Shown here one piece after another: positions 1 to 64,000 of a DNA stretch of 64,000 bases. The stretch spans positions 4,774,723 through 4,838,722 of the forward strand of contig OZ250179.1 in NCBI GenBank assembly GCA_965238125.1, in the 5' to 3' direction. How positions within the stretch are numbered: position 1 is the first letter of the stretch; each line of letters starts with the position of its first letter. A program made the position numbers and the translations under genes. The stretch comes from Bryobacterales bacterium (GTDB lineage Bacteria; Acidobacteriota; Terriglobia; Bryobacterales; UBA6623). Below the pieces are notes generated by a model, which was given only the letters and a program-made list of their open reading frames with translations, did no database searches and had not been told where the DNA came from.

Positions 1-635
1 ATCTTCAGTTCGTGGTCTTCGGGATCGATTTCGTCGCCTGCCAACTGTTCGCGAATGAAGCGGTCATACGGCTTGTCGTCGTTGAGCGCGCGAATCACGT
101 AATCGCGAAAGCGCCAGGCCCCCGGCAGGTGGCGGTCATACTCGAAACCTTCCGATTCAGCGAAGCGAATCACATCGAGCCAATGCTGCGCCCAGCGTTC
201 GCCGTAACGCGGATCGGCCAACAATCGCTCGACCAGGCGCGGGTAGGCGTCCGGCGAGCGGTCCGCCAGAAAATCGGCCGTCTCAGTGGGCGTCGGGGGC
301 AATCCGACGAGGTCGAAATAGAGCCGCCGTATCAAAACTCGGCGTTCGGCGGGAGGCGCGGGGTCCAGCCCGCTCGCGGCGAGCTTGACGAGAATGAAGG
401 CATCGACGGCCTCGACGCCTTCGCGCAAGGCCTCGGGCGCGTCGGCGCTCCGGATCGAGTTGCGGTCGCGCGAGGTTTCGAAGGCGGGGATGCGAGGGCG
501 AGCGCGCGGAAGAAACGACCAGTGCTTGCGTTCGCTGTCGAGGTAGTCGGCTTTCGGCGCGGCACTCACGGGGGCGCCGATAAGGCACCCGCCGACGATG
601 ATCGCAACCCCGAGTCGTGCCGTCACTGCCCCCAC
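1..635 (-). CDS. DUF1549 (PSCyt2)/DUF1553-type protein, N-terminal part; runs off the window edge
   Basis: Not in the ORF track. Manual translation from GTG 635: signal-like start, HWSFLP, then [29 protein letters not shown]...[29 protein letters not shown], typical of DUF1549. Confidence 0.85.
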
Positions 636-700
636 AGTAGTCGATGGACGTCGGTCGGAGCAAGCCCCGTGGTACGCTGCGATGCGGAGGAACCGTACTC

Positions 701-1516
701 ATGTTCCGCTGGATTTTGATCTTGACCTTGCTGCCGCTGTCGACGCCGATTCTTTCCGGAGCCGACGGCGACGAGAAGAAACACATTCTGTTCCTGGGAG
801 CGAGCCGCGATTGGGCGCATGACTCCGTCTCGCATGCGATGTACACGATGGAGAAGATCGGTCAAGAAAGCGGGCTCTTCGACGTTCGCTTTCACACCGA
901 CATTGAACTGCTGACCAAGAAGGAACTCGAATCGAACAAGAAGAACCTTGACTATTTCGACGCGCTGATGTTTTTCTGTCAGGGGGATCTACCACTGACC
1001 GACGAACAGAAGGCCGCCATTATGTCGTTCATCCGTGAGGACGGCAAGGGCTTCCTGGGCGCGCACAGCGCGACCGACAGCTTTCGCGCGAGTTGGCCCG
1101 AATATGTCGAGATGGTCGGGGGCGCCTTCGATGAGCACCCCTGGAATCAGAAAGTGCGCGTGCGCGTGCATGACCGCGTTTTTCCAGCGATGAGGCATCT
1201 CCCGGCTGCTTTCGAAATTGCCGACGAGATCTATCAACTGAATCGCTACGCGCGAGACAAGCAGCGGGTCTTGATGAGTTTGGACGTTTCCTCTGTTGAT
1301 CTAAGCGCCGACGGCGTGCACCGGACCGACGGCGATTTCGCCTTGGCTTGGGCGCGGCGGTGGGGCAAGGGACGCGTGTTTGTGAACGTGTTGGGGCACC
1401 GCCCGGAGGTTTGGGACCGGCCGGACATCCAAAAGATGTGGCTGGAAGCCGTGCGCTGGGTTCTTGGCTACACCGACGCCGACGTCACTCCGCTGCCCAA
1501 GCCGACCGATGACTAG
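701..1516 (+). CDS. ThuA-like domain secreted protein
   Basis: ATG 701 after GGAGG; signal peptide; LGAHSATD, WGKGRVFVNVLGH motifs. Confidence 0.85.
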   Translation: MFRWILILTLLPLSTPILSGADGDEKKHILFLGASRDWAHDSVSHAMYTMEKIGQESGLFDVRFHTDIELLTKKELESNKKNLDYFDALMFFCQGDLPLTDEQKAAIMSFIREDGKGFLGAHSATDSFRASWPEYVEMVGGAFDEHPWNQKVRVRVHDRVFPAMRHLPAAFEIADEIYQLNRYARDKQRVLMSLDVSSVDLSADGVHRTDGDFALAWARRWGKGRVFVNVLGHRPEVWDRPDIQKMWLEAVRWVLGYTDADVTPLPKPTDD

Positions 1517-1724
1517 AAACGAATTAGGGCGCGGCAAGCGTGGACGCTCACGCCACATCCCGGTTAGCGGGGCCACCGGCGGCGCCGGCTCGTTCAAGCG
1601 AGAAACCGGGCGAGCCGCTCGCGCGGGGACCGCGCCGCACGGCGGCGCGGCTCGGGTGGGTGAAAGTCTGATCCGTTGGTAGCCGTTGTGAATCTCCGGG
1701 TAGCGCGAAATTTGAAGTTTCAGG

Positions 1725-2348
1725 CTAGACTTCCGTGATTCCGTCGCCGACCACCAAGAAGCGGAATCTTTCCGGCGGCAGCGACACTTTCTTGGCTGCG
1801 TCGGCCCAGGTGTGGTAAGCCTTCTGGGCGATCGGGGCATTGAAGACCAGGAACTTATCCGAGAGGCACTCAAGCGGGGGAGGCTGCCGAAAGGCCAGGC
1901 GGAAACCCACCGCGTTTTCGAGATTGACCGCGCCCGAGGGAACCGCTTTATCCGATAACAGGGTCACGAAACTGCTGCGGTTAACGTGCGGCCACAGATC
2001 GGGATGAATCAGCGGGCGCAACACGGGTTTGTGCTCGAAGGTGACCTCGCATTGACGAATCCACTCGATGATCGATTCGCCCCACTTCCAGTGCTGCACG
2101 AAACCGACGTAGTGCTCGGCGAAGTTGATCGCGAGATTGAAACGGCGTTGCTCGAAGGCGTTGTCGGATTCACCGGGGTCCCGAAACATTTCGGAAACCA
2201 GCGATTCCGACTCGACCATTTGCTCGGCCAGCGCAACCACTCGGTCGAGCGCGCCCGGGGCGCTGTCGTCCTTGAGCATCAAGGGAGGGAGTTCGTGGGT
2301 CTTGCCCCCCGGGATGTCGACGTATTTTCGATCCCCGACGATCTGCAT
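1725..2348 (-). CDS. Hypothetical protein
   Basis: 207-aa ORF with protein-like composition; no family recognised. Confidence 0.7.
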   Translation of the reverse strand: MQIVGDRKYVDIPGGKTHELPPLMLKDDSAPGALDRVVALAEQMVESESLVSEMFRDPGESDNAFEQRRFNLAINFAEHYVGFVQHWKWGESIIEWIRQCEVTFEHKPVLRPLIHPDLWPHVNRSSFVTLLSDKAVPSGAVNLENAVGFRLAFRQPPPLECLSDKFLVFNAPIAQKAYHTWADAAKKVSLPPERFRFLVVGDGITEV

Positions 2349-2538
2349 AATTCCGCTCCGGCAATTCGCGCCGTCTGGTTCTAGAGACGCATCAGCGCGA
2401 TTGCGGTTTCAGCGCTGAATTGCAGCAATCATAAGCCATATCGGATCGATTGGCAAGGTAGTTCGCGATTTCCTCAGGTTTTCGACCCAGAGGGTAACAG
2501 GGGTATACCCTACATCTCGCGCGCCGACCCGTTTTCGG

Positions 2539-3288
2539 CTACTGGTGACGGCCGGCGTCTTCAAAAATCAAGATGTGCTGGCGAGGCAGAAATTCCAAGA
2601 GCTTGGCCAGCCGGAAACCCATCGGCTCGAGTTCGGAGCGGACTTCCTCGACGGTCATTTTATGAAGCGGGTGGATGGGGATCGTGGGGTCTTCCTTGCG
2701 ATATTCGATCAACACCAGCCTGCCATCGGGTTTGAGCGAACGCCGTACGTGTTCGATTGTTTTCTCCGGCTGCTGGAGTTCGTGGTACACATCGACGACG
2801 AGGACCAGATCGACTTCGCCCGGAGGCAGGCGGGGATCTTCCTCGCTCGCCAAAATGGCCTCAACGTTGTGAATCCCTTTTTCCGCCAGGTTGCGCTTGA
2901 GCCGATCGATCATGCCTTGTTGAATGTCGACCGCGAGAACGCGCCCCTCGGGACCGACTTGCTTAGCCAGCCGCCAGGTGAAGTACCCCACGCCGGCGCC
3001 GAGGTCAACAACGGTACCGCCCTTGGGAATCTTGAGCGCTTTGACGACGCGGTCGGGTTGTTCCTCGGCGTCTCGCTCGGGCCGCGTCAACCAGTCGGCG
3101 TGGGCGACGCTCATCACCGGCGCGATCTGGCGCTTTTTGATGAGCTTGCCGATTTGCAGCGGCCGCTTTGTTTCGGTCGCCGTCGAGGCTCCGTCGGTTT
3201 GCCCGGTGACGGTGACCGAGCAAGCGGTCACGGCGATCGCAAGCCCAAGAGCCGCCGGGAGCAGAAGATACGCCTTTACGTTGCGCAT
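2539..3288 (-). CDS. Class I SAM-dependent methyltransferase with N-terminal signal
   Basis: VVDLGAGVGYF motif I, VLAVDIQ, DLVLVVDVYHE. Confidence 0.9.
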   Translation of the reverse strand: MRNVKAYLLLPAALGLAIAVTACSVTVTGQTDGASTATETKRPLQIGKLIKKRQIAPVMSVAHADWLTRPERDAEEQPDRVVKALKIPKGGTVVDLGAGVGYFTWRLAKQVGPEGRVLAVDIQQGMIDRLKRNLAEKGIHNVEAILASEEDPRLPPGEVDLVLVVDVYHELQQPEKTIEHVRRSLKPDGRLVLIEYRKEDPTIPIHPLHKMTVEEVRSELEPMGFRLAKLLEFLPRQHILIFEDAGRHQ

Positions 3289-3361
3289 GTGAGGATCTTC
3301 GCAGAATCTGATCAGCGGGTCAATGGAAGAAGCCGGCGTCCGCGGGCGGCGTCAAGTTCAT

Positions 3362-3559
3362 CTAGCCCGCATTTCTCACCGCCTGACGAGCAAAGCACAC
3401 GATAGGCCCGCCATTACTTCGTTGCGCTTGCTCGCCGCGCTCACCGTACTGTTCAAGTACGCCTCTTTGCTTAAGAAATGGGCGCCAAGCGGCGCGCGCC
3501 TCGTACTGACGGACCTTTCATGCACTTTGCCTCGCCACGCGGTGAGAAAAGCGGGCTAG
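3362..3559. mobile_element. MITE-like non-coding element, copy 1
   Basis: 21-bp TIRs CTAGCCCGC(A/T)TTTCTCACCGC; near-identical copy at 10145-10329. Confidence 0.75.
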
Positions 3560-3693
3560 GGGATTTTCGGAGAAACGAATGCGACGTGGGTGGATTCGCT
3601 AATCGCGGGGGGTCATTGCCGACCTCATTGCTCTCATTGCCGCTTGCCCCCCGCCCTGATACAATCCGGACAGACCGATTCAAGGAGATCCTC

Positions 3694-4453
3694 ATGACCC
3701 ATTCGATCGAAAGACGATTCGTTCGTTGCGGGGTTCTGTTCTTGCTTGTAACCTGCGTCGCGGCGCCCGCCTCCGCGCAGACGGTGATCTCGGTCCGGCC
3801 CGGGCTGATTTCCTACGCCGAAGGGGCAGGTGAAACTCGCCGGCGTGGGACAGAAGCCTTCCGGCAAAGATATTCATCTCGGCCAGGGACAACACTTGCT
3901 CACCTCGGCCGGGCGGGTCGAGATTCTGCTCACACCCGTCGCCATCCTCCGCGCGAGCGGGACCAGCGATTGGGAGATGGTTTCGAGCGAGGCTTCGGAT
4001 GTTCGAATGGAACTCCATCGCGGCTCGGGTATCGTTGAGATCAGAGCAAAAGTCAATGGCGCGCGCATTTCGATCGAGGCGGGGGGCGCTTCGGTCCGGC
4101 TTGAAAACAAAGGCGTCTATCGCTTTGACGCCGTTCCCGGCTCGGATGCCGTGCTGACGGTGCTGAAGGGCAAGGCGCGGGTTTCGAACGGGGCCGGATC
4201 GCTGGTGGTCAAGTCGAAACGCTCGGTTGCGCTCGGGGCCGGTACGCTCGAAGCCGGCAAGCTCGCCTCTTCGGCGACGCCCGACGCTCTGGCCGCTTGG
4301 CACCACGAGCGTACCGCGTTGCTGTCCCAACCCATTCGCCGGGCGCGGCCTCGGCAGGTTGCGGGCGTTTCCGAGTCGACAGGTAGTGCTTTTGGTCAAC
4401 ACGGAACCGGGGCGATTCAGTGTGAGAACGGCACGCCGGAGTTGTTGAATTAG
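3694..4453 (+). pseudogene. FecR-like secreted protein, frameshifted at G-run 3823-3826
   Basis: ATG 3694 after AAGGAG; signal peptide and AQTVISVRPGLISYAEG; removing one G gives QVKL...GRVEILLTP, joining ORF 3830-4453. Confidence 0.75.
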
Positions 4454-4482
4454 GGAACCGAGCGCGTCAAACCGAGCGCGTC

Positions 4483-4719
4483 AAACCGAGCCGCGACCGT
4501 GAGGAAGCGGTATGCGATGCGGTACGCCGGAGGCAAATAAAGGGGCGGCCCCGGAACGGCGGCCCCCGAAGCGTCTTTCCCGGCTGAACTACCCTGAGTT
4601 CGCTAGTAGGGCTGTTTCGCAAGAAGAGGTTCGCTCTTCGGCACGCTTCGCTCCCGCCACCTTCCTTCGTGTTGAACGGCCTCATCGCATACCGCTTCCG
4701 TACGGTCGCGGCTCGGTTT
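4483..4719. repeat. REP-like inverted pair of 37-bp arms (4483-4519, 4683-4719)
   Basis: AAACCGAGCCGCGACCGT..GGAAGCGGTATGCGATG and its reverse complement; 14-bp tandem duplication just upstream. Confidence 0.75.
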
Positions 4720-4778
4720 TGGGGGTCGGTTTGTTATTCGAAAACTGGTAAAATTGCGGACAGAAGGTTCCGCCGACT

Positions 4779-4889
4779 ATGGTGCATCGTAAATTCCAGC
4801 CGCAAGTCGCGCGCCGCTCCGGCACGAACGAACCCCGCTTCGCGATAAGCCGCGGTACTGTCGGCATTATCATTACCAGCCCCGGTTAG
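4779..4889 (+). CDS. Predicted ileS leader peptide, 36 aa (MVHRKFQPQVARRSGTNEPRFAISRGTVGIIITSPG)
   Basis: ATG 4779 to TAG 4889; ATT ATC ATT at 4866-4874; extended -10 TGgTAAAAT at 4746-4754. Confidence 0.75.
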   Translation: MVHRKFQPQVARRSGTNEPRFAISRGTVGIIITSPG

Positions 4890-4930
4890 GGGCTTCGGAC
4901 GGGCAAGGATTCCGAGGCCGTTGACCGGGG
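4880..4930 (+). promoter_or_regulatory. Antiterminator hairpin of the ileS attenuator
   Basis: 4880-4899 pairs with 4911-4930: 19 of 20 positions paired, 3 of them G-U; it sequesters the whole 5' arm of the terminator. Confidence 0.8.
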
Positions 4931-4960
4931 TGATCGAAAGCCGGTCAACGGCCTTTTTGT
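4915..4960 (+). terminator. Intrinsic terminator (attenuator) upstream of ileS
   Basis: Perfect 14-bp stem AGGCCGTTGACCGG / CCGGTCAACGGCCT followed by TTTTGTTGTT. Confidence 0.85.
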
Positions 4961-5003
4961 TGTTCGACCGACCTGCACCGACCCCCGGTCTGGATGCAAC
5001 GCC

Positions 5004-8000
5004 ATGAGTGAACCGAAATTCGAGAAAGCGCAACCGATCGTCGATTTCCCCCGCGTCGAGGAGTCGATCCGGCGGTTCTGGGAAGAACACGAGATCTTTG
5101 AAAAAAGCCTCCGCAACCGCGAGGGGCGGCCGAAATTCATCTTCAATGAAGGCCCTCCGACCGCCAACGGGCTGCCGCACAACGGGCACGTGCTCACTCG
5201 TGTGATCAAAGACATCTTCCTGCGCTACCGCACCATGCGCGGTTTCTACGTGCCCCGCAAAGCCGGCTGGGATACTCACGGGCTTCCCGTCGAGGTCGAA
5301 GTCGAGAAGGAACTAGGCATCCACGGCAAGGCGGCGATCGAGGAATACGGCGTTGAAAGATTCATTCTCCGCTGCATGCAGTCGGTGTTTCGCTACACCG
5401 AGCAGTGGGAGAAGATGACCAGCCGGGTCGGCTTCTGGGTGGATCTTGAAGACGCCTACGTCACCTATCACAAGAGCTATATCGAAAGCGTGTGGTGGGC
5501 GCTATCCGAGCTGTTTCGTAAAGGCCTTCTCTACCAAGGCCACAAGATTGTTTGGTGGTGGCCGCAGGGCGGCACGGCGCTTTCGGCGGGCGAGGTCGGC
5601 TTGGGCTACAAGAGCGTCGAAGACCCGTCCGTCTACGTCGCGCTCGAACTGGAAGACGAGCCCGGGACCTATCTCCTGATCTGGACGACAACCCCCTGGA
5701 CGTTGCCCTCGAACCAAAACGTCGCCGTGCGCGAGGACTACGACTACGTCCAAGTGCGCGACGGCGACCACGCGATCATCGTGGCCGCCGCCTTGCGCGA
5801 GACGACCGCCGCGAAGCTCGGCCGCGAGTTGCCCGTCGAACGCGAAATGAAAGGCGGTGCGTTGGTCGGGCGGCGCTACCGCCCGCCACTTGATTATTTC
5901 CGCGAAGCCTACGGCGATGTGACCGTGGAGCGCAAGACGGGCGGGTCCGTTCCCGCCCTATGGACCATACTCGCCGCCGATTTCGTCGAACTCGACCAAG
6001 GCACGGGCTTGGTCCACGAAGCACCGGCCTTTGGTGAGGTGGACTACGAGCTGTTCCGCAAGACGCGGGAAGAGTTCACCAACCCCGACGCTGTCCCGCT
6101 GCTGTGCCCGGTCGGTCCCGACGGCAAATTCACCGCCGAGACGCCGGATCTCGAAGGCATGTTCGTCAAGGACGCCGACCGGCCGATCATCGCCAAACTC
6201 AGAGAAAACGGCATCCTACTGCACCGCGAGAACTATCGCCACGACTATCCCTTCTGCTGGCGAGCCGACGATGATCCGTTGATCCAGTACGCACGGCCGG
6301 CGTGGTTTGTCCGCACTACCGAGCGGATTGAGGACGCCATTGCCAATAACAACAAGGCGCGCTGGTTGCCGGCGCATATAGGCACGGGCCGCTTCGGCGA
6401 TTTTCTGGCGAATAACGTCGACTGGGCGCTCTCACGCGAGCGCTACTGGGGCACGCCGCTCAATATCTGGATCAACGACGAAACCGGGAAGATGCAAGCC
6501 CCGGCGTCCGTCGCGGAGATCGAGGCCAAGAACCCCGAAGCCTTCAACCAGTTTCGGCGCGATCAGATCAAGAACCCCGAGCTGTCGGATCACTTGATGG
6601 TCCATAAACCGTGGATCGACGAGGTGACGTGGACCGAACCGGGCGAACCCGGCGTCTACCGCCGCATTCCCGAGGTGATCGACTGCTGGTTCGACTCCGG
6701 TTGCATGCCCTTCGCGCAGTTCGGCTATCCGCATCAAGGGCGCGAGAAATTCGAGGACGCTTTCCCGGCCGACTTCATCACCGAGGCCATCGATCAGACA
6801 CGCGGTTGGTTCTATTCGCAGTTGATGGTTTCGACGCTGGTTTTCGACGACGAAACACAACAGCTGTGCGGATTGAAAGAGAAACGCGACTATCCGCACC
6901 CCTTCCGCACTTGCATCGTGTTGGGTCATGTCACCGATCCGGAGGGCAAGAAGGAATCGAAATCGAAGGGGAATTACACGCCGCCCGACGTCATCTTCGA
7001 CCGTGTGCTCAACGAGTTCGCCGTCGTCGGCGCGGCGCAAGCCGACATGAAGGTCGCCGCGGGCGAAGTCGTGCTCTGCCGCGAGGAGATCGAGGCACTT
7101 GATGTCAACCCCGGCGCCGTGATGCAGCTCTCGACGGCTTCGCTCGCGGGAGTTTCGAAACCCTTCACCGTGCGGCAAGGGAAGAAGTTGCCGCGCCGCG
7201 TGGCCGTCGTCTCGGCCGACGACATCAAAGCGCTCGGATTGAACAGCACCCCGGCCGGACTCAGAGTCCAACCCAACGACGTCGCCCGCCTTCCCGATGA
7301 CCAGCGCTTGACGCTCGAAAGCAAGAACGGCTCGGCCCCCGGCGCCGACGCCTTTCGCTGGTTCTTTTTCGCCGCCAATCCGCCGTGGTCGCCGACCCGG
7401 CATTCATTGAGCAATGTCCGGACGCTCCAAAAGGAGCTGCCGCTTAAGCTGCGCAACGTCTACTCGTTTTTCACGATCTACGCTAATATCGACGGCTTCG
7501 ACCCGGCGAGCGACGCCGGACGGCCCTTGGCCGAGCGAACGTTGCTCGACCGCTGGATTCTCTCCGAGGCGGCGCTGGTCACCGGCCGTGTGACCGAGCT
7601 GATGGACAACTACCTGGTCTACGAGGCGGCCGGCGAGCTGTCGAATTTCGTCGACGCGCTTTCGAACTGGTATCTGCGGCGCAGCCGGCGACGCTATTGG
7701 AAGAGCGAGAAAGACGCCGACAAGATCGACGCTTACGCCACACTCTATGAAGCGCTGGCGACCGTCACGAACCTTGCCGCGCCGTTTATCCCCTTCTTGA
7801 CCGAAGAGGTTTACCAGAATCTAGTCCGCGGGCCCTTCGGCGACCGAAGGCCCGAAAGCATTCACCTCTGTGACCTCGCCGAAGCCGACGAAAGCGCGGT
7901 CGACCGCAAGCTGTCGGAAGAAATGGCGGTCGTGCGCAATATCGTCTCACTCGGGCTGCGTGTGCGAACCGACCACAAGCTCAAGGTCCGTCAGCCGCTT

Positions 8001-8660
8001 TCGTTGGCCGAAGTGGTCCTCCCCGACGATGCGCGGCGCCAAGCGTTGGCCGACTACAGCGACTTGATCGCCGAAGAGCTGAACGTCCAACAGGTTGCCT
8101 TCGTGCATGGCGATGAGGGTCATGTGCGGTACGTGGCGCGTCCCAACTTCCGCCGTCTCGGCCCCCGGCTCGGCAAGAAAATGCCCCTGGCGAAAAAGGC
8201 CTTCCAAAACGCCGACGCGGCGGAATTGCGGCGGCAACTGCTCGCCCGCGGTAAAGCTGAAATCGAAATCGACGGCGAGATGGTTTCGCTCGATGCCAAG
8301 GATATCGAAGTACAGGTCGAAGCCTCCGAGCACTACGCCGCCGCGGGCGATCAACAGACCGTCGTGGTGCTCAACACCGACCTCACCGAAGAGCTGCTCG
8401 AGGAGGGCGCCTACCGCGAGTTGCTCCGCCGCGTGCAAGACTTGCGCAAAGACCTCGACATTGAATACACCCAACGCATCGGGCTTTCGATCGAGGCCCC
8501 CGAGAAGATCACCCGGATTCTCGAAGCCCGCCGCGAGCACTTCATGGAAGAGACGCTCTGCACCGCGCTTGAGGCCGGCGGCTCCCCGTCGCGAGAAGGC
8601 GAGCGCCGCGAGATGGAGATCGACGGCGAACCGGTGGTGGTCGTGCTCTTTGCGGTGTAG
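5004..8660 (+). CDS. ileS: Isoleucyl-tRNA synthetase, type 2 (eukaryote/archaea-like)
   Basis: EGPPTANGLPHNGH, GWDTHGLPVE, IWTTTPWTLP editing motif, DWALSRERYWGTP, KESKS; no C-terminal Zn finger. Confidence 0.97.
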   Translation: MSEPKFEKAQPIVDFPRVEESIRRFWEEHEIFEKSLRNREGRPKFIFNEGPPTANGLPHNGHVLTRVIKDIFLRYRTMRGFYVPRKAGWDTHGLPVEVEVEKELGIHGKAAIEEYGVERFILRCMQSVFRYTEQWEKMTSRVGFWVDLEDAYVTYHKSYIESVWWALSELFRKGLLYQGHKIVWWWPQGGTALSAGEVGLGYKSVEDPSVYVALELEDEPGTYLLIWTTTPWTLPSNQNVAVREDYDYVQVRDGDHAIIVAAALRETTAAKLGRELPVEREMKGGALVGRRYRPPLDYFREAYGDVTVERKTGGSVPALWTILAADFVELDQGTGLVHEAPAFGEVDYELFRKTREEFTNPDAVPLLCPVGPDGKFTAETPDLEGMFVKDADRPIIAKLRENGILLHRENYRHDYPFCWRADDDPLIQYARPAWFVRTTERIEDAIANNNKARWLPAHIGTGRFGDFLANNVDWALSRERYWGTPLNIWINDETGKMQAPASVAEIEAKNPEAFNQFRRDQIKNPELSDHLMVHKPWIDEVTWTEPGEPGVYRRIPEVIDCWFDSGCMPFAQFGYPHQGREKFEDAFPADFITEAIDQTRGWFYSQLMVSTLVFDDETQQLCGLKEKRDYPHPFRTCIVLGHVTDPEGKKESKSKGNYTPPDVIFDRVLNEFAVVGAAQADMKVAAGEVVLCREEIEALDVNPGAVMQLSTASLAGVSKPFTVRQGKKLPRRVAVVSADDIKALGLNSTPAGLRVQPNDVARLPDDQRLTLESKNGSAPGADAFRWFFFAANPPWSPTRHSLSNVRTLQKELPLKLRNVYSFFTIYANIDGFDPASDAGRPLAERTLLDRWILSEAALVTGRVTELMDNYLVYEAAGELSNFVDALSNWYLRRSRRRYWKSEKDADKIDAYATLYEALATVTNLAAPFIPFLTEEVYQNLVRGPFGDRRPESIHLCDLAEADESAVDRKLSEEMAVVRNIVSLGLRVRTDHKLKVRQPLSLAEVVLPDDARRQALADYSDLIAEELNVQQVAFVHGDEGHVRYVARPNFRRLGPRLGKKMPLAKKAFQNADAAELRRQLLARGKAEIEIDGEMVSLDAKDIEVQVEASEHYAAAGDQQTVVVLNTDLTEELLEEGAYRELLRRVQDLRKDLDIEYTQRIGLSIEAPEKITRILEARREHFMEETLCTALEAGGSPSREGERREMEIDGEPVVVVLFAV

Positions 8661-8776
8661 GGCCGCCGGGGGTAGATGCCCGCGGTGGGCAGGCGTCCGG
8701 GCCGTATTGCCTGCACGGTAGACAGGCGCGGACGGCACGAGAAGAGAACAAATCGACTGGCCGGGGCCCGGTTCGA

Positions 8777-10033
8777 CTACGACACGCGTCGAATCCGAGC
8801 CCCGGCCGCCGCCAATTTGCGCTCGATCCCCTCATACCCTCGGTCGATGTGGTAGACGCGGTCGATCACCGTTTCCCCGGTCGCCGCCAGCGCCGCGATC
8901 AACAAACCGGCGCTCGCCCGCAGATCGGAGGCCATCACGGCGGCGGCGCTGAGCACGGTTTTCCCCTGAACCGACGCGCGGTTGCCGGCGAGCGAGATAT
9001 CGGCCCCCATTCGCACCAGTTCCGAGACGTGCATAAAGCGGTTCTCGAAAATGTTTTCGACAATGCGCGACTGGCCGTCGGCCTGGGTCATCAGGGCCAT
9101 CCATTGCGCCTGCATGTCGGTCGGGAAGCCGGGATGCTCTTGGGTTGCAATGTCGGTCGCCCGCAAAATGTCCGGGGCCTCCACGCAAATCGCCCCCGGG
9201 CCGGGATAGGCGATTTCCGCCCCCGCCTCGCTGATCTTTTCGAGCAGTGACTCTACATGGCCCACGTCGGCCCCCGTCACGGTGAGCCCGCAGCCGGCGG
9301 CAAGCCCGGCCATCAGAAACGTGCCCGCTTCGATGCGGTCGGGGATGATCGAATGCTTCGCGCCCCGCAGCCGCGGGACCCCTTGGATGTGAATCGTCGG
9401 CGAGCCGGCACCCTGAATCGAAGAGCCCATCTTGGTCAGCAGCGCCGCAAGGTCAACGACCTCGGGTTCGCGGGCGGCGTTTTCGAGAACCGTTTCACCC
9501 TGGGCGAGCACCGCCGCCATCATCACATCTTCCGTTCCCGTAACGGTAACGCGGTCAAAGCGAATGCGGCCGCCGCGCAAGCCTTGGGGAGCGAGCGCCT
9601 CGATGTAGCCGTGTTGTTGAGAGATGCGCGCCCCGAGGTGTTCGAGGGCGCTCATGTGTAGATTGATCGGCCGTGCTCCGATGGCGCAGCCCCCCGGCAT
9701 CGATACCCTGGCGCGTCCGGTCCGCGCGACCAACGGACCCATCACGAGACTCGACGCCCGCATCGTCTTCACCAGCCCGTAGGGCGCTTCCGGTTCGGTG
9801 ATCCGGCGGGCCTCGAAACGGTAGCCCCCGTCGAACTTCTCCGCACTAACGCCGATGTGCTCGAGCAGCCGAATCATCGTGCGAATGTCGCGCACTCCGG
9901 GAATCCGACTCAACTCGACCGTTTCCTCGGTCAGCAGCGTCGCGGCCAGGGCGGGCAAAGCGGCGTTCTTGGCGCCGCTGATCGGGATTTCCCCGGTCAA
10001 CGCATGCCCGCCTTCGATTACAAACTTATCCAT
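8777..10033 (-). CDS. murA: UDP-N-acetylglucosamine 1-carboxyvinyltransferase
   Basis: [20 protein letters not shown] (catalytic Cys), [22 protein letters not shown]. Confidence 0.98.
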
Positions 10034-10144
10034 GAATCAAGACTGACGTGGCGCACGGCTCCAGTTGGGCCCCCGGCCCACGTATTGCGAACGGCCGAGA
10101 AACTGCGATCTTCTCCGCAAGCGGCAAGCGGGGCGTGGGTTAGA

Positions 10145-10329
10145 CTAGCCCGCATTTCTCACCGCCTGACGAGCAAAGCACACGATAGGCCCGCCATTAC
10201 TTCGTTGCGCTTGCTCGCCGTGCTCACCGTACTGTTGAAGTACGCCTCCGCGCGCCAAGCGGCGCGCGCCTCGTACTGACGGACCTTTCATGCACTTTGC
10301 CTCGCCACGCGGTGAGAAAAGCGGGCTAG
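10145..10329. mobile_element. MITE-like element, copy 2
   Basis: Same TIRs and body as 3362-3559; 13 nt shorter internally; lies between murQ and murA. Confidence 0.75.
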
Positions 10330-10354
10330 CGGCCGCCGCCGATGCGCCGCCTCG

Positions 10355-11260
10355 TTACGGCCGCTCCTCACCAATGACCCGCCAAAGATTGTCGCCCGCT
10401 TTCCCCAATGCCGTCTCGGCTTCGTCGGCACTCCATCCACGTTTTGCCATGACCACCGCGACCCGGGCTCGTGCGCCCGACGCCTCGAGCACTTGCCGGG
10501 CCCGTTCGCGCGTGCAGCCGGAAATATCCGCGACAATCCGCTCGGCCCGTTCACGCAGCTTTTCGCTGTTGAGTTGGACGTTGACCATGCGGTTGCCGAG
10601 TACATAACCCATGCGCACCATCACGCCGGACGAAATCATATTGAGCACGAGTTTTTGGGCCGTCCCGGCCTTCATGCGAGTCGAGCCGGTAATCACTTCG
10701 GGGCCCACGACAGGGGTGATCGCGACGTCCGCCAAAGCGGCGAGTTCGCTGCCGGAGTTGCAGCTGACGGCGGCGCTGAACCCGCCGAGCGACTTCGCGA
10801 AACGCACCGCCCCCAACGCATAGGGCGTGCGACCGCTCGCCGAGACGGCGACCAGCGCGTCGCCGGATGAGAATCCTCGCGCCGCCAGATCAACCTCCGC
10901 CGCGGCCTCGTCGTCTTCGGCGCCTTCCCGGGAAGCCCATACGGCCTCGGGCCCGCCGGCCAATACCGCTTGGACGCGGTCCGGTCCGACGCCGAAAGTA
11001 GGCGGGCATTCAGCGGCGTCGAGAACACCCAAACGTCCGCTCGTTCCTGCGCCGGCATAGAAAAGACGCCCGCCCTCGCCGAAGCGCTCGACGACTGTAT
11101 CAATGGTGCGCGCGATATGTGGAATTTCTTTCTCAACGGCGTCGGCGACCCGGCGGTCTTCGCGGTTGATGATCGCCAGCAGCTCGGCGGTGGATACGCT
11201 GTCGATTCTTTCCGAGGAGGGGTTGGGCTGTTCCGTCAGCAGGGAATCAAGCGGCGGCAC
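10355..11260 (-). CDS. murQ: N-acetylmuramic acid 6-phosphate etherase
   Basis: GAGTSGRLGVLDAAECPPTFG, GPEVITGSTRMKAGTAQK; GTG 11260 preferred over TTG 11275. Confidence 0.96.
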   Translation of the reverse strand: MPPLDSLLTEQPNPSSERIDSVSTAELLAIINREDRRVADAVEKEIPHIARTIDTVVERFGEGGRLFYAGAGTSGRLGVLDAAECPPTFGVGPDRVQAVLAGGPEAVWASREGAEDDEAAAEVDLAARGFSSGDALVAVSASGRTPYALGAVRFAKSLGGFSAAVSCNSGSELAALADVAITPVVGPEVITGSTRMKAGTAQKLVLNMISSGVMVRMGYVLGNRMVNVQLNSEKLRERAERIVADISGCTRERARQVLEASGARARVAVVMAKRGWSADEAETALGKAGDNLWRVIGEERP

Positions 11261-11302
11261 ACCGAAGTATAACAAGCGGCCAAAATCAATCAGCCGGCCC
11301 GG

Positions 11303-11325
11303 GGGTGTGCGACATAAATATGGGA
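11303..11325 (-). promoter_or_regulatory. Conserved upstream motif TCCCA(T/C)ATTT(A/T)TGTCGC(A/G)CACCC, copy before murQ
   Basis: Near-identical copies at 22621-22643 (-) and 22874-22896 (+); partial copy at 31400-31415 (-). Confidence 0.55.
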
Positions 11326-11410
11326 CGTCCCTTTCACAACGCGACGGATAGAAACAGAGGTGTAGTCGGAAGTCAACGCTTAGCCCGGTTTAATTCCGCC
11401 CGGCTACCGC

Positions 11411-12121
11411 GTGCAATTCGGCGGGCCGGTGGAGGACGATCGGGCGCTGCTGCCCGACGGCCGCATTCCTCCCCGGCGGTTGGCGAAAAACGGCAGCTTG
11501 GCAAGCCCGCACATCTTTGAAATCGAGAAAAACCGAGTCGAGAAAATACGGCGGATACTCCTGCCAATCGACGCGGGATACCGTCGATGTCGGGGTAGTT
11601 GCGGATCAAGTCCCGCGGCAAGGCGTGCTCGTAGTCTAAGCGCCCACGCCCAAAGCGCGGCCGGCCGACTGGGCTTTGACTTCGGGCGGATGCGGCGCGA
11701 TGTCGGGGCGCTCTACGCCAAACTCCACGGGGCCTCGGCGACGACGATTTACGTCCGTGGGTAGATCATAGGCGCCAACCCCGGGCTTTCGAGTCGGCTG
11801 CTCACGCGCGCCTTGGTCGAGTTGCTCGATATCGCCGATGACGGCGGGTTGCCGAACTTGGAGGACTACCGCTACCCAGCGCCCGACGTGCCGCATCGGG
11901 TCGGTGCGCGCGCGCAAGCGAGGAAGATCGAGCAAGCGCAACGAGCCGCCGGCGATACGCCGGTGTACGTTCCGGCACACGGCTACGGGCCTCTCGACGA
12001 CTTTCGAAAGAGAATCGAGGTCGCCCACCGCGCCGCCCGCCACGGGATATGGGTGAATCGGTATGCGTATCTGACGGACGAGAAGCTGGAAAGCATCGGC
12101 GAGATCGCGGAAGGGCGATAG
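11411..12121 (+). pseudogene. Probable C-terminal remnant of an uncharacterised protein with an in-frame TAG at 11762-11764
   Basis: ORFs 11411-11764 and 11813-12121 share a frame and read YVRG*IIGANPGLSSRLLTRALVELLDIADD; 5' boundary uncertain. Confidence 0.55.
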
Positions 12122-12746
12122 GAAATACGGCAGCCGGAGCCGTCATCTGATTCCGATCTAGCGAGGCTATAGCTCGCGCAAAGAAAAGTGGAAGGCAAAA
12201 TGGCCTTCCTTTGGCTTTGTCGGGTGCCTCACCGTCATCGCCAGGTTTGGGCGGTTGAAGCTGATGCTGCCCTTTCCGCTCGCGGGATGATTGCTGACTC
12301 GTTTCCCGGAGACCTCGAGGCGTATGCTTCCATCCTCCGACAACCGCACCAAGGCACTGGCGCCGTCAGCCCGGGTCAGCAAACGAGGTGCCTCCCGATC
12401 GCCGTAGTACTGCCGGGGAAGTGTGAACAGGCGTCTACCCTCTGAGCTGACCTCAAAGGTCCACCGAGTTGTTCCGCCCGATCCGTCCTCGAATACTTCG
12501 ATCTTGTCCAGGCTCAGCACCGCCCTTCTCGTCGGCACCGTGGGATCGACGGTGACCGAGCAGGACGCATGCGCAACTCCTCCCGGTCCGGCCGCCTTGA
12601 GTTTGTAGACTTGGCTCTCGGACGGGCTCACGGTTACCGACCCTTGGGCGCCGAACAGGCGGGAGGGCCCCGGCGAGATTGCGACGGACGTACCATGTGC
12701 GACGTCCCATTTCAAAGTCGTGCGCTGTCCCTCTTGAATTCTATTA

Positions 12747-13839
12747 CTGAGTCTCGCATAATATACTGTCAATCGAGACAAAGAGAAGACTGTTTCCAGA
12801 AAGCGGTAATCAAGCGCGGTTTGCGGCGCATTCGCCGCAGCGCTTTGCGGGCGCGCTCGTCGAGTTCCCAGTAGTCCTTCGGGCAGACGTTGGGCAACTC
12901 GTGCTGCTTCCAGTACGCCCAAATGTATTCCACCGGGTTCAACTCCGGCGCATAGGGCGGCAAGTACTCCGTTGCGATGTGATCCTCGGAGAGCTGGATG
13001 AACTCCCGCACCAGGCGGCTGCGGTGCGCCGGCAGCCGGTCCCAGACGATCAGCAGTGGGCCGTCGATGTGGCGCACCAAAGCCTTCAGGAAGTCGATGA
13101 CCTCCAGCTCGCCGATCGCGCCGGGATAGAGCCGGAAGTAAAAGTTGCGCAACGTCAGCCCGGCCGACACCGACAGCTTGTCCCAGTTGAAGTTGAACTC
13201 CAACACCGGTGTCTCGCCGCGCGGCGCCCAGGTGCGGCAACGATGCGGCTTCTGACTCAATCCGCTTTCGTCGATGAAGACGATCGTACGTTCTTCTTTG
13301 CGGGCTTTTTTTTAATGGCCGGCCAAGTCTTGCGCTGCCAGCCGCGGATGGCCTCTTCGTTGCGCTCCCGCGCTTTGCCGACGGGCCGTTGCGGGCTCCA
13401 ACCGAGCGCCCGCAGGATCTTCCAGACATGGCCCTCGTGATAGCGCACGCCGAACTCGTCTCCGATCAGACGAGCGACCCGCGGACAGCTCCACAGCGGC
13501 GTCGGGAAGCCGTGCGCCTCGGGGCCTTCCAGCAGCAACGCCTCGAGGCGTTCGAGCTGCGCGGCGTCCAACAGCGGCTTACGGCCGGCGCGGCCGGCCT
13601 GGCGCAACCCGGCTTCGCCGTCACGCCGGTATCGTCGCAGCCACTCGCTGACGCTTTGCCGCGCGACCTTCAATCGCCTCGCTGTCTCGGACTGACTACA
13701 GCCTTGCTCGACCAACCGGATCGCTTTGAAACGGCGCTTCTCCAGGGCCTCGAAATCCCGCCGTACGCCTTTTGTATTTCCCATACATACAAAGACGTAC
13801 GTACCCCAAAAAGGTGTCACTTGATTTTGCGAGACTCCA
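12747..13839 (-). mobile_element. IS630-family element, copy 1 (1093 bp)
   Basis: Ends CTGAGTCTCGCATAATA / TTTTGCGAGACTC(C/A)A; TA duplicated at 12745-46 and 13840-41. Confidence 0.96.
12769..13820 (-). CDS. IS630 transposase; HTH ORF and DDE ORF joined by predicted -1 frameshift
   Basis: A8 slippery run; fusion reads IKKKARKEERTIVFIDESG...LIVWD...YAPELNPVE. Confidence 0.92.
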
Positions 13840-15067
13840 TAGGTCCGGCCTCGAAACTAATCACACTGGGCGCCGGTTCCGGCGGGGGCGGCGGCGCGGT
13901 TGATTGCTCAATGTTGACAGTCGTCGAGGCTTTTCGTGTGCCCCCGGGGCCTTTCGCTTCCAGTACATAAGTAGTAGTGCGCCTCGGGGAGACAGATGCC
14001 GAGCCCTTCGTAGCCCGATCACCCACCCTGGGCGAGATCTGAACGCCGTCGGCATGAAGTACGTCCCAATGCAAGTTTGCCGAGCGACCCTCCGCGATCG
14101 AAGTAGGGTCAGCGTCAAAACGAACGATAGCGAGGGGCTTCTCGACAGGGTCGGCCGGCGGCGACGCGTCAGGGTTAGGCGGCGGCACTTCAGGTCCACG
14201 GGGGTTGGTTACGTTCAGAACCGCGGATGCTTCTGTTGAGGCGCCCCTGCGGCGCGCAACAAGGGTGTAGACCGTTGTAGTATCCGGGTTGACGGGGAAG
14301 CTGCCCGACAAACTAACGCCCTCAACCCCGGCAATGCCCGTGATCGTTGCGCGATCGGCGTTTTCGATTTGCCAATTGAGCTCGGAGGACTCGCCACGTA
14401 CGATTTCGGCCGGCTTGGCGATGAAGCTCTTGATCATCGGTGGCTTAACCGGCGAAAGCCAGTAGTTGTTGATGAGCCCAAAGATACCGGCAATAATCCC
14501 ACCGGCGATGGCCACTTGAACCGGCACCGCAATTTTTTCTCGCATGTCTGATTCCTCGCCGACAGTTATCTTCTTCTTGCCGTTGCTGTCCGACCGGTCG
14601 TCGCAATAGGTGGGCGGTATACCGAGTGAATCACCCGGCCATTATTTCCTATTCGGGTTTCAAAAACAACAATTCGGGAATTCGCCGACCCGAAGATTCT
14701 TAGCTGGGCGGGCAGTCTCGCCCTATGTGCGAGCGAGAGGCTCCCTCCCCATCCCACCACCATGCGGTGTGCGAAAACACCCGGAACAAAGGTGCCGGCC
14801 GGCGACGAGCGTCGCCTTGAGACGGGCAAAATAGATACGGTCTCGGTATCGATAGGGAAGATCTTGGCCGGCGTCTCTGGGGAGAGCCGGGCAGAGGGGA
14901 AGCAGCACCCGAATAACTGATCGCAAGAACTCGCGCACGATCCTGTTCATACAGACATCGCTCCGCGGTCCACCGCGATGGCGAAGTCGACATCAACCAA
15001 CGTTATCGCGATTGCGTCAAAATCAAGAAAAGGGATTGCTCTCACGAATGCCCCAAACCGTCTCCCG

Positions 15068-15484
15068 ATGAAATGGCTGCGAAAAATCTTCGCGAAATCC
15101 CCGGCCGAGGCGCCGTTGCGCGGCCAGCCTCCGGTACGGCGCGAAAAATCGTATACCGCCGAGACCGGGTACGTTTATCAGTACTTCTATGAAGGGTTTC
15201 GCGACGCCGGCCTCGACGGCGAAGACGGGCAGGAGTACCTTTTCACCGTCAGCTCCGATCGCGTTTCGCGCTTTCCGATCCGGGTCTTTCTGAGCACCCG
15301 GATCACGGCGGACTGGCAGGTGGATCGAGAACGCGAACTGAACGCCACTGAGCAATACGCCGTCGTAAAAATGGCCCTGTTCGCGATCTTCGACCAGCAG
15401 CCGAATCTCGGCCAAGGTCTCCCCCCGGTTGCCGTCAGCTACGACGAGGTGGAAGAACACGCGGCGACTTTGGAGTTTGTGTAG
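15068..15484 (+). CDS. Hypothetical protein
   Basis: ATG 15068 within ORF 14978-15484; RREKSYTAETGYVYQYFYEG; protein-like composition. Confidence 0.7.
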   Translation: MKWLRKIFAKSPAEAPLRGQPPVRREKSYTAETGYVYQYFYEGFRDAGLDGEDGQEYLFTVSSDRVSRFPIRVFLSTRITADWQVDRERELNATEQYAVVKMALFAIFDQQPNLGQGLPPVAVSYDEVEEHAATLEFV

Positions 15485-15599
15485 GGCGGTGTCCCCTGGG
15501 CTCGTCGGTTGCGACGGGCACTCGTGCCGGTCCGAGCCAACAATCGTGATCGGCTCTCAGCCGGTCACCCGGTTTTTCGACAGGAGTCTTTCGTTCCCG

Positions 15600-16535
15600 T
15601 CACCGCACCAGCGGGGTCACGACGATCTTGTAGAACTCGATCGGGCCGTGGTCGCCTTGCAAAGCCAGCGGGCCGGGGTCGGCTTCGCGCGCATCCGTCG
15701 CCATCGCCGTAAGCCCGTCGATCGTCTGCTTGTCGATGATGGTCTTGCCGTTCAACCTCACGGTCACATCGCGACCGATCAACGTAATGTCGTAGGCCTG
15801 GCGAGACTCGGGCGGCAGACTCGCATTCACCGAAGGCTTGATCGTGCTGTACACGGCGCCGTTGCCGTGGATGCTCGCCGAGCGGCCAAAATCGTCGAGG
15901 ATCTGCACCTCATACCTCGAGCGCAAGCCGATCCCGCTGTTGCTTCCCGGTGCCACTCGAAATTCGATGCGCAGCCGGAAGTTCAAGAATTTCTCGTTCG
16001 AAATCAAGTTCGGGGCCTTGCCCTGGTTGTGCAAAACGCCGTCTTCAACGATCCATTTCCCGCTCTTCCCTTCCGTGGTACGCCATTCCAGCAAATCTTT
16101 CCCGTCGAACAAAACAACCGGCGCGGCCGGCTTCCAGCTCCCGTCGTCGCGGTCGTCAACCAGATCGGGACGTCGTCCGGACCATTGAACCTCGGGGCCG
16201 CCCTCGCGGCTCGTCGTGCCCTCGATTCCGTCGCCCGCCAAGCGCACCGTATTCGTTGCCTTGCCCCAGGATTGACTTTGCTCAAAGTAGCGCTCCACCC
16301 GAAAGCGCAGGACGCCGTCCACGATCTCGGCGTCGAGCAAGGGCTGGGAGCGACCGCCAACACCGCCGACGAACCGGCCTTTGACTTCGCCGGCGTCCGC
16401 GCCCCTAACCTCGAGCCACATCGCTCCCCGATGCGGAGGCTTCGCCTCGCCAGCCCATTTGCCGTTGAAGCGGGCGTCGCCGGCGAACGCCGCCGCCGCG
16501 AAGGCAAGCGCGAATACCCATCGACATGCTTTCAT
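15600..16535 (-). CDS. DUF1080 (3-keto-disaccharide hydrolase-like) secreted protein
   Basis: Signal peptide; LFDGKDLLEW, NSGIGLR, YEVQILD, LALQGDH. Confidence 0.9.
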   Translation of the reverse strand: MKACRWVFALAFAAAAFAGDARFNGKWAGEAKPPHRGAMWLEVRGADAGEVKGRFVGGVGGRSQPLLDAEIVDGVLRFRVERYFEQSQSWGKATNTVRLAGDGIEGTTSREGGPEVQWSGRRPDLVDDRDDGSWKPAAPVVLFDGKDLLEWRTTEGKSGKWIVEDGVLHNQGKAPNLISNEKFLNFRLRIEFRVAPGSNSGIGLRSRYEVQILDDFGRSASIHGNGAVYSTIKPSVNASLPPESRQAYDITLIGRDVTVRLNGKTIIDKQTIDGLTAMATDAREADPGPLALQGDHGPIEFYKIVVTPLVR

Positions 16536-16595
16536 GATTTACCCCCGCCTGCTCCGTCTAACTGAAGCTTAGTATGGGGGGAGGGTGCGGGCCGG

Positions 16596-16654
16596 GACAA
16601 GCTGAGAGCTTGTCATGACTGAAGACTGGGACAAACAAGAGTGTTTGTCGCTAC
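16596..16654. repeat. Two-hairpin REP/BIME-like module, copy 1
   Basis: GACAAGCTGAGAGCTTGTC plus GACAAACAAGAGTGTTTGTCGCTAC; related at 40872-40930 and 50033-50091. Confidence 0.7.
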
Positions 16655-16675
16655 CGTGCCCAAGGCCCTTGGGGG

Positions 16676-19429
16676 TCATTCTCTGTCGCGGAATTCCTCG
16701 AACCAGTTGAGCACGACGCGAATCCGCGGAGGCTCGCTACCTTGGGCGGCATCGGGAATCACGAAGCGTTGGCCGTCGGACGAAACGTCATACACGTGCG
16801 AATCCGAGTTCTGGAAGTAATCGGAACGGAACAGCCGCTCCGACGCCTCCACCGAGAAACCCCTTTCCGTTGTCACCTTCGCGGCCACTAACGTGTCGGC
16901 TTCCACGTAGAAGATCTCGCCGCCGTCGCGGCTCCAGCGCGGTTGTCTGGCGCCGCGTGTTGAGACCTGCCACTTTCCCGTGCCCGCGGGAAATCGTCGG
17001 ACATACAGTTCCCGTTCCCCCGACTCGTCGGATAGATAGGCCACGAACCGACCGTCGGGAGAAAACTGTCCGTCGGTCTCGTCAAGGGGCGTCTCCATAA
17101 ACGGCTTTGGTTCCCATTGACCGCCCGGTCCACGCTCGAGGTACCACAGGTCGCCCGATGCCGCGCCTTTCTCTCGCCGGATGAAGAGCAAGTATTTGCC
17201 GTCGGCCGAGATGTCGCTCACGCCCTCGCTCGCTTCGGTTGCCAGAATCGCTTCCGGCTCGGCGTCCCCGTGCACCGCCGTGCGAAAAATATCCAGGTTG
17301 CCCGCCGTCTGGGCGTTAAGGGCAATCTCGTCCCCAGATGGGAACCACACCGGGCGCATATCGACGCTGGTCCCTCCGGTCACGCGCGTCGCAATGGACC
17401 GGGCCGTTTCATGGATCCAAATGTCGGAGATGCCTCGCTCGGCTGCGCGGATGGCAACAAAGCGATTGTCGGGAGAAAGCGCGGCATGTCCCATCCGCAC
17501 TTGCGGACGGCCTATCGCTACCGGCTCTTCGCCCGCACGTCCGCGCCACACCAGCCGATCGGTTCCGCCAAGCGGTGAAATGAGGTACGCAAGCGACCCC
17601 TGCGCGGTCACGGTGGGATAAGTGCCGTTTTCCGCGATGGGAAACGGCGCGCCGGTAACCTCCAAACTGCTCAGAGAAAACGGCAGCGCCCAAACCGCGG
17701 GCTCTCGGCCCGCAGTCTGATAGATGATATGCCCGCTCGACGAATACGTCGGTCTGGTCCCTTCCCCAATGACTTCTTCTTCGCCTGAGTCCGCGTTCAG
17801 CAGAACGATTTCCGATTTCCCTTCACGCGAGGAGCTCTGCAAGATCAGGAACCGCCCGTCTGATTCCGTCGGCAGAAAATAGGGGTGCGCCAGCGATCGC
17901 CGTGCTTCAGGGTCACCCGCTTCGAAAAGCGCCGTCGCATTACCCCCACGCGCGGATACCTCGTACACGACCGATGAACCGCTGCTTTCCGCTACAAACG
18001 CTATTGTTCCTCCGTCAGGGTGCCAAGCGCCACCCATGGAATCCTCCCGAGGTTTTTGGCACAGCGTCGTGGCGGCACCGCCGTCGACGGCGATCCGCTT
18101 CACCTCCCAACGCGTTTGGAAAGCCAGCGAAGCGCTGTCCGGCGCCCAGAACAGCGTATCGGCCCCGTCGGTTCCCGGCAGCTCGCGCGGGTCCTCGCTG
18201 TCGAGCGATTACAACCAAATCGAGCTCTGCGGTGCGCGGCCCCGGATGTAGGCCACTTTGCGGCCGTCGGGCGAGATCGCCGGATGACCGGCGTCGATTC
18301 CGGGCATCAAGGAAAATTTCAACGAAAAGGGTTCGGGCGGCACGGGAGCGCGGACCCACAAGCCGACGGCGATCAGAGCGAGCAACGTCGTCACCAGCAA
18401 CGCCGCCTGGTAACCGCGCACACGGTCCCATTTTTTGGGCGTACGTCCGTCGGCGGTGGAGGGCATCGAAACCGGTTCGCCCCAGCCGCTCGACACTTGG
18501 GCCACTGCAGGCCCGCTAGGCGCAATTTGGGTCGGTGGCGCGCTGATCCCGGTGCTCGCGAATTGCGTTCCCGACGCGGCTGCACCACGGCTTGAGGCGA
18601 CGGTTCCGCCGGCCTCGACCTGTTCGCGCAAGCGCCGCAGATCGACCACCAGATCGGCCGCGCCTTGGTATCGGTCCTCGGGCTTCTTCGCCAGAGCCTT
18701 TGACAGCACGTAGTCGAACTCAATGGGAACGCCGGCCCGGCGCGCGGTGACCGGCTCGTGCGGCGTATTGATGATGTCGTAGACAACGACGTGCTCGTGC
18801 TTTGCGCCGAAGGGCAGCAAACCGGTCACCATCTCATAGAGCACCACGCCCAGCGCCCAGACATCGGCGCGGCGGTCGGCCGAGAGTCCCTGGGCTTGCT
18901 CGGGCGCCATGTAGCAGGGCGTCCCCAGCATGGTGCCCGTGCGGGTTAAGCGGCTTTGACCCGCCAGATGCGCGACGCCGAAATCAGTGATCTTCGGCTC
19001 GCCCTTGCTGGTCAGCAGGATGTTGGCGCATTTGATGTCACGATGAACGACCTGATTGTCATGCGCCTCTTGCAGACCCCGACCGACGTTGATCGCGATT
19101 CCCAACGCCTGCGAGAGATCCATCGGACCCCGCAGAATTTGGTGCTTCAGGCTCTGCCCGTCGACGTAGGCCATCGAGATGAAAGTTTCACCGTCGACTT
19201 CGTCGATCTCGTAGACCGTGCAGATATTGGGATGGTCGAGCGCGGCGGCGGCTTGCGCCTCACGCAAGAAGCGCTCTTTCTCTTCCTCGTCGGCCAGAGC
19301 CTGCTTGACCAGAAACTTCAGAGCCACCGGGCGCTTGAGGCGGGTGTCCTCGGCCTTATAGACCACACCCATGCCACCCTCGCCCAACTTCTCGAGGATC
19401 TTGTAATGCGAGATGGTGCGGCCGATCAT
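16676..19429 (-). pseudogene. Ser/Thr protein kinase + TM + PD40/TolB-like beta-propeller, disrupted
   Basis: ATG 19429; GEGGMGVVYKAED, HRDIKCANIL, DFG, APE; in-frame TAA at 18209-18211, then a frameshift in a T-run near 18120 into ORF 16676-18103. Confidence 0.85.
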
Positions 19430-19670
19430 AAGATCCGTGCGCGAAGACACATCATGCGAACGGGGAACCCCCTCGGTCGGCTTTCTATCCGATGCGATTA
19501 TACAAAGTCGCTTCCGAGCAGGGCTCGCCACGCCGAACGTGGGCGGGCGAGGCAATGCGGCCAACTATGCGCAGCGACCATTCTACCGCGCGGAGCCGCC
19601 TCTCCGCTCAAAATAAAACAACGCGCGCGGCGCGCGACCGCCGGCCAAGAATGCGGGAAACCGGGCGTCG

Positions 19671-22400
19671 CTACCCTTTCTGAAACCGCAGCGTCACGAT
19701 TTCCCAGGGCTTGATCTTGAAGCGTGCTCGGTCCTCCCGCAACGCAATCTCCGGCCCGGGCAGCTCGTTGCCGTTGAAATCCACGGCGCGGCACGACGAA
19801 GGGGCGAAAGGCAGCCCCACCTCGACGTCGGCTCCGTCTCCGGTTGAATCATACAGCCGCAGGTCAAACCCGCCGTCCCTGCCTTGGCAGCTCGACATGG
19901 CAACGGTTTCGGGGCTCACCGTGACGAAACTCTTCTCGGTGGGCAGGTCGGCGCCTTCGCGTGGATACACGCGCGCCTCGCGCAACGGGTAAAGCCTCTC
20001 CTGCGCCCGCTGCACGCTTCCGCCTTGCTTCCAGTCACCGCCATGCAGCAGCAGCGAGTAGTCGAAATGATGCTGCCCCTCGCCGGTGAAATAGCGGTTC
20101 GTGAAATCTTCCTGGATAGGCCGCTTGACGATCGTCAGCATCAAGATGTGTTCGAGCGAGCGTTTCTCGGGGTGGTACAAGAAACCGCGCTTCCCCTCGG
20201 CCGCCAGCAGCGTCAAGCCTTTTTCGCCGTCGCTGTGGTCCACCCAATGATGCGCGTAGAAAACGTTCTTGCGCAGAAACTCTTCGTTGACGTCCGAGCC
20301 GTCGGCCCAGGGTTCGTTCGAAAGATCGCGATACTCGGCCCCGAAGGGAATCCCCGCGTAAGGAATCGCGTCGTAGTCGAAAACGACATTCGCCGCGAAA
20401 TAGCCGTTGCCGCCGACGCTGTCGATATCCACGCTGAAATCGATTCGATCGAGCGTCGGATATACCGAAAGCGTCATGGCGATCTCGTGGTCGCCGATCA
20501 TCCCCGTCATCCGCGCGCGGATTCGCAGCGAGCCCTCTTCAACGATCTTCCACTTTGCGCCGCGAATCTTCTGCTCCGACGTCACCGGGCCGCCGTGCCA
20601 GGGCCAGGGGTCGTCGTTGGTGTAGAAAATCGGGTTGCCCGCCCCTTCGTAAACAGCCTCGCGGGCCTTGTCGACAATTCGATTCACGCCGCGAGGCCCG
20701 AGCTCGATTCGCGCGAAGTCGCTTTCGATCACGGTCTTGGATTCTTCGATTTTTTCGGGAGTCGCCGACCCCTGTTGCGGCACGATCGTGAGGGTGGTGT
20801 ACCCGGTCGGGGGCGCTTCGACATCCACCAACAGCCACAATTCCTTATAGGAATTCTGCCCCGTGAAGAGATGCTCCGCCGGATTCAGGTAGCCGCGCAT
20901 TTGGAGCACCTGATGGGACCGCTCGCGCCCCTGCCCGTCGACGACCTTGATCTTGCTGACGCCGGGTTCGGGGAACACCGCCTTGTACTCGATCACTTCG
21001 CGCCGCGTCCAATTCAGCGGGTTGACGATGGCGACTTTCTGTTCGTCGGGGTCGGCCGCGATGCGGTGACTTAGTTGTGTCAAGGCGCGGTGTCGCAGCT
21101 GCTCGCACTCGTAAACCACATGAGTGCCCATGCGAATGCCGTCGGAGAGGTCTTCGTCGCTGACATACAACCCGTCGTGCGGGAAGAGGAACAGCCCGTC
21201 GTACCAAAGCGCTTCCAGTTCTTCCTCGGGATAGTCGGCGCCCAGCCAACTCGCCATCGACGAGAAGATTTCCGCTTCGACCAGGTGCAGCGCCGAGCGG
21301 TCGCGCCAATTGTCGAGACCCAGACTGCCGCACTGCCCATACCAAAACGGCCAGCCGACCGGCTCGATCACGCCTTTAACGCGCGGCAGCGTCGAGCGCT
21401 GTTTTTCCAGCTCTCGGTAGAAATCAATCGGCGTGGCGAACTCGAGCGGAATCGATTCCCGCTTGGCCCATTCGCGCACGAAACCGGGCAGATCGACGTA
21501 GCCTTCCTTGCCCTGATCGGCGACAAGTCGCGGAATCGACAACGGCAAGGTGTGATCGAGGCCGACGGGAATCCAAATCACGTCGCTCGGGCTGTTAGCG
21601 GACAGACTCCTCACCGCGGAGTCGTACAGGGCGACAACCGCGCGCTCCCAATCGTCCTTGTAGCGGCTGACCTCGTCGTAATAGGCCGCCGCCCCTTTGC
21701 CCATGCCCCAGCCGCCGGCCATCCAGCCGTACGGACCGTAGCTGAGCAACATCTCGCTGCCATCGAGCCCTTCCCAGATGAACTCGCGCTTGTAACCCTT
21801 GCGGTCGAGCGGAAAGATCGGCCGCGTGAAGCGGTAGTATTTGTACCCCGCCTTGGTCAGCAATTGCGGCATCTGCGCGAACCCCGGATGAATGTCGATA
21901 AACGCCGCGACCTCGAGATTGACTTCCGGGAAATGCTTCCGGAAGTACTTCCGTCCGAGAACCATGTTGCGGATGATCGCCTCGGCTTCGTTGAACGGGT
22001 TGTCGTTGTTGACGACGGTTCCGGCCGCGACGCCCACCCGCCCCTCGGCGACGAACTTTTTCAGGTCGTCGATGAGTTCGGGATGGATTTTTTCGATGCG
22101 GTCCATGCGTTCGAGCTTGACGTCGATGAACCACTTGAAATTATCCTCCCGATGCAGGATCTCGACAGCATGTCTCTCGATGCGGGCCGCGCGCTCGTGA
22201 TGCCAGGTCTCGGTGGCAAACCACGAATAGTCGTTGTGGCTGTAGGGGACAAAGAAGAGCTTGGCGTCCTTCATCGCCTCCAAGACTTCTTCGTAGGTAA
22301 GCGCTTCCCCGCCCGTCTCGGGCGCTTGAGCGGCGGCCCAGGGGGCGGCGGCCCCCATCAAACCGAGCATTTCAAGAAATTGACGACGGTCGACGGACAT
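19671..22400 (-). CDS. GH38 alpha-mannosidase-like glycoside hydrolase with Tat signal
   Basis: MSVDRRQFL; SHNDYSW, DIHPGF, FPHDG; C-terminal LRLYD and KPWEIVTLR. Confidence 0.85.
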   Translation of the reverse strand: MSVDRRQFLEMLGLMGAAAPWAAAQAPETGGEALTYEEVLEAMKDAKLFFVPYSHNDYSWFATETWHHERAARIERHAVEILHREDNFKWFIDVKLERMDRIEKIHPELIDDLKKFVAEGRVGVAAGTVVNNDNPFNEAEAIIRNMVLGRKYFRKHFPEVNLEVAAFIDIHPGFAQMPQLLTKAGYKYYRFTRPIFPLDRKGYKREFIWEGLDGSEMLLSYGPYGWMAGGWGMGKGAAAYYDEVSRYKDDWERAVVALYDSAVRSLSANSPSDVIWIPVGLDHTLPLSIPRLVADQGKEGYVDLPGFVREWAKRESIPLEFATPIDFYRELEKQRSTLPRVKGVIEPVGWPFWYGQCGSLGLDNWRDRSALHLVEAEIFSSMASWLGADYPEEELEALWYDGLFLFPHDGLYVSDEDLSDGIRMGTHVVYECEQLRHRALTQLSHRIAADPDEQKVAIVNPLNWTRREVIEYKAVFPEPGVSKIKVVDGQGRERSHQVLQMRGYLNPAEHLFTGQNSYKELWLLVDVEAPPTGYTTLTIVPQQGSATPEKIEESKTVIESDFARIELGPRGVNRIVDKAREAVYEGAGNPIFYTNDDPWPWHGGPVTSEQKIRGAKWKIVEEGSLRIRARMTGMIGDHEIAMTLSVYPTLDRIDFSVDIDSVGGNGYFAANVVFDYDAIPYAGIPFGAEYRDLSNEPWADGSDVNEEFLRKNVFYAHHWVDHSDGEKGLTLLAAEGKRGFLYHPEKRSLEHILMLTIVKRPIQEDFTNRYFTGEGQHHFDYSLLLHGGDWKQGGSVQRAQERLYPLREARVYPREGADLPTEKSFVTVSPETVAMSSCQGRDGGFDLRLYDSTGDGADVEVGLPFAPSSCRAVDFNGNELPGPEIALREDRARFKIKPWEIVTLRFQKG

Positions 22401-22474
22401 GGAATCTCCGAAATTAGGCAGTGTTTTGGACGACGGAGCGGCTCGACCAACGAACCCCCCAACAGGCATTTAGA

Positions 22475-22596
22475 CTAGCATCGAGCCGGTATTGAGCGAG
22501 AGCCTCCGGCTTCGGGGTGGGGCGTGGAAGCAGCTCCTCGTACTGACGGCCCTCTCATGCACTTCGCCTCGACACTTGGTGAGAAATGCAGGCTAA
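22475..22596. repeat. Diverged or partial relative of the CTAG-ended MITE
   Basis: Right part TCGTACTGACGGCCCTCTCATGCACTTCGCCTCG...GGTGAGAAATGCAGGCTA resembles the right ends of 3362-3559 and 10145-10329. Confidence 0.55.
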
Positions 22597-22977
22597 GGTG
22601 TTGTCAACCGGTTTGACGGGGGGTGCGCGACATAAATATGGGAGAATAGGCGGCCCGGGACCGAGCGCTTCCCCGCCTGGAATTTTCTCTTGGTTCGGCC
22701 ATGGCTAAAGCCATATGGGAAAAGGCCGTTGAAACGGCCTCGTCCCAGACAGCGAGCCCTTTAAACCGGCCCTTGAAGGACCGGCCTATTTGCAATCCAA
22801 GCCCGGTGAACCGGGCTGAGCGTGGACTTCCGTCCACGCCTCTGATTCTGCTGCTCGCATAGCGGGAGGCGCCTCCCACATTTTTGTCGCACACCCGTTT
22901 GACGGTTGCGGCTGGACAGTATCTTCCTTATACTCGGGGGCGAGAAGATCCCAATCGGGTATCTTCACCCCATCGTT

Positions 22978-24676
22978 ATGCCGAAAACCAACTGGAAGTT
23001 TCGCGCTATTTTCTTGTTCCCACTTCTCTGCGCCGTCGTGCTGTCTGCCGGCCGCTTGCACGCTGAGCCGCTGATCTTCTTTCGAGCCATCGTCAACGCG
23101 GCAAGTTTCATGCCGCCGGAAGGACCCGTCGGCTCGATCGCTCGAGGTTCGATCTTCACGATATTCGGGCGCGACATGGGCCCCGCGGTCGGGGTGCAAG
23201 TGAACGTGTTTCCTCTTGAGACCACCTTTCAAGGGGTTTCGATTGAGGTGACGCAAGGCGACGTCACGGTGAACGCCATCCCTATTTTCGTCTTGGACCG
23301 GCAGGTGAGCGCCATCATGCCGTCCGGCGCGCCGCTAGGGCGAGTGTTGGTGCGGCTTACCTTCAATGGCGAGCAAAGTAATCCAACTCCCGTGACGGTC
23401 ACGGAGAACAGCGTCGGGATTTTCACGGCAACCGTCGCGGGAAATGGGGCCGGGGATCATTCAGAATTTTGTTTCGCAAACCGACCAACCGTTCAACTCA
23501 CCTTCGAAAACCGCCAAACCGGGGCAAGTCGTAACCATGTGGGCGACGGGTCTGGGTCCCATCACCGGCCCCGACGGCGAGGCGCCGCCGGTCGGGTCCC
23601 TGCCCTTCGATGTCGAGATCTTTGTGGGCGGCAAGACGGTCAGGAAGTTGCTCTATGGGGGCCGTGCGCCGTGCTGCTCGGGCGTCGATCAGTTTGTCTT
23701 CGAGACTCCCAAGGACGCGCCGGAAGGCTGCTACGTACCGGTGCGGGCAAGGGTGGGCGGAGTGGCGGTCAGCAACACCGTGACCATGGCGATTCAGAAA
23801 GACGGACAGTCCTGCTCCGAACCCGACAACCCTTTCATTGAAACTCTTCTCAGCGGAGGCACGGCCGGCGCTGTCAGCCTGGCAAGAACGCTGTTTGAGC
23901 TGGACGTCGACGTGATCGCACCCGCTACTTTCACCTTGGATCAGGCCGGCGGCTATTTCCGTCAGGAAACCGGCGGCACGTTTGCCTTTAACCCCTTCCT
24001 GGCGCTGCCTCCGGCCGGCGCTTGCACGGCCTACTCAGGCTTCGGCGATCTGCTCACGGGAGGCTTCATACCCTTCGTTCCTCCCCTCGGCCTCGATGCC
24101 GGTGACCTTACGCTGAACGGGCCGAGCGGGGCGGCTGCGCTGCTACGTACTGTGATGGGCGGCTCGACGGACTACGATCCAACCGTCGTTGGCGGCCCGG
24201 AAGGGATCAGCGAAGCAGCGGATGCTCCACTCTACCTTTCCCCAGGCAACTATGGGGTAAGCGGCGAGGGAGGGGCGGATATCGGCGCGATCAACGCGGA
24301 CGCTGACGTTTCCGAACCCCCGCGGTGGACCAACAGCGGGGAATTCACCGAAGTTCCTCGCGGCAACGAGGTTGCCTTCACATGGACAGCGCCGGGTGCG
24401 GCTCGGGTTGTCGTTGCCGGGGTGAGCGTCGACAGGCCGGCCAACGTTTCGGGAGTATTTCTGTGCCTGGCCGCCGCGGGCGCGTCGAGCTTCAGCGTGC
24501 CCACGTCCGTTTTGGCCAATCTTCCCGCCTCCCGCTCGATCCTCGGCCAGTCGGACGGCTTCCTCATCCTCGGGTCGTGGCCCACGGGCGTACTGGAGAA
24601 CTTCACTGCCGACGGCCTCGATCAAGCCGCCGTGATGTTCCAGTCGGTTCATTCCAAAACGGTCCGATTCCGCTAG
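22978..24676 (+). pseudogene. Solibacter-type TIGR03437-like secreted protein, frameshifted at A-run 23442-23444
   Basis: IVNAASF, IARGSIFTIFG, VVTMWATGLG, SGVDQFVF; removing one A joins the ORFs as AGMGPGIIQN. Confidence 0.8.
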
Positions 24677-26286
24677 GAGGAGGATGCCCCACTACTGAGT
24701 CTCGCATAATATACTGTCAATCGAGACAAAGAGAAGACTGTTTCCAGAAAGCGGTAATCAAGCGCGGTTTGCGGCGCATTCGCCGCAGCGCTTTGCGGGC
24801 GCGCTCGTCGAGTTCCCAGTAGTCCTTCGGGCAGACGTTGGGCAACTCGTGCTGCTTCCAGTACGCCCAAATGTATTCCACCGGGTTCAACTCCGGCGCA
24901 TAGGGCGGCAAGTACTCCGTTGCGATGTGATCCTCGGAGAGCTGGATGAACTCCCGCACCAGGCGGCTGCGGTGCGCCGGCAGCCGGTCCCAGACGATCA
25001 GCAGTGGGCCGTCGATGTGGCGCACCAAAGCCTTCAGGAAGTCGATGACCTCCAGCTCGCCGATCGCGCCGGGATAGAGCCGGAAGTAAAAGTTGCGCAA
25101 CGTCAGCCCGGCCGACACCGACAGCTTGTCCCAGTTGAAGTTGAACTCCAACACCGGTGTCTCGCCGCGCGGCGCCCAGGTGCGGCAACGATGCGGCTTC
25201 TGACTCAATCCGCTTTCGTCGATGAAGACGATCGTGCGGTCTTGTTTGCGGGCTTTTTTTTAATGGCCGGCCAAGTCTTGCGCTGCCAGCCGCAGATGGC
25301 CTCTTCGTTGCGCTCCCGCGCTTTGCCGACGGGCCGTTGCGGGCTCCAACCGAGCGCCCGCAGGATCTTCCAGACATGGCCCTCGTGATAGCGCACGCCG
25401 AACTCGTCTCCGATCAGACGAGCGACCCGCGGACAGCTCCACAGCGGCGTCGGGAAGCCGTGCGCCTCGGGGCCTTCCAGCAGCAACGCCTCGAGGCGTT
25501 CGAGCTGCGCGGCGTCCAACAGCGGCTTACGGCCGGCGCGGCCGGCCTGGCGCAACCCGGCTTCGCCGTCACGCCGGTATCGTCGCAGCCACTCGCTGAC
25601 GCTTTGCCGCGCGACCTTCAATCGCCTCGCTGTCTCGGACTGACTACAGCCTTGCTCGACCAACCGGATCGCTTTGAAACGGCGCTTCTCCAGGGCCTCG
25701 AAATCCCGCCGTACGCCTTTTATATTTCCCATACATACAAAGACGTACGTACCCCAAAAAAATGTCACTTTATTTTGCGAGACTCAATAAGATCCGTAGG
25801 CGACTTGCCCCGGATCTTGTTCCAGTTGGCATCCGCCTTGCGGATGTTTCCGGGAATGTCTTCGAGCCATTTCTTTTGAATCTCCTCATTTAGATTGAGG
25901 TAAAGCTTGCCATTGACCACCTTGAACAGGTGGGGGGCACCGTCAAACTTGGCGCCTGCCGACACCCCGTAGGCGCAGAAACCGCCGTATTGGGGAACGT
26001 ATCTGTCGGGGTTTCGCTCGAACTTCTTCTTGTTCGCTTCGCTCGAGAAGCGATAGGCCGCGCCATTGTGCGTGGCGGCGAACTCGGCCTTTCCCACCAC
26101 GGCTCGTCCTTTGGTGAAGTACGCCACCGGGTCGTAGCCGTGGTTGGCCAGGGGAGCGCTGGCGAGGGTCATTCCCGTGCTCGTGTTGACGTCCACAACG
26201 GCGTTGCCGGGGACCGTTAGCGCGAGACCCAGCGTGACCACGGCTACAGTCGTGATCAGCTTGCGAAAATGGATTCGAATGTTCAT
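24673..26286 (-). CDS. YHS-domain secreted protein; last 7 codons displaced by IS630 copy 2
   Basis: GYDPVAYF, YVPQYGGFCAYG, KLYLN; IS removal gives ...PTDLSGASSS* (172 aa); the truncated product may still work. Confidence 0.85.
24695..25787 (-). mobile_element. IS630-family element, copy 2 (most diverged copy)
   Basis: TA at 24693-94 and 25788-89; several substitutions relative to the other copies. Confidence 0.96.
24717..25768 (-). CDS. IS630 transposase (predicted -1 frameshift)
   Basis: Same organisation as copy 1. Confidence 0.9.
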
Positions 26287-26346
26287 TTGTCTTCTCCTTT
26301 GGCATCTATCCCTTCCCGAAAGTCTTCTGCTGTGACCGAACGGCAA

Positions 26347-27222
26347 CTATGCCGCCAGGGGTACCTCCAACGGCTGTCCGTACTCTGAGCGCCGCAGGAC
26401 CACGAGGGTCTGATCGTCGATCGGCTCGGCGCCCATGCGAAAACTGTCCACGGCGCCGACTACGGCCTTGCCCAAGGCGACCGGCGAGTCGATGGGGGCC
26501 CTGCGCGCGGCTTCAAAAAGCGCCGGTAATCCCAAGTCTTCGCCTAGGCCGTTCACCGCCTCGGTGAGTCCGTCCGTGTAGAGCACCAGCAAGTCCCCGA
26601 CGGCCAGCCGCACGATTGTCTGGGTGTATTCGGCGCCGAGGATCATCCCGACCGGCACACTGAGGACTTTCGTCGCCGCGCGCGGCGTACGTTCCTCCAG
26701 CGCAAGCCACGTGTTTTCCAGTCGTCGGTACCACAAGGGAGGAGGGTGCCCGGCGTTCGTGAAGACCAATTCACCGGTGCGGCGGTGGTAGCCCAGCATC
26801 ACGACTGATTCGTAGTGTTGCCCGCTCGCCTTTCGCCAGAAGGCTCGGTTTAGATCGCGCATGAAATCGGACTGGTCCCAGCGATTGATGTACCTGTGCA
26901 TCAAACACTCTAGGTCGGCGGCCGGCGAAACGGCCTGTTCGCCGTGGCCGCTGACATCAGCCAGAACGACACGCGAGAGACTCCCCTGGGCACAGACCGA
27001 CAGATAGTGGAGGTCGCCTCCTCTCCCAGACGATCCCAGCGGATTGGAATGCACCCAGCCGGTCAAACCAGGTAGCTCAATCGCGGTAGCGACAGAGCAG
27101 TTACTGCCCCAGACTTCCATGCAAGCGAGGCGGTAGCTCCTCTCGTCTTCGTTCTTGGCGGGCAGGCCTTCGCTCGGGAATCGGCAGTGGCGTTCGAGGT
27201 TGCTTAATCCTAGGTCTTGCAT
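26347..27222 (-). CDS. Stand-alone PP2C/SpoIIE-family phosphatase
   Basis: GGDLHY, LADVSGHG, NAGHPPP, LYTDGLTEA, DDQTLVV. Confidence 0.9.
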   Translation of the reverse strand: MQDLGLSNLERHCRFPSEGLPAKNEDERSYRLACMEVWGSNCSVATAIELPGLTGWVHSNPLGSSGRGGDLHYLSVCAQGSLSRVVLADVSGHGEQAVSPAADLECLMHRYINRWDQSDFMRDLNRAFWRKASGQHYESVVMLGYHRRTGELVFTNAGHPPPLWYRRLENTWLALEERTPRAATKVLSVPVGMILGAEYTQTIVRLAVGDLLVLYTDGLTEAVNGLGEDLGLPALFEAARRAPIDSPVALGKAVVGAVDSFRMGAEPIDDQTLVVLRRSEYGQPLEVPLAA

Positions 27223-27495
27223 GCTGTTCTGTCTCCCCTCGGTCTTCGGTTAACTCCCGCGTTCGCTGAATCATCTGACGCCGGCAGCCGGATTCTCATA
27301 AGATCTTTTCCCCGCTCCGGGCTCCAGAGGGGTCTAGCTCAGCTGCGTGTGCGTGATCTTCCGTCCGCTGCAACATGTATCCTTGGCCGACAATCGTTAG
27401 GATTCTCCCGTTCCGGCCGGCTGCGAGTTTCTTACGCAGTCGAGAGACGTGGGTGTCCAGGGTCCTGGAGCGTGCATGCTCGTTGTAGCCCCAAA

Positions 27496-29161
27496 CCCGG
27501 ATTTCCACTTTAGTTTCGGTTCTGCTAACCATCGGGTGGACTCGGACGCCTTTATTTATGCGGGCTTGAAAGCACTCAAGGCGCTGAGGAGATCAACACC
27601 CAATGGGTGAAAAAGAAAACAAACCGTTTCAGCTCACCTTCAATGGATTTCTCAAGGTCGATTTCCAAGGATCGCGAGTCACCTCGGATGGCGGGCTGAT
27701 TCTCATTCGCGAACTGGACGAACGACTCGGACTAGGCAAGCTGATAGACGAGCATCTGACGGATTCGCGGCAAGGCTCGAACAAGAAGTTCCCGTTCGTC
27801 GATCTGCTGCGACAGTCGGTCTACTCCCGCTTGGCGGGCTACGAGGATCTCAACGACGCCGTTCGTGTCTCCGCCGATCCAACCTTTCGGCTGATTGGCT
27901 CGAAGAAGAACTGGGATCGCGGCGCGGCGCTGACCTCCCGGCTGCAGAGCTTCGAGACCGCCATGCTCGCCGGCGACGAGAATCTGATCGGGCTGATGGC
28001 GGTGAACCGCGAGTTGATCGCGCAAGCCGAGGCCGGTGATGACTCCGCGTGCGTCGTGCTGGACATGGACTCTACCGAGAGCCCCGTCCACGGCCGGCAG
28101 GAAGGCAGCGCCTACAACGGCCACTTCGAGTCGGTCTGCTACCACCCACTGTTGCTGTTCAACCAGCACGGCGATTGCTTGGCGGCAAAGTTGCGACCGG
28201 GCAACGTGTCCAGCGCCGAGGACTGGGACGAGCTGCTGCTGCCGGAAATCGAACGCCAACAGGCGGAGGGCAAACAGGTGACGTTCCGGGCCGATGCCGC
28301 CTTCGCCAAGCCGGATATTTACGAGACGTTGGAGGAGCGCGGCGTGGACTACGTGATTCGCATCCCGGCCAACAAGAGCCTGGAGCTGGAGATCGAAGAT
28401 ATCCTGTTTCGTCCGCCGGGCAGGCCGAGCGCAAAGCCCCTGGTGCGCTACAGGAGCTTTCGGTATCAGGCCGCGAGCTGGTCGAAGTCCCGGCGGGTTG
28501 TTGCGAAGGTCGAGCATCACTAAGGTGAGTTGTTTCCTCGCGTCGGTTTCATCGTCACGAGCATGGCCTTGCCGAGCCGCTCGCTGGTGCGGTTCTACAA
28601 CAAGCGCGGCACGGCGGAGCAGTGGATCAAGGAAGGCAAACAAGCGACGCATTGGACAAGGCTGTCATGCCATCGGTTCCGGGCCAACGAAGTGCGACTG
28701 CAACTCAGCGTGCTGGCCTATAACCTGGGGAACCTATGGCGGAGGCTCGGGCTGCCGCAACGGATCAAGAGCTGGTCGCTGACGAGCTTGCAACAGCGGC
28801 TGATGAAGACGGGCGGTAGGCTGGTCAAGCATGCGCGGTACTATTGGCTGCTGTTGGCCGAAGGACATCTGAACCGGCGGCTGTTCGGCGACATGCTGCA
28901 TAGGATCTGGGCGCTGCCTGTGCCGGGTGGGTAGCGTTGCCCGGGCGAGGATCAACAGTTTTTGGCTCCAAAAAGGTTTCGCAGGGAGCAGTGTCGGCCG
29001 GAGCGCCGTTCAGTCCGCTCAATCAACGTCTGTGAGCGGACGGACGAGCCCTGGCGCCTACCGGCGGAGGTGATGTGCAGGGTTCAGCGCGAAAAGACGT
29101 GGTATTCGGCGCAGCGGGGGTGTATCCTGTGACCGTGCCAGGGCCAAAATGGAAATCCTGG
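27496..29161 (+). mobile_element. IS1380-family element (1666 bp)
   Basis: TIRs CCCGGATTTCCACTTT / CCAGGATTTCCATTTT; 5-bp duplication CCAAA at 27491-95 and 29162-66. Confidence 0.92.
27603..28934 (+). pseudogene. IS1380 transposase with in-frame TAA at 28521-28523
   Basis: VTSDGGL, LDMDST, FRADAAF, EHH*GELFPRVGF, RGTAEQWIKEGK. Confidence 0.9.
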
Positions 29162-29351
29162 CCAAATGGTTGTGAGCAAAAACCGGCGTGAAAAGCACTC
29201 GCCCGGGCTCCGCGAAAACAGTTCCAGCAACTCTTTCTCCTTATGAGTGAAATGAACGTCGCCGATCAGTGTGGGGGTCATGGCCATGCTTGCTCCTTTC
29301 CCAGTTCTCGTTACACGCCGCAACTATGGCCGGCGTGAGCTTCCAACGTGC

Positions 29352-29615
29352 TCACTCCCTACCTATGGGAACCACGGGCAATCCTAAGAACAGCGTGTCC
29401 CGCTCAACGAGCAGTGCCGTCATCAGGACACCCAACAAAACGCCGACTAAATAGACGCTGCTGAAAGCTATCCACTTCCTTCTGCCTTCCAGTTGAAACA
29501 ACCATCCGCATAGACCGGACCCCAATGCTTGGAGTCGGGTTGTCGCCGCTACACGATGAGGAGCTGCCGTGATGCGATTCATCGGGAAGCCTGCGGCTTC
29601 GTGTTGGATCTCCAT
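29352..29615 (-). CDS. Small single-pass membrane protein
   Basis: ATG 29615 after GGAGG; hydrophobic segment WIAFSSVYLVGVLLGVLMTALLV. Confidence 0.55.
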   Translation of the reverse strand: MEIQHEAAGFPMNRITAAPHRVAATTRLQALGSGLCGWLFQLEGRRKWIAFSSVYLVGVLLGVLMTALLVERDTLFLGLPVVPIGRE

Positions 29616-29679
29616 TTCGATTACCTCCTGTCGTCCAATGCTCGATTGACCGGCTATCACTACTATTCGCGCCAAAGAG

Positions 29680-31140
29680 CTACCGGCGGTACTTGGACAT
29701 GATCGCGTTGGCCCGCTGCCTTACTCTTTCGGCCTCATCCTTGCGTTCCGCCTTGCGCAGCAAGAAAGCGTATTCGCTGAGGCTGGAGGCGTACTCCGGA
29801 TGCTCGGAGCCAAGCGCTTCCTCCTGGATGTCGAGTACCCGTCGGTAGAGCGGCTCGGCCCGCGAGTAGTAGCCTTGGGCCCTGTGAAACGACGCCAAGG
29901 CCAGCAGGGCCGGTTTCAGATCCGGATGATTCGAGCCGAGATTCTTCTCATGGATCGCCAGCACCCGCGCCAACAAGGGCGCTGCCTTGGCGTATCGACC
30001 TTGCTGGATGTAGGCCTGTGCCAAGTTGTTCGCAACTGCGGCGACGTTTGGATGGTCCGGGCCCAACCCCTTTTCAAGGCCGGCCAGTGATCGGCGGAAA
30101 AGCGCCCGGGCCTTGGCGTACCGCTGCTGCTGAACGTGGAGCGCAGCCAAGTCGTTGAGGACGATACCGAGTGTGGGACTGTCGGATCCATAGACGGTTT
30201 CTCGAATCGCGATCGATCGCTGATAGGGCGGCTCTGCCTTTTCGGGATAGCCCAGGTACCGGTAGAGCCGCCCCAGCGCCTGAAGGGGATCCGCTAGGTG
30301 CGGATGCTCAGGTCCTAAAGCCTTCTCTAGAATCGCGATCGCGCGGCGATACAGCGGCTCCGCCTGAAGAAAACTGTGACGATCCACGTACAGCGCAGCG
30401 AGATGCTTTAGGACCACCGCCACTTCCGGGTGTTCCGGCCCGAAGTTCTTCTCCTTGATGGCCAGCGATCGCTTGAGAAGCTGTTCCGCTTCGGTCGACC
30501 GACCCTGGACTTTGTAGAGAGCACCCAGGTTCGTGAGGACCGTGGCCACCTCCAGACTATCCGCGCCCAGAGTTTGCTCATCGATAGCCAAGGCCCTTCG
30601 GTAGAGCTGTTCGGCTTCCTCGTAATTCCACCCGTGAGAATAGACCGATGCCAGGTTGTTTAAGACCGGCGCCAACTCCGAGTCGTGCGGCCCCACCGTC
30701 TTCTCCAAGATCGAAAGGGCCTGCTGGCCGCAACGCTCTGCCTCCGAGTATTTGCCCTGGGCGTAGTAGGTCCTCCCCAAGTTATCCAGAAGCGAGGCAA
30801 GCTTCTGGTGGTTGGGCCCCAGCGCCTGTTCCATCCGGGTCAGCGCTTGGCGATAAAGCGGCTCCGCCAGCGAGCACTTTCCTTGCAGCTGATAAGTAAC
30901 CGCCTGTTGTATTACGCTGGTTGGTTTCATGTTGCCGGCGGCGTCGGCCCTGGTGGACCCCGAGCGTGCGCCGGCAGCCGGGTCCTCAGTCCCCGCCACC
31001 GGGAACGACCCCTGGGAGCGGGCGGGTTGCTGTGATTCTTCGCGTTCCTGACCGTGCATCCCCGCGGTCGAGAAGGCCAAACAGAATGCTGCGACCAGAA
31101 GCTGGTTTGGGCCGGCAAAGCTCTTGTTCTGTTGCGTCAT
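29680..31140 (-). CDS. Secreted tandem TPR-repeat protein (kinesin-light-chain-like 42-aa repeats)
   Basis: ATG 31140 after AGGAGG; about 9 repeats like AEPLYRRALAIxEKxLGPxHP. Confidence 0.9.
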   Translation of the reverse strand: MTQQNKSFAGPNQLLVAAFCLAFSTAGMHGQEREESQQPARSQGSFPVAGTEDPAAGARSGSTRADAAGNMKPTSVIQQAVTYQLQGKCSLAEPLYRQALTRMEQALGPNHQKLASLLDNLGRTYYAQGKYSEAERCGQQALSILEKTVGPHDSELAPVLNNLASVYSHGWNYEEAEQLYRRALAIDEQTLGADSLEVATVLTNLGALYKVQGRSTEAEQLLKRSLAIKEKNFGPEHPEVAVVLKHLAALYVDRHSFLQAEPLYRRAIAILEKALGPEHPHLADPLQALGRLYRYLGYPEKAEPPYQRSIAIRETVYGSDSPTLGIVLNDLAALHVQQQRYAKARALFRRSLAGLEKGLGPDHPNVAAVANNLAQAYIQQGRYAKAAPLLARVLAIHEKNLGSNHPDLKPALLALASFHRAQGYYSRAEPLYRRVLDIQEEALGSEHPEYASSLSEYAFLLRKAERKDEAERVRQRANAIMSKYRR

Positions 31141-31715
31141 CTTGGCCTCCTGCGAAGTAGGTTTGTTTCTTGTCCCTGTCTCCTGACTCAGCATGCGCCG
31201 ACCGAGCGGGGTGAACAAGTAAGTGCACGTTATGTCACGGTAAGTTGGCATGTTGCCTTACCTTGCCGTGCGGGAATTCGGCGAGCTGAGTCACCCTGTC
31301 ACTGCATGCAGGACGCGGTGCAGGGTGCAAAAGGTCGACCCTACAATCGCAAGCCTGAATGGTTCCGACCCGGGCCTTCGAGAGCCACAGCGGCCCTTTG
31401 TGCGACATGAAAATAGTGTCCGAAAATGTCCGGGGGGTTCTGGGGGGCTGCGCGAACTCCGAGAAGATCTTAAGTTGTTATTTAACAACAGATTAGGAAC
31501 TAGAAATCTTGGCTGGAACGCAGCATGCAACAGGGGTCGGCAGTTGTGTCCGCTTTGATAGGTGGGATTCAGTCGGGGGATCTGACCATCCGGCCTTCAT
31601 GAACTACGGAATTACTCAAAAGGGGGTATCCACTTGCTGGTAGTGTCTGAAATCTGCGTTGAACCGAAAACAGCGAACGCTTGCTTTTCGGCTCACCTTG
31701 CCGTACCGTTGAAGT

Positions 31716-32003
31716 ATGGCATCAAGCCGAACTGAACTCCAAGCCCTCAAGAATCTCATCTCCGAAGTTGATCTGATCCTCGAAACAACACCCCTACCCC
31801 AGAACCGAACTGCCCGGAGCCGGGACCTGTTGAGCACGGCCTTGGCGCTCACTGACGATCTGATTGCCCAAACCAAGATGTCTCCTGCGGCTGTCCTGGG
31901 TCGCAAGGGTGGTTCCACCACCGCGAAGCGAGGTTCTGAGTACTTCCGCCAGCTTGCGGCCAAGAGGAAGACGCGGGCGGGCGGCAGGCCCAAGAAACTA
32001 TAG
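31716..32003 (+). CDS. Small basic protein with LGRKGG motif
   Basis: C-terminus AAVLGRKGGSTTAKRGSEYFRQLAAKRKTRAGGRPKK; just inside the left TIR. Confidence 0.7.
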   Translation: MASSRTELQALKNLISEVDLILETTPLPQNRTARSRDLLSTALALTDDLIAQTKMSPAAVLGRKGGSTTAKRGSEYFRQLAAKRKTRAGGRPKKL

Positions 32004-32092
32004 CCGTTTAGAATCAACCAGATAGGATCTGTTGAAAATATAGTAGGAATATTTTACTTGCGTTATTACACGATCTGCAGTAGGGTGTTGGT

Positions 32093-32695
32093 ATGCGAAG
32101 TTCAGCCGATCATATTCCCCTGCCAACGAAAGAACAGGCTGAAGCAATAGTCAATCCGATCAAGGAACCGTTGCGCCAGGCCATCAAGAACGCAATTGAT
32201 GACTGGGACTCTCTCTACGGCGGCGTCAGGCACATTCTGGGCGCGCGCTCCCAGTCCAGCATCATCCATGACCACATAGCCCATCACGCCAAGGAGCTAC
32301 TCGCCTCCACCCCTGACGTGAAGACGTTCAAACGAAAGGGCATCTTCACGATCGCGGTCGAATCAGCAGACATCCGAATCAAGAAGTTGGATGCGAAGTT
32401 GCGCTCCAACAACGTGCGGACGAACCAGCAAACCAAATACTCGTTGCAACTGAAGCTCGACGGATTCTCCGATCTGCCTCGACTAACAGCAGGCTACGTC
32501 CTCGACAACCTACGAATCGAACTTGAGAAAGCTGTCGTGACTCTCCAGGTTGGTCGGACGGTTCGATATGTCGTTCCCCTTACCGAAGAATCGGGGCAGA
32601 GCATTCTACCGTTCACAAGGCCAGTCGAGCCCCCCGCTGCACCACGGAAGCGTGTTCGGGCCAAGAGAACAAGACAAGAAGAAATCAGCGAATGA
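32093..32695 (+). CDS. Unknown 200-aa protein coupled to the XRE-ImmA/IrrE gene
   Basis: ATGA stop/start overlap at 32692-32695; TTGCGT-N17-TAGGGT promoter upstream. Confidence 0.8.
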   Translation: MRSSADHIPLPTKEQAEAIVNPIKEPLRQAIKNAIDDWDSLYGGVRHILGARSQSSIIHDHIAHHAKELLASTPDVKTFKRKGIFTIAVESADIRIKKLDAKLRSNNVRTNQQTKYSLQLKLDGFSDLPRLTAGYVLDNLRIELEKAVVTLQVGRTVRYVVPLTEESGQSILPFTRPVEPPAAPRKRVRAKRTRQEEISE

Positions 32696-33750
32696 GTCGC
32701 CCATTCAATCCCGAGATGCTGATCCTCGCACGCGAATCGCGTGGGCTAACGCAGAAAGAGTTAGCCCACGAGACGGCAATATCTCAGGGCGAGCTATCGA
32801 AGATAGAGACTGGGCTACGAGAGCCTTTTGGCGAGGTAGTTTCCAGGTTGGCTTCTCGCCTGGGATACGCAAGCGGGCTATTTTTCATCGATGATCGGAT
32901 CGTTGGCTCCAGCGGCAACTGTCCCTACTACCGAAAGAGGAAGTCTGCTTCGGTGAAGACGATTAGGCAGGCGCTCGCTGTGGCCAACATCCGTAGGATT
33001 CAGATTTCCCGCCTGCTCATTTCTGGGGTGGCGGAACTTGACACCCAGAAGCAGTTTAGGCGGATCGACATCGAAGATCACCCGGCGGGACCCGCCAATA
33101 TCGCTCGCACGGTTAGAGCGATGTGGTCGCTCCCGCCAGGGCCAATCCAAAATCTGACGCGAGCCGTCGAAGATACTGGTGGCATTGTTTTCAGATGCGA
33201 CTTCGCTTCTAAGATCGACGCTATAAGCCAGTGGCCGACCGGCCTACCTCCGATGTTTTTCATCAACCAAGATATCCCCTGTGACCGTATGCGTTGGACC
33301 CTAGCGCACGAAATCGGTCACGTAATCATGCATCAGATTCCAACTGAGGATATCGAGCAAGAAGCAAACGAATTCGCCGCCGAACTATTGATGCCTGCGA
33401 AAGAGATCGGTCCGCAGCTCACCGAACTATCACTTCCGAAGCTCGCTTCAATGAAGCCTTACTGGAAGGTGTCCATGGCCGCACTCTTGAAGCGTGCATG
33501 CGACCTGAAGACCATCACTCCCCGCCAGAGAAGCTACTTGTGGATGCAAATGGGGGCGCACGGATATCGGAAGCACGAGCCGGTTCCACTTCCCCAGGAA
33601 GATCCAACCTTGGTCCGGGAGATCGTCGATCTACACACCTCACAGTTGGGATTCTCGATCTCCGAACTTTCAGACATGATGCTGATGAAGCCTCCCGAAG
33701 TCCGACAGGAATTCACGCTCCCAAAGACCGGACCTCGGCGCGTTGCTTGA
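32692..33750 (+). CDS. XRE helix-turn-helix fused to ImmA/IrrE Zn metallopeptidase
   Basis: ARESRGLTQKELA...LSKIETG; RWTLAHEIGHVIMH (HExxH); EQEANEFAAELLMP. Confidence 0.93.
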   Translation: MSRPFNPEMLILARESRGLTQKELAHETAISQGELSKIETGLREPFGEVVSRLASRLGYASGLFFIDDRIVGSSGNCPYYRKRKSASVKTIRQALAVANIRRIQISRLLISGVAELDTQKQFRRIDIEDHPAGPANIARTVRAMWSLPPGPIQNLTRAVEDTGGIVFRCDFASKIDAISQWPTGLPPMFFINQDIPCDRMRWTLAHEIGHVIMHQIPTEDIEQEANEFAAELLMPAKEIGPQLTELSLPKLASMKPYWKVSMAALLKRACDLKTITPRQRSYLWMQMGAHGYRKHEPVPLPQEDPTLVREIVDLHTSQLGFSISELSDMMLMKPPEVRQEFTLPKTGPRRVA

Positions 33751-33763
33751 TCCCCTTTTCCTC

Positions 33764-33793
33764 TTGACAAATAGCGAGCGTTCGCTGTATAAT
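33764..33793 (+). promoter_or_regulatory. Consensus sigma70 promoter of the IS1-family transposase with a palindrome in the spacer
   Basis: TTGACA-N18-TATAAT; spacer contains AGCGA-GCGT-TCGCT; ATG 6 nt after the -10. Confidence 0.75.
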
Positions 33794-33799
33794 TGAATC

Positions 33800-34774
33800 A
33801 TGAGAACGTCGATAAAGACAAAGTCTACAATGAGTTGCCAGGAATGTGGCGGCAAGTGTCAACGCTTCGGGAAGCATCGGAATGGACTTCGCCGTTTTCG
33901 TTGCCCGAAGTGCCGCAAGACCTACACCGAACCGCATAAGCGCACTTTGGGCACGATGTACGTTCCTCAGGACAAGGCTTTGTTGGCTGTGCAACTACTG
34001 TTGGAAGGCAACAGCATTCGGAGCACTGAGCGCATCACTGGTCTAGACCGAAACACCATCATGAAGGTCTTGGTACTCGCTGGCGAGAAGTGCAACAAGG
34101 TCATGGGACGGCTGATCGTGAATGTGCCGGTCAAGGATGTTCAGTGCGATGAAATCTGGGGCTACATCTTCAAGAAGGAAGGCCACAAGACCCCCGAGGA
34201 AGTCGCCACTGACGCCACGATCGGAGACGCTTACGCGTTCGTTGCGATCGAGCGGAACACGAAGCTGATTCTCAACTTTGCGCTGGGCCGTCGGGATCAG
34301 GCAACGACGGACGCCTTTATTGAAGGCTTGCGGCTTGCCACTGCACCCCGGCAGTTCCAGATCTCTACCGATGGCTTCCGGCCGTACATCACGGCGATTG
34401 AGGATGCTCTTGAAGACCGCGTTGACTACGGCATGCTGGTTAAGCAATACAGCGAGGCTCCGACCGATGAGAAGCGCTATAGCCCGGCCCAATGTACCGG
34501 CTGCAAGCGGAAAAAGATGATCGGCAACCCGGATCGAGAGCGCATCAGCACGTCCCACGTCGAACGCCAGAATCTCACAATGCGGATGCAGATTCGACGC
34601 CTAACGCGGCTCACGAACGCTTTCAGCAAGAAGTGGGAGAACCATTGGGCGGCGCTCGCCCTGCATTTCGGATACTACAATTTCTGTCGGATTCACTCAT
34701 CGATCCGAGTCACCCCGGCCATGGAAGCGGGGATCTCGGATCACGTGTGGGACTTGGGAGAGCTGCTGTCGTAA
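33800..34774 (+). CDS. IS1-family DDE transposase, single ORF with N-terminal Zn ribbon; intact
   Basis: CQEC...CPKC, VQCDEIWGY, STDGFRPY, STSHVERQN, RRLTRLTNAFSKK. Confidence 0.92.
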   Translation: MRTSIKTKSTMSCQECGGKCQRFGKHRNGLRRFRCPKCRKTYTEPHKRTLGTMYVPQDKALLAVQLLLEGNSIRSTERITGLDRNTIMKVLVLAGEKCNKVMGRLIVNVPVKDVQCDEIWGYIFKKEGHKTPEEVATDATIGDAYAFVAIERNTKLILNFALGRRDQATTDAFIEGLRLATAPRQFQISTDGFRPYITAIEDALEDRVDYGMLVKQYSEAPTDEKRYSPAQCTGCKRKKMIGNPDRERISTSHVERQNLTMRMQIRRLTRLTNAFSKKWENHWAALALHFGYYNFCRIHSSIRVTPAMEAGISDHVWDLGELLS

Positions 34775-34839
34775 AGTTCAACGCAGATTTCAGACAGCAC
34801 CCACTTGCTTGGACCAGCCACAAGATGTAGAATTCCGGG

Positions 34840-35583
34840 ATGGTGGAGGAGTCCGGGCCGCATCCTATTGGCGGCGTTGACTATCCCAGAACCCTGCCGG
34901 AGCTCGACGATTGGTTCTCGTAGGAAGCGACGTGTCTGGCGTTTCTGCAACGGGTTCGGTGGCGGGAGAGCTTCCGATGCCCGCAATGTGCCGGCAGCGA
35001 GGCCTGGCTGACCAATACTGGCCACCTGAAGTGTAGAAAGTGTCGGCGTCGAACCTCTCTGACGGCGGGGACGATTTTTGAACGGACGCGAAAGCCCCTG
35101 CGAGTGTGGTTTCAGGCGATGTGGTACCTGACCAGCCAGAAATCCGGAGGGAGTGCGTTGGGGCTTCAGCGGGTGCTCGGCCTGGGCAGCTACCAGACAG
35201 CTTGGAGTTGGCTCCACAAGCTGCGGCGTGCGATGGTCCGGCCTGACCGGGATCGGCTCAACGGCTGTGTGGAGGTGGATGACACCTACGTCGGTGGCGA
35301 GGAAGAAGGCGTGCGCGGCCGACAAACCGAAGAGAAGGCGATCGTTGTCGTCGCGGCCGAGCAGGACGGGCGGGGGATCGGCCGAATCCGGCTCCGACGG
35401 GTACCCGACGTCTCTAGCGAGAGTCTGCACGGCTTCATCGAAGAAGCGGTCACCCCTCTGGGTCGGTGGTTCACACGGACGGATGGAAGGGCTATCACAA
35501 CATCGCCAAGAAGGGCTCCACTCACAAGGTCACGGTGATCCGCCAAAGCGACGACCCGGCGCACAAACTGATGCCCCGTGTGA
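34840..35583 (+). pseudogene. IS1595-family transposase remnant
   Basis: YPRTLPE, CPQC..CRKC, VEVDDTYVGG, VHTDGWKGY; TAG at 34921, frameshift near 35457, 3' truncated. Confidence 0.88.
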
Positions 35584-35797
35584 TACCCGGGGTCCCCACC
35601 GCGGGAGCGCCTTGTGGTTCGCCAAGACTACGCAGCCGCTTAGATTGAAGTGCTTGCGTCGAATCTCAACTGACAGTCAGGACCGCGGTTCGCACAGCCT
35701 GGTAGCAGTGATTCAGCTGATTCCCTCACTCGTTCGACTGCTCCAACGCTCGACGAATCGTCTGACGCACACCTTCCAAGGCGTCTTGCTGCCCGGC

Positions 35798-36228
35798 GAC
35801 GCTTATGACGCGGGCGGCAACCTGACGAACGATCCGCATGTCGGCAAGATGGCCTACGACGGTGAGAACCATCAGACGAGCTTCGATGCCACCGGCGACG
35901 GCGCTCCCGAAGCGACTTATGAATACGACGGCCACGGAAACCGTGTGAAGAAGATCGAGGGCGCCGCGACCACGGTCTTCGTCTACGACGCCTTCGGGAA
36001 CCTGGCCGCCGAATACGCAACCGCGCCCGACGCCAATCTTTCGGCGAGACGTTCTACCGAACCCTCGATCATCTAGGCTCGACGCGCCTGGTGACCGATG
36101 AGGTCGGAGCGGTCGTCACCCGGCACGATTTCTTCCCCTTCGGCGAAGAAATCCCGGCCAGCGCAACCTTCGGAAACCGCCAACTCCAGGTCGACGGCGG
36201 CTCGTCCACAACCTACAACCAACCCCTA
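35798..36228 (+). pseudogene. RHS/YD-repeat protein internal fragment
   Basis: YDAGGN, YDGENH, YDGHGNRVKK, YDAFGNL; after a frameshift near 36040, TLDHLGSTRLVTD...HDFFPFGEE; core and toxin absent. Confidence 0.85.
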
Positions 36229-37321
36229 TTGAGTCTCGCAAAACAAAGTGACACTTTTTTGGGGTACGTACGTCTTTGTATGTATGGGAAATACAAAAGG
36301 CGTACGGCGGGATTTCGAGGCCCTGGAGAAGCGCCGTTTCAAAGCGATCCGGTTGGTCGAGCAAGGCTGTAGTCAGTCCGAGACAGCGAGGCGATTGAAG
36401 GTCGCGCGGCAAAGCGTCAGCGAGTGGCTGCGACGATACCGGCGTGACGGCGAAGCCGGGTTGCGCCAGGCCGGCCGCGCCGGCCGTAAGCCGCTGTTGG
36501 ACGCCGCGCAGCTCGAACGCCTCGAGGCGTTGCTGCTGGAAGGCCCCGAGGCGCACGGCTTCCCGACGCCGCTGTGGAGCTGTCCGCGGGTCGCTCGTCT
36601 GATCGGAGACGAGTTCGGCGTGCGCTATCACGAGGGCCATGTCTGGAAGATCCTGCGGGCGCTCGGTTGGAGCCCGCAACGGCCCGTCGGCAAAGCGCGG
36701 GAGCGCAACGAAGAGGCCATCCGCGGCTGGCAGCGCAAGACTTGGCCGGCCATTAAAAAAAAGCCCGCAAAGAAGAACGTACGATCGTCTTCATCGACGA
36801 AAGCGGATTGAGTCAGAAGCCGCATCGTTGCCGCACCTGGGCGCCGCGCGGCGAGACACCGGTGTTGGAGTTCAACTTCAACTGGGACAAGCTGTCGGTG
36901 TCGGCCGGGCTGACGTTGCGCAACTTTTACTTCCGGCTCTATCCCGGCGCGATCGGCGAGCTGGAGGTCATCGACTTCCTGAAGGCTTTGGTGCGCCACA
37001 TCGACGGCCCACTGCTGATCGTCTGGGACCGGCTGCCGGCGCACCGCAGCCGCCTGGTGCGGGAGTTCATCCAGCTCTCCGAGGATCACATCGCAACGGA
37101 GTACTTGCCGCCCTATGCGCCGGAGTTGAACCCGGTGGAATACATTTGGGCGTACTGGAAGCAGCACGAGTTGCCCAACGTCTGCCCGAAGGACTACTGG
37201 GAACTCGACGAGCGCGCCCGCAAAGCGCTGCGGCGAATGCGCCGCAAACCGCGCTTGATTACCGCTTTCTGGAAACAGTCTTCTCTTTGTCTCGATTGAC
37301 AGTATATTATGCGAGATTCAG
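36229..37321 (+). mobile_element. IS630-family element, copy 3 (the only + strand copy)
   Basis: TA at 36227-28 and 37322-23; one substitution in the right TIR (GAGATTCAG). Confidence 0.96.
36248..37299 (+). CDS. IS630 transposase (predicted -1 frameshift at A8, 36755-36762)
   Basis: Same organisation as copy 1. Confidence 0.92.
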
Positions 37322-38362
37322 TAGGTGAAAGATATGCCAAACAAGAAAAATCCTCGCCACATTCTCCCAACGCTGATCTGCCTGGTGTTGGTCCTTGGAC
37401 TGACCACGACCGGCTGCAGCAGAATATTTGATGCACTTTTCTTTGACTTTAAAGACCGGGCGGATCGAGAGCAGGATAGACTCTGTACGGCGGGAACCTC
37501 CATTACGTGCACAGACACCACAGGCGAGAACATCGAAAAGCTGCCGGTGCCTGGGGGAGTCGAGCACGCCACTCTGCTTCCCACAGTAGCCGGGGGAGAC
37601 AACTCTTCGTCGCGGTTGGGATTGACCGCGGCTGGCGCCAAAACTGCCCCCAAAGGCGCCGCCCAAGTTGCCGCGGAGGAACCGCGCCTGATCTTCGTTG
37701 CCAACACGACAGCTCAAATTCTGAATCTAGGCACGAACACCCTAGGGGCCCAGGCGCAACTCACCGGCCGGATCCAGCTTGGAATTCCCGTCGCCGTCTC
37801 GGGAGACGCCGCTTTCGCGGCCGCAATGGTGAGGCGGGCTGCCGGAGGCACTGGCGGAGTAGACCACTCAGTAGATCTCATTGACTTGAGCAGCATGACC
37901 CGCACCGGCACCATCGAACTCCCAGCGGGATGCGATGCACGCGGGATGGCCTTCATTCCAGGAACGAGCGAATTCGCCGTGACCTGCACGGATGACGACG
38001 CCATTCGCTTCTATTCTCTCAACGGCGGCGCCGGAAGCGAGCAAATTCGGGAGATCACCGGCTGCGAAGGCGCTCGCGCGGTCGTATTTACAGCCGACGG
38101 GCAGCGCGGCCTGTTCTCCTGCACCGGCAGCGTTTGGGTGTACGACGTTCTCTCGGACTCCGTGGTACACACCATCGAAGGGTTTGATTTTGTGCGAGCG
38201 ATGGCGACGGCGATGGCTGCCACCCGAGCCTATTTCGTCAACGTGAGGGACAATGTCGCCGAACTGATTGTCGTCGACCTGGCAACATACGACATCGTCC
38301 GGACGACCGAATTGGGCGCCAGCCGCTTCCCCGGCACTGTCGTCGTCGGGCCTGATGATCTA

Positions 38363-39455
38363 CTGAGTCTCGCATAATATACTGTCAATCGAGACAAAGA
38401 GAAGACTGTTTCCAGAAAGCGGTAATCAAGCGCGGTTTGCGGCGCATTCGCCGCAGCGCTTTGCGGGCGCGCTCGTCGAGTTCCCAGTAGTCCTTCGGGC
38501 AGACGTTGGGCAACTCGTGCTGCTTCCAGTACGCCCAAATGTATTCCACCGGGTTCAACTCCGGCGCATAGGGCGGCAAGTACTCCGTTGCGATGTGATC
38601 CTCGGAGAGCTGGATGAACTCCCGCACCAGGCGGCTGCGGTGCGCCGGCAGCCGGTCCCAGACGATCAGCAGTGGGCCGTCGATGTGGCGCACCAAAGCC
38701 TTCAGGAAGTCGATGACCTCCAGCTCGCCGATCGCGCCGGGATAGAGCCGGAAGTAAAAGTTGCGCAACGTCAGCCCGGCCGACACCGACAGCTTGTCCC
38801 AGTTGAAGTTGAACTCCAACACCGGTGTCTCGCCGCGCGGCGCCCAGGTGCGGCAACGATGCGGCTTCTGACTCAATCCGCTTTCGTCGATGAAGACGAT
38901 CGTACGTTCTTCTTTGCGGGCTTTTTTTTAATGGCCGGCCAAGTCTTGCGCTGCCAGCCGCGGATGGCCTCTTCGTTGCGCTCCCGCGCTTTGCCGACGG
39001 GCCGTTGCGGGCTCCAACCGAGCGCCCGCAGGATCTTCCAGACATGGCCCTCGTGATAGCGCACGCCGAACTCGTCTCCGATCAGACGAGCGACCCGCGG
39101 ACAGCTCCACAGCGGCGTCGGGAAGCCGTGCGCCTCGGGGCCTTCCAGCAGCAACGCCTCGAGGCGTTCGAGCTGCGCGGCGTCCAACAGCGGCTTACGG
39201 CCGGCGCGGCCGGCCTGGCGCAACCCGGCTTCGCCGTCACGCCGGTATCGTCGCAGCCACTCGCTGACGCTTTGCCGCGCGACCTTCAATCGCCTCGCTG
39301 TCTCGGACTGACTACAGCCTTGCTCGACCAACCGGATCGCTTTGAAACGGCGCTTCTCCAGGGCCTCGAAATCCCGCCGTACGCCTTTTGTATTTCCCAT
39401 ACATACAAAGACGTACGTACCCCAAAAAAGTGTCACTTTGTTTTGCGAGACTCAA
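38363..39455 (-). mobile_element. IS630-family element, copy 4
   Basis: TA at 38361-62 and 39456-57. Confidence 0.96.
38385..39436 (-). CDS. IS630 transposase (predicted -1 frameshift)
   Basis: Same organisation as copy 1. Confidence 0.92.
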
Positions 39456-39833
39456 TAAGAGTCTATGTGCTCGCGGTAGAACGCGAAGGGCAAGGGCCCG
39501 GGTTGGTTGTCACCCACAAGCAGGGAGTCGAACTGGATTTTGTGCCGTCCCCCGGTTTCCCGAGCACTTTCTTCATCGTCCGACTCCCCGTCTCGACTTA
39601 GTCGCTCTCCGGGTCCCGCCCGCCAGAGGCCGCTATTAATGACGTGGCAGCGCGCCCCTACAAGAGTGATCCTCGTGCGTTAGAGTGTGCATACGATGTT
39701 AGTTAGCCTTCATGGCCTTATCTGCGGGGCGTCGTAGTTTTCGGTCGAGGAAGTCCTGGTTTTGACACGGGGCGCGCCGGCCCTCGGGCTTCCGTTGCTC
39801 CGGCCGGTGCAATCTTGTACACGGAGGTATACC

Positions 39834-40829
39834 ATGGAATTCGCGAAAGTGACCTTCAGCACGCGTTTCGGCCGCCTACGCCTACGCGGTCTTGTTCTCA
39901 CCGCCGCTCTTGTCCAGTCCGCCGCCGGCGAGGGCGTTTACAAGGAAGTGCCATGGCCGATGCCGGCCGAGACCATGATCGGCACGCCCTCTCCTTGGCA
40001 TTTCGGCGAAGTAGTCGCGGCGGCAACAACCAAGGCCGGTAACATCCTGGTGTTTCATCGCGGCGCCCACCCGATCATGGAGTTCGACCCGCATGGGAAG
40101 TTCTTGCGTTCCTGGGGCGACGGAATGATCAGCGAGGGCAAGGTTACCCGGGTTGAACCGAAGGACCGCGCGCCGGGTGCGTCGGGCTATACCGCCGTCT
40201 ACGGGCCGCCCGGATGCTACTCCTGCGGCGCCCACTCGGTGCGTGTCGACCCCGAGGGAAACATCTGGGTCGTGGACGCCGGCGCTCACGCGGTCTACAA
40301 GATGAATGCGGAAGGGCGCGTGATCTTGCAGCTTGGCGTCAAGGGCGAGTCGGGGGTCGACACCAAGCATTTCAATTTGCCTACCGATGTTGCCTTCGCG
40401 CCCAACGGCGATATCTACGTCAGCGACGGCTACGGCAGCGCACGGGTGGTCAAATATTCCGCGGCGGGGGAATACCTGTTGCAGTGGGGCAAAAGAGGAA
40501 CCGGTCCGGGGGAATTCGGACTGCCCCATAACCTGGTCGTCGACGCGCGGGGGCGGGTCTACGTGACCGATCGGGACAACCGGCGCATTCAGGTTTTCGA
40601 TCCCCAAGGCAAGTTTCTCGACCAGTGGGAGGACGTCGGAAGCGTCTCCACGCTCTTCATGACCGAAGACCAACACATTTGGACGGGTGGAATCTTGCGG
40701 AACCTGAAAGGGGAAGTCGTGGCAAAATTGCCGGGAAACCCGGGCGGGCATGGCACGACCGTCACCGAATTGGGAGACGTCTTTATCGCGCAACTCAGCG
40801 GGATCGCGCAGAAGTTCGTGAAAGACTGA
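39834..40829 (+). CDS. NHL-repeat (PAL/PAM-lyase-like) beta-propeller protein
   Basis: ATG after GGAGG; FNLPTDVAFAPNGDIYVSDGYG, GEFGLPH, VYVTDRDNRRIQVFD. Confidence 0.9.
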   Translation: MEFAKVTFSTRFGRLRLRGLVLTAALVQSAAGEGVYKEVPWPMPAETMIGTPSPWHFGEVVAAATTKAGNILVFHRGAHPIMEFDPHGKFLRSWGDGMISEGKVTRVEPKDRAPGASGYTAVYGPPGCYSCGAHSVRVDPEGNIWVVDAGAHAVYKMNAEGRVILQLGVKGESGVDTKHFNLPTDVAFAPNGDIYVSDGYGSARVVKYSAAGEYLLQWGKRGTGPGEFGLPHNLVVDARGRVYVTDRDNRRIQVFDPQGKFLDQWEDVGSVSTLFMTEDQHIWTGGILRNLKGEVVAKLPGNPGGHGTTVTELGDVFIAQLSGIAQKFVKD

Positions 40830-40871
40830 GACGGCTCGGGTGGGGACTACGATTGGGGCGAGTTAGGGGGA

Positions 40872-40930
40872 GACAAGCTGAGAGCTTGTCTTAACTGTGG
40901 GCTGGGACCGGCAAGAGTGCCGGTCGCTAC
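40872..40930. repeat. Two-hairpin REP/BIME-like module, copy 2
   Basis: GACAAGCTGAGAGCTTGTC plus GACCGGCAAGAGTGCCGGTCGCTAC, between convergent genes. Confidence 0.7.
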
Positions 40931-40948
40931 TTCAATCCGGTCGCTACC

Positions 40949-42097
40949 TCATATTGCGGGCAGCCCCTCGGCGCGTTTTTGGAGCGAGCGGGCGATGACC
41001 ACGCGTTGGATTTCGGTCGTGCCGTCCACAATCTTCATTGCCGGCGCGGTGCGATACAAACGCTCGATCGAGTAGGGCGCCAGCAGCCCGGACCCGCCCA
41101 GAATCTGCATGCATGTGGCGGTCGCTTTCACCGCCGCATCGGGGGCGAATCGTTTGGCATGGGCCGCCGCCACGCGACCCCCGGGCGTGCCCAGCTTGCT
41201 CGCGGCGTCTTTATACAGCAGACGGCTCGCTTCTAAATCGGTCGCCACGTCGGCCAGCATCCACTGGATGCCCTGAAAGTCCAATTCCGAGCGTCCGAAC
41301 ATCCGGCGATCCCGGGCATAGCTCAGCGCCGTATCGAGCGCCGCCGACATCAGCCCGCAGCATCCGGCCGCAATCGAAGTGCGCGCGAGATCGATGGCCG
41401 TCAGCGATCCACTCAGCCCTTTCCCCGGAGGCAGGATCACATGATCCGCCGGCACGGTGGCGTTTTCGAAGAACATGTCGGCGATGGGCAGAAACGGGGA
41501 GACCAGCTTGTTGTACGGCTCGCCGAAACTTACCCCGGGCGTATCCTTCGGCACGGCCGTCATGGCGATGTCTTTGTAGCCCGGTTCGTCACTGGTTTTG
41601 ACAACGACCAGATAGATGTCGGCCTCGTCGGCCAGCGAGACCCAAGCCTTGCGGCCGTTGATCGTGTAGGAGCCATCCGGGTTAATCTCGGCGCGAGTCC
41701 GCAGCCCGGCCGCGTCGGACCCCGATTGCGGCTCCGTGATGACAAAGCCCCCGAGAGAGGCGCCGGAAATCAAACGAGGCGCCCAGGCGTCACGGAATGC
41801 CGGCTGTCCCAAATTGCAAACGGCGAAGGCCACCGCATTCTGCATCGAGACTGCAAAACCGTAGAGCGCCGCTCCCTTGCCGAGTTCCTCGTAGACCGGA
41901 ATACCATCCGCGAAAGATAATCCCTGCCCGCCGTATTCCGCGGGGCAGTAGAGCCCGAGCAAGCCGGCTTCGGCCGCCGCGGCCGTCTTCTCTCTGGGAA
42001 ACTCGGTGGTTGATTCCCAGGCATCGATGTTGGGAAGAATGACTTCCTCGGCGTGCTTCGCGGCAGCCTGTCGGATGCTTTCTTGCGTGTGGCTCAT
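40949..42097 (-). CDS. Acyl-CoA dehydrogenase family protein
   Basis: ITEPQSGSDAA, INGRKAWVS, FQGIQWMLAD, QILGGSG, IVDGTTEIQR. Confidence 0.95.
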   Translation of the reverse strand: MSHTQESIRQAAAKHAEEVILPNIDAWESTTEFPREKTAAAAEAGLLGLYCPAEYGGQGLSFADGIPVYEELGKGAALYGFAVSMQNAVAFAVCNLGQPAFRDAWAPRLISGASLGGFVITEPQSGSDAAGLRTRAEINPDGSYTINGRKAWVSLADEADIYLVVVKTSDEPGYKDIAMTAVPKDTPGVSFGEPYNKLVSPFLPIADMFFENATVPADHVILPPGKGLSGSLTAIDLARTSIAAGCCGLMSAALDTALSYARDRRMFGRSELDFQGIQWMLADVATDLEASRLLYKDAASKLGTPGGRVAAAHAKRFAPDAAVKATATCMQILGGSGLLAPYSIERLYRTAPAMKIVDGTTEIQRVVIARSLQKRAEGLPAI

Positions 42098-42152
42098 GAG
42101 TTCCTTTCCGACGGCTCGTCGATGCCGAGAATACGTCTTAGGGCGCTCCTGC

Positions 42153-42219
42153 CGCCCTTTCAGGGCTCTTCCCTTGGTGAGAGAGCAACCCAGGGTTCCG
42201 CTTCGCTTCACCCTGGGCT
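42153..42219. repeat. REP-like palindromic element
   Basis: GCCCTTTCAGGGC and CCCAGGG-TTCCGCTTCGCTTCA-CCCTGGG hairpins; related GCCCTGAAGGGGC near 47848. Confidence 0.55.
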
Positions 42220-42306
42220 ATATTCCTAGCGCCGCTTTGCGGCTCAAGGCGTTCGCGATGTTTTCGGACGTAGGTAGTGCACAACGTGGTCGTAGCGGTG
42301 CCGGGG

Positions 42307-43272
42307 TTACGAACCGCCTTCGACGAGCGGTGCGATGGCGCTCTTCAAATCGGCGTAGCTCATCTCGCCGGGATGATACAGCCGCACGACGTTGTCGCGA
42401 TCCGCCAGCACCAGCGTCGGCGTCGAGGAAACACCGAAGGCGAGGAAGTTCTCCGTGCTGACAGGCGCGGCCATCCACTCGGGGATCGGGTAGCGAACGC
42501 GGTAGGCGTTTTCGAGATAGTCGAGTTCCTCGGTCGACGTGGCGTCACGACCGCCGGCGATGTAGCCGTAAAGCCGGGTGGGTCCGACGACGACCAAACC
42601 TCTTTCGGCGTATTCCCGGTGCAGGCGCTCCAGGATCGGCTCTTGCCGCTTACAGTCGCTACACCAATGGGCCCAAAAATAATAGAGGACGACCTTTCCC
42701 TGCAGTGAAGCGAGATCGAGTGCTCGCCCGGTCAGCGATTTCGCCGTACCCAATTTCGGGAAAGGCTTGCCCTCGAGACTCAGCAATAGATAGTTCTTCT
42801 GAATTCGCCCCTCGATGGACGTTCCCCCATAACGTTCCCTTTGTTGCCCGAGGAAAGAGATGGCGCGCGGACGATCCGTGCGCGCATAGGATTTGCCCAA
42901 GACTTCGATCGAGGCGCCGAGGGCGGTCGGCAGATAGGAATCTTCATCGAGGCCGCGGGCGCCGAGGAGGGCTTCGCTGCCCTCGAGAGCCTCTTGCGCA
43001 TATTTCTCGGCGAGGTCCCAGCGGCCGACGAAGCTTGCTCCGCGGGCCGCCCATGACACCGCCGCCAACCATTCGGCGGAGGCGTCGGGAAACCGTCCGC
43101 GGGCGGACTCGAGCACGTGGCGCGCTTCGTCGAAGCGATTCGTTCGCGCCAGCGCTTTGACGTGATCGACAAGCGGCTGGGCCGCAACCGCCGCCGCCCC
43201 CGCGATCAGCAACAAGGCAAGCGCCGCCGGACGAGCCGGCCTTCGACAGCGAATCATTCCAAAGTGTGTCAT
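42307..43272 (-). CDS. Exported TlpA-family thioredoxin-like protein
   Basis: Signal peptide; LQGKVVLYYFWAHWCSDC; GVSSTPTLVL. Confidence 0.9.
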   Translation of the reverse strand: MTHFGMIRCRRPARPAALALLLIAGAAAVAAQPLVDHVKALARTNRFDEARHVLESARGRFPDASAEWLAAVSWAARGASFVGRWDLAEKYAQEALEGSEALLGARGLDEDSYLPTALGASIEVLGKSYARTDRPRAISFLGQQRERYGGTSIEGRIQKNYLLLSLEGKPFPKLGTAKSLTGRALDLASLQGKVVLYYFWAHWCSDCKRQEPILERLHREYAERGLVVVGPTRLYGYIAGGRDATSTEELDYLENAYRVRYPIPEWMAAPVSTENFLAFGVSSTPTLVLADRDNVVRLYHPGEMSYADLKSAIAPLVEGGS

Positions 43273-43419
43273 TTTTCCTCAAAGGTCTTCCCCTGGAAGG
43301 CCTTCTTACCCTGTTCTACCATGTCGTGGTCGGTCGCGCCGGCGGATGTCCACGCGGACCATCCGGGCCGGCTCTTGGCTAAACGAACGACCTCGGGGCC
43401 GGCACCCTAAACGCCGTGG

Positions 43420-43986
43420 TTACCGCTTGGGCGGGTTGATCATGATGTGCGCGCCGGCGGTTCCCGGGTACATCAACCACGGACCTGGGCCGGGTGTCTC
43501 CGGCACTCCCGTGGACTCGGGCGTGGCGTAGGGCGTGTAGACGACCCAACGCAGGTAAGGTTCAGTCACCTCGCCCTTGGCCGAGTCATACCCCTTGCCG
43601 CTCAGCACGTAGAGAATGCGCGGTTGGCGCGGCATCATGACGCGGCCCTCGTCCACGTCTTTCCAGCGAATCTGATGGCGCTCCTTGCCCTTGTGTCCTT
43701 GGGCGGAGAGCTCACGGCCGCGCGCCATGAAGGGTTCCAGGTCCTTGTGGTAACAGGCAACGGAAAAATTCTCGTCGCCCGGCGCATCGTAAAGGCAAAT
43801 CATGTTATTGGCGCCTTCGCGCAAAGTGACGACTTTGCCGTCGGAGTCGTAGCCCAACACGGCGGCCGCGGCTCGGCGTTCTTCCGGGGCGGCGAGTAAG
43901 GAGGCCGCGATTTGTTCAGCCGCCGGGGGCGCCTCGGCAAGGAGCGCTGATGCGCTGACCAGCAAACAGCAAAAGGCGATTCTCAT
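43420..43986 (-). CDS. Exported hypothetical protein
   Basis: Signal peptide; C-terminal PWLMYPGTAGAHIMI. Confidence 0.75.
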   Translation of the reverse strand: MRIAFCCLLVSASALLAEAPPAAEQIAASLLAAPEERRAAAAVLGYDSDGKVVTLREGANNMICLYDAPGDENFSVACYHKDLEPFMARGRELSAQGHKGKERHQIRWKDVDEGRVMMPRQPRILYVLSGKGYDSAKGEVTEPYLRWVVYTPYATPESTGVPETPGPGPWLMYPGTAGAHIMINPPKR

Positions 43987-44283
43987 GACTCGATCCTCCG
44001 GAGTTCCAATAGTCCACGAAGTATTGTCGATCGTGCGCGGATTCCCCCATCTTAGCGCCGGCGCGCCGTTTTCACCACCTGGCGGGCGAGGGTCGGGAGA
44101 GAACCGGCTCCGCCGAGCAACCGGCCCGAAGCACCCGCGCCGCGACGGGTCCGCCGGTCACGGCCCTGGGGTACAATAGAAAAATAGGCAGCGCGGTGCG
44201 CTGCTTTTTCAACCTCACGGGTGCCGAGTTTGGAGCAAGGGTTTCAAGTAATACCGCTTCCGGGCGCGCCCAATACAGCCAGT

Positions 44284-44370
44284 GCGGAGGTGGCGGAACT
44301 GGCAGACGCGCTAGCTTGAGGTGCTAGTGGGAGCAATCCCATGGGGGTTCGAGTCCCCCTCTCCGCACCA
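44284..44370 (+). tRNA. tRNA-Leu (GAG), long variable arm, encoded CCA
   Basis: Acceptor GCGGAGG / (T)CTCCGC; anticodon arm CTAGC-TTGAGGT-GCTAG; GGTTCGAGTCC T-arm. Confidence 0.97.
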
Positions 44371-44440
44371 TTGATATAAAAGGGTTTACCGTCAGTTAGA
44401 CACACAGCTAGTTGACCCTCCCGCGCGGCTTTGACTGCGT

Positions 44441-45010
44441 TTGCGCCTGATCAAGAGACGCATGAAGCGGGCGCGACGGCGTTTCGCCAAGACGGGCGAG
44501 GCGGCGCGAGTGTTCGGAGACTTCTCCTACCGCACGCAATCGAGTTGGTCGAGGCGGCGCAGGGTGATCGCCAAGGCGGAGTATCTGGCGAAGGGAGAAA
44601 ACCCGCGTTTCGTGGTGACGTCGTTGACGGCGAAACAAGCGGCGGCGCGGGAGGTTTACGAGACGATCTACTGCGCCCGCGGGGAGATGGAGAACCGCAT
44701 CAAGGAACAGCAGTTGGGGTTGTTCGCCGACCGCACCTCGACAGCTCTTTTTCGATCGAATCAGATCCGACTATATTTTTCGTCGATCGCGTACTGTGTG
44801 ATGGAAGCGCTGCGGCGGCTGGGGTTGGCGGGGACCAAGATGGCGCGGGCGCAATGCACGACGATCCGTTTGCGGTTGTTGAAGATCGGGGCGCGGATTC
44901 GGATCACGGCGCGTCGGGTGTGGATATCGTTGGCGACGGGGCATGCGTGGGCCGGAGTGTTCGAGCAAGTCTACGCCAATCTCCAACGCCGCGAGCCGCT
45001 GCGCTGCTGA
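44441..45010 (+). pseudogene. IS1380-family transposase, 3' fragment of a different subgroup
   Basis: RVIAKAE, NPRFVVTSL, YCARGEMENRIKE, TIRLRLLKIGARI. Confidence 0.85.
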
Positions 45011-45142
45011 AAACGGCGCGGCGACTTCAAGTAATACTGGAAGCACACAGGCCTCGACAGGGGCGGCCATCGAGGTTTGGGCCGAATCGGACCTAAAACG
45101 TCTCGGCAGGGGCCGCTGACGCCATGCCGGGCGGTTTCCGCC

Positions 45143-45906
45143 TCACGGCGACGCCGCCGGCAACAATAGCTCATCCCAGTCCTCGGCGCTGTGCACGTTG
45201 CCGGGACGCAGCTTGGCAGCGAGGCAATCACCATGACCGTTGAACAAAAGCAACGGGTGGTAGCAGACCGACTCGAAGTGTCCGTTGTAGGCACTGCCTT
45301 CCTGTTGGCCATGGACCGGACTCTCGGTGGAGTCCATGTCCAGAACGACCCGCTCGGAGTCGTCGAACGCCTCCGCTTGCCCGACCAGCTCTCGGTTCAG
45401 CGCCATCAGCCCCAGCAGGTTCTCTTCGCTCGCCAGCATCTCCGTCTCGAAGCCATGCAGCGTCGAGGTCAAGGCCGCTCGGCGATCCCAGTTCCTCTGC
45501 GAGCCGATCAAGCGAAACGTCGGGTCAGCCGACACTCGGACGGCGTCGTTGACGTCCTCGTAGCCTGCCAAGCGGCTGTAGATCGACTGGCGCAGCAGAT
45601 CGGCCAGCGGGAACTTCTTGTTCAAGCCTTGTCGCGAGTCGCTGAGATACTCATCGATCAGCTTCCCGAGACCGAGCCGCTCGTCCAGTTCGCGAACCAA
45701 AATCAGGCCACCGTCGGAAGTGACATGCGATCCCTGGAAATCGACTTTCAACAAGCCGTTGAAACTTAGCTGGAATGGCTTGGTTTGTTTTTCACCCATT
45801 GGGTGTTGGCCTCCATGGCGTCCTCATCGGGCTCTAGCCCCTATGAATAAAGACGCTCAAGGCCGTTGGAAGGTCGGGATGTCAAACATCAAATTGAAAA
45901 TGCGGG
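45143..45906 (-). mobile_element. 5' remnant of an IS1380 element related to 27496-29161
   Basis: Left end CCCGCATTTTCAATTT at 45906; ORF 45143-45799 MGEKQTKPFQLSFNG..., cut after DELLLP. Confidence 0.85.
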
Positions 45907-46093
45907 TCTACCACTTTTTGGCAGGCGTCTGTTTGAGCATCCGCGTTTGACAACATCCTGGTATCCCCACTACGATGTCTCGGCCGACGGCCGGCGGTTT
46001 GTCATAGCCGACCCGGTCGGGGGCATTCCCGAGCTGTCGATCCGCGTTATGCAAAACTGGTTCGCCGAGTTCCGCGACCGCGAGCGAGAGTGA
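45907..46093 (+). pseudogene. C-terminal remnant of a kinase-PD40 family gene
   Basis: YDVSADGRRFVI...IRVMQNWFAEFRDRE matches the C-terminus of 16676-19429. Confidence 0.75.
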
Positions 46094-46094
46094 C

Positions 46095-46232
46095 ATGACC
46101 GGCCGAACCTTATCGCATTACCGCATCACCGAAAAGCTCGGTGAGGGCGGCATGGGTGTGGTTTATGCGGCCCCGAGCACAGGTTCGGGACCTATGGCTG
46201 GAGGTTCTACATTTTTCATCCATTGGCGGTAG
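46095..46232 (+). pseudogene. N-terminal remnant of a Ser/Thr kinase
   Basis: MTGRTLSHYRITEKLGEGGMGVVYAA, then unrelated sequence. Confidence 0.8.
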
Positions 46233-46659
46233 CATGCAGTGGGGCAGGTCTCCAGGCCTGCCCATTCCTCGATCCGCCCATAAGCCGGCGGGCAGCGATC
46301 AACCCGGCTCCCGCCGCGGGGTCGACTTAATACCGGCCCTGGGCGCAAGCCCGGGGATGGAATATCCCTACCCCCACCGCCTCCGGCCCTGGGCGAACGC
46401 CCGGCAACGCCGGGCGTTCGGGGGCTTGGGGCGGGGCCAAAGACCGGCCGCCAAGCGGCCGGTCCCCGTAGCGACCCGGCCCACGGCTCACGGTTCACGG
46501 CTCACGTACCCCGGCGACACGTACCCCGGCGACACGGAATGCGACACGGAATCCCATCACGCGAGTAAAGAAAATATTTCCCCTTTATTTCCAATCACTC
46601 AGTAAATTCAACCCCCCGCTACCCTTCCCCCCCTGCCTTATCCTGGTAACGAGGTAACC

Positions 46660-47463
46660 ATGGCCACCAACAAACAAACCCGCGCCAACCGCGCAAACGC
46701 CAAAAAATCCACCGGACCACGCACCACCGCCGGCAAAACCCGCTCTTCCAAAAACGCTCTCAAGCACGGCCTGCTCTCCCAAGACTCCGTCCTTCCCGGC
46801 GAAGCCCCCGAAGAATTCGACCGTCAACTCACCGCCATCGAGGACTGGGTCCTCCCCCGCAACCCGCTGGAGCGCGAAATCTGTCGCCAAATCGCCGACG
46901 CCGCCTGGCACATGCAGCGCCTCTCGCGCATCGAGACGGCCATGATGACCGCCAAGATGAACCACGTCCGCGCCTACGTCGAACACATCAAGTCCGACGT
47001 CGATCTCGACCGCGAAGACCAAACCAGGCTTCTCGGCAAAGCCATGCTCGGCGGCACCCAATCGGTCGTCCAACTCTCGCGCTACGACGGACATCTCACT
47101 CGCCGCTTCTACCGCGCCGTCGAACTGCTCACCGAGATCCGCCAAGGCGAGCGAAAATCCCGCGAGGCCCGCAACAAAGGCGATCACGGCTTCGACGTTT
47201 ACAGCCCCACCGATCCGCCCGAGTTTCAGCATCAATACATCCCCGCCAAACCCGACATAATCAACCGCGCCGCCCCCAACCGAGCCGTCCCCAACCGAGC
47301 CGCGCACGTAAGTGAGCGGTATCAGACGAACCCCCAAGACCATAAGGAAGGCGGCGGACCCGAAGCATCCCACGACCGCGTCCCCACCACCGACCCCGTC
47401 AACCCACCCACCGCCGAAACCCGCCCCACCACGCCCGTGAAAGCCCCGCCACTCCTACGCTAG
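46660..47463 (+). CDS. Hypothetical protein with MATNKQ..ANRANAKKSTGPRT..GK..SSKNALKHGL start and Pro-rich tail
   Basis: GAGG RBS; N-terminal motif recalled from a widespread hypothetical family. Confidence 0.75.
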   Translation: MATNKQTRANRANAKKSTGPRTTAGKTRSSKNALKHGLLSQDSVLPGEAPEEFDRQLTAIEDWVLPRNPLEREICRQIADAAWHMQRLSRIETAMMTAKMNHVRAYVEHIKSDVDLDREDQTRLLGKAMLGGTQSVVQLSRYDGHLTRRFYRAVELLTEIRQGERKSREARNKGDHGFDVYSPTDPPEFQHQYIPAKPDIINRAAPNRAVPNRAAHVSERYQTNPQDHKEGGGPEASHDRVPTTDPVNPPTAETRPTTPVKAPPLLR

Positions 47464-47880
47464 CCGTACGCTAGCCGATGTTTGGCGCCAAACGCGGCCC
47501 GAAACAACCGAACCCACCCACCCAACGCCACACCTCCATCCAAAATCTCCAAAAACACCCCAAAAACCCACTTCCAATCAATCCACCACCCCAAGACCCT
47601 CTCCAACCCCCCTCCCGAGCCCAAGCCCGGCCCTGGCCCAAGCCCCCGCCTGCAATCCGCCCTCGTGATGGTCGCACCCAGGCCGGCCACGAGCATCCAA
47701 ACCGTCGCGCCCGTAGCCAAAGAATCAATATAAATCCCGTAATATCAATAACATCGCAACAACCCTCCAACCCCTCACAAAATCGACCATACGAACCCAA
47801 TTGCCCCACAGCCGTCCTTACGGCCCCGCATCCCCCCACCCGGGCGAGCCCTGAAGGGGCGACAGGAAGGCCCCCGACAC
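47464..47880. repeat. C/A-rich, strongly strand-skewed low-complexity tract
   Basis: e.g. CCCAACGCCACACCTCCATCCAAAATCTCCAAAAACACCCCAAAAACCCAC; very few G on the + strand. Confidence 0.7.
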
Positions 47881-47945
47881 CCATTTTCATGGCGGTATTA
47901 TGAGTGCCGCGCGGTCATGGAACGGAGCCGTCCCCTTCTTTCAAG

Positions 47946-48608
47946 TCAATGGCAGCCCATACAGGCGAAATTCGTTCCGTGGCAGGGCAGGCAGGTCGCC
48001 TTGTCGAGGTTGACCTTGCCGGTCGAATGCAGATCGATGAACTCGCGAGTGTGGCCGGCCGGCTTGAGGTTGATGCCGGACAGGTGGCACTCTTCGCAAC
48101 TAAAGGGATTGTCGATCTCGGTATGGCAGACCAGGCAGTCGGACATCACCGGCAGATTCGCCTGGGACGCGAGGTCGGTTTCTTCCAGTCCGCGATGGCA
48201 GCTTTGGCAGGAGTTGTCGCTGTTCAGCAGGCGGCCCATGTGGTCGGCTTTCCCCAGGTAGCTCCCAGAGTCAAGCGCGGCCCGTATGATCGCGGCGACG
48301 TTGCCGAGCTTCAAGTGAAATTCGTGATTGAAGCGGAATGTTCGCTCTTTCAACTCACGCTCGGCGAGCCAAGCGGTATCCACCGACGGGGTGGTTTCGC
48401 CGTTATGGCACGCCAGGCAGGTTTCTGCGGTGGGTAGGTTGCGGTCGGCGGCCTGCTTGCTCGCGGACGCCGCGCTGTGACAAATGGTGCAGGTCGCACC
48501 GACCTTGTTGAGATGGAGTTGGTGCGAAAACTTGGTCTCGGCGGCCAAGGCCTGAGTGGCGACCAACAGGCACAAAAGCGGAATCCACACTCGTCGCAAC
48601 AACGCCAT
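47946..48608 (-). CDS. Exported multihaem cytochrome c (7 CxxCH)
   Basis: CTICH, CLACH, CQSCH, CLVCH, CEECH, CLPCH, CMGCH; FSHQLH and FNHEFH motifs of c3/c7 type. Confidence 0.9.
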   Translation of the reverse strand: MALLRRVWIPLLCLLVATQALAAETKFSHQLHLNKVGATCTICHSAASASKQAADRNLPTAETCLACHNGETTPSVDTAWLAERELKERTFRFNHEFHLKLGNVAAIIRAALDSGSYLGKADHMGRLLNSDNSCQSCHRGLEETDLASQANLPVMSDCLVCHTEIDNPFSCEECHLSGINLKPAGHTREFIDLHSTGKVNLDKATCLPCHGTNFACMGCH

Positions 48609-48724
48609 ACATCGAATCGGCGGAATCGAGGACTCGGAAAACCGCGGCGCGGCGGAAGGCTGCGCGAGCGGCAAGCACAATAAGAGGCCGGGACGCCGCC
48701 TGCGCGCGGGTTGCCTAATGCAGC

Positions 48725-49933
48725 TTAGCCCTTATAGGAAATGCGCCACAGCTTGCGGCCGCCGTCGTCGGAGACCAGCATGGAACCGTCGGGCATTTGC
48801 AGCAAGCCGACCGGACGTCCCCAAACCTCGCGCTGGTCTTCGCCGAGCATCCAGCCTTTCAAGAAATCCCGCGGCCCCGAAGTCGGCATCCCGTCCTTGA
48901 ACGGAATGAAGGTCACGCTGTAGCCGATGCGCTTCGCGCGGTTCCAAGAGCCGTGAAAAGCCAGGAACAGCCCGCTTCGATACTTCTCGGGGAACTGCTC
49001 GCCGGTGTAGAAGAGAATGTCGAGCACGGCGACGTGAGCGCCCAAAAGGACGTCGGGGTAGAGCGTGCTCTTGACCTTGTCGGGGGCGACGTCTTTGTGA
49101 CGCGGCTCCTCGTGCGGGCCGTTATAGGCAACGGGCCAGCCGTAGAAGGCGCCCTCCTCGATGTTGACCAGGAAATCGTTGGCAATGTCGTCACCCAACC
49201 CGTCGCGCTCTTGCACCGCGCCCCACAGCGAATCGCTGCCCGGATGCCACCGCAGCCCGATCGTATTGCGCAATCCCGTCGCGAGGATCTCGACATCGCT
49301 GCCGTCCGGGTTCGAACGCAACACGGTCGCTCGCTTGGGGTCTTCCCCGAGATCGATATTCGAGCCCGAGCCGACGGTCGTGTAGAGTTTCTTGTGGTCG
49401 CGGTCAAAAAGCAGAGTGCGGGTCCAGTGCCCGGTACCCATCCCTTCGAGCGAAATGATCTCTTCGCCCTCGCCGCTCACGTCCATGGCTTCGGCGTCGT
49501 ATTTGTAGCGTTTGATCGAGGTCGGCTCGGCGACGTAGAGCCAGTCCTCGTGTATCGCCAGGCCGAAAGGACGATCCAGCCCCTCGATGATCTTTTTGGC
49601 TTTCTTCTCCTGAATGACGTAGACCAAGCCGTTCGGCTCGCGGCGTCCACCGCTGTCGGTAAGCAGAATCTCTTGGTTCGGCCCGAGCATCATGAACCGC
49701 GGCCGGGCCTCGAATCCCGACATATACTCTTCAACGTGAAACCCTGGGGGCAACGAAAGCCCCGCCCCGTCGGGTTTATCGACCACCTTCGGTCGGTTGC
49801 TGGCCGATGGTGTATGGAAGGGATCGGGAAGCCCTTCCCAGTTCACCGGAAGCTTGGGCGATTGGGAAACCGCGGCCCCGGCAACAAGGAGCAGCGTCGC
49901 GACGGCGAGGTAGAAACCTTGATGCTTTCTCAT
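48725..49933 (-). CDS. PQQ-dependent sugar/L-sorbosone dehydrogenase-like protein
   Basis: Signal peptide; GHWTRTL, GLRNTIG, ERDGLGD, AFHGSWNR, GRPVGL. Confidence 0.9.
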   Translation of the reverse strand: MRKHQGFYLAVATLLLVAGAAVSQSPKLPVNWEGLPDPFHTPSASNRPKVVDKPDGAGLSLPPGFHVEEYMSGFEARPRFMMLGPNQEILLTDSGGRREPNGLVYVIQEKKAKKIIEGLDRPFGLAIHEDWLYVAEPTSIKRYKYDAEAMDVSGEGEEIISLEGMGTGHWTRTLLFDRDHKKLYTTVGSGSNIDLGEDPKRATVLRSNPDGSDVEILATGLRNTIGLRWHPGSDSLWGAVQERDGLGDDIANDFLVNIEEGAFYGWPVAYNGPHEEPRHKDVAPDKVKSTLYPDVLLGAHVAVLDILFYTGEQFPEKYRSGLFLAFHGSWNRAKRIGYSVTFIPFKDGMPTSGPRDFLKGWMLGEDQREVWGRPVGLLQMPDGSMLVSDDGGRKLWRISYKG

Positions 49934-50032
49934 AAGCAGCAGTATCGTATATTCGGCGGCTCGGTGGGAATAGAGCTTGTGATTTCGAGTGAGGCTCGAT
50001 CCGCGATTGATGGTTCCGAGAACACCCGCTAG

Positions 50033-50091
50033 GACCGGCTGAGAGCCGCTCTGTACTGCTGACAGGGACCGGCACGAGTGTCGGTCGCTAT
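50033..50091. repeat. Two-hairpin REP/BIME-like module, copy 3 (diverged)
   Basis: GACCGGCTGAGAGCCGCTC plus GACCGGCACGAGTGTCGGTCGCTA. Confidence 0.6.
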
Positions 50092-50102
50092 TGGGGGCCG
50101 GT

Positions 50103-50801
50103 TTAGATTCCGAAGAGTTGGATCGCTAGGCCGGAACCGGCGATCGCGAGACCGGCGAGGGTATTGGCGTGAGCTTCGAGCCTACGAAGCGGGGCGAGCT
50201 GCAACCCGTAGAAGCCGATCGTCACGACCAGCAGCATCGTGAGGATCGTGGTCGACCCGAAGGCGACCGTGACTGGAACGACGACCCAGGTGCCGAGCCC
50301 GATGGCCGGGGCCATCAGCAGCGGGATCAGCGGTTCGCACGGACCGAGTACGAAAATGATGAACAGACTCCAGGCCGTGACGGTAGCCGGCGAAGTCGCG
50401 CCGTGGTCATGCGCCTGCCCGCCGTGGTCGTGCGTGTGCACCGAGCCTTCACCGTGCGAGTGAATGTGGCGCTGCTTGCGTCGCCGCCGGGCGAACGACC
50501 AAGCGGCATAGGTCAACCCAAAAAAGATCAGCAACCAAGCCGCCACTTCACCTCGGGCGCCCTCGATCCACTCCAGCCGCGCCACGGCAACGCCCAACCC
50601 CAGACCCAGCCCGCCCAGCACAACCGACGACAAAACGTGGCCCACGCCGCAGAGGCATGTGATACCCCAAACTTTACGCAAAGACCAGCCGCGGGCCTTG
50701 CCGAGTACGACAAAAGGCAGGGAATGGTCGATGCCGATCAACGTGTGAATGAAGCCGACGCTGACGGCCGAGACCAGCAGAATGTTTAAGGACGTTTCCA
50801 T
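50103..50801 (-). CDS. NicO/RcnA/UreH-like Ni/Co transporter-type membrane protein
   Basis: GFIHTLIGIDH, GVGHVLSS, His-rich loop HIHSHG..HTHDHGGQAHDH, GPCEPLIP. Confidence 0.8.
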   Translation of the reverse strand: METSLNILLVSAVSVGFIHTLIGIDHSLPFVVLGKARGWSLRKVWGITCLCGVGHVLSSVVLGGLGLGLGVAVARLEWIEGARGEVAAWLLIFFGLTYAAWSFARRRRKQRHIHSHGEGSVHTHDHGGQAHDHGATSPATVTAWSLFIIFVLGPCEPLIPLLMAPAIGLGTWVVVPVTVAFGSTTILTMLLVVTIGFYGLQLAPLRRLEAHANTLAGLAIAGSGLAIQLFGI

Positions 50802-51064
50802 CGCAAAGTAACGCCGAGCACGCCCAAGCGCCGCCCAAGCGCCGCTCAAATAAGTTCTATTGAATCAGTACACCGGTTCGGCGCGAAGTGGACTGTCCCC
50901 GATTCTTTCACAGTTCCTGGGGGCTCGAACCGTCCCATCAAGGTAGCACGAAACGAATGTGGGAACCAGCGACAATTGTCGAGAGGCCCCGGCCTTGACT
51001 CCTGTATAATTTCAGCGAGTCGGCCGGATGGGCCGTGGGATCAAACGAAGATCACGGAGGCGCT

Positions 51065-52399
51065 ATGCTCTCTCGTCGCAATTGGTTAAAGGGAATCGCC
51101 GGCGGGCTTTCGGCCCGCATGCTTTCAGCAGCGACCTGGCCGCAATTTCGCGGCCCGGGGGCGCTGGGTACCGTGGCTGACGATCCGCGGCTTCCTGTTT
51201 CCTGGAGCACGACGGAGAACGTTCTTTGGAAAGCCGCGATTCCCGGCAAGGGTTGGTCATGTCCGGTGGTTTGGGATGAGCGGGTCTACCTGACCTCGAA
51301 CATCCGCGCTTCGGGCGAGGCCGAGACACCGGCGGGATTCTACGAGGGCGCTGTTCGCCAACCAATCGCCGAAGAAGAGCACCGCTGGCTGGGCTATGGA
51401 ATCAACTTCGCCGACGGGAAGATCGCCTGGGAGACGGAATTGCACAAGGGCGTTCCGAAAGTCCCTCGGCATCGCAAGAATTCCTACGCGTCGGAAACGC
51501 CGGTCACCGACGGCCGGCACGTCTACTTTCACTTCGGCGACTTGGCAACCTATTGCCTCGACATGGCGGGCAAGGTTGTGTGGACGAAGGAGTGGGAACC
51601 GGTCGAGACGCGCTGGGGGTACGGCACGGCTTCTTCGCCGGCGCTCGACGAAAACCGGCTTTACATCACCAACGACAACCAAGAGCAGTCGTATACAGTT
51701 GCGCTCGATAAGAACACGGGGAAAGAGATTTGGCGCGCCGAACGCGATGAGCCGACGACCTGGTCAACGCCTTTCGTCTGGAAACACGATCAGCGGACGG
51801 AGATCATCACCGCCGGCCGCGAGAAGATCCGATCCTACGACCTTGACGGGAAGCTGCTGTGGGAGGTCAGTGGGATGTCGTCGCTGTCGATCCCGACGCC
51901 GTTTTCGACGGGCGGGCTGCTCTATGTGACGTCGGGTTATCACGGCAGCAAGGAGCGGCCGATTTACGCGATCCGGCCCGGAGCCTCGGGCGACATCACT
52001 CTTGCCCCGGGCGAGACCTCGAACGAATACATCGCCTGGAGCGTACCGCAAGGCGGTCCCTATCACCCTTCGCCGGTGATCTACGACGGCCTCTATTACA
52101 CCTTGCTCGACCGCGGGTTTCTTACCTGCCACGATGCGAAGACCGGCGAAGAAGTCTACGGCAAGCAACGCATCGAAGTCGGCAGCGGGAATTTCACCAG
52201 CTCGCTGTGGGCTTACAAGGGGCGCATTTTCTGCTTGAGCGAGGCGGGCGACTGCTACGTGGTCGAGGCGGGGCCGGATTTCAAAGTTGTGGGCAAGAAT
52301 TCGCTCGGTGAGATGTGTATGGCCACCCCCGCGATCGCTGACGGCAATTTGTTGATTCGCACCTTCTCGTACTTGTACCGGCTGGGCGAACGGGGTTAG
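51065..52399 (+). CDS. PQQ-like (BamB-type) beta-propeller protein with Tat signal
   Basis: MLSRRNWLK; WPQFRGP, GWSCPVVW, YASETPVTDG, YGTASSP, TCHDAKTGE. Confidence 0.9.
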   Translation: MLSRRNWLKGIAGGLSARMLSAATWPQFRGPGALGTVADDPRLPVSWSTTENVLWKAAIPGKGWSCPVVWDERVYLTSNIRASGEAETPAGFYEGAVRQPIAEEEHRWLGYGINFADGKIAWETELHKGVPKVPRHRKNSYASETPVTDGRHVYFHFGDLATYCLDMAGKVVWTKEWEPVETRWGYGTASSPALDENRLYITNDNQEQSYTVALDKNTGKEIWRAERDEPTTWSTPFVWKHDQRTEIITAGREKIRSYDLDGKLLWEVSGMSSLSIPTPFSTGGLLYVTSGYHGSKERPIYAIRPGASGDITLAPGETSNEYIAWSVPQGGPYHPSPVIYDGLYYTLLDRGFLTCHDAKTGEEVYGKQRIEVGSGNFTSSLWAYKGRIFCLSEAGDCYVVEAGPDFKVVGKNSLGEMCMATPAIADGNLLIRTFSYLYRLGERG

Positions 52400-52474
52400 C
52401 GGGCAGGGAATTCCGGGCGGCAGGTCAAACCGCCCTGAGTCCTGGTAGCGAGACGAAGATTTCCTCTAGTCTTA

Positions 52475-53567
52475 CTGAGTCTCGCATAATATACTGTCAA
52501 TCGAGACAAAGAGAAGACTGTTTCCAGAAAGCGGTAATCAAGCGCGGTTTGCGGCGCATTCGCCGCAGCGCTTTGCGGGCGCGCTCGTCGAGTTCCCAGT
52601 AGTCCTTCGGGCAGACGTTGGGCAACTCGTGCTGCTTCCAGTACGCCCAAATGTATTCCACCGGGTTCAACTCCGGCGCATAGGGCGGCAAGTACTCCGT
52701 TGCGATGTGATCCTCGGAGAGCTGGATGAACTCCCGCACCAGGCGGCTGCGGTGCGCCGGCAGCCGGTCCCAGACGATCAGCAGTGGGCCGTCGATGTGG
52801 CGCACCAAAGCCTTCAGGAAGTCGATGACCTCCAGCTCGCCGATCGCGCCGGGATAGAGCCGGAAGTAAAAGTTGCGCAACGTCAGCCCGGCCGACACCG
52901 ACAGCTTGTCCCAGTTGAAGTTGAACTCCAACACCGGTGTCTCGCCGCGCGGCGCCCAGGTGCGGCAACGATGCGGCTTCTGACTCAATCCGCTTTCGTC
53001 GATGAAGACGATCGTACGTTCTTCTTTGCGGGCTTTTTTTTAATGGCCGGCCAAGTCTTGCGCTGCCAGCCGCGGATGGCCTCTTCGTTGCGCTCCCGCG
53101 CTTTGCCGACGGGCCGTTGCGGGCTCCAACCGAGCGCCCGCAGGATCTTCCAGACATGGCCCTCGTGATAGCGCACGCCGAACTCGTCTCCGATCAGACG
53201 AGCGACCCGCGGACAGCTCCACAGCGGCGTCGGGAAGCCGTGCGCCTCGGGGCCTTCCAGCAGCAACGCCTCGAGGCGTTCGAGCTGCGCGGCGTCCAAC
53301 AGCGGCTTACGGCCGGCGCGGCCGGCCTGGCGCAACCCGGCTTCGCCGTCACGCCGGTATCGTCGCAGCCACTCGCTGACGCTTTGCCGCGCGACCTTCA
53401 ATCGCCTCGCTGTCTCGGACTGACTACAGCCTTGCTCGACCAACCGGATCGCTTTGAAACGGCGCTTCTCCAGGGCCTCGAAATCCCGCCGTACGCCTTT
53501 TGTATTTCCCATACATACAAAGACGTACGTACCCCAAAAAGATGTCACTTTATTTTGCGAGACTCAA
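52475..53567 (-). mobile_element. IS630-family element, copy 5
   Basis: TA at 52473-74 and 53568-69. Confidence 0.96.
52497..53548 (-). CDS. IS630 transposase (predicted -1 frameshift)
   Basis: Same organisation as copy 1. Confidence 0.92.
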
Positions 53568-54148
53568 TAGGACGCCTTCCTCCGCCCCATCCGGCCAGGG
53601 AACCGATTTGACGCGAAGGGGTATGACGGCGGGGTCTATAGAGTTTTGCAGGACGTCTTCAAGCAGCGTCTCCAACTTGCCGCAAGCCGGAATAGGCACG
53701 ACATGGTCGGCTCTCGGCGGGTCCTCGTCCGTCTCTGCGATTCCAAGGACCAAATGTCCTCCGTGACTGTTCGCCAAGCAAACAACTTGTCTCACTAGCT
53801 CACGCTTGGCGTGTTCGGACAGGTGCGGATTCGTTGCTGACCAAGGCTCACCTTTCTTGTGCGGAAGGGGTCCCTTTAACTCGACCGTCTCACTCTCTGG
53901 GACTCCAAGCCTGCAGAACTCGTCAACGTCTGGGGCTGTGAGCGTTTCAAGCTGTTTCGTCAGGAGTCCAGCCATTTCTTAACCTCGCGAACCACCCTAC
54001 CGCCATTATCGCAACCCCCTTAATGCCAACCCCGAGGGACTCGCGCGCTGCGGTATGGTTTCAGGCATGAAACGGGTTTACGCCCTCGCGCTCGTTGCGG
54101 CATTCGCGGCTTCACTCGGGGCGCAGCAACCCACGGCCGAAGAACTTA

Positions 54149-55241
54149 CTGAGTCTCGCATAATATACTGTCAATCGAGACAAAGAGAAGACTGTTTCCA
54201 GAAAGCGGTAATCAAGCGCGGTTTGCGGCGCATTCGCCGCAGCGCTTTGCGGGCGCGCTCGTCGAGTTCCCAGTAGTCCTTCGGGCAGACGTTGGGCAAC
54301 TCGTGCTGCTTCCAGTACGCCCAAATGTATTCCACCGGGTTCAACTCCGGCGCATAGGGCGGCAAGTACTCCGTTGCGATGTGATCCTCGGAGAGCTGGA
54401 TGAACTCCCGCACCAGGCGGCTGCGGTGCGCCGGCAGCCGGTCCCAGACGATCAGCAGTGGGCCGTCGATGTGGCGCACCAAAGCCTTCAGGAAGTCGAT
54501 GACCTCCAGCTCGCCGATCGCGCCGGGATAGAGCCGGAAGTAAAAGTTGCGCAACGTCAGCCCGGCCGACACCGACAGCTTGTCCCAGTTGAAGTTGAAC
54601 TCCAACACCGGTGTCTCGCCGCGCGGCGCCCAGGTGCGGCAACGATGCGGCTTCTGACTCAATCCGCTTTCGTCGATGAAGACGATCGTACGTTCTTCTT
54701 TGCGGGCTTTTTTTTAATGGCCGGCCAAGTCTTGCGCTGCCAGCCGCGGATGGCCTCTTCGTTGCGCTCCCGCGCTTTGCCGACGGGCCGTTGCGGGCTC
54801 CAACCGAGCGCCCGCAGGATCTTCCAGACATGGCCCTCGTGATAGCGCACGCCGAACTCGTCTCCGATCAGACGAGCAACCCGCGGACAGCTCCACAGCG
54901 GCGTCGGGAAGCCGTGCGCCTCGGGGCCTTCCAGCAGCAACGCCTCGAGGCGTTCGAGCTGCGCGGCGTCCAACAGCGGCTTACGGCCGGCGCGGCCGGC
55001 CTGGCGCAACCCGGCTTCGCCGTCACGCCGGTATCGTCGCAGCCACTCGCTGACGCTTTGCCGCGCGACCTTCAATCGCCTCGCTGTCTCGGACTGACTA
55101 CAGCCTTGCTCGACCAACCGGATCGCTTTGAAACGGCGCTTCTCCAGGGCCTCGAAATCCCGCCGTACGCCTTTTGTATTTCCCATACATACAAAGACGT
55201 ACGTACCCCAAAAAGGTGTCACTTTATTTTGCGAGACTCAA
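54149..55241 (-). mobile_element. IS630-family element, copy 6
   Basis: TA at 54147-48 and 55242-43. Confidence 0.96.
54171..55222 (-). CDS. IS630 transposase (predicted -1 frameshift)
   Basis: Same organisation as copy 1. Confidence 0.92.
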
Positions 55242-55423
55242 TAGGAGCCGGGCCGAGCAGGGCTACGCTCTCCCATCGAGATGGGGCCCCAGTTCCAACG
55301 GTCCTTCCGATTTCGTGCCCGCGTGGATTACTGCGACGCTGGTTTCGCATGAACAATCCGGCACCTGAGCGTGCTCGCCACCCCCCGACGGCCCCAGAAA
55401 CCGCGCCGACGCAACGGCCCGGG

Positions 55424-55458
55424 CGAAAAAAATGTCATAGTTCATGACATCGCTTGTT
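55424..55458. repeat. Approx. 35-bp repeat with palindrome ATGTCAT-AGTTC-ATGACAT; inverted partner at 62717-62750
   Basis: CGAAAAAA(A)TGTCATAGTTCATGACATCG(C/A)TTGTT. Confidence 0.8.
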
Positions 55459-55496
55459 TTCGCCAGCTAGCCGCGAAACGCTACAATTGGCCTGTC

Positions 55497-55590
55497 GTGG
55501 TCGGCCACACCGTCGGCCATTAGAAGATGCTCGAAAGGGTTGGCGAGGACAAAATGGGCGAGGTCTCCAAGGCTGAGGTGCACGAGTCCC
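55497..55590 (+). pseudogene. Heavily decayed Ser/Thr kinase N-terminus
   Basis: VVGHTVGH*KMLERVGEDKMGEVSKAE aligns with [27 protein letters not shown] at 19429. Confidence 0.6.
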
Positions 55591-55832
55591 ACGGGTCGTT
55601 GCACTCAAGCTTTTGCTCTCCGGAGCCTTGGGCGACAAGAAAAGGAAACGCCCCGTTCACGCCTCAGTTTTTGGTTCCGTCCGTCACGGGGGCACCTGGG
55701 CTGCCTTGGCGCGCCGCCGTCCGCATCGTATCTCCGGTGGGATGCCCTAAGCGAGCAGGTTCGACACCGTGTTGCGGTTCGCCTCAATCGGCCATGTCTT
55801 AGGGCAGTTCCTCTTGTTTCTGGCAGCGGCGC

Positions 55833-56105
55833 TTACGGCACCCATTCTGTATGGATTGTTGACTTCGTCCGGACCGCCTGGGCCGCCGCTTCTTCGGCGT
55901 TCAGTGTCGCCTTCCCCGCCAGCTCTTTGGGACGCTGCAATGGCGTGATGGTACGGAAGGTGAATATGCCCTGAATGTCCGGCTTGCCGTCGGGTGTTCG
56001 CGGGGGAGTCCAACGGTCGGTCTCAGCCTGGGCGAGAGCGGGCGGCGTCGCCAGCGAGAGGGCGGCAATCACCGTGAACAACACGGTGAGTAATCGATCA
56101 CTCAT
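55833..56105 (-). pseudogene. N-terminal fragment of a secreted acidobacterial-type family protein
   Basis: Signal peptide and WTPPRTPDGKPDIQGIFTFRTITPLQRP; ends shortly after EEAAA. Confidence 0.7.
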
Positions 56106-56189
56106 CTGAAACCTCTCCTGCTTTCTAATACCATAGCCCGCTGACACGCCGGCGGAGGGATTGCCTGACGATGGGTAGAGCGGCCATCC

Positions 56190-59100
56190 ATGCCCGCGGC
56201 GGCGGACATAACGTCGGCTTCATGTTCGCTACACTGGACTCGCATGACGCGGAATGCCGCTTGTTCCATCGCCGCCCGCGGACCAGCCTTGGTCGTCTGT
56301 TTGCTGTCGGCGGCTTGCGGCCCGACGACGGGCGGCAAGCTGACCGTTCCGGAGGGGTTTGCGATCGAGCTCGCCGCCGGGCCGCCGCTGGTCGAGCGCC
56401 CCATGATCGTCGACATGGACGAGCAGGGACGTCTTTACGTCGCTGAATCTTCCGGTTCGAACGATCCGGTGCAACAGCAACTGGCCGAGAAGCCGCACAG
56501 TATCTTGCGGCTCGAAGACGTCGACGGCGACGGGCGCTTCGATCGCCGGGTCGTCTTCGCCGACCGAATGATGCTTCCCGAGGGCGTTCTGTGGCACGAC
56601 GGCTCGCTCTATGTCGCCGCGCCGCCGGTGATCTGGAAGCTGACCGACAGCGACGGCGACGGGAGGGCCGATCAGCGGGAAGAGTGGTTTGACGCCAAGA
56701 CGTTGACCAACTGCGCCAACGATCTGCACGGCCCCTATCTCGGCCCCGATGGTTGGATCTATTGGACCAAAGGCGCCTTCGCCGAGCAGACTTACGAGCG
56801 TCCCGGACGCCGGCCGTTGATCACGAAGGCCGCTCACGTCTTTCGGCGGCGGCCCGAGGGCGGTCCGGTCGAGGCCGTGTTGACTGGCGGCATGGACAAC
56901 CCGGTGGAAGTCGCCTTCACGCCCGAGGGCGAGCGACTGCTGACCTCGACCTTCCTTCAGCATCCGCAATTGGGGCGGCGCGACGGGATTCTGCACGCGG
57001 TCTACGGCGGCGTCTATGGGAAAGTCCACGGCGTAACCGATAGCCATCCGATGACGGGGGGCTACTTGTCGGCGATGACCCATTTGGGTCCGGCGGCGCC
57101 GGTTGGTTTGGCGCGTTACCGCTCGTCGGTTTTCGGGGACGACTATCGCAACAATCTCTTCGCGACATTGTTCAACATGCACAAAGTCACGCGGCACGTC
57201 CTGAAGCCGAGGGGCGCGACTTACGAGACCGAGGACTCTGATTTTCTGGTTTCCGACAGTTCGGACTTTCACCCGACCGATGTGATGGAAGACGCCGACG
57301 GGAGCTTGTTGATCGTCGACACCGGCGCTTGGTACAAGCTGTGTTGCCCGACGTCGCAACTGTCGAAGCCCGACTTGCCGGGGGCGATCTATCGCGTGAG
57401 GCGACGGGATGCGCCGATAGTTCGCGATCCGCGCGGCGCCGAGCTTGGGTGGGAAGCCGCGACGGCCGGAGAGCTGACGGCACGGTTGGCGGACGAGCGT
57501 CCGTTTGTCCGCAAGCGCGCGACGGCAGTCTTGGCGAAGAAGGGCGAGGCGGCGGTCTCGGCCCTCAACGAGGTCTTGCTGTCAGGCGCTGGGACCCAGG
57601 CACGTCGGAACGCGGTATGGGCGTTGACGCGCATTCCAGGCGCGGCGGCGCGGGAGGGAGTGCGCCGAGCCTTGGCTGATTCCGACCCAAGCGTGAGGCA
57701 GGCGGCTGCGCATTCGATCAGCGTTTGGCGCGATCTTCAGGCCGTGGAGGCTCTTCTTGCGGAGCTCGGAGACGGCGAAGACGCATTGAAGCGGGTGAGC
57801 GCGGAGGCTCTCGGGCGCCTAGGCGACCCCAAAGCCGTACCGGACCTGCTCGAGGCCGCCGCGGCCGCGACAGACGAGGTGCTGACGCATTCGCTGATCT
57901 ATGCTTTGATCGAAATCGGCGATCCGCGGGCGACGAGATCGGGGCTCCGAAGCCGGTCGCCGCGAACTCAGCGGGCGGCGTTGTTGGCGCTCGATCAGAT
58001 GGAGCAACGCTCACTCGTCCCCGCGACGGTGGTTGCGCTGTTGACGTCAGCCGATTCCGATCTTGGCGAAGCCGCGGAGTGGATCGCCGGGCGGCACCCG
58101 GAATGGGGCGGTGCGCTATCCGGTTACTTTCGCCGTCGTCTGGGGAGCTTGCGAGCGGGCGAGGAGACCGCGTTCGAGCAACAGTTCGGCGGATTCATGA
58201 GCGATCCGGCGATTCAACAACTGGCGGCGGATGTGGTTACCGGGTCGGGTGCAAAACGGGCGCGCTTGTCGGTTTTGCGGGTCATGGCGGCGGCGGCTCC
58301 CGATGAAACGCCGGCGGGTTGGCCGCGAGCGCTGGCGGCGGCGCTTGCTTCGCCGGACCGCGAAGTCTCGGCGGCGGCGGTTAGGGCGGCGCGGAAGCTG
58401 CCCGGCGAGGAGTTGGGCGAAGCGCTCACGGCCGCGCTTAAGCGGGTGGCGCGTGACGAGGGGGCAAGCGATAGAGCTCGTGTGGAGGCGCTCGAAGCGA
58501 CGGCGGAAAGCTTCGGGCCACCTTCTTTCGAGTTGTTTGACTTTTTGGTGGCGCGAGTGCTACCGGACGCTCGGGTCGAGGTCCGTGCGTCGGCGGCGCG
58601 GGCGGTGGCCGCGGTTTCGCTGAGTCGGGAGCAGCTCGGGAAGCTCGTCGGCGTATTGGGGAGGGTCGGCCCGATGGAGTTGCCGTTGCTGATCGAGGCC
58701 TTCGCGGTGGGCGGGGACGAGGATCTGGGACGGCAATGGGTCGAGGCGCTGGCCGACGCGCGGGGCCTGGCGAATCTGCGAGCGGATATCATCGAGCGGG
58801 TTGCCGCGGCGTACCCGGCATCGGTTCAAGAGGCGGCGCGTGGCTTGCGGGCTTCCGACGGCGACGACCGCGACGCTCAGCGGCGTCGCTTGGAGCAATT
58901 GTTGACATCGCTCGAGCCCGGGGACATCCGGCGGGGTCAGGCCGTGTTCAACAGTTCGGAAGCGGCCTGTTCCTCGTGCCATACGATCGGCTACGAAGGC
59001 GGGCGGACGGGCCCGGACTTGACGAGGATCGGGGAGATTCGCGACGAACGCGATCTACTCGAGTCGCTCGTTTTCCCGAGCGCAAGCTTCGTGCGCAGCT

Positions 59101-59345
59101 ACGAACCACTCGTTGTCGTGACCGCCGACGAGACTTACAACGGCGTGCCGCTCGAGACATCGGAAACCCACATGCTGCTCGCGACCGGCGCCGAGGAGCA
59201 GGTGCGCATTGCGCGATCGCGGATTGAAGAGGTGCGGCCGGGAACGGTGTCGGTGATGCCGTCGGGGATGGACGAGCAGCTGAGCGAGCGGGAGTTGGCT
59301 GATCTGCTGGCGTTCTTGAAGGCGACGCGCTGGGGTCCGGGTTAG
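56190..59345 (+). CDS. PVC-type haem-binding protein (membrane-bound dehydrogenase-like domain, HEAT repeats, cytochrome c)
   Basis: DEQGRLYVAE, GPDGWIYW, DGSLLIVD; HEAT-like repeats; CSSCH; GPDLTRIG; SVMPSG. Confidence 0.92.
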   Translation: MPAAADITSASCSLHWTRMTRNAACSIAARGPALVVCLLSAACGPTTGGKLTVPEGFAIELAAGPPLVERPMIVDMDEQGRLYVAESSGSNDPVQQQLAEKPHSILRLEDVDGDGRFDRRVVFADRMMLPEGVLWHDGSLYVAAPPVIWKLTDSDGDGRADQREEWFDAKTLTNCANDLHGPYLGPDGWIYWTKGAFAEQTYERPGRRPLITKAAHVFRRRPEGGPVEAVLTGGMDNPVEVAFTPEGERLLTSTFLQHPQLGRRDGILHAVYGGVYGKVHGVTDSHPMTGGYLSAMTHLGPAAPVGLARYRSSVFGDDYRNNLFATLFNMHKVTRHVLKPRGATYETEDSDFLVSDSSDFHPTDVMEDADGSLLIVDTGAWYKLCCPTSQLSKPDLPGAIYRVRRRDAPIVRDPRGAELGWEAATAGELTARLADERPFVRKRATAVLAKKGEAAVSALNEVLLSGAGTQARRNAVWALTRIPGAAAREGVRRALADSDPSVRQAAAHSISVWRDLQAVEALLAELGDGEDALKRVSAEALGRLGDPKAVPDLLEAAAAATDEVLTHSLIYALIEIGDPRATRSGLRSRSPRTQRAALLALDQMEQRSLVPATVVALLTSADSDLGEAAEWIAGRHPEWGGALSGYFRRRLGSLRAGEETAFEQQFGGFMSDPAIQQLAADVVTGSGAKRARLSVLRVMAAAAPDETPAGWPRALAAALASPDREVSAAAVRAARKLPGEELGEALTAALKRVARDEGASDRARVEALEATAESFGPPSFELFDFLVARVLPDARVEVRASAARAVAAVSLSREQLGKLVGVLGRVGPMELPLLIEAFAVGGDEDLGRQWVEALADARGLANLRADIIERVAAAYPASVQEAARGLRASDGDDRDAQRRRLEQLLTSLEPGDIRRGQAVFNSSEAACSSCHTIGYEGGRTGPDLTRIGEIRDERDLLESLVFPSASFVRSYEPLVVVTADETYNGVPLETSETHMLLATGAEEQVRIARSRIEEVRPGTVSVMPSGMDEQLSERELADLLAFLKATRWGPG

Positions 59346-59346
59346 G

Positions 59347-60089
59347 AACCGGAACGGGGGGGCTCCCAAACAGGAACGGAAATCTTTCCCATCGCTCGGG
59401 CCCTCGTCCAGGTTGACATGGGCGATCTCGCGGGCGGCATCCACCGTGAGGTCGTGAAGCCGGAGGGTCAAGTCGCTCTGTTCGGAGTGAGCCAAATAGG
59501 CGATGTACCTGCCATTGGGGGAAACTACCACGTTCGGCCAGAATTCCGTAGGAAGCAGCCCCGCCGGAGCGATGGAGTATCGGCGCAGGGGCGGCGTTCG
59601 AGACGGCTCCTCGGGTCGGAGGCTGAAGAAGAGCACGACGGCGGTGATTGCGAAGGCTGCTACCAGGGCGATCAGAGCCCAGCGCTGCCGGCGGATGGTC
59701 CGTTGCGGGCCTGCCTTCGGTGGGGAACTGTCGGCCAGGCTCGTCTGTGAGTCGGCGCCCGTACCTTCTACCGGTGCCAGGAATTTGTACCCCCTCCCCG
59801 GCAGCGTTTCCACAAAGCGTGGACTGGAAGCGGAATCCCCCAGCGCCTCACGGATCTTGTTGATCGCTGTGTTCAGGCTGTGTTCGAAGTCAACGTGGGT
59901 GTCGGGCCAGACCTTCTCCTGGAGCTCTTCGCGAGTGACAGCGCGGCCCGGCTTTTCCAGCAGCAGCGCCAAGGCCCGAAACGGCTGCTCCTGCAACCGC
60001 ACCCGCAGCCCCCTCTTGCGCAACTGCCCCGCTTCGAGATCCACCTCGAAGACACCGAAGCGAACGACTCTGGGGCGATCTGATTCCAC
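59347..60089 (-). pseudogene. CadC-type winged-helix + TM + start of a TolB-like propeller; 3' truncated near 59400
   Basis: RFGVFEVDL, LQEQPFRAL, FVETLPGRGYKF, VSPNGRYIAY; the rest of the ORF is antisense to the upstream gene. Confidence 0.8.
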
Positions 60090-60384
60090 GACTCCCTCGA
60101 CACCCAGATTCTACCGCCGAAAGATAGCTGGCGAGAACAATCGATGCCACCAACAATCCGATGAGAGTCTCGCTAGCCGCCTGATGAGGCTCGATTTCGG
60201 TCCGCTCGCGGCCCACGCCAGCGAGGCTCTGACCCTCGATCGTTGAGTGGGAAACTATTTATCAACAGCCATTCTAGCCTGGCATCCGCTCCCAGAGCGT
60301 TCCCAGACGACCCGGGACAAACTCCTTTCGCCTCGCCGTCCCCGCCGGCGGCCCGGTGCGTCATAATACCCCCCGCCGGCAACA

Positions 60385-60840
60385 CGAGGACGTCGGCAGT
60401 GAGGCGGAGGATTTGCCCGGTTTCGTCGTTCTGACGTCGGAAGGCGGCGCGCAGGCGCAGCCGATCGCCGCGCGGCAATGGCATTCGGGCTTTCTGCCGA
60501 GCATTTATCAGGGCGTCAAATTTAACTCGTCGGGCGATCCGGTCAACTACGTCCGCAACCCCGCCGGTGTGAATCGCCAGATGCAGGGTGAGTTGATCGA
60601 CGCGGTCGGCAAGCTCAACCTTATCCAAAGTACTTGGATGGACGATCCGGAAATAGCGACTCGAATCGCGCAGTACGAGCTGGCTTTCCGGATGCAGATG
60701 AGTGTCCCCGACCTGGTCGATTTCTCGAACGAACCGCAACACATTCTCGATATGTACGGCGCGAAAGGCGGCGGCGGGACGTTTGCGTCGAATTGTCTTC
60801 TGGCCCGGCGATTGGCCGAGCGGGGCGTGCGCTTCATTCA
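60385..60840 (+). pseudogene. DUF1501 family internal fragment
   Basis: DLPGFVVL, WHSGFLPSIYQG, YELAFRMQ, NCLLARRLAERGVRFI; both ends missing. Confidence 0.85.
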
Positions 60841-61033
60841 CAGTTCTCACGTAGTGGGTGCTTAGTCGCACCCGCCGAGGGTCCGGCTCAACGTCGGCCT
60901 CGGGGCCGCACCCGCAGCGCACTGGGACGGAAGAGCGCCGGAAAGTCGTAGCCTGTCCCCGACTTTCTCCGACTTTCTCGTCGCCCAAGGTGTGGACCGA
61001 CGAAGACGCTAGGTCCGCGCTACAAGATGGCCA

Positions 61034-62065
61034 TCAATGTTTCGGTAATTGCGCCACACCTCCCGGACCCTCGCCACTGAGTTGTATTGCGTTGAGGTCG
61101 TCACTCACAATCAGCAACACAGCATCCCGTTCCTTGGAATCGGTAGGAAACAAGAGGGAATCGTACTTACCGTTGAGCCATCGCGACCCCATACTGAGAC
61201 ATAATTTACTCAAGAATGGGTCATTGCGTGAGCTTTCCGGGTCAGCTGTTTTGAAATACTCCACGGTGTCGGCTAGAGCGTCCGAGTAAAGTTGTAACGG
61301 GTGCGGCAAAGCAGTTTCAGAGTAAAGAGATTGATGCGATTTATCAAACACTAGTGACGCGTAGAGCATGCCAAGCAGATCCCCCAGAGTTTCATCGACA
61401 ACGCCTCGAGCCTTGAGTTCTAAGAACACACTCATCCCTGCCTTGAACGTCTTGACGAGGCCTATGTTCATCTCGCGCTGAGGCTGTGGAGAGTATTCCC
61501 TGGAAAAATTGCCGTAATCATTATAAATAAATCTTGAGTTGAGGTTGGACGCCGCAGATATGATGCTTGATTCGCGCCGAAAGATCAGGGAGTTGCGGTC
61601 CGTTGTTGGCGAAATATGCGCCCCCTTGCCCGTGCCATCGTAATCCGTAAACAACGGCTCTTCGAAGAGGATCGCACTGTGTATTCTACATTGATCTGAA
61701 AGCAGACTTCTAAACAATGACCGGTAGGCGTGCTTAACGAGAGAGTCGGCGTCTAACAACTCGATGCCCAGGAGGGCGTTTGCCGCCACCCAGTCGCCCC
61801 TGCCCATCGGACCTACTGCCATGGCCAGTAAGATTACATTCTTCCCCCGCAAGTGATCAGTTTCACCCGGCGGCAGAAGGCCGAACCTAGGCAGATCACC
61901 GAAGGTCAGATCGGCGAGTACGCGAGGATTTACCATTTCCGGTCGTGGCGGCTCGTCTCGGTGCTGAAGGTCTGAAGGAGAGCAACTCAGCAGGCTAAAG
62001 CTCAGGAGTATCGATGGGAGCGCCGGGAAGTGGCGCAAAGCAGAAGGCTGTTGTGGAGTCAGCAT
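61034..62065 (-). CDS. Lower-GC hypothetical lipoprotein
   Basis: 343-aa ORF; SFSLLSC lipobox-like; visibly AT-richer than the flanks. Confidence 0.65.
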   Translation of the reverse strand: MLTPQQPSALRHFPALPSILLSFSLLSCSPSDLQHRDEPPRPEMVNPRVLADLTFGDLPRFGLLPPGETDHLRGKNVILLAMAVGPMGRGDWVAANALLGIELLDADSLVKHAYRSLFRSLLSDQCRIHSAILFEEPLFTDYDGTGKGAHISPTTDRNSLIFRRESSIISAASNLNSRFIYNDYGNFSREYSPQPQREMNIGLVKTFKAGMSVFLELKARGVVDETLGDLLGMLYASLVFDKSHQSLYSETALPHPLQLYSDALADTVEYFKTADPESSRNDPFLSKLCLSMGSRWLNGKYDSLLFPTDSKERDAVLLIVSDDLNAIQLSGEGPGGVAQLPKH

Positions 62066-62159
62066 GCCTAATCCACTCCCAAGAGCATATCAAAACTGCT
62101 AAATTCGTCGATGGAATCTTGAGACAAACGGGGGAAGAGACAGGGAAAAAACAGGAAAG

Positions 62160-62340
62160 AGTTCGTCGGCCGGAATGGCTTTGCCGTCGAGTTCGAGTTT
62201 CCCTTCGGGTGCCGAGGCGACGATATCGACCTTGCTCTCCTTGAGCGCCGCGCCGTCGACGGGGCGCATGATCTTGCCTTCGGCGAGAAGATCAGGCGCC
62301 GCCGCCGCAGTCGCCATGATGGCGAGTCCCAGAAGGAGGG
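62160..62340 (-). pseudogene. Possible N-terminal fragment of a secreted protein
   Basis: LLLGLAIMATAAAA..EGKIMRPVDGAAL..GKLELDGKAIP, then abrupt change to AT-rich sequence. Confidence 0.35.
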
Positions 62341-62716
62341 GCGCGCTGCGGGGGGTGATTCGCGGTCGGTGCGCAGGGGTTCGGGTTCGATTGGCCGGGG
62401 TGCGGCGGGGTGGGGAGCCCCGGGAGTTGGGATGGGCAGGTCTGGAGACCATCATGAACAAGGTCTTCCATCTGCACCCCTGAGGGGGTAGCGAGCGGGG
62501 GACCCCCGCTCGCCGGGCCCCATCCAGCAGCTCTTTGACCTGGAATGGTCTCCTGTTCGGCGAGGCACAACAGCTTCTTGCGTAGGGGAAACCCGAGGAG
62601 TGACGGGATCGATCATATCGAGTCCTCGCCTTCCCGATAGATCCTCCCTTGTCGGCAAGGGTTGATTCAGGCGGCTAATCAGGCACGTTCGAGCGTCTTC
62701 GTCGTTACCTGGTGGG

Positions 62717-62750
62717 AACAATCGATGTCATGAACTATGACATTTTTTCG
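62717..62750. repeat. Inverted partner of 55424-55458
   Basis: AACAATCGATGTCATGAACTATGACATTTTTTCG. Confidence 0.8.
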
Positions 62751-63069
62751 TCCTCAGGTGCCTGAGACGGCCCGGGTTGCCGTCAGACGGACCCCCTGTT
62801 GAGGGATTCCTCAACGCCCATTCTTGAGTGGGAAATCATTTCTCGACATCTATCTCTCCACGGTGTCCGGGGTTGCGGAACGCCACGGCGAGTTACACGA
62901 AGGCGACCTCAAGGGTGAACATCCGTTCGACGTGAACCGTGGCGGCCTTCTGCGCAACCCAGGGCATCGCCCAAGCCGCAGAATCTGCTGGTCGATCTCT
63001 ATGTCACCGATCATCTGCTCTACTGCCTGCTGCAATACGGCGCGTGTCCGAAGAGATTCAGGGCAACGG

Positions 63070-63397
63070 TCAAACCATTACTAGTTCAGATTCAGCCGGC
63101 ATTTCGTCCCACGTTCGGCCTTCGAGAGTGCGACCGGTCCTCTTTTTCTGGACGCGGCCCAATTGCTTAAAGAAGAATGCCACACCCGCTTTCAGGCACT
63201 GATCGCGGATGTCAGTCACCCACTCGGGCTCCATTGGGCGCGCTCCCGGTCCCGACTCGCCGCCGACGATGACCCAGTCAATGCCCCTCAGGTGCAGTTT
63301 CCCAACTGGACCGATCAAGGGCTCAATGGACAAGAACTTCACATTGGCAGCAGGCTTTCGGAGGTGGGCGATTCGGTAGGCGTACTTCTGGTTTTCA
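63070..63397 (-). pseudogene. DUF5131 (phage Gp37/Gp68-like) gene, 3' part, interrupted by IS1380
   Basis: [54 protein letters not shown]. Confidence 0.88.
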
Positions 63398-64000
63398 CCC
63401 GGATTTCCACTTTAGTTTCGGTTCTGCTAACCATCGGGTGGACTCGGACGCCTTTATTTATGCGGGCTTGAAAGCACTCAAGGCGCTGAGGAGATCAACA
63501 CCCAATGGGTGAAAAAGAAAACAAACCGTTTCAGCTCACCTTCAATGGATTTCTCAAGGTCGATTTCCAAGGATCGCGAGTCACCTCGGATGGCGGGCTG
63601 ATTCTCATTCGCGAACTGGACGAACGACTCGGACTAGGCAAGCTGATAGACGAGCATCTGACGGATTCGCGGCAAGGCTCGAACAAGAAGTTCCCGTTCG
63701 TCGATCTGCTGCGACAGTCGGTCTACTCCCGCTTGGCGGGCTACGAGGATCTCAACGACGCCGTTCGTGTCTCCGCCGATCCAACCTTTCGGCTGATTGG
63801 CTCGAAGAAGAACTGGGATCGCGGCGCGGCGCTGACCTCCCGGCTGCAGAGCTTCGAGACCGCCATGCTCGCCGGCGACGAGAATCTGATCGGGCTGATG
63901 GCGGTGAACCGCGAGTTGATCGCGCAAGCCGAGGCCGGTGATGACTCCGCGTGCGTCGTGCTGGACATGGACTCTACCGAGAGCCCCGTCCACGGCCGGC
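63398..64000 (+). mobile_element. IS1380-family element, second copy, cut by the window edge; transposase from 63505
   Basis: Reads the same as 27496 onward over the visible 603 bp. Confidence 0.93.

Follow-up and report, generated by a model that had tools for sequence, protein, structure and literature searches.

In E. coli, the leader peptide trpL ends with W-W-R-T-S-stop, and the leader peptide pheM with F-F-F-Y-F-S-T-stop. Among synthetase genes, pheST is named as the gamma-proteobacterial example of attenuation, and candidate attenuators have been reported for trpS and leuS in Streptomyces (PMC1262725). The controls of ileS described in two sources are T-boxes (PMC1262725; 10.1101/2022.02.09.479832): those located 5' of ileS are transcriptional in Firmicutes and translational in Actinobacteria (PMC1262725). 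Ribosome profiling in Caulobacter crescentus revealed an "ileS leader CDS" (CCNA_03934), which served only as a control construct (PMC4117421). Apart from this one, our full-text literature search met with no mention of published ileS leader ORFs; nor did it turn up, for Acidobacteriota, any published account of ileS under the control of a leader-peptide attenuator.

The window analysed here is a stretch of 64,000 nucleotides from a soil bacterium of the Bryobacterales, and all the features discussed below are on its forward (+) strand. Its ileS gene, at 5004-8660, was identified through Pfam and PDB matches as encoding an isoleucyl-tRNA synthetase of 1218 aa that belongs to the eukaryote-like type, IleRS2: the product has the Pfam domains tRNA-synt_1, Anticodon_1 and DUF5915, and its best PDB matches are 8c8v, 1ile, cytoplasmic IleRS enzymes, with 1ffy (S. 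aureus IleRS1) matching far more weakly. The gene upstream of the leader, on the same strand, ends at 4453, and its substitutions relative to one of the related loci introduced below, L005, concentrate at third codon positions. A large inverted repeat lies between that gene and the leader.

The region in front of ileS has the parts of an attenuator: a putative leader, namely a short ORF with a ribosome-binding site downstream of a promoter-like block; a cluster of Ile codons near the 3' end of this ORF; and an intrinsic terminator between the ORF and ileS. The promoter-like block, AAAACTGGTAAAAT, is at 4741-4754 and includes an extended -10 element, TGGTAAAAT, at 4746-4754, 25 nt upstream of the leader ATG. 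A Shine-Dalgarno-like GAAGG follows at 4763-4767, 11 nt 5' of the same ATG. The predicted leader ORF runs from 4779 to 4889 and has 36 codons: its peptide is MVHRKFQPQVARRSGTNEPRFAISRGTVGIIITSPG, with C-terminus V-G-I-I-I-T-S-P-G, and its stop codon, TAG, is at 4887-4889. The regulatory codons ATT ATC ATT (Ile-Ile-Ile) occupy 4866-4874 and are in-frame codons 30-32 of 36. A preliminary description made from the letters of the window had placed the extended -10, the 36-codon ORF and the three Ile codons at these positions, and direct reading finds each of them there, the Ile codons in frame. By analogy, the geometry, in which the regulatory codons are followed by three to four codons and then by the stop, resembles that of trpL and pheM. 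We conclude that the element is real, and that it is probably functional, as a leader-peptide transcription attenuator of the trpL/pheM type.

The terminator, at 4914-4964, consists of a 15-pair stem (4914-4928 with 4941-4955, -29.6 kcal/mol), a 12-nt loop and a U-tract, TTTTTGTTGTT, at 4954-4964; the core of the stem is a series of 14 perfect Watson-Crick pairs, 4915-4928 with 4941-4954, to which G4914.U4955 is added. The antiterminator, at 4880-4930, pairs 4880-4899 with 4911-4930 (-35.6 kcal/mol). Its 5' arm spans the leader's stop codon, and its 3' arm contains the entire 5' arm of the terminator: the two helices are mutually exclusive. The two helices, the perfect 14-bp terminator with its U-tract and the overlap of their arms had been claimed in the preliminary description, and one detail needs correction: the antiterminator, announced as a helix of 20 bp, keeps its coordinates but is a helix of 20 positions of which 19 are paired, with 16 Watson-Crick pairs, 3 G-U pairs and one G.G mismatch.

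Two smaller hairpins accompany this pair. The first one, AGCCCC/GGUUA/GGGGCU, at 4878-4894, pairs 4878-4883 with 4889-4894 (-12.1 kcal/mol), the leader stop codon being spread over its loop and 3' arm; the hairpin is conserved and carries no compensatory change. It would be the 1:2 element, or anti-antiterminator, that competes with the antiterminator and holds its arm when no ribosome is stalled. The second one, at 4844-4871, belongs to the RNAalifold consensus and pairs GAUA 4844-47 with UAUC 4868-71, and GCCG 4849-52 with CGGC 4862-65. Seven of these eight pairs hold in all six sequences compared below, with no covariation, and the hairpin shares bases with Ile codons 1-2. It may be a pause or synchronising hairpin. 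Because neither hairpin shows covariation, both roles are inferred.

The preliminary description had proposed to fold 4860-4965, and RNAfold recovers both helices in this segment: the terminator is the minimum-free-energy structure (-47.8 kcal/mol), and the antiterminator is the centroid, a combination that is the signature of two competing folds. In terms of energies, the comparison is between -35.6 kcal/mol for the antiterminator and -41.7 kcal/mol for the terminator together with the 1:2 hairpin (-29.6 and -12.1), and the two states are predicted to be balanced. The complete leader folds to the terminator state, and a truncated segment folds to the antiterminator state.

The layout of the leader is far beyond chance. 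Runs of three consecutive Ile-codon triplets are found twice in the 128,000 strand positions of the 64-kb window, both strands included; the second run, at 61517, falls within a gene of the minus strand, where the sequence is richer in AT, and has no relation to the leader. In 80 related loci, or 1.48 million strand positions, the background of such runs is 0.005 per 250 nt. We also shuffled the segment 4860-4910 while keeping 4911-4930, 1000 times: the native sequence 4860-4930 folds at -35.8 kcal/mol, versus a mean of -22.2 +/- 3.0 for the shuffled ones (z = -4.55), none of the 1000 shuffles reaches as low a value, and only 2 pair as many bases of the terminator arm as the native sequence does. 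Between the upstream arm and the terminator's 5' arm, the complementarity is specific. As for the terminator itself, a scan of the whole window for hairpins followed by U-tracts ranks it as the strongest and cleanest in 64 kb, by a wide margin; a simple consensus terminator scanner missed it because the loop limit of that scanner is 8 nt and the loop has 12 nt here.

A scan with the IleS protein, keeping one genome per species, yielded 80 loci, mostly from Bryobacterales, then from Myxococcota and others. A homologous leader is present 5' of ileS in five relatives: L001, L005, L003, L004 and the metagenome contig L083. The latter was found with a metagenome DNA pattern that purposely omitted the Ile codons; this pattern gave seven matches, and the six others are chance matches in unrelated contexts. 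Together with the window, these relatives form two tight subgroups: subgroup A contains the window, L001 and L005, whose IleS proteins are 94-95% identical to that of the window, and subgroup B contains L003 and L004, whose IleS proteins are 78-79% identical to it, and L083. In both subgroups, the leader is always directly upstream of ileS and on the same strand.

All six sequences have the promoter-like TGnTAAAnT, the Shine-Dalgarno, an ORF that ends in G-I-I-I-[T/S]-[S/G]-P-[G/R]-stop, the antiterminator and the terminator. In their alignment, the A..GG of the Shine-Dalgarno is invariant, and its distance to the -10 block is 8 nt in subgroups A and B alike; the start codon comes 8-11 nt past the Shine-Dalgarno, and its position is kept in the six sequences. 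The codons ATT ATC ATT and the position of the stop are also invariant, while the remainder of the peptide diverges freely, with 36 codons in the window, L001 and L005, and 55-57 codons in L003 and L004; a 6-nt indel in L004 leaves the frame intact. The Ile codons show no synonymous variation among the six sequences, so that the identity of the codons is not separable from plain nucleotide conservation; some bases of the run are also paired in a conserved hairpin.

The secondary structures can be read from the same alignment, in which all covariation comes from essentially one evolutionary split. Four pairs of the terminator stem exhibit compensatory double changes between subgroups (G-C/A-U, U-A/C-G, G-C/A-U and A-U/G-C), and 97.8% of the alignment cells of this stem are paired, versus 13-58% when the partner is slid. 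For the antiterminator, the corresponding values are 91%, versus 60-63% after a shift of the partner by one column. In the arm that both helices share, which is the terminator's 5' arm, all four changes are transitions, and three of the four can still pair, by G-U wobble, with the unchanged 5' arm of the antiterminator. In the lower stem of the antiterminator, CUUCGGA/UCCGAGG is replaced by CUUCUGGA/UUCAGAGG, an exchange of G-C to U-A: read by eye, it is the sole compensatory change of the antiterminator, and it is absent from the automatic count because a 3-nt alignment gap hides it. The conserved Ile runs and covarying stems that the preliminary description had proposed to look for upstream of ileS in relatives are thus present, the former in six of six sequences, and the latter as the four covarying pairs of the terminator.

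Outside of these subgroups, the leader is absent from the other 75 species-representative loci related by IleS and from four metagenome contigs checked. Loci without it include L002 and L006, which at 78-79% IleS identity are as close to the window as subgroup B is, and all loci at 73% identity or below; the four contigs obtained by a protein search with the N-terminus of IleS, at 77-84% identity, are also without leader. When the 80 loci were scanned for a leader ORF with at least two adjacent Ile codons, or for a hairpin followed by a U-tract, the only matches outside the subgroups were scattered and unconserved, and a covariance model built on the switch found, among 86 sources, no copies beyond the six known ones. 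Since L002, L006 and more distant relatives do without the leader, it is dispensable. On the loci surveyed, the element is confined to a narrow clade of Bryobacterales.

An attenuator also requires a particular spacing: a ribosome stalled at the regulatory codons should permit the antiterminator, and a ribosome at the stop should prevent it. We modelled this by hiding the mRNA up to a limit set 9-15 nt past the first base of the A-site codon, and refolding the rest through the U-tract, at equilibrium only. With the 9-nt edge, an A site placed at any of Ile1, Ile2 and Ile3 makes the antiterminator the minimum-free-energy structure in the window, L003 and L083; in L005 and L004, Ile3 alone does so, and Ile1-2 need wider edges: an A site on an Ile codon gives the antiterminator in five of the six sequences. 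From the codon after the Ile run through the stop, the same edge gives the terminator in all six. With wider edges, 13-15 nt past the A-site codon, the antiterminator is obtained only from stalls at Ile1-2. The spacing found in this equilibrium model is thus that of an attenuator, with one exception: L001, whose antiterminator is weakened by a G-to-C change in its arm and whose U-tract is shorter, folds into the terminator in every modelled state. According to the model, the Ile run coincides exactly with the final ribosome positions that still allow antitermination, as a ribosome-mediated attenuator requires.

The mechanism that we propose combines the parts, the conservation, the covariation of the terminator and the positional logic that computation establishes, and presumes that the promoter is used, that the leader is translated, that transcription and translation are coupled, and that expression responds to isoleucine. 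Transcription would start a few bases past the TGGTAAAAT element; a ribosome would load at GAAGG/ATG and translate the 36 codons behind the transcribing RNA polymerase. If charged tRNA-Ile is plentiful, this ribosome would pass ATT ATC ATT, reach the TAG at 4887-4889 and cover the 5' arm of the antiterminator, 4880-4899; the segment 4911-4930 would then pair with 4941-4955, and the polymerase would terminate in the U-tract, about 45 nt before the start of ileS. If charged tRNA-Ile is scarce, the ribosome would stall with an Ile codon in the A site, at a distance upstream that just suffices to leave 4880-4899 free and the small competing hairpin melted; the antiterminator 4880-4899/4911-4930 would form, block the terminator, and let the polymerase read into ileS.

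We hold it likely that a ribosome-mediated transcription attenuator of this kind sets the expression of ileS by the supply of Ile-tRNA-Ile. The preliminary description had inferred the same logic, with termination when the ribosome reaches the stop and read-through when it stalls at the Ile codons; conservation, covariation and the masking model all speak for it. It had also called the attenuator Ile-sensing: this agrees with the attenuator reading, provided that the signal is understood to be the supply of charged tRNA-Ile to the translating ribosome, as the model would have it, and not free isoleucine. For decoding ATT as well as ATC, a single tRNA-Ile with anticodon GAU is expected to suffice. 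In ileS itself, ATT is rarer than ATC, with 9 codons versus 41.

A different account of the same parts is that promoter, small ORF and terminator make up a short transcription unit of their own, such as a gene for a small RNA or a small protein, or that the terminator is constitutive and partial; ileS would owe its expression to a fixed level of read-through or to another promoter, and the Ile codons would sense nothing. Where the promoter of ileS lies is central to this account. The sequence AAACTG[G/A]TA[A/G]A[A/C]T is common to the six leader-bearing loci of both subgroups, in an alignment where the flanking sequence has diverged, and a relaxed version, AAAC-N2-3-TA[AG]A[ACT]T, is found 5' of ileS in 11 of 86 sources, versus 1 match in 568 kb of background. 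The -10-like motif also occurs 5' of ileS in L007/L088 and L008/L009/L080, which are loci without the Ile leader. Because it precedes ileS in these related lineages too, we take it to be the ileS promoter of the lineage, and the terminator therefore stands between this promoter and ileS. A scanner for consensus -35/-10 elements reported no promoter, either at the TGGTAAAAT block or in the gap between terminator and ileS, and the promoter function of AAAACTGGTAAAAT is for this reason inferred. A sigma-54 reading of the conserved TGGAAAC block was considered and rejected: the group of the window lacks GG at -24, and no sequence has GC at -12.

In the window, the U-tract is only about 40 nt away from the ATG of ileS, a gap in which no promoter-like site was found and which leaves no room for a separate ileS promoter. 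In subgroup B, 130-190 nt separate the terminator from ileS, and this spacer could hold another promoter, which gives some ground to an independent unit. So do the preference of L001 for the terminator in all modelled states, and the existence of small RNAs derived from attenuators that have functions of their own, of which rnTrpL in Sinorhizobium is an example. Against such a unit, the leader never leaves its place directly 5' of ileS, on the same strand, in either subgroup; the specific and conserved antiterminator over the terminator arm would have no purpose in a plain terminator; and the Ile run falls exactly at the switching boundary. We consider an independent unit or a constitutive terminator to be improbable.

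Even less probable, in our judgement, is an attenuator that depends on translation but reports general translation stress or the arrest of its nascent peptide, through slow termination at S-P-G-stop or through antibiotics that target the ribosome or IleRS, instead of reporting specifically the supply of Ile-tRNA-Ile. The C-terminal [T/S][S/G]P[G/R]-stop is indeed conserved along with the Ile run; upstream ORFs that sense ribosome-targeting antibiotics are known (PMC12121999); and the enzyme under regulation belongs to the IleRS2 type, which a preprint ties to mupirocin resistance and reports to be induced by mupirocin in one Bacillus species (10.1101/2022.02.09.479832). However, the last four codons are arms of the hairpins, which explains why they are conserved, and a ribosome held past the Ile run leads to termination in the masking model: a stall at Pro-Gly-stop would therefore repress ileS, not induce it. 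Ile codons in front of a gene for IleRS are most simply read as matching it.

The least probable account keeps the switch and removes the ribosome: a trans-acting factor, either uncharged tRNA-Ile, in the manner of a T-box, or IleRS itself, by autoregulation as for E. coli thrS, would bind the conserved AUUAUCAUUA stretch or the hairpins, a reading that would fit the conservation of the Ile-codon stretch at the nucleotide level, with no synonymous change, the use of AUC as the usual Ile specifier and the T-box control of ileS in Firmicutes and Actinobacteria (PMC1262725), but that leaves unexplained, for a sensor made of RNA only, the conserved Shine-Dalgarno, start codon, frame and fixed stop, and that meets an antiterminator with a single G.G or G.A mismatch where the UGGN-type bulge that binds the acceptor end should be. 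In the interval 4300-5300, an Rfam scan at E <= 10 returned only miRNA and sRNA noise, with no T-box and none of the amino-acid leader families (His, Leu, Thr, Trp, Phe), as the preliminary description had stated for the T-box; a scan at gathering scores of 15 related loci, L003 and 14 leaderless ones, gave no match, T-box included. The T-box riboswitch (RF00230) was rejected as a candidate: there is no match to its covariance model, no 7-nt antiterminator bulge and no specifier loop. Binding of IleRS to the anticodon-like GAU of the terminator loop was rejected as well: this GAU is found in the subgroup of the window and is absent from the other, the sequence of the loop not being conserved between the two.

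Coming back to the leader-peptide attenuator, the control principle is a known one, found at a new gene and in a new phylum; the mechanism itself is not new, and our understanding of attenuation is unchanged by it. What the locus offers is a clear and testable case of classical ribosome-mediated attenuation in Acidobacteriota, whose gene regulation is almost unstudied, and an indication that a leader peptide can govern ileS, a gene known above all for its T-boxes. Its two subgroups, the weakened copy in L001 and the near relatives without the element also make a small set of natural variants for tracing the origin and the decay of a switch. A tentative conjecture, which we regard as possible though doubtful, is that the attenuator is young: an older, conserved ileS promoter (AAAC-N2-3-TAAAYT), shared by leaderless relatives, would have acquired it on its downstream side in one small lineage of Bryobacterales, and sister lineages would have lost it or never fixed it. 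In the same conjecture, a further role might be to respond, by induction, to IleRS inhibitors that occur naturally in soil, since the regulated enzyme is of the IleRS2 type, the type that is insensitive to mupirocin. If the young origin is true, the locus is a datable example of how a leader-peptide attenuator arises.

Set against the systems described at the outset, the element shares most with the E. coli ones. The T-boxes of ileS regulate the same gene in response to the same signal, the charging of tRNA-Ile, and those of Firmicutes also rely on a competition between antiterminator and terminator; unlike the present leader, they sense uncharged tRNA directly, without a ribosome. Caulobacter CCNA_03934, which can be compared by its description only, is likewise a translated small CDS in an ileS leader of a Gram-negative bacterium; it belongs to Alphaproteobacteria, and has no demonstrated homology with ours. 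The likeness to trpL and to the amino-acid leader families of Rfam is one of mechanism, not of homology: both are built of several segments, both have their stop codon within or beside the one that has to be free for antitermination, and both end with an intrinsic terminator. Those leaders control biosynthetic operons, whereas this one precedes a synthetase gene, and its putative anti-antiterminator is a small local hairpin around the stop codon instead of a long 1:2 helix. With respect to E. coli pheM/pheST, the differences are the amino acid and the gene (Ile and ileS), the phylum (Acidobacteriota, in Bryobacterales), the IleRS2-type enzyme, the lack of sequence similarity, and a leader of 36-57 codons, longer than the classical ones, with only three regulatory codons. 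Nevertheless, pheM/pheST is the closest system in logic: a short leader ORF with cognate codons near its stop, antiterminator and terminator hairpins that exclude each other, then the gene of a synthetase, of which more is made when its charged tRNA is low.

In Bryobacterales lineages devoid of the Ile leader, the short ORF with the codons ATT ATC ATT, ileS is preceded at a distance of 214-474 nt by the -10-like motif GGAAACGGTAAACT, akin to GAAAACTGGTAAAAT of the window: the motif is found at L007:2529-2540, L008:2786-2797, L009:2787-2798, L080:2787-2798 and L088:1027-1038. Since the motif keeps such a distance from ileS even where there is no Ile leader, long leaders appear to be general in the clade: the rule seems to be a long 5' leader of ileS, transcribed from a conserved promoter. 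The ~50 nt immediately 5' of the ileS ATG, CCTAAACCGAACG.GTGAGTCCATCACAGTCC, are likewise conserved in the group without the Ile leader.

In the group with ~73% IleS identity, represented by L007 and L088, the ileS leader is ~470 nt long and has two hairpin-plus-U-tract sites, one of which is the long-range helix GGGGACAGGCA...TGCCTGTCCCC-TTTTTT. This leader, whose region includes L007:2780-2890 and L088:1281-1390, contains no run of Ile codons and has no Rfam match; it may be another, uncharacterised ileS attenuator, distinct from the Ile-codon type.

The Ile-leader attenuator has a copy at L001:2852-2960, in a close relative. There, the antiterminator is weakened by a substitution, CCCCGG to CCCCCG, that also turns a Gly of the leader peptide into Arg, and the U-tract is shortened, TTTT versus TTTTT. 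These differences may compensate for one another; alternatively, they may mark the onset of decay of the switch.

In 4456-4719, after the end of the upstream gene at 4453 and before the leader promoter, a 14-nt sequence, AACCGAGCGCGTCA, is duplicated in tandem. Next comes a large inverted repeat whose 40-nt arms (4483-4522 and 4680-4719), 93% complementary, are separated by a 157-nt spacer. The repeat folds at -154.9 kcal/mol (z -7.25) and has GGTTTT as its terminal sequence. This element may serve the upstream gene as a terminator or insulator; alternatively, it may be MITE/REP-like. The same element is present in L001; the equivalent place in L005, another leader-bearing relative, has an unrelated inverted repeat with perfect 37-nt arms. 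A weak, partial copy of the 4456-4719 element lies at 47278-47366 of the window.

The only other Ile-Ile-Ile triplet of the window falls within 61034-62065 (minus strand), a visibly AT-richer stretch, in a window of 61% GC, that holds a 343-aa ORF on the minus strand and may be foreign DNA.

Outside Bryobacterales, MAGs of Myxococcota and Spirochaetales encode the nearest relatives of the window IleS (5004-8660), which are 54-59% identical to it. Residues 684-848, between the catalytic and anticodon-binding domains, have no Pfam match, which suggests an insertion there; the protein counts 1218 aa, versus ~1030 in the nearest solved IleRS2.

What the first reader, a model, noticed from the sequence alone, without database searches (positions are those of the whole stretch)
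31639..34801. Complete, apparently active IS1-family transporter element carrying a regulatory/effector cargo
Seen: 26-bp TIRs (24/26), an exact 8-bp target duplication, an intact single-ORF Zn-ribbon DDE transposase ending 1 nt from the right TIR, three intact passenger genes and AT-richer DNA. It is the only undamaged accessory block in a decayed region. Established: IS1-family elements make 8-9-bp duplications and some carry passengers. Inferred: this cargo (small basic protein, unknown protein, XRE-ImmA/IrrE) is a mobile stress-responsive, addiction or defence module. It is the best candidate for an undescribed system here.
Basis: partly seen in the sequence, partly recalled or inferred. 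Interest (0 to 1): 0.75.

Follow-up and report, generated by a model that had tools for sequence, protein, structure and literature searches.

The report
IS1-family transposon carrying a toxin–antitoxin defence pair
This is a complete, recently mobile 3.2-kb IS1-family jumping gene from a soil Acidobacterium; its fixed backbone holds a swappable cargo slot, filled here with a RosmerTA-like toxin–antitoxin (probable anti-phage) pair, so it is a new variant of known kinds of element rather than a new kind.

Summary
The element (31639-34801) has 26-nt terminal inverted repeats matching at 24/26, an exact 8-bp target duplication, four intact genes and lower G+C than its flanks. A copy identical over all 3163 bp lies between different flanks in another assembly. 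A truncated copy lies on a plasmid-like contig.

The interpretation needs two corrections.

- The small basic gene (orf1) is not cargo. It is a conserved backbone gene of an Acidobacteriota clade of IS1 elements built as IRL–orf1–[variable slot]–promoter/operator–tnp–IRR. An 18-bp palindrome sits inside a perfect consensus tnp promoter, and a related site sits upstream of orf1. The palindrome occurs almost only in relatives that have orf1. I infer that orf1 is the repressor; this is not shown.
- The real cargo (32004-33755) is a two-gene module. orf3 matches RmrA, the HTH + M78 peptidase antitoxin of RosmerTA, along its full length. orf2 overlaps it by 4 bp and belongs to a large unannotated family that is always found next to such a gene.

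Sister elements carry other modules in the same slot, including DUF4258/MqsA-like, Panacea and ABC-type ATPase modules.

The window also holds six near-identical IS630 copies, so this is not the only intact mobile element there.

Novelty: new variant of known kinds. ISfinder could not be queried.

The parts
31631..31638 (.). Left copy of the 8-bp target-site duplication, CACTTGCT
   Evidence: Read directly from the sequence. Identical to 34802-34809.
31639..31664 (+). Left terminal inverted repeat (IRL), GGTAGTGTCTGAAATCTGCGTTGAAC
   Evidence: (I1). The same repeat type bounds sister elements L010, L011, L013, L015, L018 and L044.
31670..31685 (+). Left operator-like site, ACAGCGAACGCTTGCT, between IRL and orf1. 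It is related to the palindrome in the tnp promoter.
   Evidence: I4: 31670-31688 pairs with 33770-33788, 89% complementary. It holds the same position in about 25 sister elements.
31716..32003 (+). orf1: 95 aa, three predicted helices, basic C-terminus ending GGRPKK, no Cys or His. A conserved backbone accessory gene; its role as regulator of orf1 and tnp is inferred.
   Evidence: At least 750 homologues. It lies upstream of the transposase in 23 of 74 distinct genome loci and in 44 metagenome loci. AlphaFold2 mean pLDDT 72. No family or fold match.
32004..33755 (+). Cargo slot. Its content is a self-contained two-gene module with its own promoter region.
   Evidence: Backbone homology to L010, L011 and L013 stops near 31997 and resumes at 33756-33770. 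A free-standing module in L170 matches 32007-33750 at 80% identity.
32046..32061 (+). Motif GGAATATTTTACTTGC in the module's own promoter region. A candidate -35 is at 32058-32063 and a candidate -10 at 32081-32086.
   Evidence: The block GGAATATTT..CTTG is invariant, apart from two central positions, upstream of orf2 homologues in six loci. The hexamer assignment is inferred.
32093..32695 (+). orf2: 200 aa, putative toxin/effector partner in the RmrT position. Function unknown.
   Evidence: 17 close homologues and 1527 cluster representatives at E<=1e-3. In every locus examined it is followed by an overlapping or abutting HTH-M78 gene, frameshifted in L006 and L170 and cut by the contig end in L003, L007 and L008. 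dN/dS 0.15. No Pfam, NCBIfam or PADLOC model; phrog_15813 matches 59 of 75 relatives.
32692..33750 (+). orf3: 352 aa, RmrA-like antitoxin/repressor. N-terminal XRE HTH plus M78 (ImmA/IrrE) Zn-peptidase with HEIGH at residue 206. Its ATG overlaps the orf2 stop (ATGA).
   Evidence: Pfam HTH_3 9e-11 and Peptidase_M78 1e-14. PADLOC RmrA 1.3e-55, residues 4-340. NCBIfam spr1629 repressor/antitoxin 2.6e-30, below its cut-off. HExxH position.
33764..33793 (+). Transposase promoter, TTGACA-18-TATAAT (12/12 match to consensus)
   Evidence: Conserved in sister elements.
33771..33788 (+). 18-bp palindromic operator, ATAGCGAGCGTTCGCTGT, inside the tnp promoter spacer
   Evidence: The two arms change symmetrically across elements (ACAGCGAGCGTTCGCTGT, ACAGCAAGCGCTTGCTGT, ACAACGAACGCTCGTTGT, ACACGAAGCGCTTCGTGT). 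The motif is present in 19/23 relatives with orf1 and 2/51 without.
33800..34774 (+). Single-ORF IS1-family DDE transposase, 324 aa, with N-terminal Zn-ribbon and HTH
   Evidence: Homologues at 44-70% identity are named 'IS1 family transposase' by NCBI.
34776..34801 (-). Right terminal inverted repeat (IRR)
   Evidence: (I1).
34802..34809 (.). Right copy of the 8-bp target-site duplication, CACTTGCT

Best explanation
The element is a 3163-bp transporter insertion sequence (tIS) of the IS1 family in a Bryobacterales/Terriglobia (Acidobacteriota) genome.

Backbone. It consists of the two terminal repeats, a small conserved basic protein (orf1) at the left end, and a single-ORF Zn-ribbon/HTH/DDE transposase at the right end. 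The transposase is driven by a perfect consensus promoter with an 18-bp palindromic operator in its spacer. A related site lies upstream of orf1. I infer that Orf1 binds both sites as a dimer. It would then repress itself and the otherwise very strong tnp promoter, keeping transposition low. That role is analogous to InsA in IS1, but the protein is unrelated.

Cargo slot. The backbone tolerates foreign DNA between the orf1 stop codon and the -35 hexamer of the tnp promoter. Here the slot holds an autonomous two-gene module with its own promoter. The module is orf2, an effector/toxin of unknown activity, translationally coupled to orf3, an RmrA-type HTH plus M78 Zn-peptidase antitoxin/repressor. 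I take it to be a RosmerTA-type toxin-antitoxin system. RmrA would keep the toxin silent or neutralised. Phage infection or loss of the element would release the toxin. The host would gain abortive-infection defence, and the element would gain addiction.

Shown: the anatomy, the mobility of the whole unit with its cargo, the conserved slot architecture, the autonomy of the module, and the family membership of orf3 and of the transposase.

Inferred: that Orf1 is the operator-binding repressor, that orf2 is toxic, and that the pair defends against phage.
For: Ends and duplication.

IS1 family: Pfam DDE_Tnp_IS1 above its cut-off. NCBIfam transpos_IS1 at 1e-22. Relatives are named IS1 family transposase.

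Mobility with cargo:
- L001 is 100% identical over 3163 bp with different flanks.
- L171 is a 99% identical copy, truncated, on a contig with RepA_C.
- The sister element L013/L014/L054 has three copies in one genome, each with a different target duplication.

Backbone and slot:
- orf1 homologues lie 0.6-2.7 kb upstream of tnp in 23 of 74 distinct genome loci and in 44 metagenome loci. They are never adjacent to it.
- Homology breakpoints fall at the orf1 stop codon and at the tnp -35.

Operator:
- It is conserved, with symmetric changes in both arms.
- It tracks the backbone, not the cargo.
- It is present in 19/23 relatives with orf1 and 2/51 without, Fisher p = 7.5e-12.
- A related site lies upstream of orf1.

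Cargo identity:
- orf3 matches PADLOC RmrA at 1.3e-55 over its full length.
- The published RosmerTA definition is a Zn-peptidase antitoxin with diverse toxins.
- orf2 and orf3 overlap by 4 bp.
- The pair is conserved as a unit in prophage, integrative and other contexts that lack the IS.
- orf2 is under purifying selection, dN/dS 0.15.

Sister elements carry other TA/defence-type modules in the same slot: DUF4258 with an MqsA-like gene, SocA/Panacea, an AAA_21/AAA_15 ATPase, and a second RmrA-like gene with an unrelated partner.
Against: - No experiment supports toxicity, neutralisation, phage defence or Orf1-DNA binding.
- orf2 matches no PADLOC RmrT model and no known fold. Its model is of modest confidence, pLDDT 65.
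- The NCBIfam transpos_IS1 score (81 bits) is below its curated cut-off (100), and the spr1629 antitoxin score is also below its cut-off.
- Orf1 has no recognisable DNA-binding fold. The orf1-operator association could reflect shared ancestry of the clade rather than function.
- The operator in this copy has one arm mismatch (ATAGCG where L010 has ACAGCG).
- The most common slot content in the clade is an HTH protein of unknown role (31 of 73 elements), not a TA pair. The slot is therefore not dedicated to defence genes.
- The L001 copy has no target duplication.
Confidence: 0.7

Rival explanations
1. The XRE-M78 protein (orf3) is a stress-responsive switch for the element itself, like ImmR/ImmA of ICEBs1 or IrrE/DdrO. 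It would repress the adjacent tnp promoter and be inactivated by self-cleavage after DNA damage, so that transposition is induced by stress. On this reading orf2 is an accessory or sensor protein, not a toxin.
For: - orf3 ends 13 bp upstream of the tnp -35.
- M78 peptidases with HTH partners are known anti-repressor switches (summarised).
- The most common slot genes in the clade encode HTH proteins. This hints that a slot-encoded DNA binder may matter to the element.
Against: - The tnp operator is the same in elements whose cargo is unrelated or has no HTH: L010, L013, L025, L036.
- The orf2-orf3 pair occurs as a unit far from any IS1 element.
- The pair brings its own conserved promoter motif, which is unlike the tnp operator.
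Confidence: 0.1
2. The orf2/orf3 pair is purely an addiction (post-segregational killing) module. It stabilises the tIS and the plasmids that carry it, and has no role in phage defence.
For: - The TA-like architecture: 4-bp overlap and an RmrA-type antitoxin.
- A copy of the element sits on a RepA_C plasmid-like contig.
- Sister elements carry classical TA pairs, MqsA-like and Panacea.
Against: - Tested RosmerTA systems protect against phages.
- Relatives of the pair sit in prophage-like regions next to integrases and terminases, and a PHROG family matches the orf2 relatives.
- The two roles are not mutually exclusive.
Confidence: 0.2
3. Orf1 is not a repressor. It is a transposition cofactor, for example a DNA-bending AT-hook-like protein that helps to assemble the transpososome. 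The palindromes would then be bound by the N-terminal Zn-ribbon/HTH of the transposase itself (autoregulation).
For: - Orf1 has a basic tail ending GGRP(K/R)K and no classical HTH.
- The transposase carries its own DNA-binding domains.
Against: - Transposase relatives without orf1 lack the palindrome and the separate promoter.
- The palindrome bears no resemblance to the terminal repeats, which are what the transposase must recognise.
Confidence: 0.2
4. The block is not a single mobile unit. It would be a chance arrangement of chromosomal genes next to an IS1 copy with a fortuitous second repeat.
For: None beyond the general possibility.
Against: - An identical 3163-bp unit with the same ends lies elsewhere.
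- The unit is flanked by an exact 8-bp duplication.
- The same repeat-orf1-slot-tnp-repeat layout, with target duplications, is seen in many genomes.
Confidence: 0.01

Closest known systems
IS1 family, single-ORF members and transporter IS (tIS); concept from Siguier, Gagnevin & Chandler 2009, cited through PMC3129680 and PMC9330008
   Same: Zn-ribbon + HTH + DDE transposase, terminal repeats of about 26 bp beginning GGT, 8-9-bp target duplication, and passenger genes inside the repeats.
   Different: This clade has a conserved extra gene (orf1), a separate consensus tnp promoter with a palindromic operator, and a fixed cargo position. Classical IS1 instead uses InsA and a frameshifted InsAB' expressed from a promoter in the left repeat (my own knowledge, not tested here). 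Whether ISfinder already lists a member could not be checked.
RosmerTA (RmrT/RmrA) anti-phage toxin-antitoxin systems (Millman et al. 2022, bioRxiv 10.1101/2022.05.11.491447; Ernits et al. 2023, PMC10440598)
   Same: Antitoxin with an N-terminal HTH and an ImmA-type Zn-peptidase; an adjacent small partner of unknown function; a tight two-gene operon on mobile elements and prophages.
   Different: The partner (orf2) matches none of the PADLOC v2 RmrT models. It has no predicted membrane segment, unlike RmrT-D5 of Gordonia phage Kita. Toxicity and defence are untested.
IS1 InsA, the transposition repressor of IS1
   Same: A small protein encoded at the left end of the element that (by inference here) represses transposase expression.
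   Different: InsA is a Zn-finger/HTH protein that binds the terminal repeats and shares its N-terminus with the transposase (my own knowledge). Orf1 has no Cys or His and is a separate gene. Its presumed sites are palindromes distinct from the repeats.
Tn7-like transposons with defence and TA cargo (Benler et al. 2021, PMC8649781); I also recall TA modules on Tn3-family transposons (not looked up here)
   Same: Transposons whose variable cargo is rich in defence and TA systems.
   Different: Those are large multi-gene transposons with different transposition machinery. Here the vehicle is a 2.2-4.2-kb IS1 derivative with a slot for a single module.
ImmR/ImmA (ICEBs1) and IrrE/DdrO stress switches
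   Same: An M78 metallopeptidase functionally tied to an XRE-type HTH.
   Different: In those systems the protease and the repressor are separate proteins that control element induction or the DNA-damage response. Here the two domains are fused, and the gene is paired with a conserved upstream partner in the manner of a TA system.

Membership tests
IS1 family insertion sequence | DDE transposase of the IS1 type | tested here: met
   - Pfam DDE_Tnp_IS1: 26.3 bits against a cut-off of 24.1.
- NCBIfam transpos_IS1: E = 1e-22, but 81 bits against a cut-off of 100.
- Homologues at 44-70% identity are named IS1 family transposase by NCBI.
- DDE candidates are D117, D191 and E255.
IS1 family insertion sequence | N-terminal Zn-ribbon followed by an HTH | tested here: met
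   CxxC at residues 13-16 and 35-38. The NCBIfam IS1/IS1595 Zn domain scores 22.4 bits, below its cut-off of 28. There is a weak HTH_28 match at residues 63-90.
IS1 family insertion sequence | Terminal inverted repeats and an 8-9-bp target duplication | tested here: met
   Sister elements also have 8-bp duplications.
IS1 family insertion sequence | InsA/InsAB' organisation with a programmed -1 frameshift (classical IS1) | tested here: not met
   The transposase is one uninterrupted 324-aa ORF. This excludes the classical IS1 subgroup but not the family, which includes single-ORF members (my own knowledge).
Transporter IS (tIS) | Passenger genes unrelated to transposition lie inside the repeats and move with the element | tested here: met
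   An identical 3163-bp unit including the cargo lies between other flanks. The cargo also occurs as a free-standing module elsewhere.
RosmerTA | RmrA: HTH + Zn-peptidase (ImmA/M78) antitoxin | tested here: met
   Fourteen PADLOC RmrA models match, the best at 1.3e-55 over residues 4-340. Pfam HTH_3 and Peptidase_M78 both match. HEIGH is at residue 206.
RosmerTA | An adjacent RmrT toxin gene | tested here: inconclusive
   A conserved partner gene lies directly upstream and overlaps by 4 bp. It matches no PADLOC RmrT model and no other family. RmrT proteins are heterogeneous by definition.
RosmerTA | Toxicity neutralised by RmrA, and protection against phage | not testable with these tools
   This needs expression and phage-challenge experiments.
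InsA-like IS1 regulator (considered for orf1) | A Zn-finger + HTH protein that shares its N-terminus with the transposase and binds the terminal repeats | tested here: not met
   Orf1 has no Cys or His and no HTH match. Its candidate sites are palindromes, not the repeats. It may work like InsA, but it is not a member of that family.
ImmR/ImmA-type element switch | Separate repressor and protease genes that control induction of the element's own mobility genes | tested here: not met
   The HTH and the protease are fused in one protein. The tnp operator is independent of the cargo.

The most novel reading that the evidence does not exclude
The IRL-orf1-slot-operator-tnp-IRR backbone may be a dedicated cargo-shuttling platform. 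On this reading, an IS1 lineage in Acidobacteriota evolved a repressor (Orf1) and a defined insertion slot, through which single TA/defence/regulator modules are exchanged. That would make it a minimal, cassette-like defence vehicle, functionally comparable to an integron or to the variable region of Tn7-like elements but only about 1.4 kb in size. Orf2 would be the founding member of a large family of RmrA-controlled effectors (at least 1500 clusters) that has not yet been characterised.
Probability: 0.25. Interest if true: 0.75.

Novelty: new variant of a known kind. Interest (0 to 1): 0.55.

Why it matters
Three points would matter if this holds.

- It would show that even the smallest transposons, IS1 derivatives of 2-4 kb, act as vehicles for toxin-antitoxin and anti-phage modules in soil Acidobacteriota, a phylum whose mobile elements are little studied.
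- It offers a compact natural system of two operators, one small protein and one very strong promoter. That makes the control of a transposase by a dedicated accessory protein directly testable.
- It flags a large protein family that is consistently paired with RmrA-type antitoxins but has no model in Pfam, NCBIfam or PADLOC. That family is a concrete target for defence-system annotation.

The precise slot boundaries also raise a question that comparative data could answer: how are cargo modules exchanged?

Tried and rejected
Searches and tests that led nowhere:
- Fold searches against the PDB found nothing significant for the orf2 model or the orf1 model. Profile searches of PDB sequences also found nothing usable.
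- orf1 and orf2 have no hits in Pfam, NCBIfam or PADLOC. The 75 orf2 relatives have none either, apart from phrog_15813, whose function is unknown.
- The element is absent from PLSDB plasmids, orf2 from GenBank phages, and orf1 from plasmids.
- Literature searches for IS1 tIS, ISMhu11 and IS1 in Acidobacteria found no description of this clade.
- An exact-sequence look-up of the transposase found nothing, because gene callers chose a later start codon.
- No empty target site could be found.
- I asked whether the IS1595 transposase next to an orf2-like/RmrA-like pair in L172 forms another tIS. No flanking inverted repeat was found.
- A tRNA-like 3' end in the L010 cargo is not a tRNA gene.
- The 221-aa partner of the RmrA-like gene in L011 shows no similarity to orf2.

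Ideas considered and rejected:
- That orf1 is part of the cargo.
- That the slot-encoded HTH proteins bind the tnp operator. The operator follows the backbone, not the cargo.
- That the block is a composite transposon.

Full report
**1. The observation**

The repeat finder returns arms 31639-31664 and 34776-34801, 26 nt and 92% complementary, as the best inverted repeat of the region. The 20-nt core GTCTGAAATCTGCGTTGAAC occurs exactly twice in 64 kb, against 0.01 expected by chance.

The 8 bases outside each arm are both CACTTGCT, at 31631-31638 and 34802-34809. A 9-bp duplication is an equally valid reading.

Four intact same-strand ORFs fill the interval. The transposase stop codon is 1 nt from the right repeat.

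G+C is 0.547 inside the element and 0.60-0.61 in the flanks. The description is therefore correct.

**2. The transposase and the family**

- The 324-aa protein has CxxC...CxxC at residues 13-38 and DDE candidates D117, D191 and E255.
- It passes the Pfam DDE_Tnp_IS1 gathering score.
- It matches NCBIfam transpos_IS1 at 1e-22, although the 81 bits are below the curated 100.
- More than 8000 database relatives exist. Those that carry a name are called IS1 family transposase. The same name is used for 40-44% identical genes on annotated plasmids.
- It is a single ORF, so it is not of the classical InsA/InsAB' type.

**3. Mobility**

- An ENA metagenome contig (L001) carries the same 3163 bp with zero differences between entirely different genes: Peptidase_M23 on one side and DndB/AAA_23 on the other. 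That copy has no target duplication. This suggests recombination between copies or an assembly join.
- A third copy, L171, is 99% identical. It runs from the left repeat to the middle of the tnp operator and then stops. It lies on a 6.8-kb contig with a RepA_C gene and iteron-like repeats.
- The unit has therefore moved very recently together with its cargo, and it has visited a plasmid.

**4. The backbone**

orf1 (95 aa) has at least 750 homologues, many on short, multi-copy contigs.

Among 80 genomic loci fetched through the transposase, almost all from Acidobacteriota MAGs and chiefly Bryobacterales and Terriglobia, 23 of the 74 distinct ones have an orf1 homologue on the same strand. It lies 0.8-2.7 kb upstream of tnp.

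Among 80 metagenome loci fetched through orf1, 44 show a transposase gene following orf1 after a gap of 0.6-1.7 kb. Most of the others end too soon to tell.

Several relatives are complete elements with GGTAGTGTC-type repeats and 8-bp duplications:

| Locus | Length (bp) | Note |
|---|---|---|
| L010 | 2163 | perfect 26-bp repeats |
| L011/L012 | 3280 | |
| L013/L014/L054 | 2458 | three copies in one genome, three different duplications |
| L015 | 2541 | |
| L016-L020 | 2571 | |
| L044 | 2172 | |

DNA homology between the window element and L010, L011 and L013 covers only two arms. It ends at about 31997, the end of orf1, and resumes at 33756-33770, the -35 hexamer of the tnp promoter. The clade is therefore built as IRL-orf1-[slot]-promoter-tnp-IRR.

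**5. The operator**

The tnp promoter is a 12/12 match to consensus, TTGACA-18-TATAAT. That is remarkable for a transposase gene. Its spacer holds an 18-bp palindrome.

Across elements the two arms change symmetrically:
- ACAGCGAGCGTTCGCTGT
- ACAGCAAGCGCTTGCTGT
- ACAACGAACGCTCGTTGT
- ACACGAAGCGCTTCGTGT

This is what a site for a dimeric protein would show.

A related sequence, ACAGCGAACGCTTGCT, lies between the left repeat and orf1 in this element and in about 25 others.

The operator type follows the backbone, not the cargo. For example, L010 (wHTH cargo), L013 (MqsA-like cargo) and the window (RmrTA cargo) share one type.

Among distinct transposase relatives, the motif ACA-N12-TGTA upstream of tnp is present in 19/23 with orf1 and 2/51 without (Fisher p = 7.5e-12). 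The four exceptions include near-misses such as the window itself, which has ATA in place of ACA.

I infer that Orf1 is the operator-binding repressor of both promoters. Orf1 is predicted as three helices with a basic tail ending GGRPKK. It has no detectable relative of known structure. This step is inference. The association could also be inherited with the clade.

**6. The cargo**

orf3 (352 aa) combines HTH_3 and Peptidase_M78, has HEIGH at residue 206, and matches 14 PADLOC RmrA models over its full length, the best at 1.3e-55. RmrA is the antitoxin of RosmerTA, defined as a Zn-peptidase antitoxin paired with diverse toxins of unknown function. Tested systems protect against phages.

orf2 (200 aa) ends in the ATGA that starts orf3.

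Close orf2 homologues are few, 17 in all. A profile search of 1.84 billion representatives finds 1527 at E<=1e-3 and 634 at E<=1e-10.

In every locus examined, including relatives at 44% and about 28% identity, the next gene overlaps or abuts and encodes an HTH-M78 protein. Where complete it is 351-361 aa. It is split by frameshifts in L006 and L170 and cut by the contig end in L003, L007 and L008. These loci lie in prophage-like or integrative regions without the IS1 backbone.

A free-standing module (L170) aligns at 80% identity with 32007-33750, which is exactly the slot content including the upstream region. A motif GGAATATTTTACTTGC is conserved upstream of orf2 homologues in six loci. The module therefore arrived with its own promoter.

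orf2 evolves under purifying selection, dN/dS 0.15. It has no Pfam, NCBIfam or PADLOC model. Only phrog_15813, of unknown function, matches 59/75 relatives. Its AlphaFold2 model shows two helices followed by a β-sheet, with pLDDT 65, and has no PDB neighbour.

I therefore file the pair as RosmerTA-like, with the toxin partner's family unannotated. I mark toxicity and defence as inferred.

**7. What else sits in the slot**

Over 73 elements:

| Slot content | Elements |
|---|---|
| 160-330-aa proteins with variable N-termini and C-terminal HTHs | 31 |
| Coiled-coil + winged-helix proteins | 7 |
| MqsA-like Zn-ribbon/HTH gene, preceded in four by a clustered DUF4258-like gene | 5 |
| Second RmrA-like gene with an unrelated 221-aa partner | 2 (L011/L012) |
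| SocA/Panacea pair | 2 |
| 511-533-aa AAA_21/AAA_15 ATPase | 2 |
| DUF1828 pairs | 3 |
| SDH-type protease | 1 |

The slot is thus a general cargo position, rich in TA/defence-type and regulatory modules. It is not a dedicated defence locus.

**8.

The element sits between a TPR protein gene (29680-31251, minus strand) and an IS1595-family transposase pseudogene with an in-frame stop and a frameshift. The neighbourhood does contain decayed mobile DNA.

The window also holds six copies of an IS630-family element, at least 99% identical to one another, and two copies of an IS1380-family fragment. 'The only undamaged accessory block' is therefore not correct.

**9. Novelty and limits**

Already known:
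- Transporter IS elements.
- RosmerTA.
- Defence cargo on Tn7-like transposons.

What I could not find described in the searchable literature is this IS1 clade with its accessory gene, shared operator and fixed slot, or the orf2 family.

ISfinder and TnCentral could not be queried, so prior cataloguing of the backbone cannot be excluded. No empty site could be searched for. All functional statements about Orf1, Orf2 and phage defence are inferences from anatomy, conservation and family membership.

Verdict: a real, recently active element, and a new variant of known kinds. It is of moderate interest, mainly for the backbone architecture and the unannotated partner family.

Noticed in passing
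window 12744-13843, 24692-25792, 36225-37324 (-), 38349-39461, 52471-53576, 54145-55249: Six copies of a ~1.1-kb IS630-family element, at least 99% identical to one another. Each has two overlapping ORFs of 187 and 163 aa, which suggests a frameshifted transposase. It looks like an actively expanding IS in this genome.
   Followed up: partly
window 27495-28098 and 63397-64000: A 604-bp stretch repeated at 100% identity. The first copy overlaps an ORF that matches IS1380-family transposase (NCBIfam, 233 bits).
   Followed up: partly
window ~34880-35650: An IS1595-family transposase pseudogene lies immediately right of the tIS. It has Zn_ribbon_IS1595 and DDE_Tnp_IS1595 matches, an in-frame TAG near 34920 and a frameshift near 35470.
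   Followed up: partly
L016, L017, L020 (Bryobacterales MAG CBDDCH01): Copies of a sister tIS have swapped flanks. The left flank of one copy pairs with the right flank of another as a target duplication. This indicates inversion or recombination between copies.
   Followed up: no
L171:767-2907 (ENA ERZ25074053): A 99% identical copy of window 31639-33784 ends inside the tnp operator. It is followed by iteron-like repeats (GGGTCCCGAATGGACG) and a RepA_C gene, so this is a plasmid-borne copy without a transposase.
   Followed up: partly
L001:5547-8709: This 100% identical copy of the element has no target duplication: the left flank is CTTGGGCG and the right flank CAATGCTG. The right flanks of L001 and the window share a loose similarity (CCCA..TGCT..GACCAG), which remains unexplained.
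   Followed up: partly
L172:305-3056 (JGI 3300062862): An IS1595-family transposase gene lies directly upstream of an orf2-like/RmrA-like pair. This may be a second IS family carrying the same module, but no flanking inverted repeat was found.
   Followed up: partly
L010: ~75-115 nt upstream of the tnp start at 6001 (right end of the cargo slot): The right end of the L010 cargo contains a tRNA 3'-end-like sequence (GGTTCGAATCC...CCA). ARAGORN finds no tRNA there, so it may be a remnant of an attachment site captured with the cargo.
   Followed up: partly
window 33771-33773: The left arm of the tnp operator reads ATA in this element and in its L001 and L171 copies, where the closest relative L010 has ACA. 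This single mismatch in the palindrome might weaken repression.
   Followed up: no
window 32081-32095: The candidate -10 hexamer of the cargo promoter (TAGGGT) ends 6 nt before the orf2 ATG, here and in L170. This suggests a leaderless or near-leaderless transcript. More distant homologues have about 15-20 nt more between the hexamer and the start codon.
   Followed up: no
window 3362-3559 and 10145-10329: A ~200-bp direct repeat at 92% identity. It was not examined.
   Followed up: no

Follow-up and report, generated by a model that had tools for sequence, protein, structure and literature searches.

Insertion sequences of the IS1 family have inverted repeats (IRs) that start with GGnnnTG and generate target duplications of 8–9 bp, and in IS1 itself the first gene, next to the left inverted repeat (IRL), encodes the small basic protein InsA. 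InsA is proposed to repress the element promoter and to hold transposase low. It is the zinc-finger/HTH N-terminus of the transposase, it binds the IRs, and a −1 frameshift links it to InsB; InsA and the N-terminus of InsAB' both bind DNA at the element ends. In the passenger-gene IS1 elements ('transporter IS'; the ISMhu11-type single-ORF subgroup in ISfinder), as in the element described here, the transposase is a single ORF and passenger genes lie between the IRs; in the searchable literature we found neither a two-operator circuit nor a conserved small regulator gene described for them.

The window, by which we mean the whole 64-kb stretch of DNA from a soil acidobacterium that was analysed, contains an element that is a member of an IS1-family subgroup found in Acidobacteriota. 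Its features are as follows.

31631–31638, no strand: left copy of the 8-bp target-site duplication, CACTTGCT, identical at both ends of the element
31639–34801: the element, an IS1-family insertion sequence with cargo genes, about 3.2 kb
31639–31664, + strand: IRL, GGTAGTGTCTGAAATCTGCGTTGAAC, 26 nt
31670–31687, no strand: candidate operator site 1, ACAGCGAACGCTTGCTTT; its left half is a consensus half-site and its right half also serves as the small-gene −35
31681–31709, + strand: predicted small-gene promoter, −35 TTGCTT (31681–31686), 17-nt spacer, −10 TACCGT (31704–31709)
31716–32003, + strand: gene for a 95-aa basic protein (LGRKGG...GGRPKK), the conserved first gene and proposed repressor
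32093–32695, + strand: cargo gene 1, encoding a 200-aa protein with no family match
32692–33750, + strand: cargo gene 2, encoding a 352-aa protein with XRE-HTH and M78 (ImmA/IrrE-like) peptidase domains
33764–33793, + strand: transposase promoter, TTGACA (33764–33769), 18-nt spacer, TATAAT (33788–33793)
33770–33787, no strand: candidate operator site 2, ATAGCGAGCGTTCGCTGT; it occupies the spacer of the transposase promoter, with the −10 beginning at its final T
33800–34774, + strand: transposase (Pfam DDE_Tnp_IS1), a single ORF of 324 aa; CxxC...CxxC at the N-terminus is a putative zinc finger
34776–34801, − strand: right inverted repeat (IRR), pairing with IRL
34802–34809, no strand: right copy of the target-site duplication, CACTTGCT, abutting IRR

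The ends have the form of the family: IRL begins GGTAGTG and IRR begins GGTGCTG, the two are complementary at 24 of 26 positions (92%), and the IR sequence is also conserved in relatives. A clear target duplication was not found in the flanks of a second genomic copy. The transposase matched the Pfam DDE_Tnp_IS1 profile at 26.3 bits (cutoff 24.1) and NCBIfam transpos_IS1 at E = 1.1e-22 (81 bits, under the equivalog cutoff of 100). At its N-terminus CQEC...CPKC is readable, and the IS1/IS1595 zinc domain NF050000 scored 1.3e-4 (22.4 bits against a cutoff of 28). The classical IS1 arrangement with an insA/insB' frameshift was rejected, as the transposase is one 324-aa ORF and the small protein is unrelated to it. 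Elements that carry the motif described below span many genera of Bryobacterales and Terriglobales and share one fixed order: IRL, operator, small basic gene, cargo slot, operator within a consensus promoter, transposase and IRR. We found no account of this subgroup in the literature on IS1-family passenger-gene elements, Acidobacteria or ISMhu11.

An initial annotation of the sequence had pointed to the same palindrome at two promoters of the element, and this was confirmed: CAGCGAACGCTTGCT lies at 31671–31685 on the + strand, and its reverse complement, CAGCGAACGCTCGCT, at 33773–33787 on the − strand with 14 of 15 positions matching. The 15-nt match stood as described, but the motif proved longer, an 18-bp near-palindrome (consensus ACAGCAAGC followed by GCTTGCTGT) with A/T-rich flanks. 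The first site had been placed some 6 nt inside the left repeat, which agrees with an IRL that ends at 31664 and a site that starts 5–6 nt further in. These two sites are the only matches with zero or one mismatch in the window, where about 0.006 would be expected by chance (our own arithmetic), so the match is not a chance one. In a metagenomic copy position 33772 is a C, which restores the consensus ACAGC in site 2. The sequencing runs that contain the element proved to be sets of contigs with the character of metagenomic DNA. A further half-site, ACAGCAGC, 6 nt inside IRR was rejected: the DNA is not conserved in relatives and overlaps conserved C-terminal codons (...ELL).

Both sites coincide with core promoter elements. 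The annotation had read a TTGACA/TATAAT promoter ahead of the transposase with the palindrome in its spacer, and the hexamers do match the sigma-70 consensus at 12 of 12 positions; the transposase ATG lies 6 nt past the −10. Of 54 non-redundant relatives, 38 have TTGACA unchanged as the −35, 52 have a spacer of 17–18 nt and 51 have the ATG 5–8 nt past the −10. At site 1, TTGCTT or TTGCAA occupies the same positions in 50 of 64 relatives, many of which have a TAnnnT hexamer 17 nt downstream, and here the ATG of the small gene again lies 6 nt past the −10. As both genes start 6 nt past their −10 hexamers, both mRNAs are probably leaderless, with transcription starts that we infer from the hexamers, and for a leaderless transposase mRNA read-through transcripts from the cargo would yield no transposase protein. 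Overlap of this kind between operator and core promoter is as expected for repression. MerR-type activators bind over-long −35/−10 spacers of 19–20 bp at promoters that need the regulator for activity; such an activator was rejected here, given the normal spacer length, near-consensus hexamers and a small protein with no MerR domain.

The annotation had named conservation in related elements as a check on the palindrome, and the sites are indeed widely kept. We compared 54 non-redundant site-2 and 64 site-1 sequences from relatives with 52–98% transposase identity. In more than 50 non-redundant Acidobacteriota relatives both sites were found at fixed distances from the ATGs (−46 from that of the small gene for site 1, −29 from that of the transposase for site 2), while the cargo between them varied from element to element and the distance from site to site ranged from 1022 to 2974 bp. 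Site 1 starts exactly 46 nt upstream of the small-gene ATG in 48 of the 64. Information content peaks in the arms of the palindrome and at the central CG. Positions 6 and 13 of site 2 covary symmetrically: T·A was seen in 18 sequences, G·C in 17 and A·T in 8, giving Watson–Crick pairs in 43 of 52, and none of 10,000 permutations matched this covariation. The two sites also change in concert. Position 6 of site 1 tracks site 2 (T alongside TT in 11 of 12), and in one divergent element (L039) both sites are altered to ACACGAAGC, which we call the ACACG type. Across 758 kb of related loci, just four weak operator-like matches lay outside the two expected positions. These observations support the view that the motif acts as a single common operator for both promoters.

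The cargo itself is not part of the conserved plan. Cargo gene 1 was absent from all relatives sampled. The two cargo genes share 4 nt where the stop of the first meets the start of the second. Cargo gene 2 encodes a protein that matches Pfam HTH_3 (9e-11) and Peptidase_M78 (1e-14) and, under the cutoff, the NCBIfam spr1629-family repressor/antitoxin (2.6e-30). The cargo of relatives includes tRNAs, winged-helix proteins and toxin–antitoxin-like pairs in which a zinc-finger-HTH protein comes after a small protein. In one tRNA-carrying relative (L087), reading TAA as sense uncovered no hidden long ORF, and an Rfam scan of the element described here gave no match.

What accompanies the operators is the small basic gene, found in every relative that has them. 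Among sampled transposase loci, 17 of 17 with the small gene have the operator, and 4 of 4 lacking the gene lack the operator. The protein matched nothing in Pfam, NCBIfam or PHROG, a PDB profile search returned no hits, and all 74 family members scanned against Pfam gave only noise. It shows no similarity to the transposase (E = 0.94). Membership of the KGG-repeat stress proteins (PF10685) was rejected, with one of the 74 matching at E = 0.044; the likeness of RKGG...GGRP to KGG repeats is a lead only. An AlphaFold2 model has four helices (pLDDT 78, pTM 0.44), and Foldseek found no PDB fold match to it at E below 1, so that the fold lends no independent support for DNA binding. The family comprises more than 3,200 clusters at 90% identity from soil and peat metagenomes, and no homologue was found in the plasmid collection searched. 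When up to 16 candidates were scored in each of 301 evenly sampled genomes of the phylum, the gene was present in at least 2, and its distribution is thus patchy.

Sequence variation within the small protein follows the operator. Residues 77 (Y/F) and 80 (M/L,I), both in predicted helix 4 of the AlphaFold2 model, separate operators of the T type (ACAGCT...AGCTGT) from those of the R type (A, or G as in ACAGCG...CGCTGT) without exception in 45 elements. Among about 324 transposase columns none matches operator type, and the best misassigns five elements. On the transposase tree operator type changes nine times, at least four of them on well-supported branches, and residue 77 shifts with it in every contrast; the contrasts on strongly supported branches number only four (sign test, p = 0.125). 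With transposase data, an approximately unbiased (AU) test rejected a single clade for the T type (p = 3.5e-48). A single T clade was not rejected with small-protein data from which helix 4 had been removed (p = 0.09 and 0.43). The tree of the small protein, based on 83 columns, has low resolving power. If recombination breaks the elements immediately upstream of the transposase ATG, the association could in part reflect co-inheritance of a left-hand module that runs from the small gene to the promoter.

Taken together, the comparative data lead us to favour, with a probability of roughly 0.6, a model in which a dimer of the small protein represses both its own promoter and that of the transposase through the 18-bp palindrome. 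The 95-aa protein would bind as a dimer to both sites. At site 1 it would cover its own −35, leading to autoregulation and probably to control of the downstream cargo too, and, as this site is only 5 nt away from IRL, its occupancy may hinder the transposase in reaching the repeat. At site 2 it would fill the whole spacer between −35 and −10 and exclude RNA polymerase, so that transposase synthesis would stay low. The initial annotation had listed this protein, the XRE–ImmA protein of the cargo and a host factor as candidate binders, and the comparisons favour the first of the three.

The readings that compete with repression by the small protein differ in what would recognize the palindrome. 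We consider it unlikely that the binder is the transposase, which could use its putative N-terminal zinc-finger/HTH region to autoregulate both promoters in the manner of IS1. Autoregulation by transposase-derived proteins is established as the rule in IS1, the transposase here has a putative zinc-binding motif of IS1/IS1595 type, and an operator always adjoins its gene. Yet the palindrome is unlike the IRs that a transposase must recognize, and IRR contains no conserved half-site. Relatives of the transposase that lack the small gene also lack the operator, and operator type is scattered across the transposase tree, with none of its columns tracking what two residues of the small protein track perfectly. 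It is more improbable still that the sites are recognized by a host factor, such as an acidobacterial SOS protein or global regulator, that ties transposition to host physiology, even though host control of transposase promoters is established for other insertion sequences and the motif is common to elements in many genera of two orders. In the 6.9-Mb host genome ACAGC-N8-GCTGT occurred 11 times against 8 expected, never with the operator core; a stricter core pattern gave 9 against 8 expected, with 4 of the 9 in two IS copies. No additional copy of the motif was found there in a promoter-like setting, nor anything resembling an SOS/LexA-type regulon, and the G/A, T and ACACG types diversify by element with both sites in concert, which is unexpected for a conserved host protein.

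The remaining candidate, the XRE–M78 protein of the cargo, can be all but dismissed. It has both XRE HTH and M78 peptidase domains and its gene lies directly upstream of the transposase promoter, and the annotation had suggested that transposition could be coupled to a damage signal, which by activating the peptidase would relieve repression. We found nothing to support such coupling: the gene is present in this element and in one relative (28% identity), whereas both operators persist in more than 50 elements that have unrelated cargo. The palindromes could also act as structures rather than binding sites: hairpins or cruciforms might shield the element against transcription from outside or by read-through, or play a part in transposition. 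The predicted folding energy of site 1, A/T flanks included, is −12.5 kcal/mol for the + strand (z = −3.1) and −16.2 kcal/mol for the − strand (z = −3.6); for site 2 it is −8.1 kcal/mol (z = −1.9), and the symmetric covariation in site 2 would equally preserve a stem. Nevertheless, the stem is not kept at site 1, where pair 6/13 is Watson–Crick in 17 of 45 elements and pair 2/17 in 4 of 45 while the left half still follows site 2. The predicted start of transcription is downstream of site 2, no U-tract follows either hairpin, Rfam has no matching family, and the fixed placement on a −35 and in a spacer better fits promoter occlusion. We thus hold a structural role to be quite improbable.

Beyond repression by the small protein, we tentatively entertain a broader interpretation, which we regard as possible rather than probable. 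The 95-aa protein may represent a new family of DNA-binding repressors, with a helical-hairpin dimer, a recognition helix at about residues 73–84 and an AT-hook-like GGRP(K/R)K tail; the operator types (G/A, T and ACACG) may correspond to immunity groups, and modules of regulator and cargo may have been swapped between transposase backbones. If so, an element would repress itself and newcomers of the same type, and other types would escape. The two-operator circuit has clear predicted contacts, and the natural specificity variants lend themselves to a swap in which F77Y/L80M is set against a change of operator pair 6/13 from G·C to T·A. The elements define a modular IS design of regulator, exchangeable cargo slot and insulated, probably leaderless transposase that moves toxin–antitoxin-like modules and, in relatives, suppressor-type tRNAs among acidobacterial genomes, the IS biology of which is almost unstudied.

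Repression of transposase by a protein that the element itself encodes is an old theme; here the proposed regulator belongs to a family with no Pfam or PDB match. The repressor c of phage Mu is likewise encoded near an end, with operators close to attL that overlap promoters driving the transposase, and phage immunity repressors and their operators diversify in specificity into types, as the sites and small proteins do here. Mu repressor is an unrelated and far larger protein that governs a lytic/lysogenic switch, for which a 3.2-kb insertion sequence has no counterpart. TnpR of the Tn3 family also represses a transposase promoter through overlapping sites, as we propose for the small protein, but is a serine recombinase with a function in resolution that acts at res, three subsites between divergent genes; the present element has no recombinase domain, its genes are co-oriented and its operators lie 1–3 kb apart. 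The closest parallel is IS1, with a small basic protein encoded next to IRL, a proposed role in holding transposase low, and the same ends and target duplication. In contrast to IS1, the regulator here is unlike the transposase, a cargo slot separates the two genes, and the single-ORF transposase has a consensus promoter of its own. Whereas InsA binds the IRs, the operator of this element is a separate palindrome, unlike the IR and absent from IRR, that is placed 5 nt inside IRL and again at the transposase promoter.

The 15-mer CAGCGAACGCTTGCT occupies positions 31671-31685 and its reverse complement, with one change, positions 33773-33787; these are the only matches with at most one mismatch in the 64-kb window. 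The positions and mismatch count given for this repeat in the initial annotation, which had placed it at two promoters, were confirmed, and the full motif proved longer, an 18-bp near-palindrome (sites 1 and 2). We regard it as very likely that the observation is real and that the motif is a conserved functional element. Both sites lie within an IS1-family insertion sequence with passenger genes, whose four open reading frames (ORFs) share one orientation.

Features of the element
31639-31664, left terminal inverted repeat (IRL), 26 nt, 24/26 complementary to IRR; end reads GGTAGTG
31670-31687, site 1, ACAGCGAACGCTTGCTTT
31716-32003, ORF 1, 95-aa basic protein (the LGRKGG small protein), without family match
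Cargo, ORF 2, 200-aa protein, function unassigned
Cargo, ORF 3, 352-aa XRE-HTH and M78 peptidase protein (Pfam 9e-11 and 1e-14)
33770-33787, site 2, ATAGCGAGCGTTCGCTGT
33800-34774, ORF 4, 324-aa single-ORF IS1-family transposase (DDE_Tnp_IS1 above its cutoff; transpos_IS1 1e-22)
34776-34801, right terminal inverted repeat (IRR), 26 nt, 24/26 complementary to IRL; end reads GGTGCTG

The host is an acidobacterium, and MAGs of Bryobacterales and Terriglobales supplied the nearest relatives of the element. An 8-bp direct repeat, CACTTGCT, borders the window copy on both sides. A second copy 3.3 Mb away in the same genome (G000:C1:1521704-1524866) is identical over the full 3163 bp, and the element has therefore moved recently. 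This second copy has no obvious 8-9-bp target duplication (flanks ...AAGGGCCT / CAATGCTG...), possibly owing to rearrangement following insertion. A 40-bp stretch adjoining IRR on its right (34802-34840) recurs at 100% identity at G000:C1:3432196-3432235, so the window copy sits within other repeated DNA. The window also contains several identical copies of a different 1.1-kb insertion sequence, among them an inverted pair at 36222-37324 and 38360-39462 with 1035 bp between them, and repeated ORF sets lie near 12.8-13.8, 24.7-25.8, 52.5-53.5 and 54.2-55.2 kb, which marks the region as an IS hotspot.

Of 61 related genomes, 41 contained transposase homologues, and we collected 80 loci through the small protein (the best 80 of 164 confirmed matches). 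These relatives keep a fixed order: IRL, 4-6 nt, site 1, small basic gene, variable cargo, TTGACA, site 2, TAT(A/T)AT, transposase, IRR. Among 54 non-redundant transposase promoters, the -35 element is exactly TTGACA in 38, the -35/-10 spacer is 17-18 nt in 52, and the distance from the -10 element to the ATG is 5-8 nt in 51 (6 nt in 37). The start of site 2 usually lies 29 nt upstream of the transposase ATG; that of site 1 lies 46 nt upstream of the small-gene ATG in 48 of 64 elements. Information content peaks at ACA-C, the central CG and GCTGT, and is thus not limited to the promoter hexamers; in a metagenomic copy, a C at window position 33772 restores the consensus ACAGC. Beyond the two expected positions, a site-2 weight matrix found only four weak matches in 758 kb of related loci.

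The transposase promoter consists of TTGACA (33764-33769), 18 nt and TATAAT (33788-33793), matching the sigma-70 consensus at 12 of 12 positions, and site 2 fills its spacer. In relatives, the right half of site 1 is nearly always GCTTGCTTT or GCTTGCAAT rather than the symmetric GCTTGCTGT. The TTGCTT or TTGCAA of this site is followed after 17 nt by a conserved TAnnnT hexamer (TACCGT, 31704-31709) and, 6 nt later, the ATG, and site 1 therefore overlaps the -35 element of the small-gene promoter. The general idea put forward initially, that a shared operator might silence a consensus promoter, is supported. Both genes lack a Shine-Dalgarno sequence and start about 7 nt past the -10 element, which suggests that their mRNAs are leaderless. 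Several relatives have hairpins resembling terminators upstream of the transposase promoter, making it plausible that the transposase gene is insulated against transcription from the cargo.

The palindromes probably act as protein sites, and a function as nucleic-acid hairpins is unlikely. Positions 6 and 13 of site 2 covary symmetrically (T·A 18, G·C 17, A·T 8; 43 of 52 complementary), a level reached by 0 of 10,000 permutations, which ignore shared ancestry. Predicted hairpin energies are modest, the element has no Rfam match, and at site 1 the same pair is complementary in only 17 of 45 cases. Site 1 is unable to form the stem, yet its left half changes with site 2 (T accompanies TT in 11 of 12 and G accompanies GG in 13 of 20), and in the divergent element L039 ACACGAAGC replaces ACAGCAAGC at both sites. 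Such concerted change at two sites 1-3 kb apart argues for a shared sequence-specific dimeric binder over a hairpin.

Three binders had been put forward: the small protein, the XRE-M78 protein and a host factor. The XRE-M78 protein is excluded as a general binder because its gene occurs only in the window element and one other (28% identity), which also leaves the suggested coupling of transposition to damage through this protein unsupported. The cargo of other elements is unrelated: toxin-antitoxin-like pairs (a small protein, then a zinc-finger-HTH protein), winged-helix proteins, excisionase-like proteins and tRNAs. A host factor is unlikely, as the 6.9-Mb genome holds 11 occurrences of ACAGC-N8-GCTGT (8 expected), all of them lacking the operator core; a stricter core pattern occurs 9 times (8 expected), 4 of them in the two IS copies. 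The operator is instead associated with the small gene, being present in 17 of 17 sampled loci with that gene and absent from 4 of 4 without it, and absent from simple IS relatives with 45-53% transposase identity.

Operator type points the same way. Operators of the T type and of the R type (G or A) are split by small-protein residues 77 (Y/F) and 80 (M/L,I) in 45 of 45 cases, whereas the best of about 324 transposase columns misassigns five elements; both residues fall within predicted helix 4 (73-84). In L039, which has the ACACG operator, the small protein is 46% identical and carries Ala in place of the otherwise nearly invariant R78. On the transposase tree operator type requires nine changes, at least four on strongly supported branches, and residue 77 switches with it every time. 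A single T-type clade is rejected by the transposase data (AU p = 3.5e-48) and not by low-power tests of the small protein without helix 4 (p = 0.09) or of its N-terminal hairpin alone (p = 0.43). Site 2, although it adjoins the transposase gene, follows the small gene and not the transposase. Crossovers recurring at exactly the interval between site 2 and the ATG would produce the same pattern, and the well-supported contrasts of operator type with residue 77 number only four (p = 0.125). We consider the LGRKGG small protein the likeliest operator binder, with a probability of about 0.6.

The small protein has no match in Pfam, NCBIfam or PHROGs and no similarity to the transposase; its family is matched by more than 3,200 clusters at 90% identity, all unnamed and without Pfam domains. 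In an AlphaFold2 model (74-sequence alignment, pLDDT 78, pTM 0.44), residues 2-24 and 31-53 form a long helical hairpin that could mediate dimerization, and two short basic helices come next (57-70 and 73-84). No recognizable DNA-binding fold was found by PDB profile search or by fold search with the model. In the tail, G89, G90 and R91 are invariant and P92 nearly so; this AT-hook-like GGRP(K/R)K sequence could make contact with the A/T-rich flanks (GAAA-ACAGC...GCTTT-TC).

Between the two operators the cargo varies. In the window element, the 200-aa gene runs into the XRE-M78 gene through a stop/start overlap (ATGA, 32692-32695) that suggests translational coupling. The nearest NCBIfam model to XRE-M78 is 'spr1629 family repressor/antitoxin', below the model's cutoff, and the two genes may form a toxin-antitoxin-like or defence module. 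In four metagenome assemblies, contigs covering the element break at 31766-31773 and 33773-33802, and alternative sequences join at 33773 (for example, ...TTCGCTTGACAAC meeting AGCGAGCG). It seems, therefore, that the IRL/small-gene 5' part and the transposase gene are common to co-occurring elements but that the segment between them differs, in keeping with an exchange of cargo at junctions in the operator/promoter.

One family of tRNA genes (86-90 nt, long variable arm) serves as cargo in nine related elements, each gene ending about 30-90 nt upstream of the transposase operator; the window's element has no tRNA gene.

Cargo tRNA genes, by related locus
Anticodon TTA: L087 6788-6875; L057 6042-6129; L061 6372-6457; L032 raw 2594-2681
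Anticodon CTA: L058 6211-6300; L065 6438-6527; L086 6274-6363
Anticodon CTA: L111 6859-6947; L120 6314-6399

With these anticodons the tRNAs would decode the stop codons UAA or UAG, and their acceptor and D-arm features look Leu-like. The transposase genes of all nine are intact under the standard code, and rereading L087 with TAA as sense exposed no hidden ORF. IS-borne suppressor-type tRNAs seem unusual. In the closest relative of the window element (L025/L048, on G001:C12; transposase 98% identical), the cargo slot contains a tRNA-like 3' end, GGGTTCGAATCCCGCCGCCCGTACCA, some 70-100 nt before the transposase promoter; ARAGORN called no gene there, and the sequence may be a cargo tRNA copy that has decayed. 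In the simple IS relatives L020, L022 and L023 (transposases 45-53% identical), which have neither small gene nor operator, a tRNA-like 3' end lies about 100 nt upstream of the IS (in L023, an 86-nt 'tRNA-Ile(TAT)' call); this could reflect insertion beside tRNA genes or tRNA-like cargo.

In the searchable literature we found neither this IS1 subgroup nor its circuit described. With a spacer of 17-18 nt and near-consensus hexamers, the transposase promoter is unlikely to depend on MerR-type activation. The two-operator circuit recalls the immunity repressors of Mu and other phages, and also TnpR at res. As with InsA of IS1, a small basic first gene would repress the element (repression here is our proposal); however, the proteins are unrelated, the operator here is separate from the inverted repeat, and the transposase gene has a promoter of its own and is set apart from the small gene by a cargo slot. 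We regard the proposed circuit as a new variation on an established form of control, one that can be tested directly.

What the first reader, a model, noticed from the sequence alone, without database searches (positions are those of the whole stretch)
32093..33750. Unknown 200-aa protein translationally coupled to an XRE-HExxH metallopeptidase
The ATGA overlap and a dedicated promoter indicate a two-gene operon. Established: HTH-fused ImmA/IrrE (COG2856) genes often pair with toxins, and IrrE/DdrO, ImmA/ImmR and CapP/CapH are protease switches triggered by DNA damage or ssDNA. The upstream partner (SIIHDH, IRIKKLD, SNNVRTNQQ, LTAGY) matches no family I can name, so it may be a new toxin or effector.
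Basis: partly seen in the sequence, partly recalled or inferred. Interest (0 to 1): 0.65.

Follow-up and report, generated by a model that had tools for sequence, protein, structure and literature searches.

The report
Rosmer-type pair on IS1 transposon
This is a two-gene toxin-antitoxin / anti-phage cassette of the published "Rosmer" type whose zinc-protease antitoxin is ordinary, but whose 200-residue partner belongs to a large, unnamed protein family with no recognisable fold, and the cassette is carried as cargo inside an IS1-type jumping gene that has recently moved.

Summary
ORF A (32093-32695, 200 aa) overlaps ORF B (32692-33750, 352 aa) by ATGA. ORF B is an XRE-HTH + M78 (HEIGH) protein that matches PADLOC's RmrA, the RosmerTA antitoxin, over its full length (E=1e-55).

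ORF A matches no Pfam, NCBIfam, PADLOC or PDB entry. It belongs to a large family (763 representative clusters, about 200 aa) that overlaps phrog_15813 (unknown function). A confident AlphaFold model (pLDDT 91.5) has no significant Foldseek match. The family is profile-unrelated to a catalogued RmrT (hhalign 0.08%).

In all 27 fetched loci with a family member (17 distinct lineages, down to 18% identity, on phages, plasmids and chromosomes) an RmrA-like gene follows directly. A conserved promoter block precedes the pair.

The best reading is a Rosmer-type toxin-antitoxin or abortive-infection module with an uncatalogued, soluble, basic effector. Toxicity is inferred, not shown.

Intact copies lie at two further sites with their own duplications.

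This is a known kind with a new effector family; interest is moderate.

The parts
31630..31638 (.). Left copy of the 9-bp target-site duplication CCACTTGCT
   Evidence: Direct repeat D11, directly abutting the left terminal inverted repeat. Other copies of the element have different duplications.
31639..31664 (+). Left terminal inverted repeat of the IS1-family transposon
   Evidence: 26 nt, 92% complementary to 34776-34801. The 19-nt core occurs only twice in the window, against 0.03 expected. The 99% identity to L013 begins exactly here.
31672..31685 (.). Near-palindrome AGCGAACGCTTGCT, first copy
   Evidence: It pairs with 33773-33786. Related IS copies without this cargo join their left end directly to the second copy, so it is intrinsic to the IS.
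31716..32003 (+). 95-aa ORF of unknown function, first cargo gene
   Evidence: Called as a gene in all copies of the element (L013, L029-L032). No family match apart from a sub-threshold DUF7547 hit (E=0.021, 15.3 bits against a cutoff of 27). Not found next to the pair outside this element.
32046..32086 (+). Conserved promoter block of the pair: GGAATATTTT box (32046-32055), -35 TTGCGT (32058-32063), -10 TAGGGT (32081-32086). The -10 ends 6 nt before the ATG.
   Evidence: Phylogenetic footprint across loci. Not detected by the consensus scan.
32093..32695 (+). Partner gene (200 aa): inferred Rosmer-type toxin/effector of an unnamed family (overlaps phrog_15813)
32692..33750 (+). RmrA-like gene (352 aa): XRE HTH (nt 32728-32868), M78 peptidase (nt 33187-33495), HEIGH at nt 33307-33321
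   Evidence: PADLOC RmrA E=1.3e-55 over the full length, with 14 RmrA models hit. Pfam. phrog_2439 E=5e-76. Zinc-binding motif intact.
33764..33793 (+). Perfect sigma-70 promoter TTGACA-18-TATAAT of the transposase gene. Its spacer holds the second palindrome copy AGCGAGCGTTCGCT (33773-33786).
33800..34774 (+). IS1-family transposase gene (324 aa, single ORF)
   Evidence: Pfam DDE_Tnp_IS1 26.3 bits (cutoff 24.1). NCBIfam transpos_IS1 E=1e-22 (81 bits, below its cutoff of 100). IS1/IS1595 zinc-ribbon domain.
34776..34801 (-). Right terminal inverted repeat
34801..34809 (.). Right copy of the 9-bp target-site duplication CCACTTGCT

Best explanation
The pair is a Rosmer-type toxin-antitoxin / abortive-infection module.

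Shown:
- ORF B is a full-length RmrA-type protein: an XRE HTH, an intact M78 zinc-peptidase domain and the RmrA C-terminal region.
- ORF A is a soluble, basic (pI 9.9) protein of about 200 aa from a large unnamed family.
- A family member is always encoded immediately upstream of an RmrA-like gene, usually with a 4-nt overlap. The two genes co-diverge.
- The pair has a conserved promoter.
- The pair moves on phages, plasmids and, here, an IS1-family transposon.

Inferred by analogy with verified Rosmer systems:
- ORF A is the growth-arresting effector.
- ORF B neutralises it and probably represses the operon through its HTH at the conserved promoter block.
- A trigger (phage infection, or loss of the element) removes or redirects ORF B and frees ORF A.

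More speculative:
- ORF A acts by binding a phosphate-bearing ligand such as nucleic acid, rather than by canonical metal-dependent cleavage. It has an invariant cationic/polar cluster (R95, K97, K98, N107, T110, Q112, Q119, Y135) but only one conserved acidic residue (D60).
- Its basic C-terminal tail (RVRAK) is the handle that the peptidase domain grips or cuts.
- On the transposon the pair would act as addiction and/or defence cargo.
For: - ORF B matches RmrA over its full length: E=1.3e-55, 14 models. The HExxH and ExxAxxFA motifs are intact in all 9 complete pairs examined.
- The layout is the same as a catalogued Rosmer in E. coli phage Tritos: a 204-aa PADLOC RmrT overlapping a 381-aa RmrA.
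- Synteny holds in 27 of 27 loci with a partner-family hit (17 distinct lineages), each with an RmrA-like ORF directly downstream on the same strand.
- The junction is a 4-nt overlap in 5 of 9 pairs, a 1-nt overlap in 1, and gaps of 2, 9 and 51 nt in the rest.
- The two genes co-diverge: Pearson 0.96, Spearman 0.67 over 36 comparisons. The antitoxin is always the more conserved.
- Partner swapping typical of the Rosmer hub. Of 10 RmrA relatives sampled without regard to their partner, 4 carry this family, 1 a catalogued RmrT, 2 other unknown proteins of about 220 aa, and 3 have no upstream partner.
- The decay pattern fits a toxin. In Devosia the partner is frameshifted beside an intact RmrA, and orphan RmrA genes occur. 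No isolate genome showed an intact partner beside a lost RmrA.
- The pair sits on mobile elements and in low-GC DNA: 0.534 against about 0.61. Hosts include prophage-like contigs, phages, plasmids and the IS1 transposon.
- Literature: delta-rmrA could not be transformed, and Rosmer defends against phage (10.1101/2022.05.11.491447). Diverse RmrTs pair with the ImmA-type antitoxin node D25, 58% toxin-first, and phage Kita RmrT is toxic (PMC10440598).
Against: - There is no experimental or direct computational evidence that ORF A is toxic or binds ORF B.
- ORF A matches none of PADLOC's RmrT models (0 of 97 members).
- ORF A is profile-unrelated to the Tritos-type RmrT (hhalign probability 0.08%).
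- ORF A has no catalytic motif that I can name, and its confident model has no significant structural neighbour.
- Some metagenome contigs show an apparently intact partner beside a split RmrA gene (L014; L004 and L005 are mixed). If real, this argues against lethality. These are low-coverage contigs that look like long-read assemblies (an inference from the contig names), and the L005 frameshift lies in an A6 run, so I discount them.
- The operator has not been identified: only a one-sided conserved box was found.
- No RNA data were available.
Confidence: 0.6

Rival explanations
1. Mobile-element regulatory switch with a non-toxic partner. ORF B would be a self-contained ImmR+ImmA / IrrE-like stress-sensing repressor-protease. 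ORF A would be a co-regulated accessory, such as a sensor or adaptor that presents the signal to the protease, or an exclusion or anti-defence factor, rather than a toxin.
For: - The M78 proteases with known mechanisms (ImmA/ImmR, IrrE/DdrO, CapP/CapH) cleave HTH repressors, not toxins (PMC10440598, PMC6868357, PMC2701414).
- In Acinetobacter phage ABMM1 the pair lies beside the annotated antirepressor and repressor genes.
- In Gordonia phage Shlim410 the pair lies beside the integrase.
- ORF A lacks any recognisable toxin domain.
- Some contigs show a broken RmrA beside an intact partner.
Against: - The pair also occurs alone on plasmids, in chromosomes and inside an IS, with no lysogeny module to regulate.
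- The full-length match is to RmrA, which behaves as an essential antitoxin in tested systems.
- RmrA relatives swap unrelated partners of similar size, as toxin-antitoxin hubs do.
Confidence: 0.2
2. Reversed roles. The peptidase would be the harmful or active component (the original COG2856-as-toxin view), and ORF A would be its inhibitor, chaperone or substrate.
For: - Makarova et al. 2009 listed COG2856 as a predicted protease toxin often fused to an Xre antitoxin domain (PMC2701414).
- A Brucella ZnMP/HTH-Xre pair is discussed in that way (PMC10538038).
- ORF A has a conserved basic tail that could be a substrate-like peptide.
Against: - Orphan RmrA-like genes without any partner-family gene are found on plasmids of isolates, so the peptidase is tolerated alone.
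- In Devosia the partner is decayed while RmrA is intact.
- In tested Rosmer systems the peptidase gene is the one that cannot be deleted (10.1101/2022.05.11.491447).
Confidence: 0.07
3. The cargo controls the transposon. ORF B's HTH would bind the palindrome AGCGAnCGnTCGCT in the spacer of the transposase promoter (and its copy near the left end). Transposition would then be derepressed when the protease switch fires, as ImmR/ImmA does for ICEBs1.
For: - The palindrome lies exactly between the -35 and -10 of a perfect promoter, and a second copy lies 8 nt inside the left terminal repeat.
- ORF B is the only classical XRE regulator in the element.
Against: - Contigs of related IS copies in other samples join a left end directly to TTGACA-AC-palindrome without this cargo (loose ends at 33773). 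The palindrome therefore belongs to the IS itself and is more likely bound by its own transposase.
- The palindrome does not resemble the conserved box upstream of the pair.
- The pair is overwhelmingly found without any IS.
Confidence: 0.05

Closest known systems
RosmerTA (RmrT/RmrA) anti-phage toxin-antitoxin systems (Millman et al. 2022; example fetched here: E. coli phage Tritos genes 40/41)
   Same: - The antitoxin has the same HTH-XRE + M78 peptidase architecture, with a full-length RmrA HMM match.
- The partner of about 200 aa is encoded first and overlaps the antitoxin start.
- The system is mobile and carried by phages and plasmids.
- Related antitoxins pair with unrelated partners.
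   Different: - The partner is not detected by any PADLOC RmrT model (0 of 97 members).
- The partner is profile-unrelated to the Tritos-type RmrT (0.08%).
- A defence-system annotator that needs a hit to these RmrT models would therefore presumably miss the locus.
- Toxicity and defence are untested.
Gordonia phage Kita RmrTA (RmrT-D5 / RmrA-D25; Ernits et al. 2023, PMC10440598)
   Same: [quoted passage not shown]
   Different: - The Kita toxin is membrane-targeted and depolarises the membrane.
- This family is soluble: the maximum Kyte-Doolittle 19-residue average is 0.69, and only 1 of 97 members exceeds 1.6.
- Kita is not among the Gordonia phages that carry this family.
ImmR/ImmA (ICEBs1), DdrO/IrrE (Deinococcus), CapH/CapP (CBASS)
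   Same: They share the M78/COG2856 metallopeptidase and an XRE HTH. The capP and capH models hit ORF B at the domain level (E=4e-16 and 1e-5).
   Different: - In those systems the HTH and the protease are separate proteins.
- Their protease cleaves the repressor to switch on a regulon, ICE or CBASS operon.
- Here the two domains are fused, no such regulon is adjacent, and there is a dedicated partner gene.
spr1629-family repressor/antitoxin (NCBIfam NF052239)
   Same: It has the same overall architecture and aligns over the full length (E=2.6e-30).
   Different: The score is 105.8 bits against a cutoff of 335, so ORF B is not a member.
IS1-family insertion sequences carrying passenger genes ('transporter IS'; Siguier, Gagnevin & Chandler 2009, cited from my own knowledge)
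   Same: The element has a single-ORF IS1-type DDE transposase with a zinc ribbon, terminal inverted repeats and 8-9-bp target duplications, and it carries non-transposition genes inside the repeats.
   Different: The cargo here is a Rosmer-type pair plus a 95-aa ORF. I found no report of such cargo in the held literature, and that search was shallow.

Membership tests
RosmerTA | Antitoxin RmrA: an N-terminal XRE HTH fused to an M78 (ImmA/IrrE) zinc peptidase | tested here: met
   PADLOC RmrA E=1.3e-55, aa 4-340 against model positions 10-360 of 383. Pfam HTH_3 and Peptidase_M78. HEIGH and the downstream E are intact.
RosmerTA | Adjacent gene belongs to a catalogued RmrT toxin family | tested here: not met
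   No PADLOC hit for ORF A or for any RmrT model among 97 family members. hhalign against a Tritos-type RmrT alignment gave a probability of 0.08%.
RosmerTA | Compact two-gene operon, with the partner adjacent to or overlapping rmrA | tested here: met
   ATGA overlap. The same layout is seen in phage Tritos RmrT/RmrA. 27 of 27 loci keep the arrangement.
RosmerTA | Partner is toxic and neutralised by RmrA, and the system protects against phage | not testable with these tools
   This needs expression and phage-challenge experiments. Only indirect signs are available: orphan antitoxins occur, and the partner is decayed beside an intact RmrA in Devosia.
M78 / ImmA-IrrE metallopeptidase (PF06114) | HExxH zinc-binding motif plus a downstream glutamate ligand | tested here: met
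   HEIGH at aa 206-210, followed by EQEANEFAAELLMP. Conserved in all 9 pairs. Pfam score 54.7 bits against a cutoff of 22.
spr1629-family antitoxin (NF052239) | Score above the curated equivalog cutoff | tested here: not met
   105.8 bits against a cutoff of 335.
CapH/CapP (CBASS regulators) | Separate HTH and protease genes that regulate an adjacent CBASS operon | tested here: not met
   The protein is a fusion. The neighbours are a 95-aa ORF and a transposase, with no CBASS genes. There are only domain-level capP and capH hits.
PD-(D/E)XK nuclease superfamily (considered for ORF A) | Conserved acidic catalytic residues D...(D/E)xK on strands beta2 and beta3 | tested here: not met
   The predicted order of secondary-structure elements runs alpha-beta-beta-beta-alpha-beta, and there is a T-x-Q-x-x-x-[F/Y] segment (my reading). 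The weak Foldseek top hits include MepB, BglII, splicing endonuclease and CinB, which I take to be restriction-endonuclease-like folds from my own knowledge (E>=0.1, TM<=0.24). However, strand beta3 carries R-F-K-K, and the only conserved acidic residue is D60. No Pfam PDDEXK model is hit.
IS1 family insertion sequence | IS1-type DDE transposase with an N-terminal zinc ribbon | tested here: inconclusive
   Pfam DDE_Tnp_IS1 scores 26.3 bits, above its cutoff of 24.1. NCBIfam transpos_IS1 gives E=1e-22 at 81 bits, below its cutoff of 100. The IS1/IS1595 zinc-ribbon domain scores 22.4 bits, below its cutoff of 28.
IS1 family insertion sequence | Terminal inverted repeats and 8-9-bp target-site duplications, with copies at different sites | tested here: met
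   26-bp inverted repeats. Duplications are CCACTTGCT (window), GGTGATAA (L030) and CTTCGGGTG (L031). Element length is 3163-3164 bp.

The most novel reading that the evidence does not exclude
The partner family would be a new-fold, non-catalytic effector that poisons the cell by clamping a nucleic acid or nucleotide-bearing target through its invariant R-x-K-K / N..T.Q / G-Y surface. Its short alternating hydrophobic/basic C-terminal tail (RVRAK) would be a pseudo-substrate strand held in the RmrA peptidase cleft. Sequence-unrelated partners of RmrA relatives in Roseivivax and Hymenobacter carry a similar tail. That would give the first general rule for how one protease 'hub' antitoxin guards many unrelated toxins. 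In addition, the pair would act as addiction cargo that stabilises an active IS1 transposon in its host.
Probability: 0.15. Interest if true: 0.65.

Novelty: new variant of a known kind. Interest (0 to 1): 0.42.

Why it matters
- Rosmer is one of the phage-defence / toxin-antitoxin classes whose mechanism I found least explained. The papers I read report toxicity and defence but do not explain how a protease-type antitoxin holds its toxins, or what most of those toxins do.
- This locus adds a large (763 representative clusters), cross-phylum effector family to the class. The family is phage-, plasmid- and IS-borne.
- PADLOC's current models miss the family. A confident structural model now exists, along with a short list of invariant residues to mutate.
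- The family has members in tractable hosts: an Acinetobacter baumannii phage, Gordonia phages, and Rhizobium, Rhodococcus and Polaromonas plasmids.
- The locus is also a clean example of a defence or addiction cassette carried inside an insertion sequence that has recently moved. That is a route for spreading such cassettes that is rarely documented.

Tried and rejected
Family searches for ORF A
- Pfam, NCBIfam and PADLOC on ORF A and on 97 family members gave nothing real. The only hits were single stray matches to Cas8a and SelW.
- A PDB sequence profile search returned only apolipoprotein noise.

Structure
- The first AlphaFold run, on the shallow 17-sequence alignment, gave pLDDT 62.7 and a meaningless fold search. 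The run with 97 sequences superseded it.
- Foldseek against PDB and BFVD with the good model found no hit with E<0.04. A PD-(D/E)XK reading was considered and rejected for lack of the acidic catalytic residues.

Locus retrieval
- The search for related loci with the diverse alignments failed because no stretch was conserved enough.
- With the close alignment it found only one weak SAR86 hit in GTDB genomes and nothing in IMG/VR.
- The second word-indexed homolog search with the profile added almost nothing.
- tblastn of ORF A itself against phages and plasmids gave no hit. A family consensus was needed.

Comparisons and literature
- hhalign against the Tritos RmrT and against the Roseivivax and Hymenobacter partners showed no homology.
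- The NetFlax supplements do not list the named members I tried.
- The 95-aa ORF has no relative in L014's small upstream ORF.

Data not available
- No RNA-labelled runs hold the locus, so there was no transcript evidence.

Interpretations dropped
- 'ORF B regulates the transposase through the palindrome' was considered and down-weighted, because the palindrome belongs to the IS itself.
Full report
**1. Observation**

The window holds ORF A at 32093..32695 (+, 200 aa) and ORF B at 32692..33750 (+, 352 aa). They overlap by ATGA.

ORF B carries Pfam HTH_3 (aa 13-59) and Peptidase_M78 (aa 166-268). It has HEIGH at aa 206-210, followed by EQEANEFAAELLMP. ORF A has no Pfam, NCBIfam or PADLOC match. 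Its only hit was a weak one to phrog_15813 (E=0.022).

The 2-kb bin that holds the pair has the lowest GC in the window: 0.534 against about 0.61 elsewhere.

**2. What ORF B is**

ORF B matches 14 PADLOC RmrA models over its whole length. The best is E=1.3e-55, aa 4-340 against model positions 10-360 of 383. It also matches phrog_2439 at E=5e-76.

RmrA is the antitoxin of RosmerTA. Millman et al. [quoted passage not shown] Ernits et al. 2023 describe an ImmA-protease hub (node D25) paired with different toxins, 58% toxin-first, and show that phage Kita RmrT is toxic and defensive (PMC10440598).

ORF B falls below the cutoff of the spr1629 equivalog: 105.8 bits against 335. It has no close solved relative; CapP is only marginal.

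**3. What ORF A is**

- The word-indexed search found only 17 close relatives, all unnamed.
- The exhaustive search found 763 representative clusters at E<=1e-3 and 142 at E<=1e-10. Nearly all of those listed are about 195-225 aa and align end to end.
- Of 97 diverse members, none hits Pfam or NCBIfam. PADLOC gives only one stray Cas8a hit and no RmrT model. A profile of the family finds nothing real in PDB sequences.
- 73 of the 97 members hit phrog_15813, a phage family of unknown function. The best E-value is 1.6e-14.
- The protein is soluble: the maximum 19-residue hydropathy is 0.69. It is basic, with pI 9.85 against a family median of 9.2.

With the 97-sequence alignment, AlphaFold gives a confident model: pLDDT 91.5 and pTM 0.80. 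It has two long helices (13-45 and 51-69), three strands (76-99), a short helix (111-117), three more strands (130-162) and a less confident tail.

Foldseek finds no significant neighbour in PDB or BFVD. The best E-values are 0.11 and 0.046, and all TM-scores are <=0.36. The weak top hits lean towards restriction-endonuclease-like folds. However, the family keeps only one acidic residue (D60) and has R-F-K-K where (D/E)-x-K would sit. It therefore fails the defining catalytic test for that superfamily.

The invariant or near-invariant residues are K97, K98, T110, G134, Y135, Q119, R95, N107, Q112, D60 and R52, plus a basic residue at 191 in the tail.

**4. Is the pairing real?**

I built an HMM of the family and searched all fetched loci with it and with ORF B. 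Every one of the 27 loci that holds a family member has an RmrA-like ORF starting at the partner's end on the same strand. The script's own tally of 13 is an artefact of stop-to-stop ORF starts; inspection of the coordinates gives 27 of 27.

After collapsing near-identical copies these are 17 lineages. They include:
- Acinetobacter phage vB_AbaM_ABMM1;
- Gordonia phages Shlim410, Howe, Hortense, Twinkle, BBQValindra and Eyes;
- Mycobacterium prophage prophiGD44-1;
- plasmids of Polaromonas, Roseicitreum, Rhizobium leguminosarum, Rhodococcus, Devosia and Klebsiella aerogenes;
- soil or environmental metagenome contigs.

In nine complete pairs the junction is a 4-nt overlap in five, a 1-nt overlap in one, and gaps of 2, 9 and 51 nt in the rest. 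Partner and RmrA identities co-vary (Pearson 0.96, Spearman 0.67), and RmrA is always the more conserved. For example, against the Acinetobacter phage the partner is 18% identical and RmrA 40%.

**5. Partner swapping**

I started from ORF B instead, which found 83 plasmid and 16 phage records, and inspected ten relatives.
- Four have this partner family upstream.
- E. coli phage Tritos has a PADLOC-recognised RmrT of 204 aa (E=7.5e-10) overlapping a 381-aa RmrA (E=5.5e-102).
- Roseivivax and Hymenobacter have other unrecognised proteins of about 220 aa upstream.
- Three (Arthrobacter, A. baumannii pS21-2 and A. pittii) have no upstream partner.

A profile-profile comparison of this family with an alignment of Tritos-type RmrT gives a probability of 0.08%.

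The locus therefore has the architecture of a canonical Rosmer, but its effector family is unrelated to the Tritos-type RmrT, the one catalogued family I compared by profile. That fits the 'hub antitoxin, many toxins' picture.

**6. Promoter**

The consensus scan found no sigma-70 site upstream of ORF A. Alignment of the upstream regions shows a conserved architecture: [G/T]GAATA[T/A]TTT, then 2-6 nt, TTGnnn, 16-18 nt and TAnnnT.

The full pattern was parsed in 11 loci, including Roseicitreum. The upstream box (<=2 mismatches) lies within 120 nt upstream in 15 of 18 loci.

In the window the elements are GGAATATTTT (32046-32055), TTGCGT (32058-32063) and TAGGGT (32081-32086). The -10 ends 6 nt before the ATG, as it also does in L014 and L012. 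This suggests a leaderless or nearly leaderless mRNA, which is an inference.

The one-sided conserved box may be an UP-like element or the HTH operator. I could not decide between these.

**7.

The pair is cargo of a transposon at 31639..34801.
- It has 26-nt terminal inverted repeats (92% complementary here, perfect in other copies).
- These are flanked by the 9-bp direct repeat CCACTTGCT.
- Inside lie a 95-aa ORF, the pair, and a single-ORF IS1-family transposase (33800-34774).
- The transposase sits behind a perfect TTGACA-18-TATAAT promoter.

The same 3,164-bp unit lies intact at two other sites on megabase contigs, each with its own duplication: GGTGATAA between a cytochrome P460 gene and an IS1595, and CTTCGGGTG between an enolase-superfamily gene and rho. 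A further copy sits beside a type I restriction gene, with its transposase disrupted and no right end in the fetched stretch.

Public runs from nine organism labels and nine studies hold the element. Their contigs show the cargo running continuously into the transposase gene, and other flanks.

A 99%-identical copy (L013) keeps the left end and the cargo but breaks off inside the promoter palindrome. It continues into iteron-like repeats and a RepA_C gene, so that copy sits on a plasmid-like replicon.

The near-palindrome AGCGAnCGnTCGCT occurs at 31672-31685 and in the spacer of the transposase promoter (33773-33786). Related IS copies without this cargo also carry it next to their left end. 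I therefore assign it to the IS's own regulation, not to ORF B.

**8. Mechanism**

*Shown:* the domain content, the synteny, the coupling, the co-divergence, the mobility and the promoter conservation.

*Inferred by analogy with tested Rosmer systems:* ORF A is the growth-arresting effector. ORF B is its antitoxin and probably the autorepressor. Loss or inactivation of ORF B, through phage infection or loss of the element, frees ORF A.

*Supporting but anecdotal:*
- Orphan RmrA genes exist.
- Devosia has a frameshifted partner beside an intact RmrA.
- I saw no isolate genome with an intact partner and a lost RmrA.

*Counter-examples:* contigs L004, L005 and L014 show broken genes. They come from low-coverage contigs that look like long-read assemblies. 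The L005 frameshift lies in an A6 run.

*Speculative:*
- The conserved cationic/polar cluster, with no acidic triad, points to binding of a phosphate-bearing target rather than classical nuclease chemistry.
- The tail motif [VI][RKSQG][APVLS][KR] occurs in the last 45 residues of 52 of 97 members, at about seven times its density in the body of the protein.
- A similar alternating hydrophobic/basic tail occurs in the unrelated Roseivivax and Hymenobacter partners. It does not occur in the actinobacterial members or in Tritos RmrT.
- The tail may be the peptide that the protease grips. This remains weak.

**9. Verdict**

The new elements are:
- a large effector family that PADLOC's RmrT models miss, with no detectable fold relative in PDB or BFVD;
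- its conserved promoter;
- its carriage on an IS1-family transposon that has recently moved.

Earlier notes of this scan list many similar Rosmer-type pairs with unnamed partners, so the class of finding is recurrent. Interest is moderate (0.42), and the novelty rating is a new variant of a known kind.

Noticed in passing
window 31639-34801; L030 3546-6709; L031 3546-6709: A complete IS1-family transposon (3163-3164 bp) with 26-bp terminal inverted repeats. It carries three passenger genes and lies intact at three or more sites, each with its own 8-9-bp target duplication. It has therefore moved recently.
   Followed up: yes
window 31672-31685 and 33773-33786: The near-palindrome AGCGAnCGnTCGCT occurs twice. 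One copy fills the spacer of the perfect transposase promoter. Related IS copies without this cargo also have it next to their left end, so it is probably the IS's own regulatory or transposase-binding site.
   Followed up: partly
L013 767-2907 and 2908-4400: A 99%-identical copy of the left IS end plus cargo stops inside the palindrome. It continues into iteron-like direct repeats and a RepA_C gene. This is either a truncated element on a plasmid-like replicon or an assembly chimera (2x coverage).
   Followed up: partly
window 34810-35540: The transposon sits just upstream of the zinc-ribbon and DDE fragments of an IS1595-family element. Two other copies (L030, L031) also have an IS1595 transposase gene nearby. 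IS1595 ends may be a preferred target.
   Followed up: no
window 31716-32003: A 95-aa ORF whose basic C-terminus reads GRKGGSTTAKRGSEYFRQLAAKRKTRAGGRPKK. It travels with the pair only inside this transposon. It has no family match and could be a small nucleic-acid-binding third component.
   Followed up: partly
window 32081-32095; L014, L012: The conserved -10 element ends 6 nt before the partner's start codon, and L001 and L012 show no Shine-Dalgarno sequence. The effector mRNA may be leaderless.
   Followed up: no
window 13.2, 25.2, 36.2, 38.2, 52.4 and 54.1 kb: Six copies of an IS630-like element, each seen as an ORF pair of 187 aa and about 230-270 aa. Other IS debris includes DDE_Tnp_1_4 at 27603-28523. 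The window is unusually rich in insertion sequences.
   Followed up: no
window 35153-36076: An RHS-repeat fragment that ends at an IS630 copy. It looks like a truncated RHS toxin gene.
   Followed up: no
L019 (Devosia plasmid) 821-1476; L020 (Klebsiella aerogenes) 792-2500: In Devosia the partner gene is split across two reading frames while RmrA is intact. In K. aerogenes both genes are broken. This is the decay pattern expected of toxin-antitoxin loci.
   Followed up: partly
L001 7809-12269; L004 3203-4573 and 10982-12612: Close homologues of the pair sit in prophage-like DNA. L001 has ParB_N, an N6/N4 methylase, a terminase and a SocA_Panacea gene nearby. L004 has an integrase and GpA terminase genes.
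   Followed up: no
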